From Patescibacteria group bacterium (GTDB taxonomy: Bacteria; Patescibacteriota; Minisyncoccia; UBA6257; JACRHW01): DNA of 44,063 bases. Shown piece after piece: positions 1 through 44,063 of this stretch. The stretch spans positions 1 to 44,063 of the forward strand of contig JAGWJP010000005.1 of NCBI GenBank assembly GCA_028865725.1. The letters are read 5' to 3'. The notes beneath the pieces are model-generated. The model had not been told where the DNA came from. It made no database searches and was given only the letters and a program-made list of their open reading frames with translations. How positions within the stretch are numbered: the stretch's first letter is position 1; the number at the start of each line of letters is the position of its first letter. The position numbers and the translations under genes were made by a program.

Positions 1-85
1 CTTGGGCAACCGTTACGCCATCGTTTTTGATGCGATTAATGATCTGCTCCTTCACGTCAGGAGCCACACGATGTTGTTTTGCCAT
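1..85 (-). CDS. IS3-family transposase OrfA N-terminus (partial)
   Basis: Manual translation MAKQHRVAPDVKEQIINRIKNDGVTVAQ resembles the HTH start of IS3 OrfA. Confidence 0.7.
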   Translation of the reverse strand, partial: MAKQHRVAPDVKEQIINRIKNDGVTVAQ

Positions 86-148
86 GATTGCATATATTAG
101 CACTACTAATTATGCAAGATCGGTGTATGAAATTCGGGGGGAGGGCCA
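1..148 (-). mobile_element. Left end of an IS3-family insertion sequence, running off the window
   Basis: Minus strand starts TGGCCCTCCCCCCGAATTTCATACACC at 148, a TG-initiated IS3-like terminal repeat, followed by an OrfA-like start at 85. Confidence 0.65.
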
Positions 149-288
149 GGCAAGGGCCGCAATGGTTGAATGATTGCATCATTAGATGATTGAAACCAAG
201 TTAGTGGATTCCACCATGCGGCATGAACTGTAATCGGAGTAGCAAACGCAAGTATTAAACTCGGTAATAAAATCTTTACGTTTTTCAT
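149..288 (-). pseudogene. Secreted protein with signal peptide and AAWWNPLTWF motif, truncated by the IS
   Basis: MKNVKILLPSLILAFATPITVHA-AWWNPLTWF; the frame runs into the IS terminal repeat at 148 and stops at 106. Confidence 0.55.
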
Positions 289-478
289 ATCATTAGTTAT
301 ATCATGGGTATGATTATGCGCCAAATTGGATCTCATGATTTTTTTAGGCGGAAAATCTCTCCGTCCCCAGCGAAGAATTTACTGGCGATCTTAAGTTTTT
401 ATACTCTGACTCTATACTCCGGCGCGAAAACGCGGCGATCTTGCGCCGCGTTGGTGCCGTGCGGTAGTATATCCCTTC

Positions 479-673
479 ATGATGCAAGGAATAGGAGGTG
501 CGCTCAAGGCGCTTGCGGGCATTTGGGCGGAAATGTTCATGGCCGTCATTTCCGTTTTTCCGAAATTCATCAGGATATTCATCTGGGCCCTCTTGGCGCT
601 GTTCATATTGCCGTGCGTATTCGTGGCGGGTACCATTTATCCGGCCTGGGAGAAGTGGGGCCAAGACTTCTAG
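479..673 (+). CDS. Small membrane protein
   Basis: 64 aa hydrophobic ORF immediately upstream of zwf. Confidence 0.6.
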   Translation: MMQGIGGALKALAGIWAEMFMAVISVFPKFIRIFIWALLALFILPCVFVAGTIYPAWEKWGQDF

Positions 674-690
674 CGTGCTAGACTACGGGC

Positions 691-2130
691 ATGACCGAGG
701 CAAACCAAGACAAGGCCTTGCACCCGACCATATTTGTCGTATTCGGAATCACGGGCGATTTGGCCGCCAGGAAGCTGTTGCCGGCCCTTCTCGGCCTGTT
801 TGCCAAGAAGCTCTTGCCCGCGCGCTGGTGCGTCATCGGTTTTTCCAGGCGTTCCCTCGGCCGCGAGGAATTCCGAGAGCTTGTCCGCGGCCGCCTCAAC
901 ATCCGGCCCGGCCAGTTCAAGGAGGAGGACGTCAAGCACTTTCTGGACCACGTATCGTACGAGCAGGGAAAGCTCGACGAGCTATCGTCCTATGAGAGGC
1001 TGGCCGGGCGCATAAAGGAGCAAGACAGCCGGTGGGGCCAGTGTTCCAATAAGCTTTATCACCTGTCCGTGCCGCCGGCGCTGTATGAGGGCATATTGCG
1101 CAATCTGGCTTCTTCTGGCCTGTCGAAGCCGTGTGCCGACGAAACCGGCTGGACGCGCGTACTCATAGAGAAGCCTTTCGGCAACGACATAGGCCATGCC
1201 GAGGCCCTGGACAAGCTTTTGGGCAAATTGTTCAAAGAGGAGCAGATATTCCGCATAGACCATTACTTGGCCAAGGAAACCTTGCAGAACATCCTGGCTT
1301 TCCGTTTTCACAATTACCTGTTCGAGCCTATTTGGAACAGACGCTTCGTGGACAAGGTGCACGTCAAGCTATTTGAGCAGAACGGCGTCCTGGATCGGGG
1401 GGATACCTATGATGCCGTGGGAGCCCTGAAGGACGTTGGCCAGAATCACATGCTGATGATGCTGTCGGCCGTGGCCATGGACGAGCCCAATGGTTATTCG
1501 GCCCCGTCCATAAGGCGTGAACGGGCCAAAGTACTGGCCAGGCTCCGCCAGGCCCCGTCCCGCTCTGCGGGAAAATGCAATGCGCGCGGCCAATATTCAG
1601 GCTACAAATCGGAAGCCGGAGTAATGCCTGATTCTGGCACGGAAACCTATTTTCGCCTCAAAGCCGCGATCAGCTCGTCCCGCTGGAAAGGGGTGCCGTT
1701 CTATCTGGAGAGCGGCAAGGCCATGGCCGAAAGCCGCACGGAGATAGACGTCTATTTCAAGAACGCGAATGGCAGGATGAGGGGCCGGAATGCGGGAAAT
1801 AACGCCGTGGACAATCAAAACATCCTGACTTTCAAAATACAGCCGAACGAGGGCATAAAGATAAAATTCTTCGTCAAAACGCCAGGCGAAGGCTTCAGGG
1901 TGGAGTCTAAAACCTTGAAATTCCGCTATTCGGACGTGCCGACGGACCACTGGCAGAACCTGCCGAACGACTATGAGAGGCTTATCAGGGACGCTTTCTT
2001 GGGAGACCAGACTCTTTTCGCGTCGACGGATGAGATTATGGCTTCATGGAGATTTATCACCGCCGTCCTGCGCGATTGGACGAAGCTGCCGCTCGTGGAG
2101 TATCCGCGCGGGGCGAAGGAAGTCGGTTGA
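691..2130 (+). CDS. zwf: Glucose-6-phosphate 1-dehydrogenase
   Basis: GITGDLA nucleotide-binding motif, EKPFG, RIDHYLAKE signature, DVGQNH, RWKGVPFYLESGK. Confidence 0.97.
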   Translation: MTEANQDKALHPTIFVVFGITGDLAARKLLPALLGLFAKKLLPARWCVIGFSRRSLGREEFRELVRGRLNIRPGQFKEEDVKHFLDHVSYEQGKLDELSSYERLAGRIKEQDSRWGQCSNKLYHLSVPPALYEGILRNLASSGLSKPCADETGWTRVLIEKPFGNDIGHAEALDKLLGKLFKEEQIFRIDHYLAKETLQNILAFRFHNYLFEPIWNRRFVDKVHVKLFEQNGVLDRGDTYDAVGALKDVGQNHMLMMLSAVAMDEPNGYSAPSIRRERAKVLARLRQAPSRSAGKCNARGQYSGYKSEAGVMPDSGTETYFRLKAAISSSRWKGVPFYLESGKAMAESRTEIDVYFKNANGRMRGRNAGNNAVDNQNILTFKIQPNEGIKIKFFVKTPGEGFRVESKTLKFRYSDVPTDHWQNLPNDYERLIRDAFLGDQTLFASTDEIMASWRFITAVLRDWTKLPLVEYPRGAKEVG

Positions 2131-2198
2131 GGGCCGGCATTATAAAGCGAGAGACCGATTAACGGGGAGCCGTTGTAAGAACAATTCAGTTCGATTCG

Positions 2199-2227
2199 TT
2201 GACAAAACAGCTATAAATATGTACTCT
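2199..2227 (+). promoter_or_regulatory. Sigma70-like promoter
   Basis: TTGACA-17 nt-TACTCT. Confidence 0.5.
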
Positions 2228-2336
2228 AGTTAACAGACCTAACGGGTCAAAATTTGAACCTCAAAAACCAATAGTTCCTTAACAGGGACGGAAAGGAAAT
2301 ACGAAAACGCAAATTAAGTCTATATCATCTGCCATT

Positions 2337-3551
2337 GTGTCCATTGTATGCTGCATTGTGTCCTTGGCTTGGGTCAGCAAGGTCAGTGCTCAAGTTACCC
2401 TGAACATTAACCGGATTCCTTGTGATGTCATCTCATTCCAGGGGGTTGCGGGTACTGAGTACACAATCCAGACCTCGACCGACTTGGCCAGTACTAATTG
2501 GAACAATCTAGGCATTGTCATCGCCACGGGAAGTGGTTTCTGCAGTTATACCAATTTTCCGACGAGCACGCAGTTGTTCTATCGGGGGATGTCGGTATCA
2601 GCTGGTAGTACGAGCAATGCTGCAGTTGAAATCACACTAGACGCGGCGAGCCCATTATCCCAGACGGTGGCAGTCACCGATCTTCTGGGCGGTACTTATC
2701 TCGGTCTCCCGGTCTTAGTTTTCGATGTCATTGCACAGTCTGCCAACCTCCACCTCGGCATGATAAAAGTCAACCTGACAGGGAGTGGTAATGGGGATTT
2801 GACCGCTGCTTATCTCTATCAAGGAACAAACCTGGTTGCCTCGACATCGGTAAGTAGTGGGACAGCAATGTTCACTATTCCTGACGGCACTCCTGGTGCC
2901 AACGTCCCTGGCTTTGCAAATGTCCCATACACGGTCAAGGTGGATGTAGCTGGAGTTGCAACAGGAACGGAAAATGTTGTTGCTTCTCTAAGCACAAATC
3001 AGGTCATATACAACCCTTCCGATAGAAGCGTGGCGGTCTATGGATCAGCATCAGGTAACAATATAACTGTTGCTGGAGTAGGACCCGTGTTCGCATTAAC
3101 TTCCGCGCCAACCATCGGGAAGGTTGTGACTACTGACCAATATGGCAATGCGACTGATACGTATACGGCGACATTCAACTTGCAAATCACCGCTGTAGGC
3201 GTTGACCTTACGCTTGGGCTTCCAAATTCTTCATACCCAGCATTTGGTAGCTCGTCTAATTCGACAAATGTTGTGGTGTACCAGAATGGCGCCCTGTCAC
3301 CACAAACATATGTAATGGTCGCATCGTATTCGCAGCCATCTGGCACGACTCTATTACCAGGTGGAAATTTCTTCAGTCTCACTGTAAATCATACCGTGAC
3401 CGTTCCCGTTACATATTCCTTCACTGTGAGGAATCCTGGTGCCAATGTGTATGCAGTACAAATGGAAAGCATCAATTGGATACTAGACGGGAATGACAAT
3501 GTATCAAACTTCATGGCTGATCAAACTTCATGGAGGACACCGGGCATCTAA
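2337..3551 (+). CDS. Secreted beta-rich surface/S-layer-like protein (true start possibly at 2301)
   Basis: Signal peptide ending KVSA-Q; T/S/V/G-rich beta-strand composition. Confidence 0.75.
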   Translation: MSIVCCIVSLAWVSKVSAQVTLNINRIPCDVISFQGVAGTEYTIQTSTDLASTNWNNLGIVIATGSGFCSYTNFPTSTQLFYRGMSVSAGSTSNAAVEITLDAASPLSQTVAVTDLLGGTYLGLPVLVFDVIAQSANLHLGMIKVNLTGSGNGDLTAAYLYQGTNLVASTSVSSGTAMFTIPDGTPGANVPGFANVPYTVKVDVAGVATGTENVVASLSTNQVIYNPSDRSVAVYGSASGNNITVAGVGPVFALTSAPTIGKVVTTDQYGNATDTYTATFNLQITAVGVDLTLGLPNSSYPAFGSSSNSTNVVVYQNGALSPQTYVMVASYSQPSGTTLLPGGNFFSLTVNHTVTVPVTYSFTVRNPGANVYAVQMESINWILDGNDNVSNFMADQTSWRTPGI

Positions 3552-3570
3552 TGTCTGTTCTTCACAACGA

Positions 3571-3601
3571 CCTTGCATTAACACTGCAAGGCCTTTTATT
3601 T
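3571..3601 (+). terminator. Intrinsic terminator
   Basis: ccttgca-ttaacac-tgcaagg followed by a T-rich run. Confidence 0.6.
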
Positions 3602-3777
3602 AATTCAAAGGCGACTTTCGCCCCGCGAAACTCGTCGCCCTAGTAGCATAGTATAGGCGAATAAACTAGCTGAAACTTGAGTTTTGAGGCCAAACGCGGC
3701 ATAGTGGTGAATGTTATCGAGAAAGTAAGCGGCACAAGAGAAAGATTACAAGTCTATGGCTATATTACAATAAACCT

Positions 3778-4884
3778 ATGTCAAGCCGCTCCCTCTCCAT
3801 CGGAATCGTCGGCCTGCCGAATGTGGGCAAATCGACCCTTTTCAACGCTCTAACCAGGAAGAGCGTTCTGGTCGCGAATTATCCGTTTGCCACCATCGAT
3901 CCGTCGGTAGGCGTGGTGGCGTTGCCGGACGAGCGTCTCCGGAAACTGTCCGAGTTTTCTCATTCCCGAAAGACCGTGCCCGCGGCCGTCGAATTTGTCG
4001 ATATAGCCGGCCTGGTGAAGGGCGCTTCGCAGGGCCAGGGCCTGGGCAATAAATTCCTGGCCAATATCCGCGAGACGGACGCCATAGCCGAGGTAGTGCG
4101 CATTTTCGATGACGGCGGCATCATTCACGTGGACGGCCGAGTAGATCCGGTCAAGGATATCGAAGCGGTAAACCTGGAACTTATCATGGCCGATCTCGAA
4201 ACCGTGGACAAGCGTCTCGCCAGCGTCGCCAAGGACGCCAAGGCCGGCAAGAAGGAGGCCAGGATAGAGCAGGGCCTGCTGGAACGCCTGAAGCCGTCGC
4301 TGGAAGCGGGCAGGCCCGCTTCCAGCGTGACAGCCGATGAATTCGAGAGGCCGATGCTCAATCGGCTCTGTCTGCTCACCTCCAAGAGGATTCTTTATGT
4401 CCTGAATAAAAAGGCCGGGGGAGCCAATCTCGACGAGCTCAGAGACGGGCGCTGGGACAAGCTCATGGCCTTTATGAAGGAGAACGGCGCCTCATGGGTC
4501 GCGGTGGACGCCGGCTTAGAGCAAGAATTGAAGGACATGAACGACGCCGACAAGAGGGAAATGCGTTCCGGCCTCGGCGCCAAGGACGACGGCGTCGACG
4601 GCCTAATCCGGAAAAGCCATGACATGCTCGGCCTGATAACATTCTTCACGACCGGCGAAGACGAGACCCGCGGCTGGACTATTCACGACGGCTGGACGGC
4701 GCCCATGGCGGGTATGGCCATCCACACCGATTTCAAGGACAAATTCGTGCGAGCCGAAGTCATCAATTGGAAGACTCTGCTCGATGCCGGCTCATACGCC
4801 GCCGCCCGCGAAAAAGGTCTGATTCGCACCGAGGGCAAGGAATACGTGGTCAAGGACGGGGATGTAGTGGAGTTTAAGGTTTAG
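3778..4884 (+). CDS. ychF: Redox-regulated ATPase YchF (Obg family)
   Basis: [28 protein letters not shown]-terminal TGS domain ending [17 protein letters not shown]. Confidence 0.98.
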
Positions 4885-4885
4885 G
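4870..4885 (+). repeat. att core in the ychF 3' end
   Basis: GAGTTTAAGGTTTAGG is identical at 43658-43673. Confidence 0.75.
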
Positions 4886-4996
4886 GAAAGAAAAAGTCGA
4901 CCAACTTTCATTGATCGACCCTGATTTCACCTCTAGAAACCAGTAGGCGTAACCTCTTTCGAGGGATGATACCGTTAAAAGTATTGTATCAGAGTG

Positions 4997-5026
4997 GATG
5001 GTGGTCTCATAGAGTTTAAGGTCTAA
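4997..5026 (+). repeat. att-like junction copy 2
   Basis: gatggtggtctcatagagtttaaggtctaa matches 43643-43672 at 27/30 positions. Confidence 0.8.
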
Positions 5027-5058
5027 AAGAAAGTCCCGACGGATTGCTCCGCCGGGAC
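5024..5058 (-). terminator. Intrinsic terminator (GCAA loop)
   Basis: Minus strand gtcccggcgga-gcaa-tccgtcgggac-tttctttt. Confidence 0.7.
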
Positions 5059-5123
5059 AGGCCCTAACTAACATGTGGTTTAAGCGTTGTGCTTCATACC
5101 AGAATTAAGATTATCATACATCA

Positions 5124-5160
5124 TGAGAAGATGCTAGTCTCACAGAGTCTAAGATCTGAG
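5124..5160 (+). repeat. att-like junction copy 3 (degenerate)
   Basis: tgagaagatgctagtctcacagagtctaagatctgag aligns without gaps to tgagaagatggaggtctcatagagtttaaggtttagg at 43637. Confidence 0.7.
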
Positions 5161-5161
5161 C

Positions 5162-5348
5162 AACAAAAAGAAAGAGCGTAAGAAGGTGTTACGCCCTTGA
5201 AACCGCGGAACGAACGCTTTGCGGGTTTCAACACAAAGCGACTAACGCGTCAGAGGGTCTGGAAGGACTGAACCTCCGCCTAGCTTGAACTCGTGCTCAA
5301 CACGACCTCCGTCTTCTGATCCAGATCCTTCGAACCAGAGAACTATCT
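5162..5348 (-). ncRNA. Candidate ~185 nt structured non-coding RNA
   Basis: Promoter TTGACA(5383-5378)-17-TATCTT(5360-5355), internal stems, terminator gggcgtaa...ttacgctc-tttcttttt; no substantial ORF. Confidence 0.45.
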
Positions 5349-5400
5349 AGCTTGAAGATACACGGATCGGGAATATTTGTCAAGTCTGGATGGAGTAAGT

Positions 5401-5833
5401 TCAACAAGTAAGTGCAACACCCCAGACTTCTAATGGTGTCCGCCAATTGAGCCGTTTTCTCGGTCGAGAATTGATTTCGGCTTCAACTTTGCGGATCGTC
5501 TCATCAGGTATCATATCGAAGTCCGTCTTCTTGGGGAAGTAATCCCGTATGAGGCCGTTGGTGTTCTCGTTGGTGCCTCATTCCCAGGAATGATACGGGT
5601 GGGCGAAGTAACACTTGGTACCGGTTAGCTTTTCAATCTTCTGCCAATCACTGTTCTCAGAACCATTGTCGAGGGTAACTGTCTGCTTCAGTTCATTCGG
5701 TACATCCTTGAACCTGCATGCCATCGCTCCGACTGTCGCAGCGGAAGTCTTTCCCTTGAGCTTGGTCATCATGAGAAGTCCGGTCTTCCTTTCGGTGAGG
5801 GTATTCAATCCGGGCTTGTGATCTTTTGACTCT
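5401..5833 (-). pseudogene. IS30-family transposase C-terminal remnant with internal stop
   Basis: TLDNGSEN, YFAHPYHSWE*GTNENTNGLIR, NSRPRKRLNWRTP; TGA at 5580-5578 where Arg is expected; IS30-like end GGTGTTGCACTT; 5' part deleted. Confidence 0.9.
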
Positions 5834-5834
5834 G

Positions 5835-5996
5835 ATGTTTCAGATCATGGATGCGCCGGATCCAGTGCTCATGAGTGCCTACAAGTTTGGCGGTCTCTTG
5901 AGTAGCATCGTCGCGATACTCACCACTCCGTTTCTCTGGCGTTTTTACAAACGTCACAAGCGATCAATTTCGCTTGATGATTTCAGTCCCTTCTGA
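5835..5996 (+). pseudogene. Short ORF or C-terminal remnant of a membrane protein
   Basis: MFQIMDAPDPVLMSAYKFGGLLSSIVAILTTPFLWRFYKRHKR... abuts the IS30 deletion point and is followed by a terminator. Confidence 0.4.
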
Positions 5997-6020
5997 ATTC
6001 GTCCGCAGCGAAGCATTCAG

Positions 6021-6052
6021 AGCCAGCATCGGAAACGATCGCTGGCTTTTTT
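6021..6052 (+). terminator. Intrinsic terminator
   Basis: agccagc-atcggaaacgat-c-gctggct-tttttt. Confidence 0.75.
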
Positions 6053-6093
6053 ATGATATAATTCGAACACCACACCTAAACGGCACCGAGTAC

Positions 6094-6141
6094 AAGGAAT
6101 ACGTGGTCAAGGATGGGGATGTGGTGGAGTCTAAAATATAG
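6094..6141 (+). repeat. Displaced duplicate of the ychF 3' end (att scar)
   Basis: caaggaatacgtggtcaaggatggggatgtggtggagtctaaaatatag ([15 protein letters not shown]) versus 4836-4884 ([15 protein letters not shown]). Confidence 0.9.
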
Positions 6142-6286
6142 CGACCCCATCTTCTAGGGCAAAAAGTCAAAAACGACCCTAAAAACAACAAAATAATTTC
6201 AAGAAAATGCTCGGCAAAAACCGGGCATTTTTCATTGCCTGGACTCGTCTGCAAAGGTCGAAATTTATCAGCCAAAAAACGGAACT

Positions 6287-6649
6287 ATGAATTCAAAATC
6301 CAAGTTCGTGCCGGCATCAAACCGCGACACCATGCATTCCGGATTCCACGCATATCTGCATGCCTCCTACCAGGAGCTTGTGGATAAGTTGGGGATTCCT
6401 CATGACCGCACCAAAGAGGATGACTGGCGGTCCGGAGATGACAAGGTTCGAGTCGAATGGGCCTTCAAGTCAACAAACAAGAAGCGCCCAATGGTACTCA
6501 CTATCTACGACTACAAGGAATCTCGGCCGATCAATGAGGTTAACCAATGGCATGTCGGCCTGAAAGGCGACGCGCACCAGGTAGACCAGTTGTTCAGGGA
6601 AAAAGGACTCTATCCTGAAGCCCTAGAGATTCATAAAAAGTACCGTTAA
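6287..6649 (+). CDS. Phage hypothetical protein
   Basis: 120 aa; SYQELVDKLG.P, DKVRVEW, TIYDYK, WHVG pattern resembles a recurrent small phage protein family. Confidence 0.7.
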   Translation: MNSKSKFVPASNRDTMHSGFHAYLHASYQELVDKLGIPHDRTKEDDWRSGDDKVRVEWAFKSTNKKRPMVLTIYDYKESRPINEVNQWHVGLKGDAHQVDQLFREKGLYPEALEIHKKYR

Positions 6650-6657
6650 CAAATAAT

Positions 6658-6707
6658 CATTGTCCCGAAAGGGATCGGTCCATGTACAGGACCAGATGCT
6701 AGCAATG
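6658..6707 (+). ncRNA. Three-way-junction RNA motif, copy 1 (sequesters the next ATG)
   Basis: cattg-tccc GAAA ggga-tc-ggtcc atgtaca ggacc-a-gatgctag-caatg; same frame at 41716-41763. Confidence 0.65.
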
Positions 6708-7001
6708 AAAACAAAAACCAAAAACACCCGCGCCATAACCTACCGGAGATACGGCATACCAGCCTTGATTCTCGAAGGTAAATGGCTCACAGAAAAATAT
6801 CACCTCTCCATCGGAGACGTGGTCGACATCGATTATCAGCCTAAAGAGATCCGCTTCAAAAAGAATAACCTTCTTAGTCAGGAAAGACAGCAAAAGCTCA
6901 AGGAGAAGAAGGAAATGAAGCGACAACGAATATATGGACACACCGAAGCAAGCTCGAATGAGAACACTGGCGAGAGAAGCCAAGAAATTGGTGGAGAGTA
7001 A
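6705..7001 (+). CDS. SymE/AbrB-fold protein with basic C-terminal tail
   Basis: IPALILEGKWL...LSIGDVVDI resembles the SymE-family core; ATG 6705 is preferred over the track start at 6660, which lies in the RNA motif. Confidence 0.65.
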   Translation: MKTKTKNTRAITYRRYGIPALILEGKWLTEKYHLSIGDVVDIDYQPKEIRFKKNNLLSQERQQKLKEKKEMKRQRIYGHTEASSNENTGERSQEIGGE

Positions 7002-7233
7002 AGCTCCAATACTCGTAGATGAACAGGTCCTGCCGCACATGCTCGATGAGGTCGCGGAATTCACCGGCGACATCATGGGCAAGCTAACCCACTTAGATGC
7101 GGAGGATGACAAAGCCATCACTATGGCCCACGGAATCATCTATGACGGCCTTCTCAACGAAGTAATCAACCAGGTCAGAAAAACCATGCTGGACGCAGCA
7201 GGTAAAAGAATAAAGAAATTATCAGCAAAATAA
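6934..7233 (+). CDS. Hypothetical protein
   Basis: 99 aa ORF co-oriented with its neighbours, overlapping the previous gene. Confidence 0.65.
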   Translation: MDTPKQARMRTLAREAKKLVESKAPILVDEQVLPHMLDEVAEFTGDIMGKLTHLDAEDDKAITMAHGIIYDGLLNEVINQVRKTMLDAAGKRIKKLSAK

Positions 7234-7421
7234 AATCTCCCCGCGAGGAGAGATCAGATCTTCAGACAATTTGATTCTCTCAAAAAACTTCCGGGAAGTC
7301 AAAGGTCAACCCATAACTTAAGTTTGGCCACTGACTCAGTCCTCATCGCAGTGGCGTGAGGCCTGAGATCAGAGGCCAAGCCGAAAGATTCGCCTAAGAG
7401 GCGCTTTCTTTCTTCATCAAC

Positions 7422-7946
7422 ATGGAACAAGAAAAAACACCGCTCATACCAAACAGTACCCAGCTTCCCAATATCATCCTCGACTTTGTGGTCCCCCTCA
7501 TTCCTGAGGCCGAGGCTCGCTGCCTTATTTACATCTGCCGCCGAACCTTCGGCTTCCACAAGAGCTCGGACAGGATCAGCTTCTCCCAATTTATGAAAGG
7601 CATCAAAGACCGCAGGGGCAATATCCTAGATTACGGTACCGGACTATCCCGGCAGGCCGTCTCGATCGCCCTCAAACATCTTGTGAGCGCTGAGGCCGTA
7701 CGAGTCGCCAAAAGCCGGAAGGGAAATCACTACCAGATCAACCTGCATATGGATGTGGATAAGGTAGTCAACCTAGTAGACCAGTCTAGGAAGTTGACCA
7801 GAAATAGTCTACGAAATAGACCAAAACCGGTCTACCAGGTAGACACACAAAATCTAGGAAACAAAGAGAAATCTAGTATTAGGGATCCTGTGGAAAACTT
7901 ATCCCCAATGATTCAGGAACTCAGTCGAAAAATGACCATCAATTAA
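7422..7946 (+). CDS. Phage replication initiator (lambda O-like winged helix)
   Basis: PNSTQLPN.ILD, RCLIYICRRTFGFHK..DRISFSQF, TGLSRQAV; internal iterons. Confidence 0.8.
   Translation: MEQEKTPLIPNSTQLPNIILDFVVPLIPEAEARCLIYICRRTFGFHKSSDRISFSQFMKGIKDRRGNILDYGTGLSRQAVSIALKHLVSAEAVRVAKSRKGNHYQINLHMDVDKVVNLVDQSRKLTRNSLRNRPKPVYQVDTQNLGNKEKSSIRDPVENLSPMIQELSRKMTIN
7754..7907 (+). other. Putative phage origin of replication (iterons plus DnaA boxes)
   Basis: Four GTCWA-N5-TWGAC units at 7767, 7784, 7807 and 7830; TGTGGATAA at 7754; one-mismatch DnaA boxes at 7889 and 7899. Confidence 0.65.
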
Positions 7947-7957
7947 TTCAAAAAACT

Positions 7958-8353
7958 ATGAAGAAAACAATTCAATTCACTATTAAGGGAAACCAGGAAG
8001 ACATAGAAGGCAATCCACTGCCGTACATCCGCGTAGTGGGCCGGGCACTGTGGCTGCCAAACGCAAAGAAATACCATGCCTGGAAAGAATACATCCGCAG
8101 TATCTTTTTTCGTTACTACCCGGAATTCTCATCAGCTGACTCGCATCCGTTAACGACTAAGATATCCAATAAAGCGAGCATGGCGATCAAGATCTACTGG
8201 GCGCACGGGGTCCATGCCGATCCTGACAATGTGTTCAAGGGAATAGCCGATGCTCTCTTTAAAAACGACAAGTTCCTCGACGGCGCGTTCGAGTCCCACT
8301 ATGCGCCGGATGGCAGAGGAAGGGTCGAGATCGAAATTACTCAAAATATTTAA
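7958..8353 (+). CDS. rusA: RusA-family Holliday junction resolvase
   Basis: DPDNVFKGIADALFKND matches the RusA D.DN..K...D motif; C-terminal RVEIEI. Confidence 0.8.
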   Translation: MKKTIQFTIKGNQEDIEGNPLPYIRVVGRALWLPNAKKYHAWKEYIRSIFFRYYPEFSSADSHPLTTKISNKASMAIKIYWAHGVHADPDNVFKGIADALFKNDKFLDGAFESHYAPDGRGRVEIEITQNI

Positions 8354-8365
8354 AACATATGCCGA

Positions 8366-8746
8366 ATGTACAACGCCAATAACCCTCGCCACAAGCTAAA
8401 TCCGCAGCAGCTAAAAGAGGCCCAGCATTGCTTCGAAGACGAGGGCTGGAGAATCAATTGGATATCTGCATATTTCGGCATCCACAAGAAGTCAGTCATA
8501 TTCCATGTCCGGTATAACGGCTGGGTGAGAAGAATCAGGGTCCTAAAGCACATGCCGCATGAGATTGCCGATATCTACAGGCAAAGAAAAAAGCAAAAGT
8601 ATGAGGTGAGGTTCGGCGGGTCCTATGAATTTATCAAACTCTCGGCCGAAAAGAACACCGGAGACGGCTGCGGGCATACAAGATGGATCAAGCGCTGCAG
8701 CCTCTGCGGAGAAATACTCGGGTCAGATGCAACGCACAATCATTAA
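8366..8746 (+). CDS. HTH protein with C-terminal Cys/His cluster; candidate late activator
   Basis: GWRINWISAYFGIHKKSVIFHV HTH-like segment; CGH...KRCSLCG. Confidence 0.6.
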   Translation: MYNANNPRHKLNPQQLKEAQHCFEDEGWRINWISAYFGIHKKSVIFHVRYNGWVRRIRVLKHMPHEIADIYRQRKKQKYEVRFGGSYEFIKLSAEKNTGDGCGHTRWIKRCSLCGEILGSDATHNH

Positions 8747-8764
8747 TCAATAAATTTAAATATT

Positions 8765-9175
8765 ATGAAAAAAGAAAATACTAAATCAGAAATCAAACGG
8801 GTCCCGAATCCTCTCGACCTGTCGACGCGGTTCCTCATGGCTAGGCCGGATCTGGTAACCGCATGGATTGTCGGAGCCCACAGTCTCCTGCCGATATTCA
8901 AATCGAAACACAGGGAGGCGATCATAATGTACCTGCAGACGGTCCAGGAAGAATTCTTCGCTGCGCTGCGTCATCACTGGGAAAAGAAATATCCTGATCA
9001 GAAAATGACATACACCTTCGGTACGATCTGCCGAAACCGCAAAGGTGAGGAGCGCCTAGTTATCGGTGTTCAGCCGATGGAGTCAAAGAAGCCTGCTTAT
9101 GACTACATAGACGACAACGGCAAAGCAGGCGCATGCAACGAGTCGAGCATGGTGAGCTGGATGAATAAGATATAA
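8765..9175 (+). CDS. Hypothetical phage protein
   Basis: 136 aa ORF in operon context. Confidence 0.65.
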   Translation: MKKENTKSEIKRVPNPLDLSTRFLMARPDLVTAWIVGAHSLLPIFKSKHREAIIMYLQTVQEEFFAALRHHWEKKYPDQKMTYTFGTICRNRKGEERLVIGVQPMESKKPAYDYIDDNGKAGACNESSMVSWMNKI

Positions 9176-9179
9176 ATCT

Positions 9180-10508
9180 ATGCAGATCACTGACGTAAAA
9201 AAGTACGAGAAGAACGCAAAGGAGCACCCCGGCTTCCAGCTTGAGAAGATCGCAAGCTCGATAAAAGCCTTCGGATGCAAGCAGCCGATCATTCTCGGTA
9301 AAGACGGGACTATCATCGTGGGCCACGGCCGCTTTATTGCCATGACCGAGCTCCTCGGCTATACACTCATGGATGAGAAAGCATTCACAAAGAAAGGTGA
9401 GCCGGTTGTCCCGTATGTGATGGTGGACGATCTAAGCGAAGAAGAAATAAAAGCGTATCGAATTGCTGATAACCAACTCAATGCACTCACCGGCCAGGAC
9501 ATGATTCTCATTGTCGACGAGCTCAAAGACCTGGACGCTGCGGGATTTGATATCACACTCACCGGCTTTGACCGCGATATTATTCTCGAAAATGACGAAC
9601 AGGACGATGTGCTACCTGAGACTCCGAAGGAGCCGAAAAGTAAACTCGGAGACGTGTTCCAGCTTGGTCCTCACATCGTTGTCTGCGGTGATTCGACCGA
9701 CAAAGACGCATGGCTCAAAGCATTCCAGACAAGAAAAGCCGATATGGTCTTCACCGATCCTCCGTACAACGTGAACTATGCCGGCCGGGGAAAGAAAACA
9801 AGCGAGGGGATCATGAATGATGACATGGATTCGGAAGCGTTCGATTCATTTCTCGAGAAAGCATTCGGCTGCATTGCCGACTTCGCCAAGTCCGGAGCAG
9901 GATGGTACGTATTCCATTCCACATCAACGCAGGCGCAGTTTGAGAAGGCTCTCAAGAAGTACGGAATGGCAATCCGCAATCAGCTCATCTGGAACAAACC
10001 GACCGCGTCAATGGGCTGGGGCGACTACCGCTGGAAGCATGAGCCCTTTTTCTACGCTTCAAAGGATGGAACAGAGACTGTCTTCTACGGCGACCGGACT
10101 CATTCGACCATTATTGATTTCCACGAGAGTGAACTGAAACTTCTGAACTGGGCGAAGCAGCAGAAGAAGCTCGAGACCGAAGGAAAATTCACCATCTGGA
10201 CAATGAAGCGCGACCGCGTGAATGAATACCAGCACCCGACTCAAAAGCCTGTCGAGCTCATCACCTATGCGCTCGCGAATTCATCGAAAGCAGAAGACCT
10301 TGTAGCGGATCCGTTCCTTGGAAGCGGCAGTACGCTTATTGCGTGCGAGAAGACTGGCCGGGCCTGTGCCGGTATTGAACTTGATCCGAAGTTTGTAGAT
10401 GTGATCGTTCAGCGATGGGTGGATTATACCGGCACAGAGCAGGTGGTCCGGAATGGCCAGCCGGAAATCTGGCCAAAAACCATCTATGAGCATGAATCCG
10501 AAGAATAA
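9180..10508 (+). CDS. ParB-domain plus N6/N4 DNA methyltransferase
   Basis: IIVGHGR and IADN (ParB N-terminal domain); DPPY, HPTQKP, DPFLGSGST. Confidence 0.92.
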   Translation: MQITDVKKYEKNAKEHPGFQLEKIASSIKAFGCKQPIILGKDGTIIVGHGRFIAMTELLGYTLMDEKAFTKKGEPVVPYVMVDDLSEEEIKAYRIADNQLNALTGQDMILIVDELKDLDAAGFDITLTGFDRDIILENDEQDDVLPETPKEPKSKLGDVFQLGPHIVVCGDSTDKDAWLKAFQTRKADMVFTDPPYNVNYAGRGKKTSEGIMNDDMDSEAFDSFLEKAFGCIADFAKSGAGWYVFHSTSTQAQFEKALKKYGMAIRNQLIWNKPTASMGWGDYRWKHEPFFYASKDGTETVFYGDRTHSTIIDFHESELKLLNWAKQQKKLETEGKFTIWTMKRDRVNEYQHPTQKPVELITYALANSSKAEDLVADPFLGSGSTLIACEKTGRACAGIELDPKFVDVIVQRWVDYTGTEQVVRNGQPEIWPKTIYEHESEE

Positions 10509-11082
10509 TGAAAACAATCAGCCAAAAGTGCTGCTTTTGGAGGCTCCTAAGGACGTTCCGAAGGCTCCGCAGAGTTCGAGCACCGTAGAGGCAAATAAGG
10601 GCATTTCCGAGGCTCCGTCAGACCCTTCGGATGCCCGAATTAGCGGGCAATTAGCGGGCAGAGACCCCGTTACTGGGCAGTTCCTTCCGGGCAACTCAGG
10701 CAGGCCCTACGGAGTCCGAATTTTCAGCACTTTGTTCAGGGATGCCATCAAGGAGATCGGCGGTACATCTAAGGACGGAAAAAAGGTGACATACGACAAA
10801 ATTATTGCAAAAAAGATGATAACAATGGCTGCCGACGGCAACCTCAAGGCAGCCGGGATGGTCATCGAGCGGGTAGACGGAAAAGTACCGCAGTCGTTTG
10901 AAATTAATAAGGTCGAAAGAGTGGGTGTGGTCATCATGAGTCAGAAGGAAATTGAAGACCACGAAAATATTTTTAAGAGACATGATAAATCAAGAACCGA
11001 CAACAGCAATGCCACCGGTCACAGCGCACGGACTGAAGACTCTCCGGGAGTCGAGGAAGGAAGTGCGTACGAGCCACGCTAA
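10486..11082 (+). CDS. Terminase small subunit-like protein
   Basis: GQFLPGNSGRP motif, AADGNLKA..VIERVDGK; directly upstream of TerL; start at 10486 or 10492 is likelier than 10453. Confidence 0.7.
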   Translation: MSMNPKNNENNQPKVLLLEAPKDVPKAPQSSSTVEANKGISEAPSDPSDARISGQLAGRDPVTGQFLPGNSGRPYGVRIFSTLFRDAIKEIGGTSKDGKKVTYDKIIAKKMITMAADGNLKAAGMVIERVDGKVPQSFEINKVERVGVVIMSQKEIEDHENIFKRHDKSRTDNSNATGHSARTEDSPGVEEGSAYEPR

Positions 11083-12664
11083 GGAGCACTTCGGATACTT
11101 TCTCGCATACTATCTGCCGAAATATGTACGATCGGAGTTTGCAGATTTTCACTACGATATGATGGCTGACGTGCACGATCTCCTGGATCTCAAAATAAGA
11201 GAGCTTGCATGGTTTATGTTCGGAGAGAGCGCAAAGACTAGCTTTGCAAAAGGTCTGATCCTTTACATGATCGCATACGACATCGAGCCATACATCAATG
11301 CAGACGCCTTCGACAGCACAAACTCGGAACGCATTCTATTCGACGTGGTCTGGGAACTGCAGACCAACCAACGATTCATTGAAGACTTCGGAGAGAAATA
11401 CAACACTGCACGAACCAAGGACGAAGTGACGCAGAAAAGAATCAAAGATTTTATAACAAACCCTATCCGCGATGATGACGGGAATATTATCAAGGAAGGT
11501 ATCCGAGTAGAAGCACACAGTACGCAGGAAAGCGTACGAGGAAGAACACATGGATCAATGCGTCCGGGATTTGTCCTTGTCGATGATTTTGAAACCAAGA
11601 AGACCTTGCGAAGCGAAGCAGCTACAAATCAGATACGAGTACACATTCAGGAATTTAAGCGAGGTCTCGACTCTGCAAGAAGACGGGTTATTTATCTCGG
11701 AAACATCCTCTCCGAATACGGAAACGTGCAGAGCATTATCGAAAGAGCGAAGGTTGATCCGGAGCTTAGGGTCCGCATCGTGCCGATCTGTCAAGGGGCG
11801 CTCATGTCCGGACTGCACACTCCGTCCTGGCCGGAACGATGGGTAATGACAGACGAAGAAGCAAAAATAACGGGCAAGGTAAGTATCGAAGCAAAGAGAC
11901 GATCAATGTGGACTCCCGAAGAAGGAGATATGGACTTCCAGGCCGAAATGCTCTGCCAGCCGATCGATGAATCAAAGGCAATATTTAAACGGGAATGGTT
12001 TCAGACAATCGAATGGGAACCACTCATGCAGAAGCGTCTTGCAGCCTATGTCACCATCGACACGCCAAGCAGAAAAGAAGACGGAGAAGTCACGAAGGAC
12101 AGCGACTATGTGGGTATTTGCATCAACTGGATAGACAGGGAAGGCAAATGGCATCTGAAAGCATGGAGGGAGAAACTCGGTCCTACCGGAATCATCGAGA
12201 AGATGTTTGGCATTTACAACTTTCTGATCCAGGCAGGAACACCTCCTGTAAAGTTTGGATGGGAAGACACAGCATTCACAAGAGGTCTCGAACCAATGCT
12301 CCGGCATGAGCAGAGGATGAGACAGATGTTCCTGCCCCTTACCTGGCTAAAACATGAGGGAAGGTCAAAACAAGATCGAATACGAACAGGACTTCTGTAC
12401 AGATACGAAACCCGGAGCATTTATCACCTTCAAGGCGAATGCAAAGACCTGGAAAACGAGCTGGTCCGCTTTCCAGATGCAGATCACGACGATACCGGCG
12501 ATGCGACAGCTTACCAGAGCGATATTGCACGTCCGGCCGGAACTGAAAAGCCAAGAGATCCGAGACCAGAAAGGGTAATCGACACTCCATACGGCAAAGT
12601 AAAACCTGCATACGAAGACGAACTGGTTGATGACGGTCCCCAATTCCCGGATATCGGCATCTAA
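10982..12664 (+). CDS. Terminase large subunit
   Basis: Walker A-like FGESAKTS, VRGR, Walker B VLVDD, coupling LGN, nuclease TID...SDY...HDDTGDA; start uncertain (10952 or 10982). Confidence 0.92.
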   Translation: MINQEPTTAMPPVTAHGLKTLRESRKEVRTSHAKEHFGYFLAYYLPKYVRSEFADFHYDMMADVHDLLDLKIRELAWFMFGESAKTSFAKGLILYMIAYDIEPYINADAFDSTNSERILFDVVWELQTNQRFIEDFGEKYNTARTKDEVTQKRIKDFITNPIRDDDGNIIKEGIRVEAHSTQESVRGRTHGSMRPGFVLVDDFETKKTLRSEAATNQIRVHIQEFKRGLDSARRRVIYLGNILSEYGNVQSIIERAKVDPELRVRIVPICQGALMSGLHTPSWPERWVMTDEEAKITGKVSIEAKRRSMWTPEEGDMDFQAEMLCQPIDESKAIFKREWFQTIEWEPLMQKRLAAYVTIDTPSRKEDGEVTKDSDYVGICINWIDREGKWHLKAWREKLGPTGIIEKMFGIYNFLIQAGTPPVKFGWEDTAFTRGLEPMLRHEQRMRQMFLPLTWLKHEGRSKQDRIRTGLLYRYETRSIYHLQGECKDLENELVRFPDADHDDTGDATAYQSDIARPAGTEKPRDPRPERVIDTPYGKVKPAYEDELVDDGPQFPDIGI

Positions 12665-12669
12665 ACTGA

Positions 12670-12714
12670 AGTAATGCACCCAATTTTGCATTTATCCAAG
12701 CTCATACTGAAGTC
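12670..12714 (+). promoter_or_regulatory. Phage late promoter 1 (portal, leaderless)
   Basis: AGTAATGCACCCAATTTTGCATTT-N9-CATACT-N6-ATG. Confidence 0.75.
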
Positions 12715-14736
12715 ATGGCATTAGCCCACTACAAAGTTCGTGATGCGCTCGCAAAGCAGGCGCTCAAAGAGATCGACTATTCATACCGATACAAGAAAGC
12801 GAGAATGTCCTCGTGGAATAAAAACGAGGACATGATGAATCCGGATAGGATGAGTCCGGCAGTTGTGTCGCCGTATGGAAGCACCACATTCCAGCAAGCA
12901 GGAGATACCCGGGCCCAGGTACCGCTGTACAAGATGCATGGATTCGTGCACACGATTCTCTCCAAGATTGACAGTCCTCTCACATTTAAATACGTCAAAG
13001 GCGAATCAGCAGACCTGAAGAAGTCGAAGCTTATGAACGCCATCAAGGAAAAAGATGCGAAGACCGGCAGATGGAATTTCAAAGACCTCATGGGCAAGCG
13101 TGACGCAGCAATTTATGGGCGTGCAATCTATCTTTACCTCACCAGAAATGACAAGGGTTTGTACCGTAGTCTACTCAACCTTATCGACCCTAAAGACTTT
13201 CTCATTGATCCGGACGTAGGCGGACTCTGCACTGAAGAAGAAGATGGAAGCGGCGTGGAGAAGGCGGCATATCTTGGCTGGTGGAATACCAAGCTCTCCC
13301 GTGCCCAGCTGACAAAGGGAATCAAAGACGGAATTTATTACAAAAAAGTAGTTGAAGACCTGTTGGACGGAGGCACGAACACTACGACCAAAACAAAGCA
13401 GGATATTGATAAGGACAACCGAAAGATCAATGGAGCTCCCCGGGAGCGTTTCAAGAATGAAAATCAATTTATTTTTTATACATGGATCACCACAGACGAA
13501 AATGACGACCGATACTATCTGGTCCTTACTCCATCCGGAGACTGTATCCGCTGCGAGCCTTGGAAGGATATAAGAAAAAGCGAGCGATATCCGATCTGGA
13601 CGTGGGCAGCCTTCCCGGATCCCCGTGAGTTCTGGACACCGTCATACTGTGACTTTGCCAGGGGCATCTTCATGGCGCAGGAAAAGAGCATCAACCAGTC
13701 TCTGGATAACTCAGAGCAGATCAACAGACCTCAGACAGCAGTGAATGTGGACTATGTCCGCAATCTTGCACAGGTGCGATACCGAAAAGATGGCTACATT
13801 GAAATCGAAGGAAACATCGATGTGAATAAAGTCCTTCAGACCAGACAGACTCCTCCGATCGAAGGTCCATTCAAGGTATACGACAAACTCGAATCAATCG
13901 TAGAGACAGAAAGCGGAGTAACAGCAGACGTAAAAGGCACAAGCGATGAAGACACACTCGGAATCTATGAAGGCAATCTTATGCAGGCAGGAGACAGGTT
14001 CGGACTTTTGAATAAAAGCTATGCTGAAGGCTACTACCGATTCGCTGTCCTGCACAAAGAAGGCGTCATGCAGGATTTGAAAAAGAAAATGGCAGTCCAG
14101 ATTCTCGGTCCGATGGGACTTGAGATCGAAATGGTAAGCGCAAGAGATCTGAAGCCGTTCCAGAACGACTACGATATTCTCGTCGAGTCATCAATTGCTG
14201 AAGCACAGAGCAACCTCGCAGACAGCAAGAACAAACTCACTTTCCTCGGAGCATACAAAGGCGATCAGAACATCAATCAGAAAGTGCTATTTGAAACCCA
14301 GGCAACGATTGCCGGAGTAGATGACGACACAGTAAAAAGGCTACTTGATACAAGCGATTACAATGCAATCGAAATTGTTGCCCAGGCTGATGAGGCTTTC
14401 CAGATGCTTATCGGCGGACATAAACCACCCCTCTACAAAGATGCAAACACAGCATTCCTTCAAAGGCTTCACGACCTATCAGACAAATACGATCACGAAC
14501 TTACTTCCGAACAGCATGCAGCAGTATTCTCCTACATCGACGAAATAACGCCGGTTGTGGAGAAGAATGCAGCACGTTCGGTGGTAGCCGAGTCGGCAAA
14601 GCTGGGTCTGATTAGTGGCGGGGGTAAAAAGGTCGATGGAACCGGCCTCGAAAATACAGATCTGGCGGCAACCGGCGAAGTTCCGCTCGGGAATCCCGGA
14701 GCGGAAGTAGCTGAGACCGGTGCATTATCAAAATAA
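12715..14736 (+). CDS. Portal protein (P22-like size)
   Basis: 673 aa directly after TerL; AAIYGRAI, DFLIDP, ESGVTADVKG; helical. Confidence 0.85.
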   Translation: MALAHYKVRDALAKQALKEIDYSYRYKKARMSSWNKNEDMMNPDRMSPAVVSPYGSTTFQQAGDTRAQVPLYKMHGFVHTILSKIDSPLTFKYVKGESADLKKSKLMNAIKEKDAKTGRWNFKDLMGKRDAAIYGRAIYLYLTRNDKGLYRSLLNLIDPKDFLIDPDVGGLCTEEEDGSGVEKAAYLGWWNTKLSRAQLTKGIKDGIYYKKVVEDLLDGGTNTTTKTKQDIDKDNRKINGAPRERFKNENQFIFYTWITTDENDDRYYLVLTPSGDCIRCEPWKDIRKSERYPIWTWAAFPDPREFWTPSYCDFARGIFMAQEKSINQSLDNSEQINRPQTAVNVDYVRNLAQVRYRKDGYIEIEGNIDVNKVLQTRQTPPIEGPFKVYDKLESIVETESGVTADVKGTSDEDTLGIYEGNLMQAGDRFGLLNKSYAEGYYRFAVLHKEGVMQDLKKKMAVQILGPMGLEIEMVSARDLKPFQNDYDILVESSIAEAQSNLADSKNKLTFLGAYKGDQNINQKVLFETQATIAGVDDDTVKRLLDTSDYNAIEIVAQADEAFQMLIGGHKPPLYKDANTAFLQRLHDLSDKYDHELTSEQHAAVFSYIDEITPVVEKNAARSVVAESAKLGLISGGGKKVDGTGLENTDLAATGEVPLGNPGAEVAETGALSK

Positions 14737-14749
14737 TTAATATAAATTT

Positions 14750-14917
14750 ATGTCAGAAGAAAACAACGAAGTTAAAAGTGAGCAGTCAGAGGAGCAGAAG
14801 CCCGAATCTCAGGAAGGGGTAACCGATACTCAAGCCGAAGAGAATTCCGCAGGAAAAGCAGAAGGTCAAACGGATGCCGGCACTGCAGCTCCCGAACAGG
14901 AAAACAGCAATGCTTAA
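14750..14917 (+). CDS. 55 aa acidic low-complexity protein (not in the ORF track)
   Basis: MSEENNEVKSEQSEEQKPESQEGVTDTQAEENSAGKAEGQTDAGTAAPEQENSNA; its stop overlaps the next ATG. Confidence 0.6.
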   Translation: MSEENNEVKSEQSEEQKPESQEGVTDTQAEENSAGKAEGQTDAGTAAPEQENSNA

Positions 14918-15284
14918 ATTCGTTTACAAAATAAAGAAGCGTGCGAAGGACAAGGGCGATCACCGGATTATTAAACATGGTCAGGTGTCGGAGTTCTCGC
15001 TCCGCGAGCTCAACCGGAACATCGAGCAGCTCAAGAAGCAGGCCAAGGAAATGGAAGTCAATGCCAGACTGCAAAATTCTCTGGCGGAAAACATCCGCAG
15101 GCAGAATCCTGACCTTGCCACCTACATCAAGAAACTTTCTCCCAAGAAACGATATGCACTGACACTGCTTGCAATCCAGGAGAACAAAGCCAAGCAGTTC
15201 AAGGATCAGGAGAAGATGTCAAAAAGCATCCTTCGCACTCTTATCCGTGAGGATAAGGAAGTCCGCAGTCAATTAAAGCTATGA
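14910..15284 (+). CDS. Basic coiled-coil hypothetical protein
   Basis: Start at MLKFVYK is preferred; K/R-rich. Confidence 0.7.
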   Translation: MLKFVYKIKKRAKDKGDHRIIKHGQVSEFSLRELNRNIEQLKKQAKEMEVNARLQNSLAENIRRQNPDLATYIKKLSPKKRYALTLLAIQENKAKQFKDQEKMSKSILRTLIREDKEVRSQLKL

Positions 15285-15691
15285 ACGAAAATCAAACACA
15301 AACAACTGAGCCGGCAAAGGAAACCGAACTCACCGGTCCACATAATGCAGCCAAAGAAGCTGAACAGGAACAGGTTCAGGTTGATGAAGCCGAGGTAAAG
15401 GAACTAAACAAAGCAATCGATGTGGCTGGAGATCTTGTCTCCTGGTCAAGAACTCCTGCCGGCAAAGATACAATCGAAAGACTGCAGAATGAATCAAGGA
15501 AAGCAATGAACGAGCTCTTCACCATGCTCCACCAGAATCCTGAAATGGGCAGGCTTATATCAGCCATTGCTCGGTTCGAAGCGTCGGTCCAGATGCTCCG
15601 CAGATTCATCGGAGCTGACGAAGACCTTGATGTTCTCCTCAACGAACTAGCAAGAAAACGTCCGAGTGCGGCTGCAGCAGCAACGGAATAA
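15281..15691 (+). CDS. Hypothetical phage head-module protein
   Basis: ATGA overlap with the previous gene; helical. Confidence 0.7.
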   Translation: MNENQTQTTEPAKETELTGPHNAAKEAEQEQVQVDEAEVKELNKAIDVAGDLVSWSRTPAGKDTIERLQNESRKAMNELFTMLHQNPEMGRLISAIARFEASVQMLRRFIGADEDLDVLLNELARKRPSAAAAATE

Positions 15692-15697
15692 GGAAAA

Positions 15698-15730
15698 GAA
15701 AATCATCGGGAAACCGGTGATTTTTCTTTC
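15698..15730 (+). terminator. Intrinsic terminator
   Basis: aaaatcatcgg-gaaa-ccggtgatttt followed by Ts. Confidence 0.75.
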
Positions 15731-15735
15731 CAAAA

Positions 15736-15780
15736 AGTAATGCACCCAATTTTGCATTTTTTATCCTTCAAACTTACAGG
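15736..15780 (+). promoter_or_regulatory. Phage late promoter 2 (scaffold/capsid)
   Basis: Same 24-bp motif-N9-CAAACT. Confidence 0.75.
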
Positions 15781-15883
15781 CATAGAGGGGCCAACCTCTT
15801 ATTTATAAAAAGGTCTAATCGCGCTAGTGCTCTGCGTACAACAACCGAGCATCGATGGGGCGAAACCATCGCAATAAAACGTA

Positions 15884-16744
15884 ATGCCAAAACCAATAAG
15901 CAAGGAAGCAGCGCCTGTCGACGACAAGTCGAAAGCTGCAGGGGAGCAGAAACCCGATAACAAGGGCAATGCCAAAGATACCAACCCTTCAAATGGTCAA
16001 TCGATTGCACAAGTTGCAGGGGCGGACAGCTCTAAATCTGGCGACTCCAAGGGGAAACCCGGGGACGGGGATGAGAAGGACAGTCTCATCGTCGATCTCA
16101 AAAAAGAGAACCGCGAGATGAAGAAGATGATACGTGACGAGGTCATCCCGACCATTCGAGAACTGCAACAGCAGATCAAGAAAGGCGGAACCAGCGCCGA
16201 CGACGCTCTCGATGAGCTAGACGCACTCGCCAAAGAGTGGGAACTCGAGCCGAAATTTGTCCAGAAGCTCGCAAGCATTCTCCTCACCAAGTCCAAGAAG
16301 CAATTCGAAGACGAGTACCTTTCAGACATCAAAGATATCAAGAAGAAGACCGAGGATCAGTCCAAGGAAATCACGAACGCTCAGATCACTTCAGCTATTT
16401 CGAAAGAGTTTGACCGCGTAGTTGCGGATAACCCTGATCTTGCCAAGGTTGCCAAAAAAGAGGCTGTGAGAAAGTACATCATGTCAAGCGAGGAGAATCT
16501 CTCCCGCACCATGGAGGACATTCTCGAGGAGCTCTACGGCGACTCTGCAAAGCCGGAACCAGGCATGGAAGGCTACAGCTCTCAGGGCGGAAACCATCCG
16601 AAGGAGCCTGATTACAAGACTCCGAGCGAAGAAGATCACAAGCGTATCGCCGAATCCAGACAGAAAGGCGGTCAGGAGTTCGAGAAGTACCAGGAAGGTC
16701 TTATCGACCGCCTGACCCACCGCTCGCGTCATCGCTCAAGATAG
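15884..16744 (+). CDS. Capsid scaffolding protein
   Basis: Charged coiled-coil with disordered N-terminus, immediately before the capsid gene. Confidence 0.7.
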   Translation: MPKPISKEAAPVDDKSKAAGEQKPDNKGNAKDTNPSNGQSIAQVAGADSSKSGDSKGKPGDGDEKDSLIVDLKKENREMKKMIRDEVIPTIRELQQQIKKGGTSADDALDELDALAKEWELEPKFVQKLASILLTKSKKQFEDEYLSDIKDIKKKTEDQSKEITNAQITSAISKEFDRVVADNPDLAKVAKKEAVRKYIMSSEENLSRTMEDILEELYGDSAKPEPGMEGYSSQGGNHPKEPDYKTPSEEDHKRIAESRQKGGQEFEKYQEGLIDRLTHRSRHRSR

Positions 16745-16789
16745 CTATGTCTGAGAGGGTAAATTTATTCACTTAATTTTATTCCTCTC

Positions 16790-17992
16790 ATGTTAGCGAC
16801 ATTCAAGGAACAGTTCGACAACGCCTATCAGGCTGTGTTCGACAAAGTGCTCGTGGCAATGGAGATTGCCAACACGCGTCTCGAGACAAAACTCGAGTAT
16901 GGAGCATCGGTAAAGCGTGTGAAGTATTCTCTAGCTCCGATCAGGGTACGCAATATCACGATCGGCGTGAACCGAACCATTGACCAGCTCAATGACTCCG
17001 GCGAAACCCTGCTTGTAAACAAGAACAAGGGTTCTGACTTCCGCGTCTCGAAGAAAGAAATGATTCAGGCTGGCCCGCTGAATCCGGCCGAGACGATCGG
17101 TGCCGAGGTAGCCAAGAAGCTATCCCGATACATCGATGCCGACGTGTTTGCTGAAGTCAAAAAGGCAAAGCAGACATTCGATACCGGCGACCTCACCACA
17201 ATGATGTCGAGCGGTGTAGCTATAGCTCTTTCCACCACCAACGTCCCTCAGCTTTTGGCACAAGGACGCGCCAAGCTGCGCAGGGCAAACCAAGACCTCA
17301 CCAGTCTGGCGCTGGTCCTCGACAGTTACGGCGGATCGGTGATCGAGCAGTACGTCATGTCTAAAAACATTGACCTTGCTGCTGCAGCCTTCAAGAACGG
17401 CTATGCCGGTCCTGTGGGCGGTGCGGAGCTTTATCTCTCCGAGAACCTGCTTGCCGAGGCGGTCATCACTATGGCGTCAAACCCTTCAAACGGCGAGACG
17501 TTCTCGGTGAACGGATTCACGTACAAGTTCGTGGATACGATCGGTACCGATCCGGGCAACGTGCTTATTGAAACGGGAGTCGATGACACCCGAGACAACC
17601 TGATTGATGCGATTCATCAGAAGACGGCTACCGCCGGAACGAAGTACATCGCATGGACTGACACGGATCCGAACTACGATCAGTCCAACTGGGTCGACCT
17701 GCAGATTGCTGCAGTCGATGATGATGCGGCAAACACTATCACCATTACCGGAACCGGTTCGGGCAGGCTCACCTTCGGAGGTACGGCAACCTATACGGTT
17801 ACCAAGAACCTCGTTCACGCCTACTACGGCAAGAAGGGCGCAATCGACGTGGTCGTCCAAGACCTCGCCGAGATGGAAATGGTCGACGATCCGTACCAGA
17901 GGGCAAAGATCATCCGTGCGGATGCAATCTATGGAATCTTTACCTTCGCCGACGGAAAACCTCAGTTCCTCGACGTTCTTCTCCAGTCATAA
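16790..17992 (+). CDS. Major capsid protein (HK97 fold, P22-coat-like) with inserted domain
   Basis: Position after scaffold; YGASVK, LSRYIDADV, C-terminal RADAIYG..F. Confidence 0.8.
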   Translation: MLATFKEQFDNAYQAVFDKVLVAMEIANTRLETKLEYGASVKRVKYSLAPIRVRNITIGVNRTIDQLNDSGETLLVNKNKGSDFRVSKKEMIQAGPLNPAETIGAEVAKKLSRYIDADVFAEVKKAKQTFDTGDLTTMMSSGVAIALSTTNVPQLLAQGRAKLRRANQDLTSLALVLDSYGGSVIEQYVMSKNIDLAAAAFKNGYAGPVGGAELYLSENLLAEAVITMASNPSNGETFSVNGFTYKFVDTIGTDPGNVLIETGVDDTRDNLIDAIHQKTATAGTKYIAWTDTDPNYDQSNWVDLQIAAVDDDAANTITITGTGSGRLTFGGTATYTVTKNLVHAYYGKKGAIDVVVQDLAEMEMVDDPYQRAKIIRADAIYGIFTFADGKPQFLDVLLQS

Positions 17993-18075
17993 CGGCTGCA
18001 CTGTCCCGAGTCCGCTCGGGTCCAGTGCCGGACACACGATCAATCATGTTTCAGGCATTGGGAAATATATAAACC

Positions 18076-18705
18076 ATGGCAACACCACTAACAGGACAAC
18101 AGATCATAGAACGCTTCGAGTTTTATACCGACGATACAACAGACCTCTCGAGCGACGAGGAGCTTATTCTTGCGAATGACAAGATCAGACTGATCTTCAT
18201 GGAGCAGCCGTGGGAGTTTCTGCGAAGAAATAAGACAGGCGTTGTAGGAAGCGACGGCAAGATTGCTCTTCCTGCCGACCTTGACGAACTCCTAGAGAAC
18301 TTCAGTGATGATTCGAGCGTGGGAGAACCCACGATGAAAGTAATCTATATAGGCGGGCAGAAGTCTCCGTATCTCGTGGTTCCGATGGGACAGAGAAATG
18401 CCAACAACTTCAGCAATGTCTGTTGGATAGATCCTTCTGACGGAAAAATAAACTTTGCACAAAATCCAGGTGTAGGTGCTGCTTACGAATATGACTACAA
18501 GACCAGTCCTGACGATATTGCAGTCGGCACTTCGCCTAAACTTCCTGCCGAATATCATCCGATGATTGTCTTTGCCATGCTTATCGACGAAGAAATCATT
18601 AAGAAATCTGAAAAGGCACGCAGCAATATGCAGGACAATGCGGTTCAGTACCAGCGATACCTCAAGAACCTCAAGCTCAGAGATGCGAGATTTAAACTTT
18701 CTTAA
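18076..18705 (+). CDS. Head-to-tail adaptor protein
   Basis: PWEFL, ALPAD, PKLPAEYH.MIV..., typical of podovirus adaptors. Confidence 0.7.
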   Translation: MATPLTGQQIIERFEFYTDDTTDLSSDEELILANDKIRLIFMEQPWEFLRRNKTGVVGSDGKIALPADLDELLENFSDDSSVGEPTMKVIYIGGQKSPYLVVPMGQRNANNFSNVCWIDPSDGKINFAQNPGVGAAYEYDYKTSPDDIAVGTSPKLPAEYHPMIVFAMLIDEEIIKKSEKARSNMQDNAVQYQRYLKNLKLRDARFKLS

Positions 18706-18708
18706 TTT

Positions 18709-20610
18709 ATGGCCGATCATGAGATTAAAAAATTTGCATCAGGAGTACATAACCGCGAAGATAACGAGGACACGCCAAAAGACAGCGCCAAAGACGCACT
18801 CAACTGGGTGACTATTGACGGAAGGATAGAGCTAGCGCGAGGAAAAGTGACGGTAGGAACCGAAGGCCCAGCAGGATCGTGCCCGGCAATCCATGTGGGA
18901 TACAAAGCAAACGGAACCGGAGTGCTCTGGAGAAAGGTAGCGACGGCAATTCAGTACTTCAACGGTCTGACGTGGATCGATGTCGTCACCGGACTCAATC
19001 CCGGCGACGTTTACGTGTTCACGAACTACAGCTCACTCACGGGAGCGTGGACATTTGCCGGCGGTCCGGGCGGTCTCTTCAAATTTGCCAATGCCAATCC
19101 GACTAACTACATCCAGCTTTATAGCATTGCAGACTTTTTCTGCGGATTTCCTCTGATCGACAAGGCAAGAATGTATCTCTGGGGAATTGTGAAAGACACA
19201 ACGGCACTTTATCGCAGTTACATCGATGTTCAGCGTGATGGCGTCAGCTTTACGCAGGTCTCAAACGAAAATCTCGCATCAGGAAACGGGTCGCAAACTT
19301 CATTCTCCGGGACATTATCCTTCAAGAGCGGCCAGCAGAAAAGAAACTGCGGACTTGTAACAATTAAATGCACTGACGGCGGAGGAGAAATATTCACTGA
19401 CGACAAGAACGGAACTTTGAAGGGGACTGCAGGCGGAGCAGGAACCATTAATTATATTACTGGAGCATGGAGCGTGAACTTTGTAACCGTCCCGACTAAC
19501 AGCGCAAACAATATCAAAGCAGACTATGTCTGGGAAAACAGCACAACGAAAGGTGTCGCGGATTTTACCTACAGCGCATCACGACTTGCTGGAGAGGGAG
19601 ATGTGATCCGACAGGATGAAGGAGGTGACGCCATTCAGCAGCTTGTGATCGGTATTGATGGAAACTACTACTCACTCAAAAAGCAGAGTGCATACCAGCA
19701 TAAATACACGGATGACGACAAAACATTTAATAACCAAGTGGTCCGAAGAAATATCGGAGTTCTCACAAGAAAAAGCTCTGTCACTACCGGCCGAGGTGTG
19801 GTCTTTATAAATACTGCCAACCCTGACAGACCACAGCTCACCGTTCTCGAAAAGAACCCTCTGGGTGATGACATTCTTGCAACGGAACTTATTCCGCATT
19901 TTGCATGGGAGAAGTTCGATTATTCGGATGCGGTCATGGAAACCTACGGACAATTTATTGTTCTGTCGTGCCGGGCTCAATCAAGCATCGTAAATGACCG
20001 CACGCTTATCATCGACATTGTGAAAAACACTGTCGACATTTCGAACTACGGAATGAAAGCTCTCATCAAGGATTCCGGAGTACTCTACGGCGGAAGTCCT
20101 CACACTCAGACAGTTTACAAGATTCTCAACGGATTCGACGATGACGGATATGTAATCCAAAACAACTGGGACAGCAAGTACGAAACCTACGGAGTCCGAA
20201 GACTGAAAAAATATCGCAGACTCAGATATCGAGGAGAAATAGATCCCGCTCAATACGTGGAAGTGTATGCCGACTTCGACGGAGCCGGATATGCCCTCAT
20301 TGGCACAATTCGCGGTGATGCGACATATGTCAACCGCACAAGTCCATCAAGCGTCGGTACGACCATGATCGGAGACTCTGCCGTGGGCGGAGACGGTGCA
20401 GCTCAGGTCTATCCGTACGAGCTTCAGATCAAGGCGATGAAGATCCCCAAGTTCCGAAGACGCAGTATCCGTTTTATAGCCAAGGGAATCGGCTATGTCA
20501 GCGTAATGGAATCGGTCGACTGGGACATTTTGACCTACGAGGACAAACTGCCTAAGGTTTACCGCCAAAAAGAGCATATAAGCCTGGACGGAAAGAGCGT
20601 GAACCAGTAA
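18709..20610 (+). CDS. Tail nozzle/stabilisation protein (P22 gp10-like)
   Basis: 633 aa beta-rich, FASGV start, RRLKKYRRL C-terminal region; position after adaptor. Confidence 0.65.
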   Translation: MADHEIKKFASGVHNREDNEDTPKDSAKDALNWVTIDGRIELARGKVTVGTEGPAGSCPAIHVGYKANGTGVLWRKVATAIQYFNGLTWIDVVTGLNPGDVYVFTNYSSLTGAWTFAGGPGGLFKFANANPTNYIQLYSIADFFCGFPLIDKARMYLWGIVKDTTALYRSYIDVQRDGVSFTQVSNENLASGNGSQTSFSGTLSFKSGQQKRNCGLVTIKCTDGGGEIFTDDKNGTLKGTAGGAGTINYITGAWSVNFVTVPTNSANNIKADYVWENSTTKGVADFTYSASRLAGEGDVIRQDEGGDAIQQLVIGIDGNYYSLKKQSAYQHKYTDDDKTFNNQVVRRNIGVLTRKSSVTTGRGVVFINTANPDRPQLTVLEKNPLGDDILATELIPHFAWEKFDYSDAVMETYGQFIVLSCRAQSSIVNDRTLIIDIVKNTVDISNYGMKALIKDSGVLYGGSPHTQTVYKILNGFDDDGYVIQNNWDSKYETYGVRRLKKYRRLRYRGEIDPAQYVEVYADFDGAGYALIGTIRGDATYVNRTSPSSVGTTMIGDSAVGGDGAAQVYPYELQIKAMKIPKFRRRSIRFIAKGIGYVSVMESVDWDILTYEDKLPKVYRQKEHISLDGKSVNQ

Positions 20611-20650
20611 TGCACCCAATTTTGCATTTTCTTCAGATCATACTTACACC
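20606..20650 (+). promoter_or_regulatory. Phage late promoter 3 (leaderless)
   Basis: 24-bp motif-N9-CATACT-N6-ATG(20651). Confidence 0.75.
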
Positions 20651-21424
20651 ATGGCATCCAAACTCACCAAAGTAGTCGCAAATTTCGAAACCTCACTCGC
20701 CACAAAACTGGCCAATGGCGCTACTGTAGGCGCACTCACAAGCATAACCGACAAGAACGGAGTTGCTCTGCCTACAGGAAAGTACTGCATGATTATTGAT
20801 CGAGGGACAGGTGACGAGGAACATCTTCTCTTTGATCTTTCTGGCACGACAATGAGCAATATTTTCAGTGTATCAAGGCAGGGGGTCCAGACTTCCGGTG
20901 TTCAGAACCTAAATGGACACAGAGCAGGTTCGAAATGCTACCTGACTGACTTCGTAAATCTGAAGGTTATCGCTGATATTTTGAACGGAGACGATACGCT
21001 TGATTCAGCAAAGCCTCTCAAATATGATGCTGATCCAAATTTTAATGATTCAAAACAGGTAGTCTCAAAAGGCTACGTTGATACCAATCTTGCAGGCAAG
21101 GCATCAACAAACGGCAACAATACTTTTTCAGGAAATAATAATTTTATAAATTCTCCGAATATCCCAAACGCCTCAAGTGCCTCCCAGCCGGTGACGCTTG
21201 CACAGCTTATGGCTGCTGCGCTTACCGGCATCCAGGACGGCCTCGAATACATCGACGTTGCTATCAACGCCGACGGAAGTGTGAGGTCCGTGCACGACAA
21301 CGTGAACGGAAAAACAATCGTGTTCGAATACGACGATAACCGGCTGCTCAAGAGCATCTATGACGGAATAAAGAAATGGTCTATCAGAGACTTCGAAGGC
21401 AGGATCGCAAGCATTACTCATTAA
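20651..21424 (+). CDS. Tail fibre attachment/structural protein
   Basis: ANFETSLA...HRAGS N-terminal module, SKGYVD, NNTFSGNNNF fibre-like repeats. Confidence 0.6.
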   Translation: MASKLTKVVANFETSLATKLANGATVGALTSITDKNGVALPTGKYCMIIDRGTGDEEHLLFDLSGTTMSNIFSVSRQGVQTSGVQNLNGHRAGSKCYLTDFVNLKVIADILNGDDTLDSAKPLKYDADPNFNDSKQVVSKGYVDTNLAGKASTNGNNTFSGNNNFINSPNIPNASSASQPVTLAQLMAAALTGIQDGLEYIDVAINADGSVRSVHDNVNGKTIVFEYDDNRLLKSIYDGIKKWSIRDFEGRIASITH

Positions 21425-21440
21425 AAATAATTTAAATAAA

Positions 21441-23519
21441 ATGATCAATTTACAAGTAGACAGGAGAGCGGACAAATCAACACTGGTCAAAAGCCAGCAG
21501 ATATCGCCGTTGCCGAAATTCGTAGAGTGGAACCGCCCGGGCATGGTGCAATGGCCTGCAGTTAAAGCGCAGGGCAAGCTCACCCTTACGAATCAGCCTG
21601 CAGCAGGACAAGTGATAACACTTGGATCAAAAACATATTCCTTCGTGGCAAGCCTCACGACCAATACTGACGGACAAATCGTAATCGGCGGAACTGTTGC
21701 GGCAACCAGAGCGAATATCGTGGCAGCCGTGAATCTCTCCGGACTTCCAGGTAGTCAGTATGCCTCCGCGACTTCCTTAAACGGAGATGTCGAGGCTGCG
21801 ATCGTAGGAAACGACATCATATTCACGGCAAAGACCGGTGGCGTAGCAGGCAACTCCATTGTCAGCACTTCGACGTTGGTACCTCCGAATACTTTTGATG
21901 CAGCCACACTCGGTACATACCGCGCAGGAGCCGCAATCAGTGATGCGGAATCCATGATCATCCCCGGATACAGAGGATGTTTCAACAACTACATTAACAA
22001 CATGTGGAATAACCGCGAGATGTACTACATCGGCCGGTCCTCATGGGACGGAGATACGGATAGAGCTTTCGGTATCCAGGAAGAATTGTTCAGGGAATTT
22101 CCTGACAACGAATATTTGATCAATGCGGGAGCAACAAGAAAAATGTATGCGCTTAATTTCCTCGAGCGCAAGGTTAAAAGCGTGAGAACCCTCACGATGT
22201 ATACCAAACTCCGCGATATTGAAGTTCAGACACTCTCGTCTCCCTTTGCAAAAAGCACAAGCAATCTTGTCTTCAAGACGATTGAGCTCGATGCTACAAG
22301 GTTCATTGTCTTTTATCGTCAACAGGCTGGTACAACTGGAATCTATGCTGTCGTAGGGAACACAAACACAAACGGAACTGTTACGTGGGGTGCACCGCTG
22401 CTTATGTACACCGTTGACTGGTACAACGAAAACTTTGATGCGGTACTCATAAATACAGACAAAGTCCTTATCGCTCTGCCTGTCGGTGCCTCAAACTATA
22501 TAAACACGGCAGTAGTTACAATTTCGGGAACCGGCATCGCACTAAATACTCCCGTCCAGGTGATCAACGTCGCGCCGAGCTACAAGCAGCTCGTCAAAGT
22601 GGGAACAGATAAAGCGATTCTTGCGTTTGAGAACGGATCAAACATAAACCTCTACTGCGTCTCGGTATCGGGAACGGTGCCTTCATACGGATCGCTGGCG
22701 ACAATTGCATCAGCATCCAAACCGATGTTTGCTCCGAACAGCACTGACAAATGCCAGATTGCATACATTGGCTCCGGCGGATGGTATTCAGCCGTCGTAA
22801 CTACTTCCGGCAGCACTATAACTGTCCAGGCCGGTGTGCAGATCAACTACGATACGAACTACTCATACCGATACATCATGATGTTCCAGATAACTACTGA
22901 CACCTTCATGTTCTGGAGTCACTGGGGCACGGTGCAATATCAGTCGCGTAACCGCTATCGCGCCGGCCTGATTACTGTTTCAGGAACCAATACAACCCTA
23001 GCAAGCAGTAACTATCTGCCGTCCGGCTGGTGGGGAGACAGCTTGATGTACACAAAGCCGATTGATGCTACGAGTTTCTACTTTTATAGATATGAAGCAC
23101 AGCGTGTCACTGGCGCAAAAGTAATGCTCTCCGGTACGACGCTTACATTCCCGAACATGCCGTACAAGAGTTTCGGTTGGAATGAAAACCAGGGCGATCA
23201 GCAGATATACAAATATCAGCAGTACAACAACATAACCCAGATCGCTGACCCGGTCATCTGCAACGGTATCTTGTTTATCGTGACGACCGACAACAATGCA
23301 AGCGGACAAATTGTAATTATGAGCGACAAGCCGTTCTCATTTGATTTATACAACGGCGACGATTTCTTCGGTACGTTTACAAAATCCGATCTTGGCATTC
23401 AGCAAAAGATTCAGGTTGATATTCCGATTGGTAAGGAAGAATTCGGTTTGAAGATGAAAAGCAATGACAGCGTCGTCCGCACAGCGCAAATAGATCACAT
23501 GTATCTTGCAATCGATTAA
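21441..23519 (+). CDS. Putative receptor-binding/tail spike protein with beta-propeller-like repeats
   Basis: Repeated V.T.SGT..(T/S) blades; N-terminal domain shared with the capsid insertion. Confidence 0.6.
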   Translation: MINLQVDRRADKSTLVKSQQISPLPKFVEWNRPGMVQWPAVKAQGKLTLTNQPAAGQVITLGSKTYSFVASLTTNTDGQIVIGGTVAATRANIVAAVNLSGLPGSQYASATSLNGDVEAAIVGNDIIFTAKTGGVAGNSIVSTSTLVPPNTFDAATLGTYRAGAAISDAESMIIPGYRGCFNNYINNMWNNREMYYIGRSSWDGDTDRAFGIQEELFREFPDNEYLINAGATRKMYALNFLERKVKSVRTLTMYTKLRDIEVQTLSSPFAKSTSNLVFKTIELDATRFIVFYRQQAGTTGIYAVVGNTNTNGTVTWGAPLLMYTVDWYNENFDAVLINTDKVLIALPVGASNYINTAVVTISGTGIALNTPVQVINVAPSYKQLVKVGTDKAILAFENGSNINLYCVSVSGTVPSYGSLATIASASKPMFAPNSTDKCQIAYIGSGGWYSAVVTTSGSTITVQAGVQINYDTNYSYRYIMMFQITTDTFMFWSHWGTVQYQSRNRYRAGLITVSGTNTTLASSNYLPSGWWGDSLMYTKPIDATSFYFYRYEAQRVTGAKVMLSGTTLTFPNMPYKSFGWNENQGDQQIYKYQQYNNITQIADPVICNGILFIVTTDNNASGQIVIMSDKPFSFDLYNGDDFFGTFTKSDLGIQQKIQVDIPIGKEEFGLKMKSNDSVVRTAQIDHMYLAID

Positions 23520-23525
23520 AAATAA

Positions 23526-25124
23526 ATGAGCGTATACACCATACAATACGGCGACACCTTAAACGGGATCGCATCAAAGTCGGGAAAGAGCATTCAGGAA
23601 CTGATGCGTCTTAATCCATCTATTGTCGATCCGAACAAAATCTATGCGGGACGTACGTTGAACCTTGGAGAATCAGCACCGGCAGCGCCTGCTCCTACAC
23701 CGACTCCCGCAGCTCCGCAAAAACAGACGATTGCGCAGGTTGCAAAAGTTACGGTCCCAAACTATGTCCAGGATCCTACTTCTGCACAGATCGGGAACAA
23801 CTACCGAACCCAGGCAACCAGCACTGTGGACGAGGAAGCCATCAGATCAGCCACAAGAGCACGTATTCAGGGCCAAATTGACGCCATAAACGGCGCTGTA
23901 GCCGATCAAATAGCAAACTTCAGGTCTACCACGGCTAAGAACCGCCAAGGCCAGTCGTACGCCCTCGCAGCAGCTGGCGGCCGAATTGGCAGCGCTACCG
24001 GAGAGTCGGAATTCCAGACCACGGAAGACTACAACAACAAAGAAGAACAGACCTACCGAGACGATGCCAACAACAAGATCTCGCAGCTTCTCGGTGCAGC
24101 CACTCGGGATGCCGATGCGGAAATCAAAGCCAAAAGAGATGCGATTCAGCAGGGAGTTGATAAATATTTCGAATTCTTGGATAACCAAGGAAAGCAGAAA
24201 CGCGATCAGGTGACTGCGTTCGTCAAAAATATGCTTGCTCTCGGAGTCGATCCGAGCCAACTTCAGGATTCCGATTTCCAGAAACTACAGGATCAGTACG
24301 GATTCACCAGAGAACAGCTCGTGTCTTTGTATAACGATGCCAAGACACAGAAAGATCAGCAGGATGTGCAGACAGAAAAACAAAAAGCAGATCTTGAAAA
24401 AGCTAAGAACGATAGCAATCAATTCAGTCTCAATGAAGGAGATGCCCGCTATGTTTACGATCCGGAAACCGGAACTGCAAAACTTATTGCACAGCGTCCA
24501 AAAACATATGCTCCAAAGGGTACCAGTTCAGATACGCCAGGTACGACGCTCGCATACAGCGATCCGAACTACACGCTTGACGCCATCCGCAATTCAAAGG
24601 GCGGAAGATTTCTCACGCAGGGAGAACTCAAGCCTATTACAGACATTCAGACCATTGTCGGTCAGGCTGAAACTCTTACAGGCTTTGTAAACAGTATCGA
24701 TACCGGTCCGATTGTTGGCATCATCAAGAGTGCCAACCCTTACGACACTAAAGCGCAGGAAATGAAGGCGGCAGTAACAGCGATTGTCCCTAAACTTGCC
24801 CGAGGTGTGTACGGAGAAGTCGGCGTGCTTACCGATCAGGATATCGAAAACTATTCGCGCACGATCGCCAATTTGAAAAATACAACCGACGTGAACAAAG
24901 CTGTGATGGCAATGACGCTCGATATCGCTACTAGGTCCCTGGCTAATCAATTGAACTCTTTGTCGGCCGGCGGACGAGATGTCTCTAAGTTTGAATCTAT
25001 CTACCAGGGTATGAATGAAAAGGCTTCGAAACTGAAAGCCGAGCTCGGAGTCGGTCAGGCTCCTGCGTCGCAGTCCTCAACTTTCACCAGTAAGAGCGGG
25101 AAGACATATAACCTGCCAAACTAA
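23526..25124 (+). CDS. LysM-domain internal virion (ejection) protein
   Basis: YTIQYGDTLNGIA...LMRLNPSIVDPNKIYAGRTL LysM, Pro/Ala linker, Q/A-rich helices. Confidence 0.75.
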   Translation: MSVYTIQYGDTLNGIASKSGKSIQELMRLNPSIVDPNKIYAGRTLNLGESAPAAPAPTPTPAAPQKQTIAQVAKVTVPNYVQDPTSAQIGNNYRTQATSTVDEEAIRSATRARIQGQIDAINGAVADQIANFRSTTAKNRQGQSYALAAAGGRIGSATGESEFQTTEDYNNKEEQTYRDDANNKISQLLGAATRDADAEIKAKRDAIQQGVDKYFEFLDNQGKQKRDQVTAFVKNMLALGVDPSQLQDSDFQKLQDQYGFTREQLVSLYNDAKTQKDQQDVQTEKQKADLEKAKNDSNQFSLNEGDARYVYDPETGTAKLIAQRPKTYAPKGTSSDTPGTTLAYSDPNYTLDAIRNSKGGRFLTQGELKPITDIQTIVGQAETLTGFVNSIDTGPIVGIIKSANPYDTKAQEMKAAVTAIVPKLARGVYGEVGVLTDQDIENYSRTIANLKNTTDVNKAVMAMTLDIATRSLANQLNSLSAGGRDVSKFESIYQGMNEKASKLKAELGVGQAPASQSSTFTSKSGKTYNLPN

Positions 25125-25126
25125 TT

Positions 25127-27427
25127 ATGCTTACCAGACTTCAGATACAAGATAATATCGACGCACTCGAAAAGCAGGGAGCCAGCCAGCAGGAAATTCA
25201 GGAATGGCTCGATTCGCTTCCAAAGCAGTCAGCTACGGCAGCTTCGGAAGATCAGCCGAAAAAAGAAAGTCTGCTGAAAACATTTGGCAAGACGCTTATT
25301 TCAAATGAGCTCAACTTCGGCAAAAGCATAGCCGATGCTTTACCTTCGTTTGTGCCTGGAAGCGCAGCCTGGACTCTGAAACAGAACGAGGAAATTTTCA
25401 ATAATCAGCAGAAGATGATGGAGAATATGCTCGCTCAGAGAAAGAAAATGAAAGCCGAGGGTAAAGACACGACCCATATCGATCAGGGCATAAAGGATCT
25501 TCAGGAGCTCATGAGCAAGCCGGCTATCGATATCAATGAAACGAATCCGTCGATAAACAAAAGTGCTAAGCAGATCTTCGGCGAAGGACTGGGAGTGGCG
25601 ACGGACATTCTCGCTGCCGGTTCATACGGCAAGGCAGCCCAGGGAGCGCAGACAGGAAAACTTCTCGTTACCGGAAGGGCTTCGGCCAAGGTTGCCGGCG
25701 TTCTCGGAAAAGTCGGAATAGGAAGCACAATATCTCCGGCAGCAGGAGCGCTTCCAAGTATTATTGGTGGAGGTACAAAAGCCCAGGCTGCGCTAAAGGG
25801 GGCATGGCAGGGCGCAAAACAAGGCCTTGTGTCTGGTGGAATAACCGGTGCGACTCAGGGAGCAACTCGAGCTATGCAGGCGGACAAATCAAATACCGAG
25901 ATTGCGGAAGATGCGATTGCCGGCGGAGCTATCGGCGGTACTGCCGGAGCCGTTGTTGGAGGTATAGTCGGCGGCACATCGGGATATTTGAACCGCAGAA
26001 GGGAAATCAACAGCATGCTCAAAAATGCGGCAACGCCGGATGAGGAAATAAGTTCGCTGCATAAAGAAATTGCAACCCATGCTGATGAAGATTCATTCAA
26101 AGTCGCAATTAAGAAGGGGGATTTGAATATTGAACAGGTCTATCAGAAAGACGGATCGCTTAATCCTGATCTTGCCAAAGGACGCATTGACGATATTGCT
26201 GCGAATCTCGACAGAAAACTTCCGGGAGCTGGCGAAAAATATAAAACGCTCATTGATCCGAATAAAACTACCTTTGATGAACTAATTTCTAAGGCAGATG
26301 ATGTCATTGATGAAAGCAAAAAGATTCCCGCTGACGCTATCAAGTACACGGTAAATGCCGAAGGCAAGAAAGTTGTCGATGATAAAGCTACCGAGGCGCT
26401 CAAGTCTGGCATTTCAGATCAGGATGTCGCATTTATCAAGAATGCTTCACCTGAAGACAAGAAGGTGTTCGACAAAGCTATGAAGATCGCTGAGCAGGCG
26501 TCCAAGGATAAGGTGTATTCGCGTCAGCCGGTTGAGCAGGCCGGCAAGGTCCTCATCGATCAGGCAAATACGGTTGAAGGAGCCCGGCAGAAAGTAGGTT
26601 ATGAGCTCGGAACACTGAGAGCCAAGCTCGGAAATTCGCCCGTGGCCATCACTGACACGGCTGACGTTTTCTACAAGGATCTTGATGATGCCGGAATCAG
26701 AGTCACGAATGAAGGTCTAGACTTTTCAAAATCAAAATATGCGAATGTGCCGAAGATTCAGAAAATAATTGAAAGCGTACACGACAGAATTTCTAGTCTT
26801 GGCGGGGAGTCAGACGTAAAGACGGTCGACATGATCAGGCAGCAGCTTGGAACCGAAGTCGATCTTGGAACACTGGAAGGTAACCTCGATAAGAGCGCAA
26901 AACGAATTCTTCAAAAAGTGTACGGTGGTCTCGGAGATAATATCGCATACATCAGTACCGACTACGCGGAGCTTTCAAACCAGTATTCCAAACTTACAAG
27001 CGCCATGGACTACTTCCAGAGAGTGCTCGGCAAGGACTTTGAGGCGACAAATATCAATTCATCGCTCCGCGCCGGGGAAGTCGGACGACGAATTCTCGGC
27101 AATGCCTCGTCCCGTCCGCTCGCGATCGTAGAGAACCTTCAGGATCTTGCAAGGCAATATGGGTACAACAAAAACATTGATGCACGAAATCAGTTCCTCT
27201 TTGCCAGTTTCCTCGAAGACCTCTTCGGCACAACTCAAAGCCAAAGCCTGCAGAGCCAGATCACCAAGGGTGTAAACAATGCCGAGGAAGCAACCGGAGC
27301 CCTTACTGACGTGGCTACCGGCAACGCTTCGGGATTACTGTCCAAGGCAGTCCGCAAAGGCATCAATTTGGTACGAAACATCACGCCTGAAAGGCAGATA
27401 GAGGCTGTCAGGGCGCTCATCAGGTAA
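25127..27427 (+). CDS. Large internal virion/DNA transfer protein
   Basis: 766 aa helical protein with Gly-zipper segments (GGAIGGTAGAVVGGIVGG); position before lysis genes. Confidence 0.65.
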   Translation: MLTRLQIQDNIDALEKQGASQQEIQEWLDSLPKQSATAASEDQPKKESLLKTFGKTLISNELNFGKSIADALPSFVPGSAAWTLKQNEEIFNNQQKMMENMLAQRKKMKAEGKDTTHIDQGIKDLQELMSKPAIDINETNPSINKSAKQIFGEGLGVATDILAAGSYGKAAQGAQTGKLLVTGRASAKVAGVLGKVGIGSTISPAAGALPSIIGGGTKAQAALKGAWQGAKQGLVSGGITGATQGATRAMQADKSNTEIAEDAIAGGAIGGTAGAVVGGIVGGTSGYLNRRREINSMLKNAATPDEEISSLHKEIATHADEDSFKVAIKKGDLNIEQVYQKDGSLNPDLAKGRIDDIAANLDRKLPGAGEKYKTLIDPNKTTFDELISKADDVIDESKKIPADAIKYTVNAEGKKVVDDKATEALKSGISDQDVAFIKNASPEDKKVFDKAMKIAEQASKDKVYSRQPVEQAGKVLIDQANTVEGARQKVGYELGTLRAKLGNSPVAITDTADVFYKDLDDAGIRVTNEGLDFSKSKYANVPKIQKIIESVHDRISSLGGESDVKTVDMIRQQLGTEVDLGTLEGNLDKSAKRILQKVYGGLGDNIAYISTDYAELSNQYSKLTSAMDYFQRVLGKDFEATNINSSLRAGEVGRRILGNASSRPLAIVENLQDLARQYGYNKNIDARNQFLFASFLEDLFGTTQSQSLQSQITKGVNNAEEATGALTDVATGNASGLLSKAVRKGINLVRNITPERQIEAVRALIR

Positions 27428-27467
27428 TGCACCCTCTTTTGTGCTGTCTGGGAAATAAAATATTTAC
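27423..27467 (+). promoter_or_regulatory. Phage late promoter 4 (lysis, degenerate, leaderless)
   Basis: GGTAATGCACCCTCTTTTGTGCTG-N9-TAAAAT-N6-ATG(27468). Confidence 0.65.
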
Positions 27468-27749
27468 ATGGATAAAACGGAAGGCTTCAAAAAATTTCTT
27501 TATAACCAGGTTGCCCTTGCTGCAGCAATAATCGGAGTAGCCTTCGGAATATTTAACCTTCTGCAGGCTCCCCGTGAAGACATCAAAGTCATAGATGCTC
27601 TAAATAATATCCGGGACAACCACATTCATACCATCGAGGAAAACCTGAAGCGCTTGGACGAGACTCATCAGCAGCAGTTTCTCGATACGAGCGACCGGCT
27701 GACAAAGATCGAGACGATACTTGAAGAAAGGCTTCCGGCTAAAAAATAA
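27468..27749 (+). CDS. Single-TM coiled-coil lysis-module protein (holin/antiholin-like)
   Basis: TM segment VALAAAIIGVAFGIF plus coiled coil, upstream of the endolysin. Confidence 0.6.
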   Translation: MDKTEGFKKFLYNQVALAAAIIGVAFGIFNLLQAPREDIKVIDALNNIRDNHIHTIEENLKRLDETHQQQFLDTSDRLTKIETILEERLPAKK

Positions 27750-27752
27750 TTT

Positions 27753-28355
27753 ATGAACTTACCATTCCAACAGACTCCAAACTATACTCCCGGGCCGACA
27801 AAAAAGACTGCTGTTGTCCTTCATTTCACGTTGGGATCGTACCGGGGAGCGGTTGAATGGCTCTGTAATGCCAACAGGCCAAACAGGTCCTCGTCGCATT
27901 TTATTATCGGACGCAATCCCGGAGAAATAGTTCAGCTGGTGAAGCTTGTAGACGTGGCCTGGCACGCAGGTAACATCAGCAATCCAAATGATCGAGCAAA
28001 GCGAATCATGCTCAAGAATCTTGACGGGTCCTGGGTAAACCCAAATCAATACACTGTCGGCATTGAGCTAGCCGCTGGCTACGACGTGGATCAGGACGGA
28101 ACGGTCGAACCAAATGAAAATGACATCACTGATTGGCAATACGAACAGCTTGTCGAACTAGTGAAGTCATTCATTGGAAACTCGGACGTAGCATTTGTAC
28201 TCGATGAAAAGAACATAATCATTCATGGCGACATTTGCGACTACAAGGAAAAGCCTGAAATTGTCCGTACCGAACTCTTGAAGCGAATGTTTGCCAAGAA
28301 CGGTGACAGGGAAGCCATCAAGGCTCAAATTATTAATTTAGTAAACCAGCTTTAA
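27753..28355 (+). CDS. N-acetylmuramoyl-L-alanine amidase (Amidase_2) endolysin
   Basis: VVLHFT, SSHFII, AWHAG, N..TVGIE, IIIHGD. Confidence 0.92.
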   Translation: MNLPFQQTPNYTPGPTKKTAVVLHFTLGSYRGAVEWLCNANRPNRSSSHFIIGRNPGEIVQLVKLVDVAWHAGNISNPNDRAKRIMLKNLDGSWVNPNQYTVGIELAAGYDVDQDGTVEPNENDITDWQYEQLVELVKSFIGNSDVAFVLDEKNIIIHGDICDYKEKPEIVRTELLKRMFAKNGDREAIKAQIINLVNQL

Positions 28356-28359
28356 TATT

Positions 28360-28539
28360 ATGAAAAGCATATACTCATCAGCGTCAAAGATAGTCTTCAT
28401 TCTGATGGCACTCGCCACGATCGCCGGCATGTTTTACGGCATTGTAGATGCCAAGGATTTCATGATCCTAGCTTCAATGGCGTTCTCGTTCTATTTTGCG
28501 AACAAAGGAGAAACTGGGCAGCCATTTGCGGGGAAATAG
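28360..28539 (+). CDS. 59 aa two-TM holin-like protein (not in the ORF track)
   Basis: MKSIYSSASKIVFILMALATIAGMFYGIVDAKDFMILASMAFSFYFANKGETGQPFAGK. Confidence 0.7.
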   Translation: MKSIYSSASKIVFILMALATIAGMFYGIVDAKDFMILASMAFSFYFANKGETGQPFAGK

Positions 28540-28566
28540 AGTCTTTTGCTGTGGATAACAGCCATA

Positions 28567-28652
28567 TTGACTATTCTAAAAATAGCCTTATGATTAGAAT
28601 AAGGTCAAATATTATTCTAGTCACTGGAATAATAAATTGCCTTATTCTAATC
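28567..28652 (+). promoter_or_regulatory. fic promoter with long inverted repeat
   Basis: TTGACT-16-TATGAT; gattagaataagg(28592)...ccttattctaatc(28652) with nested TATTCTA units. Confidence 0.55.
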
Positions 28653-28659
28653 GCAAAAT

Positions 28660-29760
28660 ATGGCTAAAAACCCACACATTCCAGAGAAATTACCTGTTAA
28701 GGTCGATTATCAAGACCTTTTGACCCAGATAACCAAGGCTCATGGGTCTTTGGCGCGTCTGGATGCCATGATCGGTCAGTTACCGAATCCGAGCCTTCTA
28801 GAGCGTACATTCCTCACCAAGGAAGCTGTATTGAGCTCGCAGATCGAGGGTACACAGGCGACCATCAAAGAAGTTTTTGAATATGAAGCTGAAGGACAGA
28901 AAAAAGACGATTCCAACAAAGGACGCGACATCCAAGAAATCACCAACTATCGTATGGCAATGCGTAAAGGTGTAGAGATGCTCAAGGAACGACCGCTTTC
29001 AGAAAATCTGATCAAAGAATTGCACAAAATTCTCTTGCAGTCGGTCAGAGGTTACAACAAAGCTCCTGGCGAATTCAGAAAGCAACAAGTCTATATCGGC
29101 AAGCCCGGCGTTGGCATCGATGAAGCGTCATATGTTCCACCACCTCCAACAGCAATCTCGGAGCTCTTCAGTAATTTCGAACAATACTTAAATTCAAAAG
29201 ACGAACAGGACGTTTTGGTCCAGATTGCTATCGCGCACTTCCAGTTTGAAGCGATTCACCCGTTCCTGGATGGTAACGGAAGAATTGGACGTCTCCTCAT
29301 CCCGCTATTTCTCTATGATAGGAAGATTTTGTCATACCCGCTTTTGTATCTTTCCCAATATTTCGAGGAAAATCGTCCAGACTACTATCAGTTGCTCAAC
29401 AATATCACCGCAAAGGGCGAGTGGCTGCCTTGGATCAAGTTTTTCCTGCACGCACTAGAGGAGCAGTCAACGAAAGCACAGGAGACATCAAAAAATGTCC
29501 TTAGCCTGTACAAATCATACAAGGAAAAAATCGTCAGCATCAATTCCAAATATGCCCTCAGTCTGCTTGATGCAATTTTTGCGCATCCAGTTTTCTCATA
29601 CAAGAGCATCAAGGATCAGGTTGCGATTAAGAATCCGCAGACTCTCATCACTCTCATTAAAAAATTCGTCGAAGCCGGTATAGTGCAGGAGTCGGAACCA
29701 GAGAGGAAGCGTAATAAGCTGTATGCTTTTGGTGAATTAATGAAGTTGCTTAATCAATAA
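28660..29760 (+). CDS. Fic family protein with C-terminal HTH
   Basis: HPFLDGNGRIGR Fic motif; SSQIEGT inhibitory motif. Confidence 0.95.
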   Translation: MAKNPHIPEKLPVKVDYQDLLTQITKAHGSLARLDAMIGQLPNPSLLERTFLTKEAVLSSQIEGTQATIKEVFEYEAEGQKKDDSNKGRDIQEITNYRMAMRKGVEMLKERPLSENLIKELHKILLQSVRGYNKAPGEFRKQQVYIGKPGVGIDEASYVPPPPTAISELFSNFEQYLNSKDEQDVLVQIAIAHFQFEAIHPFLDGNGRIGRLLIPLFLYDRKILSYPLLYLSQYFEENRPDYYQLLNNITAKGEWLPWIKFFLHALEEQSTKAQETSKNVLSLYKSYKEKIVSINSKYALSLLDAIFAHPVFSYKSIKDQVAIKNPQTLITLIKKFVEAGIVQESEPERKRNKLYAFGELMKLLNQ

Positions 29761-29761
29761 A

Positions 29762-30529
29762 ATGAAAAATAGAGTGAGTATAACAGCAGAATTTGCGGCA
29801 CTGATTAAAGCCAAAGATAACCCCGATTATCTTTATTTTGTATCACCAAAAACTCGTTATATATCGACCATAGTATCGTTCATATTTTCAAAACAATTTC
29901 TTGATAAAATCTTCAGATGGAGGCAACAACTGACTAAGGAAATTGATTCGATAGTGGAACGGGAAAGGCCAAATCTTATTGTTGATTTAGGATCCGGATA
30001 CTCACTCCGTGGGTACACTTTTTGTAGAAAAAATCTTGATCTTGTCTATATCGATACAGATCTGCCGGATGTTATCTCAAATAAATTACAAATTTTGAAC
30101 AAAATAAATAGAATAAAGAGGGTCGAAAATCCTTCAAATCTGCATTTGACCGTATTAGACGTATTAAATGATGATCTTCAGAATATTATTAGTATAAGTA
30201 ATTCAAGGGCAAAAATATTGATCTTGGCAGAGGGTCTAACTTCGTATTTTAGTTTGAATCAACTACAAATATTTTTTGATAATATTTATAAAGTACTTAA
30301 AACTTTCCCGGAGGCTGTATTTTATTCTAACGAAAAAATGAAAGAACCGGGGGGAATCCTGTACAAATTTATTCGAAAGATGTTATCAATCTTTACTCAC
30401 TCAACTGGCCATAGTTTTGATGATAAATATGATTTCATGAAATACATAAGTAAATGGGAAGGGTTAGTGTGCGAATTTGAAGATTGTGATTCGGGTCATT
30501 TAATTTATAAACTTAAATTCCAAAAGTAA
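29762..30529 (+). CDS. Class I SAM-dependent methyltransferase (LCM-like)
   Basis: IVDLGSGYS.RG, IDTDLPDVI, ILAEGLTSY. Confidence 0.85.
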   Translation: MKNRVSITAEFAALIKAKDNPDYLYFVSPKTRYISTIVSFIFSKQFLDKIFRWRQQLTKEIDSIVERERPNLIVDLGSGYSLRGYTFCRKNLDLVYIDTDLPDVISNKLQILNKINRIKRVENPSNLHLTVLDVLNDDLQNIISISNSRAKILILAEGLTSYFSLNQLQIFFDNIYKVLKTFPEAVFYSNEKMKEPGGILYKFIRKMLSIFTHSTGHSFDDKYDFMKYISKWEGLVCEFEDCDSGHLIYKLKFQK

Positions 30530-30530
30530 A

Positions 30531-31229
30531 ATGGATAAACCATACACAACACTTTTCATGCTTATGTCAGTCGATGGAAAAATATCGACTGGTGATTCAG
30601 ATTCAATGGATGTTGATCAAGATTTTCCAAAGATTTCAGGAATCAAGGAGGGATTAAATCAATACTACGAAATTGAAAAACAAACCGACTTCTTCTCTCT
30701 TAATTCTGGTCGGGTATGGGTGAAAATAGGGGCAAATGAAAAAAGAGAAGAACCCAAAAAAATACCTGTAAATTTTGTAGTGATCGATAATAAACCGCAT
30801 TTAAAAGAGACAGGGCTTATTTATTATGCAAAAAAATCTGAGAAGCTAATCATTGTTACAAATAACGAGTCCCACCCAGCATTTGCATTGAAGAATCAAT
30901 ATCAAAATATTGAGCTTATTCTTTATAAAGGGGACATTAATCTAGCCGATCTGTTAGGCAGGCTAAAAACTAAATATGGAGCAAATCGATTGACAATCCA
31001 GACTGGAGGCACACTGAATGCCGAATTTATGAGGCAAGGTTTAATTGATCGGGTGCTGATCGTCGTAGCACCTGCTTTAGTTGGCGGGAAGGATACCTCG
31101 ACATTGATAGATGGGGAATCCTTACACTCGACAAACGAATTATTTAAGATCAAAGCATTGGAATTTGTGCAGGCAAAACCGCTAAATAATTCATATCTAT
31201 TATTGGAATATACTGTAAAAAATATATGA
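30531..31229 (+). CDS. RibD C-terminal/dihydrofolate reductase family protein
   Basis: MSVDGKI, QTGGTLNAEF..GLID, APALVGG. Confidence 0.88.
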   Translation: MDKPYTTLFMLMSVDGKISTGDSDSMDVDQDFPKISGIKEGLNQYYEIEKQTDFFSLNSGRVWVKIGANEKREEPKKIPVNFVVIDNKPHLKETGLIYYAKKSEKLIIVTNNESHPAFALKNQYQNIELILYKGDINLADLLGRLKTKYGANRLTIQTGGTLNAEFMRQGLIDRVLIVVAPALVGGKDTSTLIDGESLHSTNELFKIKALEFVQAKPLNNSYLLLEYTVKNI

Positions 31230-31861
31230 AGAACACCCCTAAAATTCTATTGCTCTCATCGAGCAGATTTTTAATAAATAATCCAAAGGTATTTGATAAG
31301 CCATTCAGAGATCTAAAAATGGCTTACGTTACTACTGCATCAAAGGGTGTAACAAATCTAAGTTATATTGAACGTGAACGGAAATTTTTCAAAGACGAGG
31401 GTTATGTGTACCGAGAATTCGATATTGATGGCCTCACGGAAGATGAGGTGAGAAAGATGCTTCTTGGATTTGATATCGTATACGTGACTGGCGGTAATTC
31501 CTTTTACCTCTTAAAAGCGATAAAAGAGAGTAAATTTGATTTCGTTATAAAAGAGCTTCTAGAAGAAGGTGTCATCTATATGGGAGCAAGTGCAGGAAGC
31601 TATATCGCTTGCCCTACTATTGAAATGGCAAAATGGAAACACCAAGATAAGTACAATCACTACAAAGTAGAGGATTTACATGCAATGAACCTCGTTCCGT
31701 TCCTTGTATCAGTACATTATGCTCCAGAATTTGACGAAGTATTAAAGAAGGGTATTCAAAATTCAAATCTACCAGTGAAGGTTTTGACTGACGAGCAAGC
31801 CGTCCTTATACAGGGATCCGATGTGAAGCTTATTGGTAAGGGTAACGAAATAAAATTATGA
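31226..31861 (+). CDS. Peptidase S51 (peptidase E-like)
   Basis: YVTGGNSFYLL, GASAGS nucleophile motif, VHY. Confidence 0.9.
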   Translation: MKNTPKILLLSSSRFLINNPKVFDKPFRDLKMAYVTTASKGVTNLSYIERERKFFKDEGYVYREFDIDGLTEDEVRKMLLGFDIVYVTGGNSFYLLKAIKESKFDFVIKELLEEGVIYMGASAGSYIACPTIEMAKWKHQDKYNHYKVEDLHAMNLVPFLVSVHYAPEFDEVLKKGIQNSNLPVKVLTDEQAVLIQGSDVKLIGKGNEIKL

Positions 31862-32499
31862 AAATCAAAAAAATTGGACATTGCTGTTTGTTAATAAAAC
31901 TCGATAAAATGACCATCCTTACTGATCCCGGAGCCTTTTCAACTGCTCAAAATGAGGAAATGGATATCGACGTGGTACTTATTACCCATGAACATGCTGA
32001 TCATTTGCATATTGAGTCATTGAAGCAAGTTGTCCTTAATAATCCTAAGGTTAAGGTGATTACAAATTCAGGAGTAGGTGCAAAATTGAAAGATGCTGGC
32101 ATATCGTATGAGTTACTTGAAGGTACTAAATCTACAAAAGTTGGAAACGTCTTTATCGAAGCATTTGATGGTAAACACGAGGAAATTTTTGAAAATGTCG
32201 GCCAGGTACAGAATACCGGATACTTTATAGGTGGAAAACTTTTTTATCCTGGTGATTCATTTTATAATCCGAGCAAACCGGTGGACATACTGGCTCTTCC
32301 TGTTGCTGGCCCATGGTGCAAAATACCGGATGCAATACGCTATGCACTAGCTATAAAACCCAAGAAAGCTTTTCCTGTGCATGACGGGATGCTACAGAAG
32401 GAACGTATCGGTGGATCCCACAAGATTCCAAATCAGATCTTATCTGAAAATAATATTGAATTTATCACTATGAACGAGGGTGATGAGAAGGAATTTTAA
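31858..32499 (+). CDS. MBL-fold metallo-hydrolase
   Basis: GHCC, TDPG, THEHADH, YPGDS, PVHD. Confidence 0.9.
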   Translation: MKIKKIGHCCLLIKLDKMTILTDPGAFSTAQNEEMDIDVVLITHEHADHLHIESLKQVVLNNPKVKVITNSGVGAKLKDAGISYELLEGTKSTKVGNVFIEAFDGKHEEIFENVGQVQNTGYFIGGKLFYPGDSFYNPSKPVDILALPVAGPWCKIPDAIRYALAIKPKKAFPVHDGMLQKERIGGSHKIPNQILSENNIEFITMNEGDEKEF

Positions 32500-32579
32500 T
32501 AGCCCTATTTAGAAATAGGACAATTTATATAGAATAAGAGGGCTACTATACTCGGAGAAAGAAAATTATTCTAATTAAA

Positions 32580-32616
32580 TAAAAAGACCCCTCACGTATT
32601 GCTACGCAAGGGGTCA
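32580..32616 (-). terminator. purL terminator
   Basis: Minus strand gaccccttgcgta-gcaa-tacgtgaggggtc-ttttt. Confidence 0.75.
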
Positions 32617-32639
32617 GGATTGGCCTTGAGAACATTTCC

Positions 32640-35600
32640 CTAAGCCCGATGTTCCATGCACCATTGTCTGGCGTTCTGAAACATTCGGAGCCATGGGGAA
32701 ACCTCGAGGCTTTTCCATGAGCTTGGCTTCCAAGGCCACTGCCACAAACGGAAACAACGCTCGGGGTGAGGCATCATCGCAAGATGACGTCCGTCCGGAG
32801 AGCACAGAGCCGTGATACCGAGCGGCGAACCGTTCGGATTGTACGGATATGCTTCCGTTCGATTGCCGTGCGGATCAAGGTATGCGAGAGGCGAGAGCTT
32901 GCGCTCCAAAACCTGCTGCGCGATCGACTGATCTGGGTAGACCAGCCGACCTTCACCATGAGCGACCCACACGCCGATCCTCGATCCTTCCATGCCGGCA
33001 AGAAGCACTGACGGGCTAGGCAGAATTTCCACCTGCACCCATCGAGACTCAAACCGGCCCGAAGTGTTGTGAACGAATCTCGGCTGCTTTTTACCATCGA
33101 TCCCTTTCCACGGAACCCATCCAAGCAGCGCCATCAGCTGACAGCCGTTACATACGCCGAGCGAGAATGTATCCTCGCGGGCGTAGAAGCGATTGAACAT
33201 CTCCCTCAACTTCTCGTTGAAAAGAATTGTCCCTGCCCAGCCTTTTGCGCTGTCGAACACGTCCATGTAGGAGAATCCGCCGGCAAAGATGATGCCCTGG
33301 AACTGATCCAGATCGATCCTGCCTTCAAGGAGATCACTCATCGTGACTTCCCATGGAGCAAAACCGGCAGCTGCGCATGCAGCAAGCATTTCTCTGTCGC
33401 CGTTTGTGCCTTCCTCGCGCAATACTGCCACGCGAGGTTTATCTGACGCTTCCAAAACTTCCGGAAGCGTTGCCTCTGGAGTGAATGAGAGCTGATACGA
33501 CGGAGCCGTACCGATGCCGGGAAGCTGGTCCTCGTGACCAGAATATTCTTCTTCGGCACATGCAGAGTTCATCTGCAGCTCTTCGATCTTGGTGCTTGTC
33601 GCTTCCCACCAGGACCGGAGTTCCATGGTCGTACTTCTGAACAGTTCTCCGGTATCCTTCGCATCGACGTTGCACGCTGTGCTGTCGAGGGTGATTCCGA
33701 TCGTTGAGATCGACACTTCGAACGATTCGCAGATTTCAAAAACCCGCTTCTCGTTTTCGGTCCCGAGTTCAATGACGAACCCGAGCTCCTCGCCAAACAG
33801 ACTTGCCAAGGCTTCAGCAGCATGAGGGATACTCACACTGAATCCGCACCGGCTCGCCATGCACATCTCGACAACTGCGGTTATGAGGCCGCCGTCACTT
33901 CGATCATGCAGAGACAGAATCAACCCTTCGTCGATCATCTGTTGCACCGCAAGAAACGCGTTCTTGAGGAGCTTGGGATTTTCAACGTCAGGCGACTCAT
34001 CGCCGAGCTGGTCGAACGCTTGAGCCAGAGCTGAACCGCCGAGGCGATTTTTACCCTGTCCAAGATCGATGAGTGCCAAAGCACTCTCGCCAGGTTTCTT
34101 GATGTCCGGCGTGACCTTTTTGGTGATGTCGGGCACGGGTGCGTATCCGAGAATCACCAAACTTCCAGGAGCCTTTACGAGCTCTCCTGAAATCGTTGCT
34201 GCCATTGAAAGGCTGTCCTTTCCGCCATCAACTGCGATGCCGAGCCCGACCATCAAGTCAGACATAGCAACCGCAGCGTCATAGAGTAAGGCTCCTTCGT
34301 GAGGCAGTTTCGCAGGCCACATCCAGTTTGCACGGCACCGGATTTCTCCGATGTCGCTGATCCGCGCCGAGGCCATGTTGGTGAACATTTCTGCCACCGC
34401 CATTCGGGCTCCGGCTTTAGGATCAATCAGCATCTTCACCGGCTGTTCGCCGACTGCAGAGGCGCTTCCGCTCAGACCGAAATGGCTCTGGGCATTCACG
34501 CTTACGTTGGCGATCGGAATCTGGGCGATCCCACAGCATTGCTGCTGCGCGATGAGCCCAGTGACGCTTCGGTCCACCTTGTGAACCAGGAACCCTTTCG
34601 AGCCGACACTGGGAAGCCTGAACACTTTTTCAAGCGCTTCGGCGACCGTGGTATCCGGCAAATCCAGAGGCTTGAGGCCTTCGGTCCGCCGCTTTGACTC
34701 GAACGTCTTCTGAGGCATATTCGTGAGAATCTGCTCTAGGTTGAGACTGACGGGCGTTGTTTGGTTCTCGGCATCCTCGACGATCACGTTTCCGCTGCCA
34801 TCGATTTCTCCAAGAACTTCGCAGTTGACACGCTCGCGTTTGCAGATCGATTTGAAAAGCTCGATCTGTTCCGGCCTGATCAGGAAACCGTATCCCTCTT
34901 GGAATTCGGCGCTCCAGATTTTGAGGACGGACATCGTCTTGTCACCAAGTACGATACCGCGAATGCTGATCTTGCCACCAAGCGGTTCAAGCAATTCCGT
35001 GAGGACGTTGCTCGGACCACCGGCACCTTGATCGTGAATGCTCGAAATGGGATTGCTGTCTCCCATCTCAACACAGGCCCGAATGACACGATTCGCACGA
35101 TTCTCCATCTCCGCGTTGCCACGTTGAACAGAGTTAAAATCGAGCGACTCAGTATTCTGACCTTGCATCATGCTTGAGGCTGAGCCTCCGCCGACCCCAA
35201 TAGGATAGGCAGGACCGCCGATGCGCACGATGAGCATGCCAACCTCAGATGTCTCCTTAGCTGTATGGCCATCGAACAGATGTCCGACACCACCGCTGTA
35301 GAGAATCGGTTTGCGAGGCTCGCGCCATTCGCTTCCGACTGCCTGACCAAATGTTCGGGTGAAGCCGACTGTGAGAGGTTCGCCGAACTGATTGCCGTAG
35401 CTCGACACGCCGTTGCTGCCCTCAATAAGAATCGAAAGCGGCGAAGCGTACTTCGACGGCTTATCCTTGCCGACAACCTCTCCCGGAATTGTGTAACCGG
35501 GAATAAAAAGGTTTCCGACAAAGTAACCGGCGACACCGATGCCGACGATACCACCACGTCCGACTGCTGAGTTGTCGCGTATCCGACCGCCGGCTCCTGT

Positions 35601-36461
35601 CTGAGCTCCGGGGAAGGGCGCGACGAATGTAGGATGGTTGTGCGTTTCTGCGGTACAGGTGATGTGAACCACCTTCTCCATGAGACGCATTTCCGAAGGT
35701 CTGCCCGGCGTGACGGGGAGGATCAGGCGTGTACCGAATCCCTTGATCACACCAGCGTTGTCCCTGAAGGCAACGAGGCTGCAGTTTCCGCTGCCGAGAT
35801 TTTTCAGCGGTCGCTGAACGATCTCAAACAGAGTCTCCTGCATCGGGGTTCCGTCGATGACGATCCTGCCTTTGAAGTACCAGTGCCGGCTGTGCTCGCT
35901 ATTGGCGTTGCCCAGCTGGAATAGTTCAACATCGGTCGGATTCCTTTTCAGGACTTCCGCAAAGAGGTGCTGATAGTACTCGAGGTCCCTGGCATCCATG
36001 CCAAGGCCAAGCGCACTATTCATCTCCTCGAGGGCCACCTTTCCGCGGCCCATGAGATCAATCACTCGGACATTCTCCGGCATGACGCCGGTGTCAAAGG
36101 TTTCGATCCCGCCGGGGTAGTGCTGTTCGGTCATCCGATCAAGACGAGTCTTGAGGATGTCGGCCGAGCTGCCGTTGCCGGCATAGCGGTGAGTGCGCTC
36201 GATGCGCGTGATTCTGCTGAGCCCCATGGCCTGGCAGATTGATACTGCATTCGACGAGAACGGAGTCTCGATCGAGAGCCTGGGTCCAATCTCGACAGCT
36301 TCTGTGAGGCTGGGTTCGAGTCCGGTTTTGGCCGGCTCGAACGTTTCTGCGATGAGCCATTGGAGCTTCCTGAGCTCCTGCTCGGACAGCTGGCCTGTGG
36401 TTTCAGCATAAAAACCAAGTTCCAGTCCTCTGTCCATCTGTCGGTACATGCGATAGATCAT
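32640..36461 (-). CDS. purL: Phosphoribosylformylglycinamidine synthase, large fused type
   Basis: NSEHSRH, ETHNHPT, IHDQGAGG, GGKDSLS, HDRSDGG, glutaminase GVCNGCQ and MMPHPER. Confidence 0.97.
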   Translation of the reverse strand: MIYRMYRQMDRGLELGFYAETTGQLSEQELRKLQWLIAETFEPAKTGLEPSLTEAVEIGPRLSIETPFSSNAVSICQAMGLSRITRIERTHRYAGNGSSADILKTRLDRMTEQHYPGGIETFDTGVMPENVRVIDLMGRGKVALEEMNSALGLGMDARDLEYYQHLFAEVLKRNPTDVELFQLGNANSEHSRHWYFKGRIVIDGTPMQETLFEIVQRPLKNLGSGNCSLVAFRDNAGVIKGFGTRLILPVTPGRPSEMRLMEKVVHITCTAETHNHPTFVAPFPGAQTGAGGRIRDNSAVGRGGIVGIGVAGYFVGNLFIPGYTIPGEVVGKDKPSKYASPLSILIEGSNGVSSYGNQFGEPLTVGFTRTFGQAVGSEWREPRKPILYSGGVGHLFDGHTAKETSEVGMLIVRIGGPAYPIGVGGGSASSMMQGQNTESLDFNSVQRGNAEMENRANRVIRACVEMGDSNPISSIHDQGAGGPSNVLTELLEPLGGKISIRGIVLGDKTMSVLKIWSAEFQEGYGFLIRPEQIELFKSICKRERVNCEVLGEIDGSGNVIVEDAENQTTPVSLNLEQILTNMPQKTFESKRRTEGLKPLDLPDTTVAEALEKVFRLPSVGSKGFLVHKVDRSVTGLIAQQQCCGIAQIPIANVSVNAQSHFGLSGSASAVGEQPVKMLIDPKAGARMAVAEMFTNMASARISDIGEIRCRANWMWPAKLPHEGALLYDAAVAMSDLMVGLGIAVDGGKDSLSMAATISGELVKAPGSLVILGYAPVPDITKKVTPDIKKPGESALALIDLGQGKNRLGGSALAQAFDQLGDESPDVENPKLLKNAFLAVQQMIDEGLILSLHDRSDGGLITAVVEMCMASRCGFSVSIPHAAEALASLFGEELGFVIELGTENEKRVFEICESFEVSISTIGITLDSTACNVDAKDTGELFRSTTMELRSWWEATSTKIEELQMNSACAEEEYSGHEDQLPGIGTAPSYQLSFTPEATLPEVLEASDKPRVAVLREEGTNGDREMLAACAAAGFAPWEVTMSDLLEGRIDLDQFQGIIFAGGFSYMDVFDSAKGWAGTILFNEKLREMFNRFYAREDTFSLGVCNGCQLMALLGWVPWKGIDGKKQPRFVHNTSGRFESRWVQVEILPSPSVLLAGMEGSRIGVWVAHGEGRLVYPDQSIAQQVLERKLSPLAYLDPHGNRTEAYPYNPNGSPLGITALCSPDGRHLAMMPHPERCFRLWQWPWKPSSWKSLEVSPWLRMFQNARQWCMEHRA

Positions 36462-36537
36462 TGGCTTCTCCTTTTCTGTGTTTGTTTACGTTTGTGATGA
36501 CAAATAACTATGCACCTACACAGGTGCTCTGACGCCT

Positions 36538-36565
36538 ATACTACTCAAAATTGGACTTAAAGCAA
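36538..36565 (-). promoter_or_regulatory. purL promoter, homologous to the purD/purM promoters
   Basis: TTGCTTtaagtccaattttgagTAGTAT versus TTGCTTtttgtcaaattttgagTAGTAT. Confidence 0.65.
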
Positions 36566-36645
36566 GAAAAATTGCTAAATATTTTTATAAAAAAATGAGC
36601 GGTCCTTTTTCAGAACCGCCCATGGGTAAGCGTGCTGTCTGTGCT

Positions 36646-37317
36646 TCACGCAAAACATTCGATTGAGTATCCAGCAGGAACTTCGAGCGAGCCGGGATTT
36701 ATACCGTCCCACTTGATCAGACCGTTGACAACCATGCTGGTAATCCTAGGCTGGTGGATGTGCTCCTGCTGATTGACCCGAGTTCCGATCGTATCTGCCG
36801 TATCATCGTCATTGATTTTGACCATGCACCGGAAGAAAACCGGTCCGCGGTCGTATTCACCGGTGACGAAGTGCATGGAAACGGCTGAATGCTCGATCTC
36901 GCGCCTGCCGAATGCAGCGATGACAGCTTCGTGGACGTGATGTCCGTAGAGTCCCGGTCCTCCGAACTCCGGAAGCGGTCCCGGATGGATGTTGAAGACT
37001 GTTCGTGAGTTGAAGCGTGTTGTCGGATCGAGTCCGGTTACAAGCTTCAGCCATCCGGAGAGGGCGAAGAAGTCTGCTCCCGAATCGGTAGCAAACTTTT
37101 GATATGCCTCGCCGATCCATGGCTTCGGAAAATGCAGGAAGGGAACTCCGATCTTGCCAGCCCTTGCGCGCACACCGCCGTTTGCATGATTTGAAACAAC
37201 TGCGACGATGTCCGCATCAAGCGCTCCGCCTCTGGAAGCAAGAACGAGCTTTTCGAAGCCCGATCCGCCGCCTTCGGCCGATCCTGATGCAAAGACGAGA
37301 ACTTTTGATCTGCTCAT
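36646..37317 (-). CDS. purN: Phosphoribosylglycinamide formyltransferase
   Basis: VFASG...GSG, LSGW, NIHPG.LP.FGG.G.YG, MHFV...YDRGP. Confidence 0.92.
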   Translation of the reverse strand: MSRSKVLVFASGSAEGGGSGFEKLVLASRGGALDADIVAVVSNHANGGVRARAGKIGVPFLHFPKPWIGEAYQKFATDSGADFFALSGWLKLVTGLDPTTRFNSRTVFNIHPGPLPEFGGPGLYGHHVHEAVIAAFGRREIEHSAVSMHFVTGEYDRGPVFFRCMVKINDDDTADTIGTRVNQQEHIHQPRITSMVVNGLIKWDGINPGSLEVPAGYSIECFA

Positions 37318-37408
37318 TTTCTTGTCTCCTTTGATTGGTGGTTTAAAATATCGGTTCTGAAAACAAGTATTGACTAAAATATATTATTTTGCAACTTTCC
37401 AAGCCTTG

Positions 37409-37472
37409 TTGCTTTTTGTCAAATTTTGAGTAGTATCATCTTCAGAACTGAACCTTTAACAAAGAAAAGGAG
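37409..37472 (+). repeat. 64-bp promoter/RBS block, copy 1 (purD)
   Basis: Exact copy at 38833-38896; contains TTGCTT-16-TAGTAT and AAGGAG. Confidence 0.9.
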
Positions 37473-37481
37473 AACCAAGTC

Positions 37482-38771
37482 ATGGACCAAATGAAAGTAC
37501 TGCTCGTTGGAGGCGGCGGACGCGAACATGCAATTGCGTGGAAGCTTCGTCAGTCGCCGCGTCTCGGAAAACTCTACGTCGCGCCAGGTAATGCTGGAAC
37601 GGCGCAGATCGCGGAAAACGTCCCGGTGAAAGCTACGGACGTTGAAGGTCTCTTGGCCTTCGCACTCAAGGAAGGGATCGAATTCACCATTGTTGGTCAA
37701 GACGATCCGCTTGCACTCGGCATCGTCGATGCCTTTCAGGCGAAAGGACTAAAGATCTTCGGCCCGACGCAAGCAGCTGCACAGATCGAAGCATCGAAGG
37801 TGTTCTCAAAACGCCTGATGAAGGAATCGGGCGTGCCGACTACACTGTTTAATGTTTACACCGACCATGCCAGTGCGCTCGAGGAAGTGCGGAGACATTT
37901 CGCAGCTTACTCGGGACTGCCGACTGTCATCAAGGCGTCGGGACTCGCTCTCGGAAAAGGAGCATACGTCTGCCACACTCTTGCTGAAGCCGAACAGGCT
38001 CTCGACGAGATCATGGTGAAGAAGCTCCATGGCGGTGCTGGTGATCAGGTTGTCATCGAGGAATACGCGGGCGGACAGGAAGTGTCCATCCATGCGTTCT
38101 GCGACGGCAAGTCGTTCGAATTGTTTCCGTCAGCGCAGGATCACAAACCTGCGCTTGATGGCGACAAGGGTCCGAATACCGGCGGAATGGGAACTATCGC
38201 CCCGGTGCCCTGGTTCAATGCCAGCGACGCGGTAAGCGAGCAGATCGTGGGTCCGATTCTAGCAGGACTCCAGGAGAAAGGTTCGCCGTTTATCGGCCTG
38301 CTCTATCCTGGACTCAAGATGCCGGAAACGGGACCGATGGTCCTCGAGTTCAACGCTCGGTTCGGGGATCCGGAGACTCAGGTTTATATGCGCCTTCTGA
38401 AAACCGATTTGCTCGACATCTTCGAGGCATGCGTCGAAGGACGACTCCACGAGATCAACGTCGAGTGGAATCCTGGCTTCGCTGCCTGCATTGTGATGGC
38501 TTCAGGCGGATATCCGTCACCCGACTACAAGAAGGGCTTTCCGATCACCGGCATCGATAACGCCGAAATCCTTCCTGGAATCATCGTGTTCCATGCAGGG
38601 ACCAAGCAAGCTGATGGCAAGCTGGTTACATCCGGCGGCCGTGTTCTCGGCGTCACTGGTGTCGGTGCAACCCTTCAGGAAGCCCTTGATCATGCCTACC
38701 ACGGCGTCGAGTGCATCCGCTTCGAAGGGATGCAGTATCGCAAAGATATCGGTGCGAAGTCCCTGGTTTGA
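37482..38771 (+). CDS. purD: Phosphoribosylamine-glycine ligase
   Basis: GGGGREHA, APGNAG, QDHK...GPNTGGMG, EFNARFGDPE, SGGRVL. Confidence 0.98.
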   Translation: MDQMKVLLVGGGGREHAIAWKLRQSPRLGKLYVAPGNAGTAQIAENVPVKATDVEGLLAFALKEGIEFTIVGQDDPLALGIVDAFQAKGLKIFGPTQAAAQIEASKVFSKRLMKESGVPTTLFNVYTDHASALEEVRRHFAAYSGLPTVIKASGLALGKGAYVCHTLAEAEQALDEIMVKKLHGGAGDQVVIEEYAGGQEVSIHAFCDGKSFELFPSAQDHKPALDGDKGPNTGGMGTIAPVPWFNASDAVSEQIVGPILAGLQEKGSPFIGLLYPGLKMPETGPMVLEFNARFGDPETQVYMRLLKTDLLDIFEACVEGRLHEINVEWNPGFAACIVMASGGYPSPDYKKGFPITGIDNAEILPGIIVFHAGTKQADGKLVTSGGRVLGVTGVGATLQEALDHAYHGVECIRFEGMQYRKDIGAKSLV

Positions 38772-38796
38772 TTCATGGTGTTCGTTCGTAAAACAA

Positions 38797-38834
38797 AGGC
38801 CTGTGATCTAAAAAATCGCAGGCCTATTTTATTT
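38797..38834 (+). terminator. purD terminator
   Basis: aggcctgtgat...atcgcaggcct-attttattt. Confidence 0.7.
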
Positions 38835-38896
38835 GCTTTTTGTCAAATTTTGAGTAGTATCATCTTCAGAACTGAACCTTTAACAAAGAAAAGGAG
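38833..38896 (+). repeat. 64-bp promoter/RBS block, copy 2 (purM)
   Basis: Exact copy of 37409-37472. Confidence 0.9.
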
Positions 38897-38902
38897 CAAA
38901 GA

Positions 38903-40006
38903 ATGAGCATGACCTATGCGGGTACCGGCGTCAATTACAATGCTATGGACCCATTCAAACGGATGGCGCAGCTTGCTGCACGGGAAACAGCCGGCAACAT
39001 CGCTCGTCTCAACGGCGGCGAGTTCCGGGAGTTTGAACCCTCACGAGGCGAAAGCGCCTACCTCATCGAAGCGGCCAAAAGCTACTTCGCTCATGTCGAG
39101 GAAGGTCTCGGCACCAAGAACCTGGTCGCGGATGCGATGTATGCCCTCACCGGCAAGTCGTACTACGATCACATCGCTCAATGCACTGTCGCCATGATCG
39201 TGAATGATCTGGTGACTCTCGGCGCATTACCGATGTCAGTTGCCATGCATCTTGCAGTCGGTGTCTCAGACTGGTTCAACGACGATAACCGCACGCGCGA
39301 CCTGGTCAACGGCTGGAAGAAAGCCTGCGACTTGGCCCGCTGCACCTGGGGCGGAGGCGAAACGCCAACTCTCAAGGGTGTCGTGGTTCCTGAAGCCATC
39401 GTGCTCTCCGGTTCCGCTATCGGAATCGTGAAGCCGAAAGAGCGTCTCATCATCGGTAAGATTCAAGCCGGCGATGTGATCGTGATCATCGAGAGCTCCG
39501 GCATTCATGCCAACGGACTCACTCTGGCGCGGAAGATTGCTGACAAGCTGCCGGAAGGGTATCTCACGAAACTCTCCGACGGCCGAAGCTACGGCGAAAC
39601 GCTTCTCGATCCGACTCACATCTACGTCGGCCTCGTCGAGGACTGCCTCAACGCTGGTGTTGACATTCACTACGCGGTGAACGTTACCGGCCACGGCTGG
39701 CGCAAGCTGATGCGGTCAACGCAGGCATGGAGCTACATCATCGAGACGCTTCCAAAGCAACTTCCGATCTTCGACTTCCTGCAGGAGCAGGGACCGGTCG
39801 ATGACACCGAAGCCTACGGCAACCTCAACATGGGAGCGGGTTTTGCTCTCTATGTTTCGGAAGCCGATGTGGCGAAAGTTCTCGATGTCGCTCACAGCCT
39901 CGGTCTCGGCGCTCTGGCTGCCGGCCACATCGAAGCCGGCGACAAGAAAGTCGTGATCAAGCCCAAGAGTCTCGAGTATGCCGGTGAGACGCTGGCGGTC
40001 CGATGA
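38903..40006 (+). CDS. purM: AIR synthase (phosphoribosylformylglycinamidine cyclo-ligase), divergent subtype
   Basis: TYAGTGV, EGLGTK, VAMIVNDL, GGET, SSGIHANG, NVTGHG, NMGAG. Confidence 0.9.
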   Translation: MSMTYAGTGVNYNAMDPFKRMAQLAARETAGNIARLNGGEFREFEPSRGESAYLIEAAKSYFAHVEEGLGTKNLVADAMYALTGKSYYDHIAQCTVAMIVNDLVTLGALPMSVAMHLAVGVSDWFNDDNRTRDLVNGWKKACDLARCTWGGGETPTLKGVVVPEAIVLSGSAIGIVKPKERLIIGKIQAGDVIVIIESSGIHANGLTLARKIADKLPEGYLTKLSDGRSYGETLLDPTHIYVGLVEDCLNAGVDIHYAVNVTGHGWRKLMRSTQAWSYIIETLPKQLPIFDFLQEQGPVDDTEAYGNLNMGAGFALYVSEADVAKVLDVAHSLGLGALAAGHIEAGDKKVVIKPKSLEYAGETLAVR

Positions 40007-40031
40007 CTTCAAAGTTCCTCGTTTCAATCAT

Positions 40032-40068
40032 TACTCCGGGAGGGTCAAACCTTCCGGAGTATTTTTTT
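40032..40068 (+). terminator. purM terminator
   Basis: tactccgggagg...ccttccggagta-ttttttt. Confidence 0.75.
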
Positions 40069-40100
40069 ACTACACAAACATAAAATGGTATACTTTGCTT

Positions 40101-40424
40101 ATGGCAATACCAGATGATGAAAAAAATGCTATCTGGAAGGAGATTGAACAAAAGTCTCCTGATCTGATTGAAGCTTTTCTTTCGATAAAAAATGAGGACG
40201 AACTCAAAGCTTTTTTCCGTGATCTCATGAGCGAGCGGGATTTACGTGAGTTCGCGATGCGCTGGGAAGTTGCCAAGAAGCTCGACGCCGGAGTTCCGTT
40301 CTCCCAGATCCAGGAAGAATCCGGCGAGTCCCCCGTGACTATCACAAAAATAAATCGCTGGCTTAAAGAAGGGTGCGGCGGATATAAGATGATGATCGAC
40401 CGGCTCAGGGGCGAGGAAAAATAA
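40101..40424 (+). CDS. YerC/YecD TrpR-related protein (leaderless start)
   Basis: LIEAFLSIKNEDELKAFFRDLMSEREL-type core (SERDL here), RWEVAKKL, TITKINRWL..G.GGY; TGG-TATACT-N6-ATG at 40101. Confidence 0.88.
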   Translation: MAIPDDEKNAIWKEIEQKSPDLIEAFLSIKNEDELKAFFRDLMSERDLREFAMRWEVAKKLDAGVPFSQIQEESGESPVTITKINRWLKEGCGGYKMMIDRLRGEEK

Positions 40425-40518
40425 GCTAGTAAGCTCAGCAATAACAATATAGAATGAACTCGGACAGAGTTCATTTTACGTTAGAGAAAACATAAACCAC
40501 AAACAGAAGGAGGTTCCT

Positions 40519-41526
40519 ATGCAGTCAGCACATGCGCCGGCTCGTCAGGGAACCTGTGTGGTGAGCTTTGACGTAGCTGGCAGTCTTCAATCGTTCCGAT
40601 CAAAGGGGCTACAGGTTCCAGGACGAGATGATCTGATCTTTGTCAGACTACACCAAAGCCTTCTCGAAAGAGTGGTCAAGGCATTCCCGGGCATCACAGT
40701 CGTACCGATCGACAAGGATGAGCTCAGAGCAGAAATCTGGCATCAGGTGAACGACCGCATCGTACGCGACAGCAAACGTGCAGTCCTTGTAACTTGCTCC
40801 GAGATGGCAGCTCTGAACCATCAAGATGAGGGTCTAAACCTGAGCATCAACCGACTCTTCGACAGAGACGGAAAAATGCTCGGCTACGGTCCGCGTCCCG
40901 GGTTCGATTATCTGGACAAGCAGTTTGATGAGCTGCTCCGAAAGGTTGCCAGTCGTCACGTCATTCTGGCGAAAGAAGGGGCGTTCAGGGGAGATACCTG
41001 TCGCTTCATTCTGAGGGAGCTTGAAAAGCGTGGCGTATCGGTTGTCTCGACAATCATAGGGTTTGCCGATACCGGATCGAAGGCTTCCATTGAACAGGAG
41101 TTCAAGGGCGAGCTCGCCGTTATTCATTTATACGATCACCTCGTCGAATGGATAGCCGACCGAGATCTCATCCCATTCATGCCGGGCTGCGGACGTGTTG
41201 TCGGTGAACGCTCGACTCATAGCTTCATGCCGGTAAGAACGGCAGACGGCTTCAGCTGCGCCTATCCATATGTTGCACCGTTCGGTTTGACGGAAAAATG
41301 GATGAGCCTGTCTGAGTCAGGTGCTCGTGAGCTGTCGCGGTTCTTCCTCGACTTCAGCATCGAATTGTTCAGCAGAATCGGTCCTGAAACCACAGCAGGG
41401 GAGCTTCTGGGCGACAATCCCAGGGTTTCAATGCCTGTAATCGTGACCAATCACAGCCAAATTCCGGCTAAAGAGGCCAAAATCGTCGAATTCCTGCAGC
41501 AGGTGCGAAAAACACTCGCAGACTAG
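40519..41526 (+). CDS. Phosphoribosyltransferase-like protein with degenerate PRPP loop
   Basis: VILAKEGAFRGDT at the expected hhhhDDxxxTGxT position; SD GAAGGAGG upstream. Confidence 0.5.
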   Translation: MQSAHAPARQGTCVVSFDVAGSLQSFRSKGLQVPGRDDLIFVRLHQSLLERVVKAFPGITVVPIDKDELRAEIWHQVNDRIVRDSKRAVLVTCSEMAALNHQDEGLNLSINRLFDRDGKMLGYGPRPGFDYLDKQFDELLRKVASRHVILAKEGAFRGDTCRFILRELEKRGVSVVSTIIGFADTGSKASIEQEFKGELAVIHLYDHLVEWIADRDLIPFMPGCGRVVGERSTHSFMPVRTADGFSCAYPYVAPFGLTEKWMSLSESGARELSRFFLDFSIELFSRIGPETTAGELLGDNPRVSMPVIVTNHSQIPAKEAKIVEFLQQVRKTLAD

Positions 41527-41546
41527 GCGTTATTTCGCTCAAAGCC

Positions 41547-41583
41547 GATCGCATCACTTTAAAAGGGTGGTGCGATCTTTTTG
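41547..41583 (+). terminator. Intrinsic terminator
   Basis: gatcgcatcactt...gggtggtgcgatc-ttttt. Confidence 0.7.
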
Positions 41584-41662
41584 TTATCGCCAAAATGTCA
41601 TTATTTTGCTTGACTTTTTGAAGATTTAATACCGTATATTACTATCCAATAGATTATCCTTC

Positions 41663-41698
41663 TTGACAATAGCTAATCACTACACTAGGATGTAGTGA
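41663..41698 (+). promoter_or_regulatory. Integrase-operon promoter with palindrome over the -10
   Basis: TTGACA-17-TAGGAT; tcactaca-ctagga-tgtagtga inverted repeat. Confidence 0.65.
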
Positions 41699-41715
41699 CA
41701 ACCGAATATCAAGAA

Positions 41716-41937
41716 CATTGTCCCGAAAGGGATCCTGCCGGCAACGGCTGGATGCTAGCAATGGACTTTCCCAAGCTTTATCTTGCTAATACGCACAGGG
41801 ATAGTAAGATAAAGGTGCATGCCCGAAAGGGTATGTATCCCAAGCTTGGGATCTGACATAAGCCGATTAATTATATTAAAAAGCTTAGGTCAACCAAAAG
41901 TCCACTTTGACTAGCATCGAGTGGGCTTTTTGGTTGG
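41716..41937 (+). ncRNA. Structured leader RNA of the integrase: three-way-junction motif copy 2, stacked hairpins, terminator-like hairpin
   Basis: cattg-tccc GAAA ggga-tcct-gccggcaacggc-tg-gatgctag-caatg; ctttatcttgcta/tagtaagataaag; tgcatgccc GAAA gggtatgta; caaccaaaagtccact...agtgggctttttggttg with CTAGCA in the loop. Confidence 0.7.
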
Positions 41938-41943
41938 AAACCT

Positions 41944-42861
41944 ATGCTTTTCAAAGACGTAATAGATGAATTCACGAACTGGCGACAGTTCAAAATAAAT
42001 AGAACCACTACATCAGGCAACGACAAAGACCTGCGGCTTTTCTGCTTGTTTTTAAGAAATCCACATATCGAGGAGATCACGCTAAACGACGTGATGCTTT
42101 ACCTGAACCTCATGAGAGAAATCGGCTGGGCGCACAACAGCTTTATATCAAAGTGTATGGCGCTCAAGAAATTCTTTGAATTCTGCAATCTCAGAGGCTA
42201 CCGGGTCCTGAACGAAAACCTCATTCCAATACCTCAGAAGCAGTACAAGATTCCTAGAGTTGCTACTCCGGAAGAATACAAGAAATTGCTGGCTGTCATC
42301 CCGAAGAATACCGATCCGCGAAATGTCCGCAATGAAGCTATCGTAAGATTGTTATGGGATACCGGAGCACGCAACGGCGAGATACTCGCGCTTGATATGG
42401 ACGACCTAGATCTGGTTAACAACAAAGCTCTGATCAAGACTGAGAAAGCTAAGACTCGCAGACCATTACGAGAGATTTTTTGGACCAAGGAAACGAGCGA
42501 AGCGATACAGAAATGGATCGAGAGAAGGGAACGGTTCAAGAGAGGAAACGCACTCCGCGATCCGAATGCTCTCTTTATCTCCATTCACAATTCAGGCTGC
42601 AATAAAACTAGAGGATACCGCTTCAAGCCGAGCGGAGTATGCGAAATGCTTAGAGGCTATTCAAACAAAGCTGGTCTTGAGCGCCCAATGAATGCGCACT
42701 CAATGAGGCACTACATGGGCCGAAGTATTATCGAAAAAGGCGGTTCCAACTCTGACGTGACAAATATCCTTGGTCACTCTTGCATTGAAAGCTCAATGGT
42801 CTACACCATGATGTACGGAAAGCAGGCTGAGCAAAGGTATCGCAAATTTAGAGGAAAATAA
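41944..42861 (+). CDS. Tyrosine recombinase/integrase (XerC/D-like size)
   Basis: N-terminal SAM-like domain; catalytic R (TGARNGE), K (KTEK), HSMRH, LGH, Y (SSMVY). Confidence 0.93.
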   Translation: MLFKDVIDEFTNWRQFKINRTTTSGNDKDLRLFCLFLRNPHIEEITLNDVMLYLNLMREIGWAHNSFISKCMALKKFFEFCNLRGYRVLNENLIPIPQKQYKIPRVATPEEYKKLLAVIPKNTDPRNVRNEAIVRLLWDTGARNGEILALDMDDLDLVNNKALIKTEKAKTRRPLREIFWTKETSEAIQKWIERRERFKRGNALRDPNALFISIHNSGCNKTRGYRFKPSGVCEMLRGYSNKAGLERPMNAHSMRHYMGRSIIEKGGSNSDVTNILGHSCIESSMVYTMMYGKQAEQRYRKFRGK

Positions 42862-42873
42862 TATAATATAGCT

Positions 42874-43017
42874 ATGAAAAGAAAACCTGGAGAAATATTT
42901 ACTGCTGGCAAACATAAGGTCGTCTGGAATAAGAACGATCGTATAGTGGTGGTGGTCGATAAAAAAATTGTCTACACAAGGAACCAAAAGGAGACTTTGG
43001 ACGGTGCAGAAAAATGA
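42874..43017 (+). CDS. 47 aa hypothetical protein (not in the ORF track)
   Basis: MKRKPGEIFTAGKHKVVWNKNDRIVVVVDKKIVYTRNQKETLDGAEK; TGA directly abuts the next ATG. Confidence 0.5.
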   Translation: MKRKPGEIFTAGKHKVVWNKNDRIVVVVDKKIVYTRNQKETLDGAEK

Positions 43018-43299
43018 ATGTTGCCCTATGATAGCCCAGAATTTAAGATGCTATATGATATTTTGCACGGCACTCATGAATTGAAATATCGGGCTAAGGC
43101 ATCAGATAAAATCTTAAATGTAGAAGGTATTGGAATGATTGCTATTGCCGATACTCCAATGGCTCGTATGGTTGAGGCTGTGAGCAGTCTCCTCGGTGCA
43201 GAATTTGCTAGGATTTTACTTATGACAATTTGGGATAAAAAAGAGGGAAGAAAGATGGCGGAAAATATGCACATCAGAATGAAAAGTGCCAAATTGTAG
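43018..43299 (+). CDS. Hypothetical protein
   Basis: 93 aa ORF directly after the preceding stop codon. Confidence 0.55.
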   Translation: MLPYDSPEFKMLYDILHGTHELKYRAKASDKILNVEGIGMIAIADTPMARMVEAVSSLLGAEFARILLMTIWDKKEGRKMAENMHIRMKSAKL

Positions 43300-43335
43300 C
43301 GTTGTGAAATAAAAGGCGCTTGCTATAATTGAGAG

Positions 43336-43476
43336 GTGAAGAACAAAGCAGCCCAAGAGCTCGGAAAGAAAGGTGGCCAGAAGACCAAGAAGAAGTATGG
43401 TAAGAAATACTTCCAGGAAATTGGTCGAAAAGCCGCAAAAGTAAGGTGGGGAAAAAAGGACCCTGCCGTTGCTTGA
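43336..43476 (+). CDS. 46 aa KGG-motif basic protein (leaderless; not in the ORF track)
   Basis: MKNKAAQELGKKGGQKTKKKYGKKYFQEIGRKAAKVRWGKKDPAVA; TGC-TATAAT-N6-GTG. Confidence 0.75.
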   Translation: MKNKAAQELGKKGGQKTKKKYGKKYFQEIGRKAAKVRWGKKDPAVA

Positions 43477-43636
43477 TATATAATAAGCGCTTGGTATACT
43501 CCTTGTTGTAGAGCCATTTGAAAATTACATACCAAGGCTTGCTCGCCTACTAAGGCCGTAAAAGGGCATTTGTGGGCTTAATAGACGAGCAAAACCGAGC
43601 ATTTTCAAGGGTTATTTGCCAAAATAACCCAAATGT

Positions 43637-43673
43637 TGAGAAGATGGAGGTCTCATAGAGTTTAAGGTTTAGG
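43637..43673 (+). repeat. Right att junction of the prophage
   Basis: 16-bp identity to the ychF end and 27/30 identity to 4997-5026. Confidence 0.8.
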
Positions 43674-43869
43674 AAAAAATTTAGCCCCACAGTATTGCTA
43701 CTGCAGGGCATGAAAGGGTCCTATTTTTGGATCTTTCGATCTTAAACCTGATAGGAGTGACTCTGTTGCCTGTGATACAGTCAGGAAATCCGGATCTGTT
43801 TTTTCCTCGCCCTGCATCTCGGATGCAACAACTGCGGAGTCACACTTATCGTTAACAGCACCCAATTCC
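43673..43869 (-). ncRNA. Candidate ~195 nt rod-like non-coding RNA
   Basis: TTGACA(43905-43900)-18-TACAAT with TGn extension; long-range pairing gataagtgtgactc/gagtcactcctatc; GCAA-loop terminator. Confidence 0.5.
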
Positions 43870-43917
43870 TAAAGTATTGTAGCACGGCTAATGGTTTTCT
43901 GTCAAGTATAGGACTCT

Positions 43918-44063
43918 TGAATTCTAGTTTGAAGTGCAACACCTTCCGAACACCTCGCACGGAGTGCGCCAGTTAAGGCATTTGCGCCTGGTATGGTTCA
44001 TGAGCCAGACCGTGTTTCGCACATCCTTGTCACTAATCATACTGAAATCGGAGCCTTTTGGAT
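43918..44063 (-). mobile_element. Right end of an IS30-family element with transposase C-terminus (stop at 43926-43924), running off the window
   Basis: PKGSDFSMISDKDVRNTVWLMNHTRRKCLNWRTPCEVF; end GGTGTTGCACTTCAAACTAGAATTCA. Confidence 0.88.

Follow-up and report, generated by a model that had tools for sequence, protein, structure and literature searches.

The last codons of ychF in this patescibacterial genome are likely to have served as a docking site at which short cassettes lacking an integrase of their own accumulated in tandem by site-specific recombination. The window, by which we mean the whole stretch of DNA analysed, is one entire contig of 44,063 bases from a genome of 1,356,327 bases in 104 contigs, and on it the docking gene, a stack of mini-units without a recombinase and a complete phage with a matching integrase are joined. 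Several elements of this picture were observed directly, namely the repeated sites and their statistics, the physical association of the sites with the integrase gene, the palindrome at the phage site, the recurrence of the arrangement in relatives and an insertion polymorphism among them. An earlier note on this DNA had proposed that repeated integration built an integron-like stack behind ychF. The feature is real, and that first reading was right in outline and wrong in detail: accretion by repeated integration remains the probable history, but the term "integron-like" holds by analogy only, since the phage integrase lies 37 kb away and does not fit the integron-integrase model and since the internal sites show no attC-like palindrome.

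A tandem array downstream of ychF

The core GAGTYTAAG recurs, as the earlier note had listed, at 4870, 5012, 5145 and 43658, in every case on the + strand. These four copies compare with 0.47 expected in the window, and none of 100 dinucleotide-preserving shuffles reaches four, so that the motif stands out against the shuffled controls that the note had called for. The copies outside ychF had been said to share a left flank, which we find to belong to a 41-nt family (4992-5032, 5125-5165 and 43638-43678) whose members are 71-83% alike. An extended 24-nt motif, GATGNNNGTCTCAYAGAGTYTAAG, allowing up to two mismatches, has three matches in the 1,356,327 bases of the genome, all of them inside the window, and its reversed control has none genome-wide. 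The list of four copies was sound but incomplete, because a fifth had been overlooked: it carries the variant core GAGTCTAAA at 6127-6135 and lies within a 62-nt duplicate of the ychF 3' end (6083-6144, 85%). When read in the frame of ychF, all five copies are in register, the core being followed by two codons and a stop.

From left to right the stack consists of ychF, the mini-units U1 (142 bp) and U2 (133 bp), the unit E1 (982 bp), the prophage with its cargo (37.5 kb) and the last att copy (Table 1). An A-rich run and a hairpin resembling a minus-strand terminator follow each of the four copies named at the outset, just as had been described, with fold z-scores of -2.5 to -3.3. The left-end hairpins would block leftward transcription from entering ychF, and in those units of relatives that have a minus-strand ORF the hairpin is the terminator of that gene. 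Apart from these shared elements, the right-hand flanks show no relationship to one another (10 local alignments between pairs, 300 shuffles each, smallest p about 0.03). A derivation of the left ends of the units from the right arm region of the phage was also considered and was rejected, as none of these 10 right-side alignments gave p <0.03.

None of U1, U2 and E1 has integration or transfer genes of its own; U1 and U2 have no ORF of at least 40 aa, and E1 has only the remnant of an IS30-family transposase. E1 looks decayed, in that this remnant is frameshifted and truncated and no other gene is present; its fragment 5581-5808 matches the NCBIfam IS30 model NF033563 with E 6.5e-21. A second IS30-like gene at the end of the contig has the same orientation, and the C-terminal fragments of the two are 47% identical (E 3e-10); a search of the genome for further assembled copies of this contig-end element returned itself alone. 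Among 39 units compared, U1 and U2 have no homologue beyond their att ends, and they bear no trace of phage arms or phage genes. From its weak promoter-like site on the minus strand, U1 could yield an RNA of about 90 nt, and U2 has no promoter at the threshold of our scan. Rfam returned no family at E <=1 for the mini-units and no match in 41450-44063; two sub-threshold matches to sRNA families lie at 6180-6255.

Independent assemblies, made from runs of two studies, gave contigs that agree with the window at every base over 3798-5814 and 3798-7218, and the array is therefore not an artefact of one assembly. The contigs of four runs from two studies, which represent one strain and as contigs cannot reveal rare variants, contain no joint that skips a unit and no difference within the array. 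In two of the runs, contigs break at 4956-4958.

Table 1. Features of the ychF locus, the stack and the adjoining prophage, in positions of the window
Feature	Position	Strand	Remarks
ychF, docking gene, 368 aa	3778..4884	+	Pfam YchF-GTPase_C 110.8 bits, MMR_HSR1
att copy 1, core	4870-4878	+	in the last ychF codons (D G D V V E F K V stop)
Mini-unit U1, 142 bp core to core	4879..5011	.	no ORF >=40 aa; P-type arm end at 4992-5011
U1 minus-strand terminator (predicted)	4922-4893	-
U1 weak promoter-like site, extended -10-like	5010-4983	-
att copy 2	4992..5026	+	P-type left arm, core 5012-5020, two codons and stop (D G G L I E F K V stop)
Mini-unit U2, 133 bp core to core	5021..5144	.	no ORF >=40 aa; predicted minus-strand terminator 5058-5033
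att copy 3	5125..5159	+	diverged P-type arm, core GAGTCTAAG 5145-5153 (E D A S L T E S K I stop)
Unit E1, 982 bp core to core	5154..6126	.	predicted minus-strand terminator 5198-5172; 45-nt ychF-like arm at end
IS30-family transposase remnant in E1	about 5380-5960	-	frameshifted, 5'-truncated
att copy 4, left prophage junction	6083..6156	+	core GAGTCTAAA 6127-6135, stop 6139-6141, phage right arm 6143-6156
Prophage plus cargo, 37.5 kb	6137..43657	+	bounded by the copies at 6127 and 43658
Phage module	6287-28355		replication O-like protein, RusA, ParB-methylase, large terminase, SU10-type portal and adaptor, LysM protein, amidase
Low-GC cargo	28660-32499		Fic, RibD_C, S51 peptidase, MBL
pur cluster	32640-40424
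Xer-like tyrosine integrase, 305 aa	41944..42861	+	Pfam PF00589, PHROG integrase
att copy 5, right prophage junction	43624..43709	+	integrase-proximal P arm, core 43658-43666, stop 43670-43672, predicted minus-strand terminator 43709-43684
Second IS30-like transposase gene, 3' end	43895..44063	-	runs off contig end

The phage, its integrase and its attachment site

The copy at 43658 had been grouped with the mini-units, which proved mistaken: its partner is the copy at 6127, the left junction of the prophage. An IMG/VR phage contig (G061; 35.5 kb, CheckV 95%) is collinear with 7970-25219 of the window and again at the integrase, with roughly 45-90% amino-acid identity over the former stretch and 74% between the two integrases, which places the integrase at 41944 with the phage of the window. 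A search for ychF in this phage contig gave no match. To the right of the 6127 copy, the window is homologous to phage-side sequence in G061 and in three further loci (L121, L101 and L129).

The integrase is a tyrosine recombinase, matching Pfam PF00589 with 91.9 bits (cutoff 27.1) over residues 107-289, and its translation has TGARNGE, HSMRH, LGH and VYT in the expected order, as judged by eye without a reference alignment. It aligns end to end with the XerA, XerD and XerC models (XerA 5hxy, E 5e-15) and has no arm-binding N-terminal domain, and its scores against the best NCBIfam models fall below their cutoffs (XerA 123.4 versus 220, XerD 112.6 versus 329.6, XerC 110.9 versus 335). Judged from its sequence, then, the enzyme is Xer-like in length and domain layout and is not an orthologue of XerA, XerD or XerC. 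It also scores far below the integron-integrase models (TIGR02249, 56.7 bits versus a cutoff of 265; PRK15417, 31.3 versus 435). ychF and the integrase gene are 37 kb apart, the latter being at the distal end of the prophage, and the 43658 copy follows 797 bp beyond the integrase stop.

A metagenome collection was searched with the arm pattern of the non-ychF copies, excluding true ychF ends, and the 36 loci obtained were oriented with the match on the + strand. In 11 of these 36, a set whose make-up is biased by its selection through the arm pattern, an integrase 88-100% identical to that of the window stands upstream of the same left arm and core. The distance from the integrase stop to arm and core is 368-380 bp in 10 loci and 798 bp in one, a spacing like that in the window. 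ychF is present in 19 of the 36, with the arm about 200-1300 bp past the end of the gene in 17 and upstream of it in two; the remaining six have neither ychF nor the integrase. Past the core, L101, L129 and L121 continue into the phage-side sequence that also comes after the 6127 copy of the window. The repeated coupling of a near-identical integrase with arm and core supports the proposal, already made in the earlier note, that the repeats are real att sites of the 41944 integrase.

The exact 18-mer of arm plus core has two matches in viral contigs, both inside unrelated coding sequence and attributable to chance, and the degenerate arm pattern has none there. With up to two mismatches, the 18-mer occurs once each in four of 60 relatives from other genera, the chance level, as the reversed control also occurs in four.

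The phage site is an imperfect palindrome of roughly 48 nt, composed of two arms of about 20 nt around an 8-nt exchange region, AGTTTAAG. Both ends of G061 share about 110 nt starting exactly at AGTTTAAG and differ to the left of it, which puts strand exchange within those 8 nt. At sites with phage on both sides, the best 14-nt inverted match between the arms is 13 in L121, 12 in L101, 12 in G061 and 11 in L129; among 2000 random pairs none reaches 12, 13 reach 11 and 95 reach 10. In the window, the arms at 6143-6156 and 43638-43651 form an inverted pair. The phage site reconstructed from the left arm of att5 and the right arm of att4 (TAGAAGATGGAG versus TAGAAGATGGGG, other strand) has 10 of 14 positions in inverted match and is a weaker palindrome than the sites of the relatives. 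As they stand, att1, att2, att3 and att5 reach 7-8 of 14, the level of random pairs, the internal joints of the stack having a good left arm and core and no right arm. The best inverted match at att2 and att3 is 7 of 14, and there is accordingly no attC-like palindrome at either. The earlier note had read the site as gtctca and taagrt arms around a 7-bp spacer, which is not its symmetry; the inverted repeat that we find is that of the ~20-nt arms around the exchange region. A recombination site that is short, defined and symmetric could serve as a tool.

Relatives and the origin of the short units

The closest relatives by ychF are Paceibacteria/Parcubacteria-type MAGs, with a best amino-acid identity of 73-75%. 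The 80 species genomes that we fetched through ychF form the only unselected sample among our comparisons, and 37 of them qualify, having a ychF that ends in the core with an in-register stop and at least 300 nt downstream. The comparison of regions downstream of ychF that had been suggested as a check revealed extra + strand att copies within 1 kb past the ychF stop in nine of the 37 species. The 37 loci together contain 10 such copies, where the remainder of their sequence would predict 0.10 (Poisson 4e-17), and one copy on the minus strand. These counts support the ychF 3' end as a recurrent docking site in the Paceibacteria lineage. A homologous integrase within 6 kb of ychF occurs in none of the 80 species loci, which suggests that most arrays sit without a resident recombinase.

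Over all loci, 39 intervals of up to 1.5 kb separate consecutive copies, and the 34 left after removal of exact duplicates measure 67-982 bp. The units of relatives span 67-932 bp, and many hold one small gene. An ORF of at least 60 aa is present in 20 of the 34 non-redundant units and absent from 14; when 12 such ORFs were scanned against Pfam, two scored above cutoff (SET and DUF6881) and 10 had no match. Many of the relatives' units carry their own promoter and form modules in which a single ORF lies between promoter and terminator, with att borders that are exact.

Three kinds of observation argue that the units are discrete and exchangeable. First, in L108 ychF and an att copy are followed by a cassette with an 84-aa ORF, and in L107 a 196-bp unit with no gene is inserted exactly at the core, ahead of a homologous cassette; this pair bears out the claim that gene-less units are discrete insertions at the core. 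Second, units can be more alike between genomes than the adjoining ychF genes are: 91.9% versus 74.4% for L106 and L109, 87.3% over 490 nt versus 72.2% for L120 and L128, 87.6% versus 73-74% for L016 and L103, and 82.2% versus 65.3% for L027 and L107. Third, the phages use more than one copy in the stack, judging by their positions. L121 has ychF, a 259-bp unit and then a related prophage, which is the order of the window; in L100, the integrase end of a prophage precedes a 454-bp unit that is similar in its ends and its 107-aa ORF to the ychF-proximal unit of L098.

We therefore regard tandem site-specific accretion of integrase-less cassettes at the end of ychF as the probable origin of the stack, and it probably proceeded as follows. 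The last ychF codons would be the chromosomal att site for a family of temperate phages of Paceibacteria (Patescibacteria/CPR) that encode a short Xer-like tyrosine integrase. The left arm of the site mimics the ychF codons K/E-D-G-x-x-I-E, and incoming DNA would supply the last two codons and the stop, leaving ychF intact after each integration. Every integration would add a second arm and core copy downstream, and repeated rounds would produce ychF, the units of 142 and 133 bp, the 982-bp unit wrecked by IS30 and the complete prophage with its integrase. Each unit opens with a stop codon, after which come an A-rich run and a hairpin predicted to end leftward transcripts. Lacking a recombinase, the mini-units, if mobile, would be moved in trans by the phage integrase or in cis with a neighbour. 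We infer that the joints at 5012 and 5145 are probably the work of the 41944 integrase, and that both mini-units, U1 and U2, probably entered as small units rather than being cut down in place. Against this reading speak the 80 species loci, none with a homologous integrase within 6 kb of ychF, the contigs of a single strain without a unit-skipping joint, the right arm missing from the internal joints, the weaker palindrome of the window and the absence of homologues of the U1 and U2 interiors among the 39 units.

The mini-units could instead be scars, left where full-size prophages or islands successively inserted at ychF were whittled by deletion to about 135 bp, without ever having been mobile as small units. 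We consider this unlikely as an account of the whole stack. Decay in place is plausible for E1 given its frameshifted, truncated IS30 and the absence of any other gene; the sizes of the relatives' units form a continuum from 67 to 932 bp, and the published model of accretion, in the portion of its text that we draw on, presumes the decay of larger elements (PMC5704250). However, no short unit starts with a phage-type right arm, and the random-level inverted matches at att1, att2 and att3 indicate that the short units are not trimmed copies of the phage family in the window. Random decay would also not be expected to give the tidy modules of relatives, with their exact att borders, or units far better conserved between genomes than ychF. 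Decay thus fits U1 and U2 poorly, because neither retains a trace of a phage right arm or of phage genes.

Local duplication of the ychF end with its terminator, through slippage, gene conversion or homologous exchange with foreign ychF DNA and with no integrase involved, is a far less probable source of the repeats. It would account for the ychF register and stop codon kept by every copy and for the 62-nt copy at 6083-6144, which reaches well past any recombinase arm. Yet U1 and U2 have only an att region of about 40 nt in common; the two are not tandem duplicates, for neither their interiors nor their hairpins are related. Moreover, the non-ychF arm differs from ychF at identical positions in many genomes, and it is the arm found beside the integrase gene and the inverted-repeat partner of the other arm of the phage. 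Chance matching of a short motif is a negligible explanation, for although the core has just 9 nt and exact 18-mers also occur in two unrelated viral coding sequences, chance is excluded by the shuffles, by the confinement of the 24-nt motif to the window within 1.36 Mb and by the recurrence of the architecture in relatives.

If accretion by a phage integrase is the right account, its significance may extend beyond this genome. CPR bacteria have very small genomes and their routes of gene gain are little understood, and ychF is an essential gene. We can imagine, at a level of confidence that stops short of calling it probable, that Paceibacteria own a lineage-wide, phage-driven platform for gene capture at the last codons of ychF, where minimal Xer-like phage integrases would insert, excise and shuffle cassettes of 70-900 bp containing one small gene, a small RNA or a terminator alone. 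The units of 133-142 bp may then be functional minimal cassettes, such as insulators or small-RNA units, and not debris. Were this true, phage infection would be an engine of single-gene exchange in the tiny genomes of CPR bacteria. The window and its relatives suggest a compact cassette system that is run by phages and works in the manner of accretion or of an integron, and the claim is directly testable with one 305-aa enzyme and sites of about 50 nt. Its interest lies in this combination of compactness, wide occurrence in a poorly understood lineage and accessibility to experiment.

Comparison with known systems

The closest framework, going by the parts of the literature available to us, is tandem accretion with cis-mobilizable elements (CIMEs) at the 3' end of a target gene, as exemplified by ICESt1 and ICESt3 at fda in Streptococcus thermophilus (PMC5704250). 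Several traits of a CIME are also found here: direct att copies repeat the ychF 3' end, the units have no integration or transfer genes of their own, and a prophage that bears an integrase adjoins them. In both cases, as far as that account describes them, integrase-less units bounded by att copies of a conserved gene end form a stack next to an autonomous element that encodes the cognate tyrosine integrase, and the gene end is regenerated at each step. Our stack departs from the CIMEs of that account in several ways. Its autonomous partner is a phage and not a conjugative element; its units are far smaller (67-982 bp, those of 133 and 142 bp being gene-less); those of relatives are often neat one-gene modules and not wrecks; and its recombinase is minimal and Xer-like, with a site that is palindromic.

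Functional analogues can be seen in integrons and in Xer-dependent dif modules. Like an integron, the stack lines up very small units, most of them one-gene or non-coding, in a single orientation, each closed by a recombination site, on one fixed chromosomal platform whose content varies between relatives. Unlike an integron, it has no integron-type integrase, and none beside the platform, its internal sites are not folded palindromes, the cassettes of relatives have their own promoters, and a housekeeping gene provides the platform with its 3' end. Integrative elements that exploit Xer (IMEX), such as CTX and TLC, offer another parallel, as do the dif modules, the pdif-bounded modules of Acinetobacter plasmids. 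These systems share with the stack a simple Xer-type recombinase, short core-only sites and small modules arrayed at one site. They differ from it in that the recombinase here is encoded by a phage and is not the host XerC/XerD, the target is a protein-coding 3' end and not dif, and all sites here are in direct orientation.

A full-text search of the literature returned no description of an attachment site at the ychF 3' end or of cassette arrays in Patescibacteria, and a preprint on patescibacterial phages, in the portion available, mentions only predicted attachment sites of other prophages. In Streptococcus pneumoniae, the available part of one report places a 14-bp prophage site in the ychF promoter, between dnaN and ychF, and describes no cassette stack there, whereas the site in our window occupies the last codons of the gene; what the two have in common is a phage att site that neighbours ychF (PMC6375853).

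Purine-synthesis and low-GC gene blocks

The att-bounded element (prophage plus cargo) carries a purine-synthesis cluster, which is flanked by the late genes of the phage on one side and by its integrase gene on the other. The GC content of the cluster is 53-58%, against 47-49% for the phage. The members of the cluster are a single-chain purL of 1273 aa, together with purN, purD, purM and a TrpR-like gene. When the window purL was used as query, a match was found in only 1 of 40 relatives, at 56% identity. Within the cluster, purD and purM are each preceded by one copy of a perfect 64-nt direct repeat, which reads as a duplicated putative promoter and ribosome-binding region. A second, five-gene block lies immediately 3' of the phage amidase and seems to be a separate cargo; it encodes Fic/DOC, a weakly LCM-methyltransferase-like protein, RibD_C, peptidase S51 and a metallo-beta-lactamase fold protein.

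Coordinates of the features discussed (window positions unless a relative's locus is named)
Feature	Position	Detail
Purine-synthesis cluster	32640-40424	
purL	in 32640-40424	minus strand
64-nt direct repeat	37409-37472; 38833-38896	
Five-gene block	28660-32499	GC 32-45%
AGTAATGCACCCAATTTTGCATTT	12670-12721; 15736-15787; 20606-20657	
Integrase upstream region	41718-41765; 41900-41940; L013 3790-3840	conserved with G061
TGTCAAGT	5380-5387; 43895-43902	minus strand reads TTGACA
Shared contig ends	4956-4958	runs X4, X7
Shortest units	L033 6072-6158; L103 252-339; L125; L111 5016-5083	67-87 bp
att in metagenome loci (oriented, one site)	L104 1012; L127 5016	

Candidate regulatory sequence in the phage

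Three copies of AGTAATGCACCCAATTTTGCATTT occur in the phage structural module, each at a gene junction, and may act there as promoters or terminators of the phage. Ahead of the integrase gene lies a region conserved with a related 35.5-kb phage contig (G061); it contains a CCCGAAAGGG hairpin block and, directly before the integrase start codon, a terminator-like hairpin. No Rfam match was found for this conserved region, which may represent a regulatory RNA or binding region.

An 8-mer at IS30-like genes and att arms

In both IS30-like transposase genes the 8-mer TGTCAAGT lies 13-21 nt past the stop codon, and it precedes by exactly 24 nt the coding motif AAGTGCAAC that the two genes have in common. 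The same 8-mer stands 4-6 nt ahead of the left att arm in many integrase-less units of other genomes; the loci concerned, besides the window sites, are L103, L114, L115, L118, L121, L036 and L100. The 8-mer may mark the end of an IS, serve as a promoter reading outward or be a target of IS30.

Contig ends and the shortest units

Contigs from two runs (X4 and X7) end at one shared place in U1, the gene-less 142-bp mini-unit after ychF, and those of X1 and X5 are continuous across it. The shared break could be an assembly-graph branch, i.e., a population variant.

In relatives, the shortest units are built from two copies of the ychF end, one inverted and then one direct, with a GC-rich loop between them; together these parts make up a single long hairpin whose stem holds the att core. 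In the metagenome loci L104 and L127, both from one site, the phage-type arm and core are found not downstream of ychF but ~650 bp ahead of its start, and this arm type is therefore not restricted to the ychF 3' side.

Follow-up and report, generated by a model that had tools for sequence, protein, structure and literature searches.

An address–loop pair that covaries in a structured leader RNA of Patescibacteria prophage integrase genes, with a possible link to an early gene

How the integrase of a prophage is controlled in the Saccharibacteria/Patescibacteria, hosts about whose gene regulation and phages almost nothing is known, is the question raised by a locus in the window analyzed here, that is, the whole stretch of 44,063 nt of contig JAGWJP010000005.1 (assembly GCA_028865725.1) from a Patescibacteria group bacterium. 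The initial annotation of this DNA had proposed an RNA-based lysogeny switch in front of a tyrosine integrase gene. It described a promoter, a three-way junction, a terminator-like hairpin, an alternative pairing of the 5′ arm of this hairpin, a 31-codon uORF and a second copy of the junction. All of these were found where it had placed them (Table 1). The questions are whether they form a conserved RNA element and what such an element may act on.

Table 1. Coordinates of the leader, the integrase gene and the early-gene features in the window
Feature	Positions	Strand	Remarks
Second junction copy (class 1)	6658–6707	+	Same P1, P2 and address as the leader junction; different P3
Address GATGCTAG in the second copy	6695–6702	+	Early-gene ATG (6705–6707) lies within the 3′ strand of P1
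Early 98-aa protein, candidate target gene	6705–7001	+	Conserved in 18 loci
RepO-like replication gene	7422–7946		3′ of the early 98-aa gene
Sigma-70-like promoter of the leader	41663–41691	+	TTGACA 41663–41668, 17-nt spacer, TAGGAT 41686–41691
Leader RNA, ~235 nt	41698–41943	+	Between promoter and tyrosine integrase gene
Probable RNA 5′ end ACAACCGAA	41698–41706	+	Start inferred from the promoter position
Three-way junction	41716–41763	+	P1, P2, TC linker, P3, then unpaired address
P1, closing stem	41716–41720 with 41759–41763	+	CATTG with CAATG
P2	41721–41732	+	TCCC-GAAA-GGGA, then TC
P3, variable hairpin	41735–41750	+	
Address, unpaired octamer GATGCTAG	41751–41758	+	Strand J3/1 between P3 and P1
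Antiterminator strand TGGACTTT	41762–41769	+	Pairs with AAAGTCCA at 41897–41904
Variable middle domain	41770–41893	+	Two or three hairpins
GNRA-capped hairpin of middle domain	41816–41837	+	
Palindromic hairpin CCCAAGCTTGGG of middle domain	41839–41850	+	
Terminator-like hairpin region	41894–41936	+	Hairpin 41897–41929, then T run
Terminator-like hairpin, 5′ arm AAAGTCCAC	41897–41905	+	
Terminator-like hairpin, 15-nt loop TTTGACTAGCATCGA	41906–41920	+	
Loop octamer CTAGCATC	41911–41918	+	Exact complement of the address GATGCTAG
Terminator-like hairpin, 3′ arm GTGGGCTTT	41921–41929	+	T run 41927–41931
Tyrosine integrase, 305 aa	41944–42861	+	Downstream of leader; Pfam Phage_integrase (PF00589) 5.3e-26; PHROG integrase 7e-34

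The leader promoter matched 10 of the 12 consensus positions in sigma-70-like scoring, and the TTGACA-type element lay at a constant distance from the junction in all leaders listed that carry one. The fold of the 257-nt leader stretch reached −101.2 kcal/mol (z = −7.4), a value that none of 200 shuffles equalled; the opposite strand gave −80 kcal/mol (z = −4.85). The probable 5′ end of the RNA is able to pair with TTTGGTTG (41929–41936), just past the terminator-like hairpin, in an end-to-end helix, P0, of six pairs, three of which displayed some compensatory change (RNAalifold, 14 leaders). The hairpins of the middle domain were also kept with compensatory changes, and the palindromic stem showed an A-U to U-A exchange in two of 14 leaders, while the size and composition of the domain varied among subfamilies. 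The uORF, which starts at 41761, was present but not conserved: over 24 leaders it ranged from 1 to 39 codons in differing frames, with an ACG start in three of them, and it was discarded as a coding sequence. The window contained no genes for tRNA or tmRNA.

The closing stem of the junction covaried, and one of its pairs was AU in 20 leaders, GC in three and GU in one. The sequence of P3 differed in nearly every copy with the hairpin form retained, and P3 was missing in two leaders (L319 and L329). The first homologue sets were gathered with patterns that fix P2, so that P2 is invariant there by construction. A covariance model of the junction (R1) scored the leader copy at 58.4 bits and the early-gene copy at 66.6 bits. 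The octamer GATGCTAG occurred four times in the window versus 1.23 expected, a count which is weak evidence when taken by itself because six of 100 shuffles reach four copies.

The decisive support for the features of the leader comes from sequence comparison of homologous leaders, found in Saccharibacteria/Patescibacteria prophages 5′ of related tyrosine integrase genes. The helix between address and loop was fully paired in all 24 aligned leaders, which carry 11 distinct octamers. All eight pairs were paired in 100% of the alignment cells, and both-sided changes were seen at five of them. The covariation score of this helix was 0.267, compared with 0.122 for shuffles (0 of 500 reached it) and 0.03–0.09 for slid controls. 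In all 28 integrase leaders for which 200 nt or more of the following sequence was available, the complement of the leader's own octamer came 49–154 nt further on, within the pre-integrase hairpin loop. A Watson–Crick complement of the own octamer was found in 24 of 26 non-identical leaders; when octamers were tried on other leaders, this was true for three of 528.

An independent set of leaders came from 32 viral loci retrieved by the integrase protein alone. In an automated pass, a Watson–Crick complement of at least 7 nt was present in 17 of the 29 protein-retrieved leaders with a called hairpin, and new address/loop pairs appeared in this set (AGGATGCGAC, GACGCTAA, GAGGCTAA, ACGACCAAG, AGTGGTGC, TTGCAAC and others). 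The internal antisense pair suggested by the initial annotation is thus borne out by covariation of the two 8-mers, and on these comparisons we regard the address:loop pairing as a real RNA–RNA contact.

Searches with R1, in which 40 candidates per genome were scored and which can thus show rarity at most, returned nothing in 150 genomes sampled from the phylum and 150 from the class besides the window's own genome, and GenBank phage records contained no blastn match to the leader. Two metatranscriptome runs contained relatives of the leader at 85–95% identity, on contigs without ends or strand and with possible DNA carry-over; one contig of 3.2 kb, to which the same possibility applies, spans the leader of a relative into the integrase gene.

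A match to a C4-type or other known family would have removed the novelty claimed for the leader, and the check came out empty. Rfam cmscan gave no match in the whole window at gathering thresholds and none in 41520–41960 at E up to 10; in 6600–6760, with the same limit, the one row was a chance HOTAIR_3 at E = 6.5. The claim of novelty therefore stands with respect to Rfam. No description of the leader RNA was found in the literature searched, which included the accessible part of one article (PMC5737381).

The terminator-like hairpin folded at −23.1 kcal/mol (z = −4.64) and, in each of the 26 non-identical leaders, sat 10–25 nt 5′ of the integrase ATG. Together with its T run, directly 5′ of the integrase gene, it has the form of a predicted intrinsic terminator, as is expected of an attenuator. 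A consensus terminator scan made no call at this position because its 15-nt loop exceeds the 8 nt that the scan allows. In most leaders the strand that follows P1 was complementary to the terminator 5′ arm: 18 of 24 had a run of 6 nt or more, versus 19% of cross pairs, and the longest complementary run had a mean of 6.08 for the leader's own terminator arm versus 4.64 for unrelated arms.

Folding calculations gave two states in all 24 leaders. The fold with junction plus terminator and the fold with an extended address:loop helix differed by −6.5 to +9.1 kcal/mol; the terminator stem was present in the first and gone from the second. The alternative pairing with the terminator 5′ arm thus exists as had been claimed, and in these calculations it excluded the predicted terminator in each of the 24 leaders, as a mutually exclusive antiterminator helix should. 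In the mechanism that we propose, the leader RNA would start at the sigma-70-like promoter and fold first into the junction, which would display the single-stranded 8-nt address. About 150 nt later, the terminator-like hairpin would present the complement of the address in its loop. Pairing of the two could then extend through P1 into the 5′ arm of the terminator and produce a long helix that excludes it, so that the leader would be a two-state attenuator of transcription into the integrase gene. Termination itself, and the direction and sign of regulation, are inferred.

The second copy of the junction raised the question of whether the leader has a further target. The copy at 6658, named in the initial annotation, bore the same octamer with no partner nearby, and the sole complement of the address in the window was the loop of the integrase leader. 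Relative to the conserved ATG of the early gene, the address spans positions −10 to −3, and in the second copy it contains a further ATG, at 6696, in the same frame. No complement of the address was found within 330 nt downstream of the early-gene copies (15 of 15). The early 98-aa protein itself had no match in Pfam, NCBIfam or PHROG. Its AlphaFold2 model (mean pLDDT 75) comprised a small beta domain and a long helix and had no Foldseek match with E < 0.6 in the PDB; an assignment as SymE/AbrB-like was unsupported by either HMM or Foldseek matches. The statement that no CI is present held for the 30 window ORFs scanned against Pfam, with the qualification that one DNA-binding family was matched there, by a TrpR-like protein in the cargo region.

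The two addresses were identical in eight of the nine records that hold both a leader and a second site; these records are related to each other, show little diversity and fall into three address types. Both sites carried GATGCTAG in the window and in G009, G007 and G008, GATGCTAA in G005 and L117, and GGATGCGAC in G310 and G311. In the ninth record (G006) the addresses differed, yet a G.U pair remained. The second copy lay 47.5 kb (G310) and 37 kb (G311) upstream of the leader, right after a hairpin in the spacer 5′ of an early ORF, and in G310 it adjoined a homologue of the window's early protein. A complete provirus of 40.6 kb (G305) had no junction. It carried a hairpin 38 nt 5′ of the early ATG, and the best sense-strand complement to this hairpin in the entire genome was located ~65 nt 5′ of the integrase ATG, with a score of 29 against maxima of 18–24 in 20 shuffles. 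The link between integrase leader and early gene, which had been put forward as possible control of both integration and early genes, is thus backed by matching addresses and by complementary hairpins in a junction-less relative, at the level of sequence.

Several other genomes lacked such a link. There was no convincing second copy in three complete phage genomes with a leader (G312, G313 and G314) and no second address copy at the far ends of four viral records (G001–G004); in two of the latter (G001 and G002) extra 8-mers were present in contexts that were not telling, with no second site. Six early-gene copies with GATGCTAC (L021, L045, L079, L150, L169 and L170) had no cognate leader among the sequences retrieved, and a search for one with the predicted loop 16-mer returned 112 unrelated matches and no true one. 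The trans pairing would be 8–11 bp long. Whole-genome scans gave 9-mer match scores no better than chance, so that the case for action in trans rests on position and context; RNAduplex over long stretches yielded long duplexes and was uninformative.

We consider it the best reading, and a moderately probable one, that the integrase leader is an attenuator and that its loop has a second action, in trans, on the early mRNA. Since the leader loop is the only complement of the early-gene address in the window, the leader RNA most likely acts in trans too. With the complement exposed in a 15-nt loop and a target that overlaps the early initiation region, it has the layout of a predicted antisense RNA, and it would block initiation on the first early gene at the other prophage end. 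The same loops could compete for the addresses of nascent leaders. Expression of the integrase would then be coupled to that of the early gene in a lysogeny or immunity-type switch, whose specificity would reside in the fast-evolving address. What the DNA sequences show, and what this reading is built on, is the structure, its covariation and the presence of matching addresses at both sites.

The most serious rival is a purely cis-acting structured 5′ UTR, which we regard as rather unlikely. The address:loop pair would then be a pseudoknot or attenuator that receives its input from a protein (e.g., the integrase, an excision factor or a host factor) or from transcription kinetics, and the early copy would be a separate cis element that has its ancestry and its binding factor in common with the leader, the two loci making no RNA–RNA contact. 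It accords with the universality of the cis pair, present in 24 of 24 aligned leaders and many protein-retrieved ones, with the confinement of second copies to some lineages, and with P1, P2 and the TC linker, which are kept in both classes beyond the needs of a bare antisense target. What it leaves unexplained is that, for three address types, the octamer of the early copy is exactly that of the leader in the same phage, that complementary hairpins occupy the same two places in the junction-less phage, and that the address evolves fast yet stays matched. As second copies are missing in some phages, the cis function may be general and the trans link specific to certain lineages.

A stand-alone noncoding RNA that serves the integrase as a partner appears improbable. 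Such an RNA could be an architectural or directionality cofactor or an IS110-like guide, and its address would read nucleic acid elsewhere, for example DNA. IS110 bridge RNA and IS1111 seekRNA are structured RNAs located directly 5′ of the recombinase gene, with short programmable segments. The leader resembles them as a large multi-domain RNA with a pseudoknot, always directly 5′ of a recombinase gene, with a short and freely varying specificity segment. Unlike the IS110 case, the recombinase here is a tyrosine integrase of PF00589, and the variable segment covaries with the same element's RNA and not visibly with att DNA. The octamer was absent from att-like repeats save for a degenerate remnant at position 5130. 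One and the same octamer also occurs in leaders of two different integrase subfamilies.

Still less probable is that the three-way junction forms the core of a riboswitch or of a new self-cleaving ribozyme. A compact GNRA-capped junction followed by a terminator-type expression platform does resemble a riboswitch, and ribozymes often neighbour phage integrases. The leader shares with riboswitch leaders a 5′ folded domain and then, as predicted, mutually exclusive antiterminator and terminator helices of near-equal energy. It differs in its sensing strand, which is not conserved in sequence: in place of an invariant ligand-binding core, the strand that would form the pocket or the catalytic core was the most variable, with 11 octamers in 24 leaders and more in the protein-retrieved set. 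This strand covaries with the loop, so that it is to be seen as a partner in pairing and not as a pocket for a ligand. P3 can be missing, no riboswitch or ribozyme family of Rfam matched even at E up to 10, and the self-cleaving ribozyme classes in Rfam gave no covariance-model match in the whole window or in either region. The hammerhead core motifs were also absent from the junction positions of the leader.

Integron tyrosine recombinases read folded single-stranded DNA, and inverted repeats that overlap both elements of the leader promoter, −35 and −10, covary between loci, but signals at the DNA level (protein operators, recombination sites or single-stranded DNA hairpins) are the least probable of all, given that G.U-type pairs in P1, P3 and the address:loop helix suit the + strand only, that a promoter and a T run frame the element in sense orientation to the gene in every case, and that the + strand folds better.

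The attenuator that also acts in trans may be carried one step further: we put forward tentatively, as a possibility, that these phages of ultra-small Patescibacteria manage lysogeny without a protein repressor. The role of immunity factor would fall to the leader RNA. By pairing with the address at the early start codon, its terminator loop would silence the early operon; it would also shut down the leader's own read-through into the integrase gene, and the freely evolving address/loop pair of 8–10 nt would set the immunity groups. Any immunity function is inferred. If true, a programmable RNA “address code” would be common to a whole clade of integrase modules. To our knowledge, very few systems of RNA-only lysogeny control exist, essentially P4 and the P1/P7 group, all of them enterobacterial.

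Irrespective of this step, the leader represents an RNA family that is uncatalogued and distinct in structure. Its covariation is unusually clear and extends to a predicted long-range pseudoknot or antiterminator, the sequence of which can change freely. It provides a testable model for how the integrase is set, for a possible tie to an early gene and for the evolution of immunity specificity. The short programmable pairing module could also serve synthetic biology as a compact orthogonal attenuator.

The initial annotation had compared the leader with P4 CI and P1 c4, and this comparison stands as an analogy of logic and falls as a claim of homology, Rfam being without a match. The leader appears to work like these RNAs by likeness of logic and not by homology or membership. 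In P4 immunity, seqB of the P4 CI RNA pairs with seqA and seqC (PMC4825925). Both RNAs belong to the untranslated leader of a phage operon with short segments complementary to phage transcripts, and in both RNA–RNA pairing is tied to transcription termination, a link which is predicted for our leader. Both can stand in for a protein repressor, as is proposed for the leader, and short sequences give the specificity. The two show no homology in sequence or structure. P4 CI is the leader of a replication operon, whereas the element described here is the leader of an integrase gene. Unlike in P4, the effector segment lies within the terminator hairpin's own loop, and a three-way junction displays the target. 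One of the proposed targets, at an early-gene start codon, is ~35 kb distant.

In the P1/P7 c4 RNA (Rfam C4), loops of the folded RNA pair with regions of the same and downstream transcript and block translation of an early antirepressor, and differing pairing segments define heteroimmune phages. C4-type RNA is a stable small RNA, processed by RNase P from a leader, that confers immunity. The leader seems to share its logic, i.e., loops of a folded RNA complementary to transcripts of the same phage, as judged from the eight of nine records with matching sites. It differs from c4, which has two pairing segments, in its one address of 8–10 nt, in its link to an integrase gene, in its host phylum Patescibacteria and in having no C4 match at E up to 10.

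The plasmid attenuators offer the third parallel. In the countertranscripts of pT181, pIP501 and pAMbeta1 and in Anti-Q of pCF10, loop-initiated pairing of a small RNA decides between the terminator and antiterminator folds, and specificity groups are set by rapid divergence of the pairing sequences. The leader is similar in its terminator and antiterminator folds, which are predicted, and in its fast-diverging pairing sequences. However, the plasmid countertranscripts are encoded on the opposite strand of the same DNA, whereas the segments of the leader are both on the sense strand, within one transcript and at a distant locus.

The initial annotation described a promoter, a three-way junction, further hairpins and a terminator-like hairpin ahead of an integrase gene, and all of these elements were present where it had placed them. 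The 257-nt stretch folded for the leader, an RNA of ~235 nt (41698–41943) between this promoter and the gene, had a folding energy of −101.2 kcal/mol (z = −7.4 against shuffles), while the opposite strand gave a weaker fold (z = −4.85). The proposed uORF from 41761 did not hold up, being unconserved (1–39 codons, shifting frames, and an ACG start in 3 of 24 leaders). A ligand pocket or catalytic core in the junction was rejected because the junction strand was too variable.

Features of the prophage and of its leader-integrase module, with positions in the window
Feature	Position	Strand	Remarks
Early and replication genes	from ~6.3 kb		RepO-like, RusA-like
Second junction copy	6658–6707	+	same junction, on the early gene start
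Lysis amidase	27753–28355
Cargo after the lysis amidase			Fic, RibD_C, peptidase S51, metallo-beta-lactamase-fold protein, purL, purN, purD, purM, TrpR-like protein
Strong terminator	41547–41577		separates the leader promoter from the upstream gene
Sigma-70-like promoter	TTGACA 41663–41668, TAGGAT 41686–41691	+	17-nt spacer; 10 of 12 consensus positions matched
Three-way junction	41716–41763	+	P1 (closing stem) CATTG/CAATG; P2 (tetraloop stem) TCCC-GAAA-GGGA; P3, variable hairpin
Address GATGCTAG	41751–41758	+	octamer between P3 and P1, unpaired in the junction
Middle domain	between junction and terminator-like hairpin	+	made of hairpins
Terminator-like hairpin	41897–41931	+	15-nt loop holds CTAGCATC at 41911–41918
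Tyrosine integrase gene	ATG at 41944	+	Pfam Phage_integrase, 5.3e-26

Among genome contigs, pattern scans detected the junction in 11, whose titles name Saccharibacteria, Patescibacteria or "Parcubacteria" MAGs; viral and metagenome contigs had it too. The 120 metagenome rows from a 16-mer scan were mostly chance matches, and true junctions were chosen by a regular expression demanding P1, which gave 46 instances. These comprised two classes according to genomic setting. In class 1 the junction was superimposed on the start of an early gene for a conserved 98-aa protein; class 2 followed the order promoter, junction, variable middle domain, terminator-like hairpin and integrase gene. The motif was rare: the covariance model built on the junction (R1) found no further carrier among 150 phylum and 150 class genomes sampled (40 candidates scored per genome). 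The genome of the window comprised 1.36 Mb in 104 contigs. As to the novelty suggested initially, neither leader nor junction matched any Rfam family, whether gathering thresholds were applied or E values up to 10 were admitted, and searches of a paper library found no description of the leader RNA. In a metagenome contig with a chance 16-mer match (L034), a ~37-nt unit, TCCCGAAAGGGATC then ACTGCCGAAAGGCATTGGTGAC, is present at least 10 times at 6700–7500 (−), with a period of ~77 nt. From its sequence, this region resembles a CRISPR-type array, and its repeat has the P2 hairpin in common with the junction.

In all 28 class 2 copies with enough downstream sequence, the loop of the pre-integrase hairpin contained the complement of that copy's octamer. 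Eleven distinct octamers (GATGCTAG, GATGCTAA, GATGAGAG, GAGATGAG, GATGCAAA, GAAACGAC, GATGCAAC, GATGCGAA, GAGGCAAA, GATGGAAA, and GATACGAC) occurred in 26 non-identical leaders; the complement was Watson-Crick in 24 of these, and the other two required one G·U pair. Tested against other leaders, octamers found a Watson-Crick complement in 3/528. The internal antisense pair recognized earlier was thus confirmed, its eight pairs being formed in 24/24 aligned leaders and five of the eight having changed on both sides (one column pair read AU 11, GC 9, CG 3, and GU 1). The whole-structure covariation score was 0.267, compared with 0.122 for shuffles (0/500 reached it) and 0.03–0.09 for slid controls. 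P1 covaried, P3 kept its hairpin with a sequence different nearly everywhere, and the G·U pairs were compatible with the + strand only.

The constancy of P2 in the pattern-collected leaders was by construction, because the search patterns fix P2. An independent collection via the integrase protein yielded 32 viral loci, in which P2 varied (CCCGAAAGGG, ACCC-TTCG-GGGT, and others) and P3 was sometimes absent. Many new address/loop pairs were read by eye in these leaders, including AGGATGCGAC/GTCGCATCCT, GACGCTAA/TTAGCGTC, GAGGCTAA/TTAGCCTC, ACGACCAAG/CTTGGTCGT, AGTGGTGC/GCACCACT, and TTGCAAC/GTTGCAA. In an automated pass, Watson-Crick complementarity reached 7 nt or more in 17 of the 29 with a called hairpin, a count in which the wrong hairpin was picked in several.

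The address:loop pairing could be extended, across one bulged A, by 3 bp with CAA of the P1 3′ strand, an extension that by reading of the sequences was compensated in loci L083 (CGA/TCG) and L095 (CGG/CCG). Further on, the helix could continue between GGACTTT and the terminator 5′ arm, AAAGTCC. In folding calculations on 24 leaders, the terminator stem was present when P1 was enforced intact and gone when address:loop was enforced as a nested helix, and the energy gap between the two folds ranged from −6.5 to +9.1 kcal/mol. With an extendable pairing and two near-equal folds, the leader is therefore built like a bistable attenuator. The strand after P1 had a mean longest complementary run of 6.08 with its own terminator arm vs. 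4.64 with unrelated arms, and the run reached 6 in 18/24 leaders vs. 19% of cross pairs; this complementarity is weaker evidence than the octamer pair. The contact itself may be a static pseudoknot or a toehold for strand displacement, and the sequence alone fits both. Another helix may join the RNA 5′ end (41698–41706) with GGTTG after the T run.

The second copy reported at 6658 was present and bore the same octamer as the integrase leader. No complement of the class 1 address was found within 330 nt downstream in 15/15 class 1 copies, and the sole complement in the window was the integrase-leader loop. Both classes lay on the same strand at opposite prophage ends, 33–36 kb apart in the window and five other records. 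Nine records held both sites, and the address was identical in eight: GATGCTAG in the window and proviral records G009, G007, and G008; GATGCTAA in G005 and L117; and GGATGCGAC in G310 and G311. In the ninth (G006), the last base was G at the early site vs. A in the leader, so the early address can still pair with the loop through a G·U pair. G310 and G311 carry the most weight, because their address differs and their surroundings have diverged. Each had one extra sense 9-mer copy ~600 nt from the far record end, with the leader 47.5 and 37 kb downstream of it, respectively. The copy immediately follows a hairpin and lies in the spacer ahead of an ORF for a small membrane protein; in G310 a homologue of the window's early protein comes next.

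At the class 1 sites of the same phage group, including that of the window, the address covered positions −10 to −3 relative to the conserved start codon. An in-frame ATG lay inside it at these sites (window 6696–6707) and at G310 608 and G311 622. Loop pairing would thus cover the initiation region, and the true early start codon may sit within the pairing segment, the window ORF from this ATG beginning with MLAM. Against the link in trans, the supporting records are related to one another with little diversity, the 9-mer match does not exceed chance in whole-genome scans, no convincing second address site emerged in three complete genomes with such leaders, and early sites of the GATGCTAC type had no cognate leader among the retrieved records. 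The integrase leader of the GATGCTAA prophage lies 2.4 kb upstream of one such site, locus L150 of the IMG/VR provirus record G005 (21794–21843, −), whose P2 has a compensated change (TCCT-GAAA-AGGA); the arrangement resembles a second prophage in tandem that has another address.

The complete 40.6-kb provirus G305, of the same phage group, contained no junction. A hairpin stood 38 nt before its early ATG, and a flipped version with a complementary loop ~65 nt before its integrase ATG; the latter was the best complement genome-wide on the sense strand (score 29 vs. maxima of 18–24 in 20 shuffles). In G305 (L174, L182, L306–L308), ATTGCTTTTCCGAGAGAGCAAC precedes the early gene and GTTGCTCTCGGAAAGCAAT the integrase gene, each then followed by CACACG. 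With this pair, the same wiring is solved in another way.

The prophage lay downstream of ychF (3778–4884), with the leader-integrase module as its last part. Degenerate att-like copies of the ychF 3′ end were found at 4835–4885 (4870–4885), 5003–5022, ~5130–5160, ~6094–6140, and 43649–43673, the last closing the integrase-bearing element; they resemble att-type repeats that successive integrations at ychF would leave behind. Transposase-like ORF fragments followed such repeats at 5400–6000 (−) and 43924–44061 (−), shared a 12-mer (5410–5421 and 43932–43943), and the contig ended inside the second. A Fic/DOC-family protein (28660–29760) came directly after the lysis gene. Between the lysis gene and the integrase module, 32640–41526 held a purine-synthesis cluster of purL (1273 aa, −), purN-like, purD, purM, the TrpR-like protein and a 335-aa ORF without family. 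The purD homologue was absent from the related records G005, G007, G008, and G009 and was on another contig in G006; the cluster is either unusual cargo, for a 1.36-Mb genome, or captured host DNA. After the integrase gene came a 46-aa lysine-/glycine-rich ORF (43336–43476; weak LEA_5 match), just downstream of a promoter-like site (TTGTGA and TATAAT at a 16-nt spacing, plus an upstream TG).

In agreement with the initial annotation, a scan of 30 window ORFs gave no CI- or Cro-like protein. The early 98-aa protein was modeled as a small beta domain plus helix (mean pLDDT 75); a SymE/AbrB identity was dropped because profile searches gave no family and the PDB no fold match. Two inverted repeats marked the leader promoter: ATTATC...GACAAT (41653–41670; ATTGTC in relatives) spanning the −35, and CACTACAC-TAGGAT-GTAGTG (41678–41697) surrounding the −10, whose inner pairs covary among loci (e.g., CACTCCAA/GGAGTG and CCACTATAA/TATAGTGG). 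They may be operators for a DNA-binding protein, in which case the switch would gain a protein layer.

The leader is a real, uncatalogued structured RNA, conserved, promoter-proximal and multi-domain, with a programmable internal pairing in its covarying address:loop contact. A terminator-like hairpin stands just before the integrase gene, another helix competes with it, and an early-gene start bears a matching address. Here, we propose that the hairpin terminates transcription, and that address:loop pairing in cis, extended by strand displacement, would prevent this so that integrase is made, e.g., on infection of a naive cell. Accumulated leader RNA would then offer free loops, which would pair in trans with the early-mRNA address and block its initiation, and would also bind the address of nascent leaders and favor termination; early genes and integrase gene would both be off in the lysogen. 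This last step is the least certain in its sign and direction, and early transcripts might conversely titrate the loops. That the leader is an integrase attenuator is very probable; a tie in trans to early-gene control, at least in some phage lineages, is rather favored, and a role as immunity determinant is possible.

In logic, the P1/P7 c4 RNA is among the closest to the leader RNA, and plasmid attenuation by antisense countertranscripts is likewise similar. The P4 CI RNA, as treated in section 21 of PMC4825925, is also among the closest. The leader RNA is no member of the Rfam C4 family (searches with E up to 10), and it differs from P4 CI and c4 in its place before the integrase gene, in its architecture of a junction-displayed address with a terminator-loop effector, and in host phylum.
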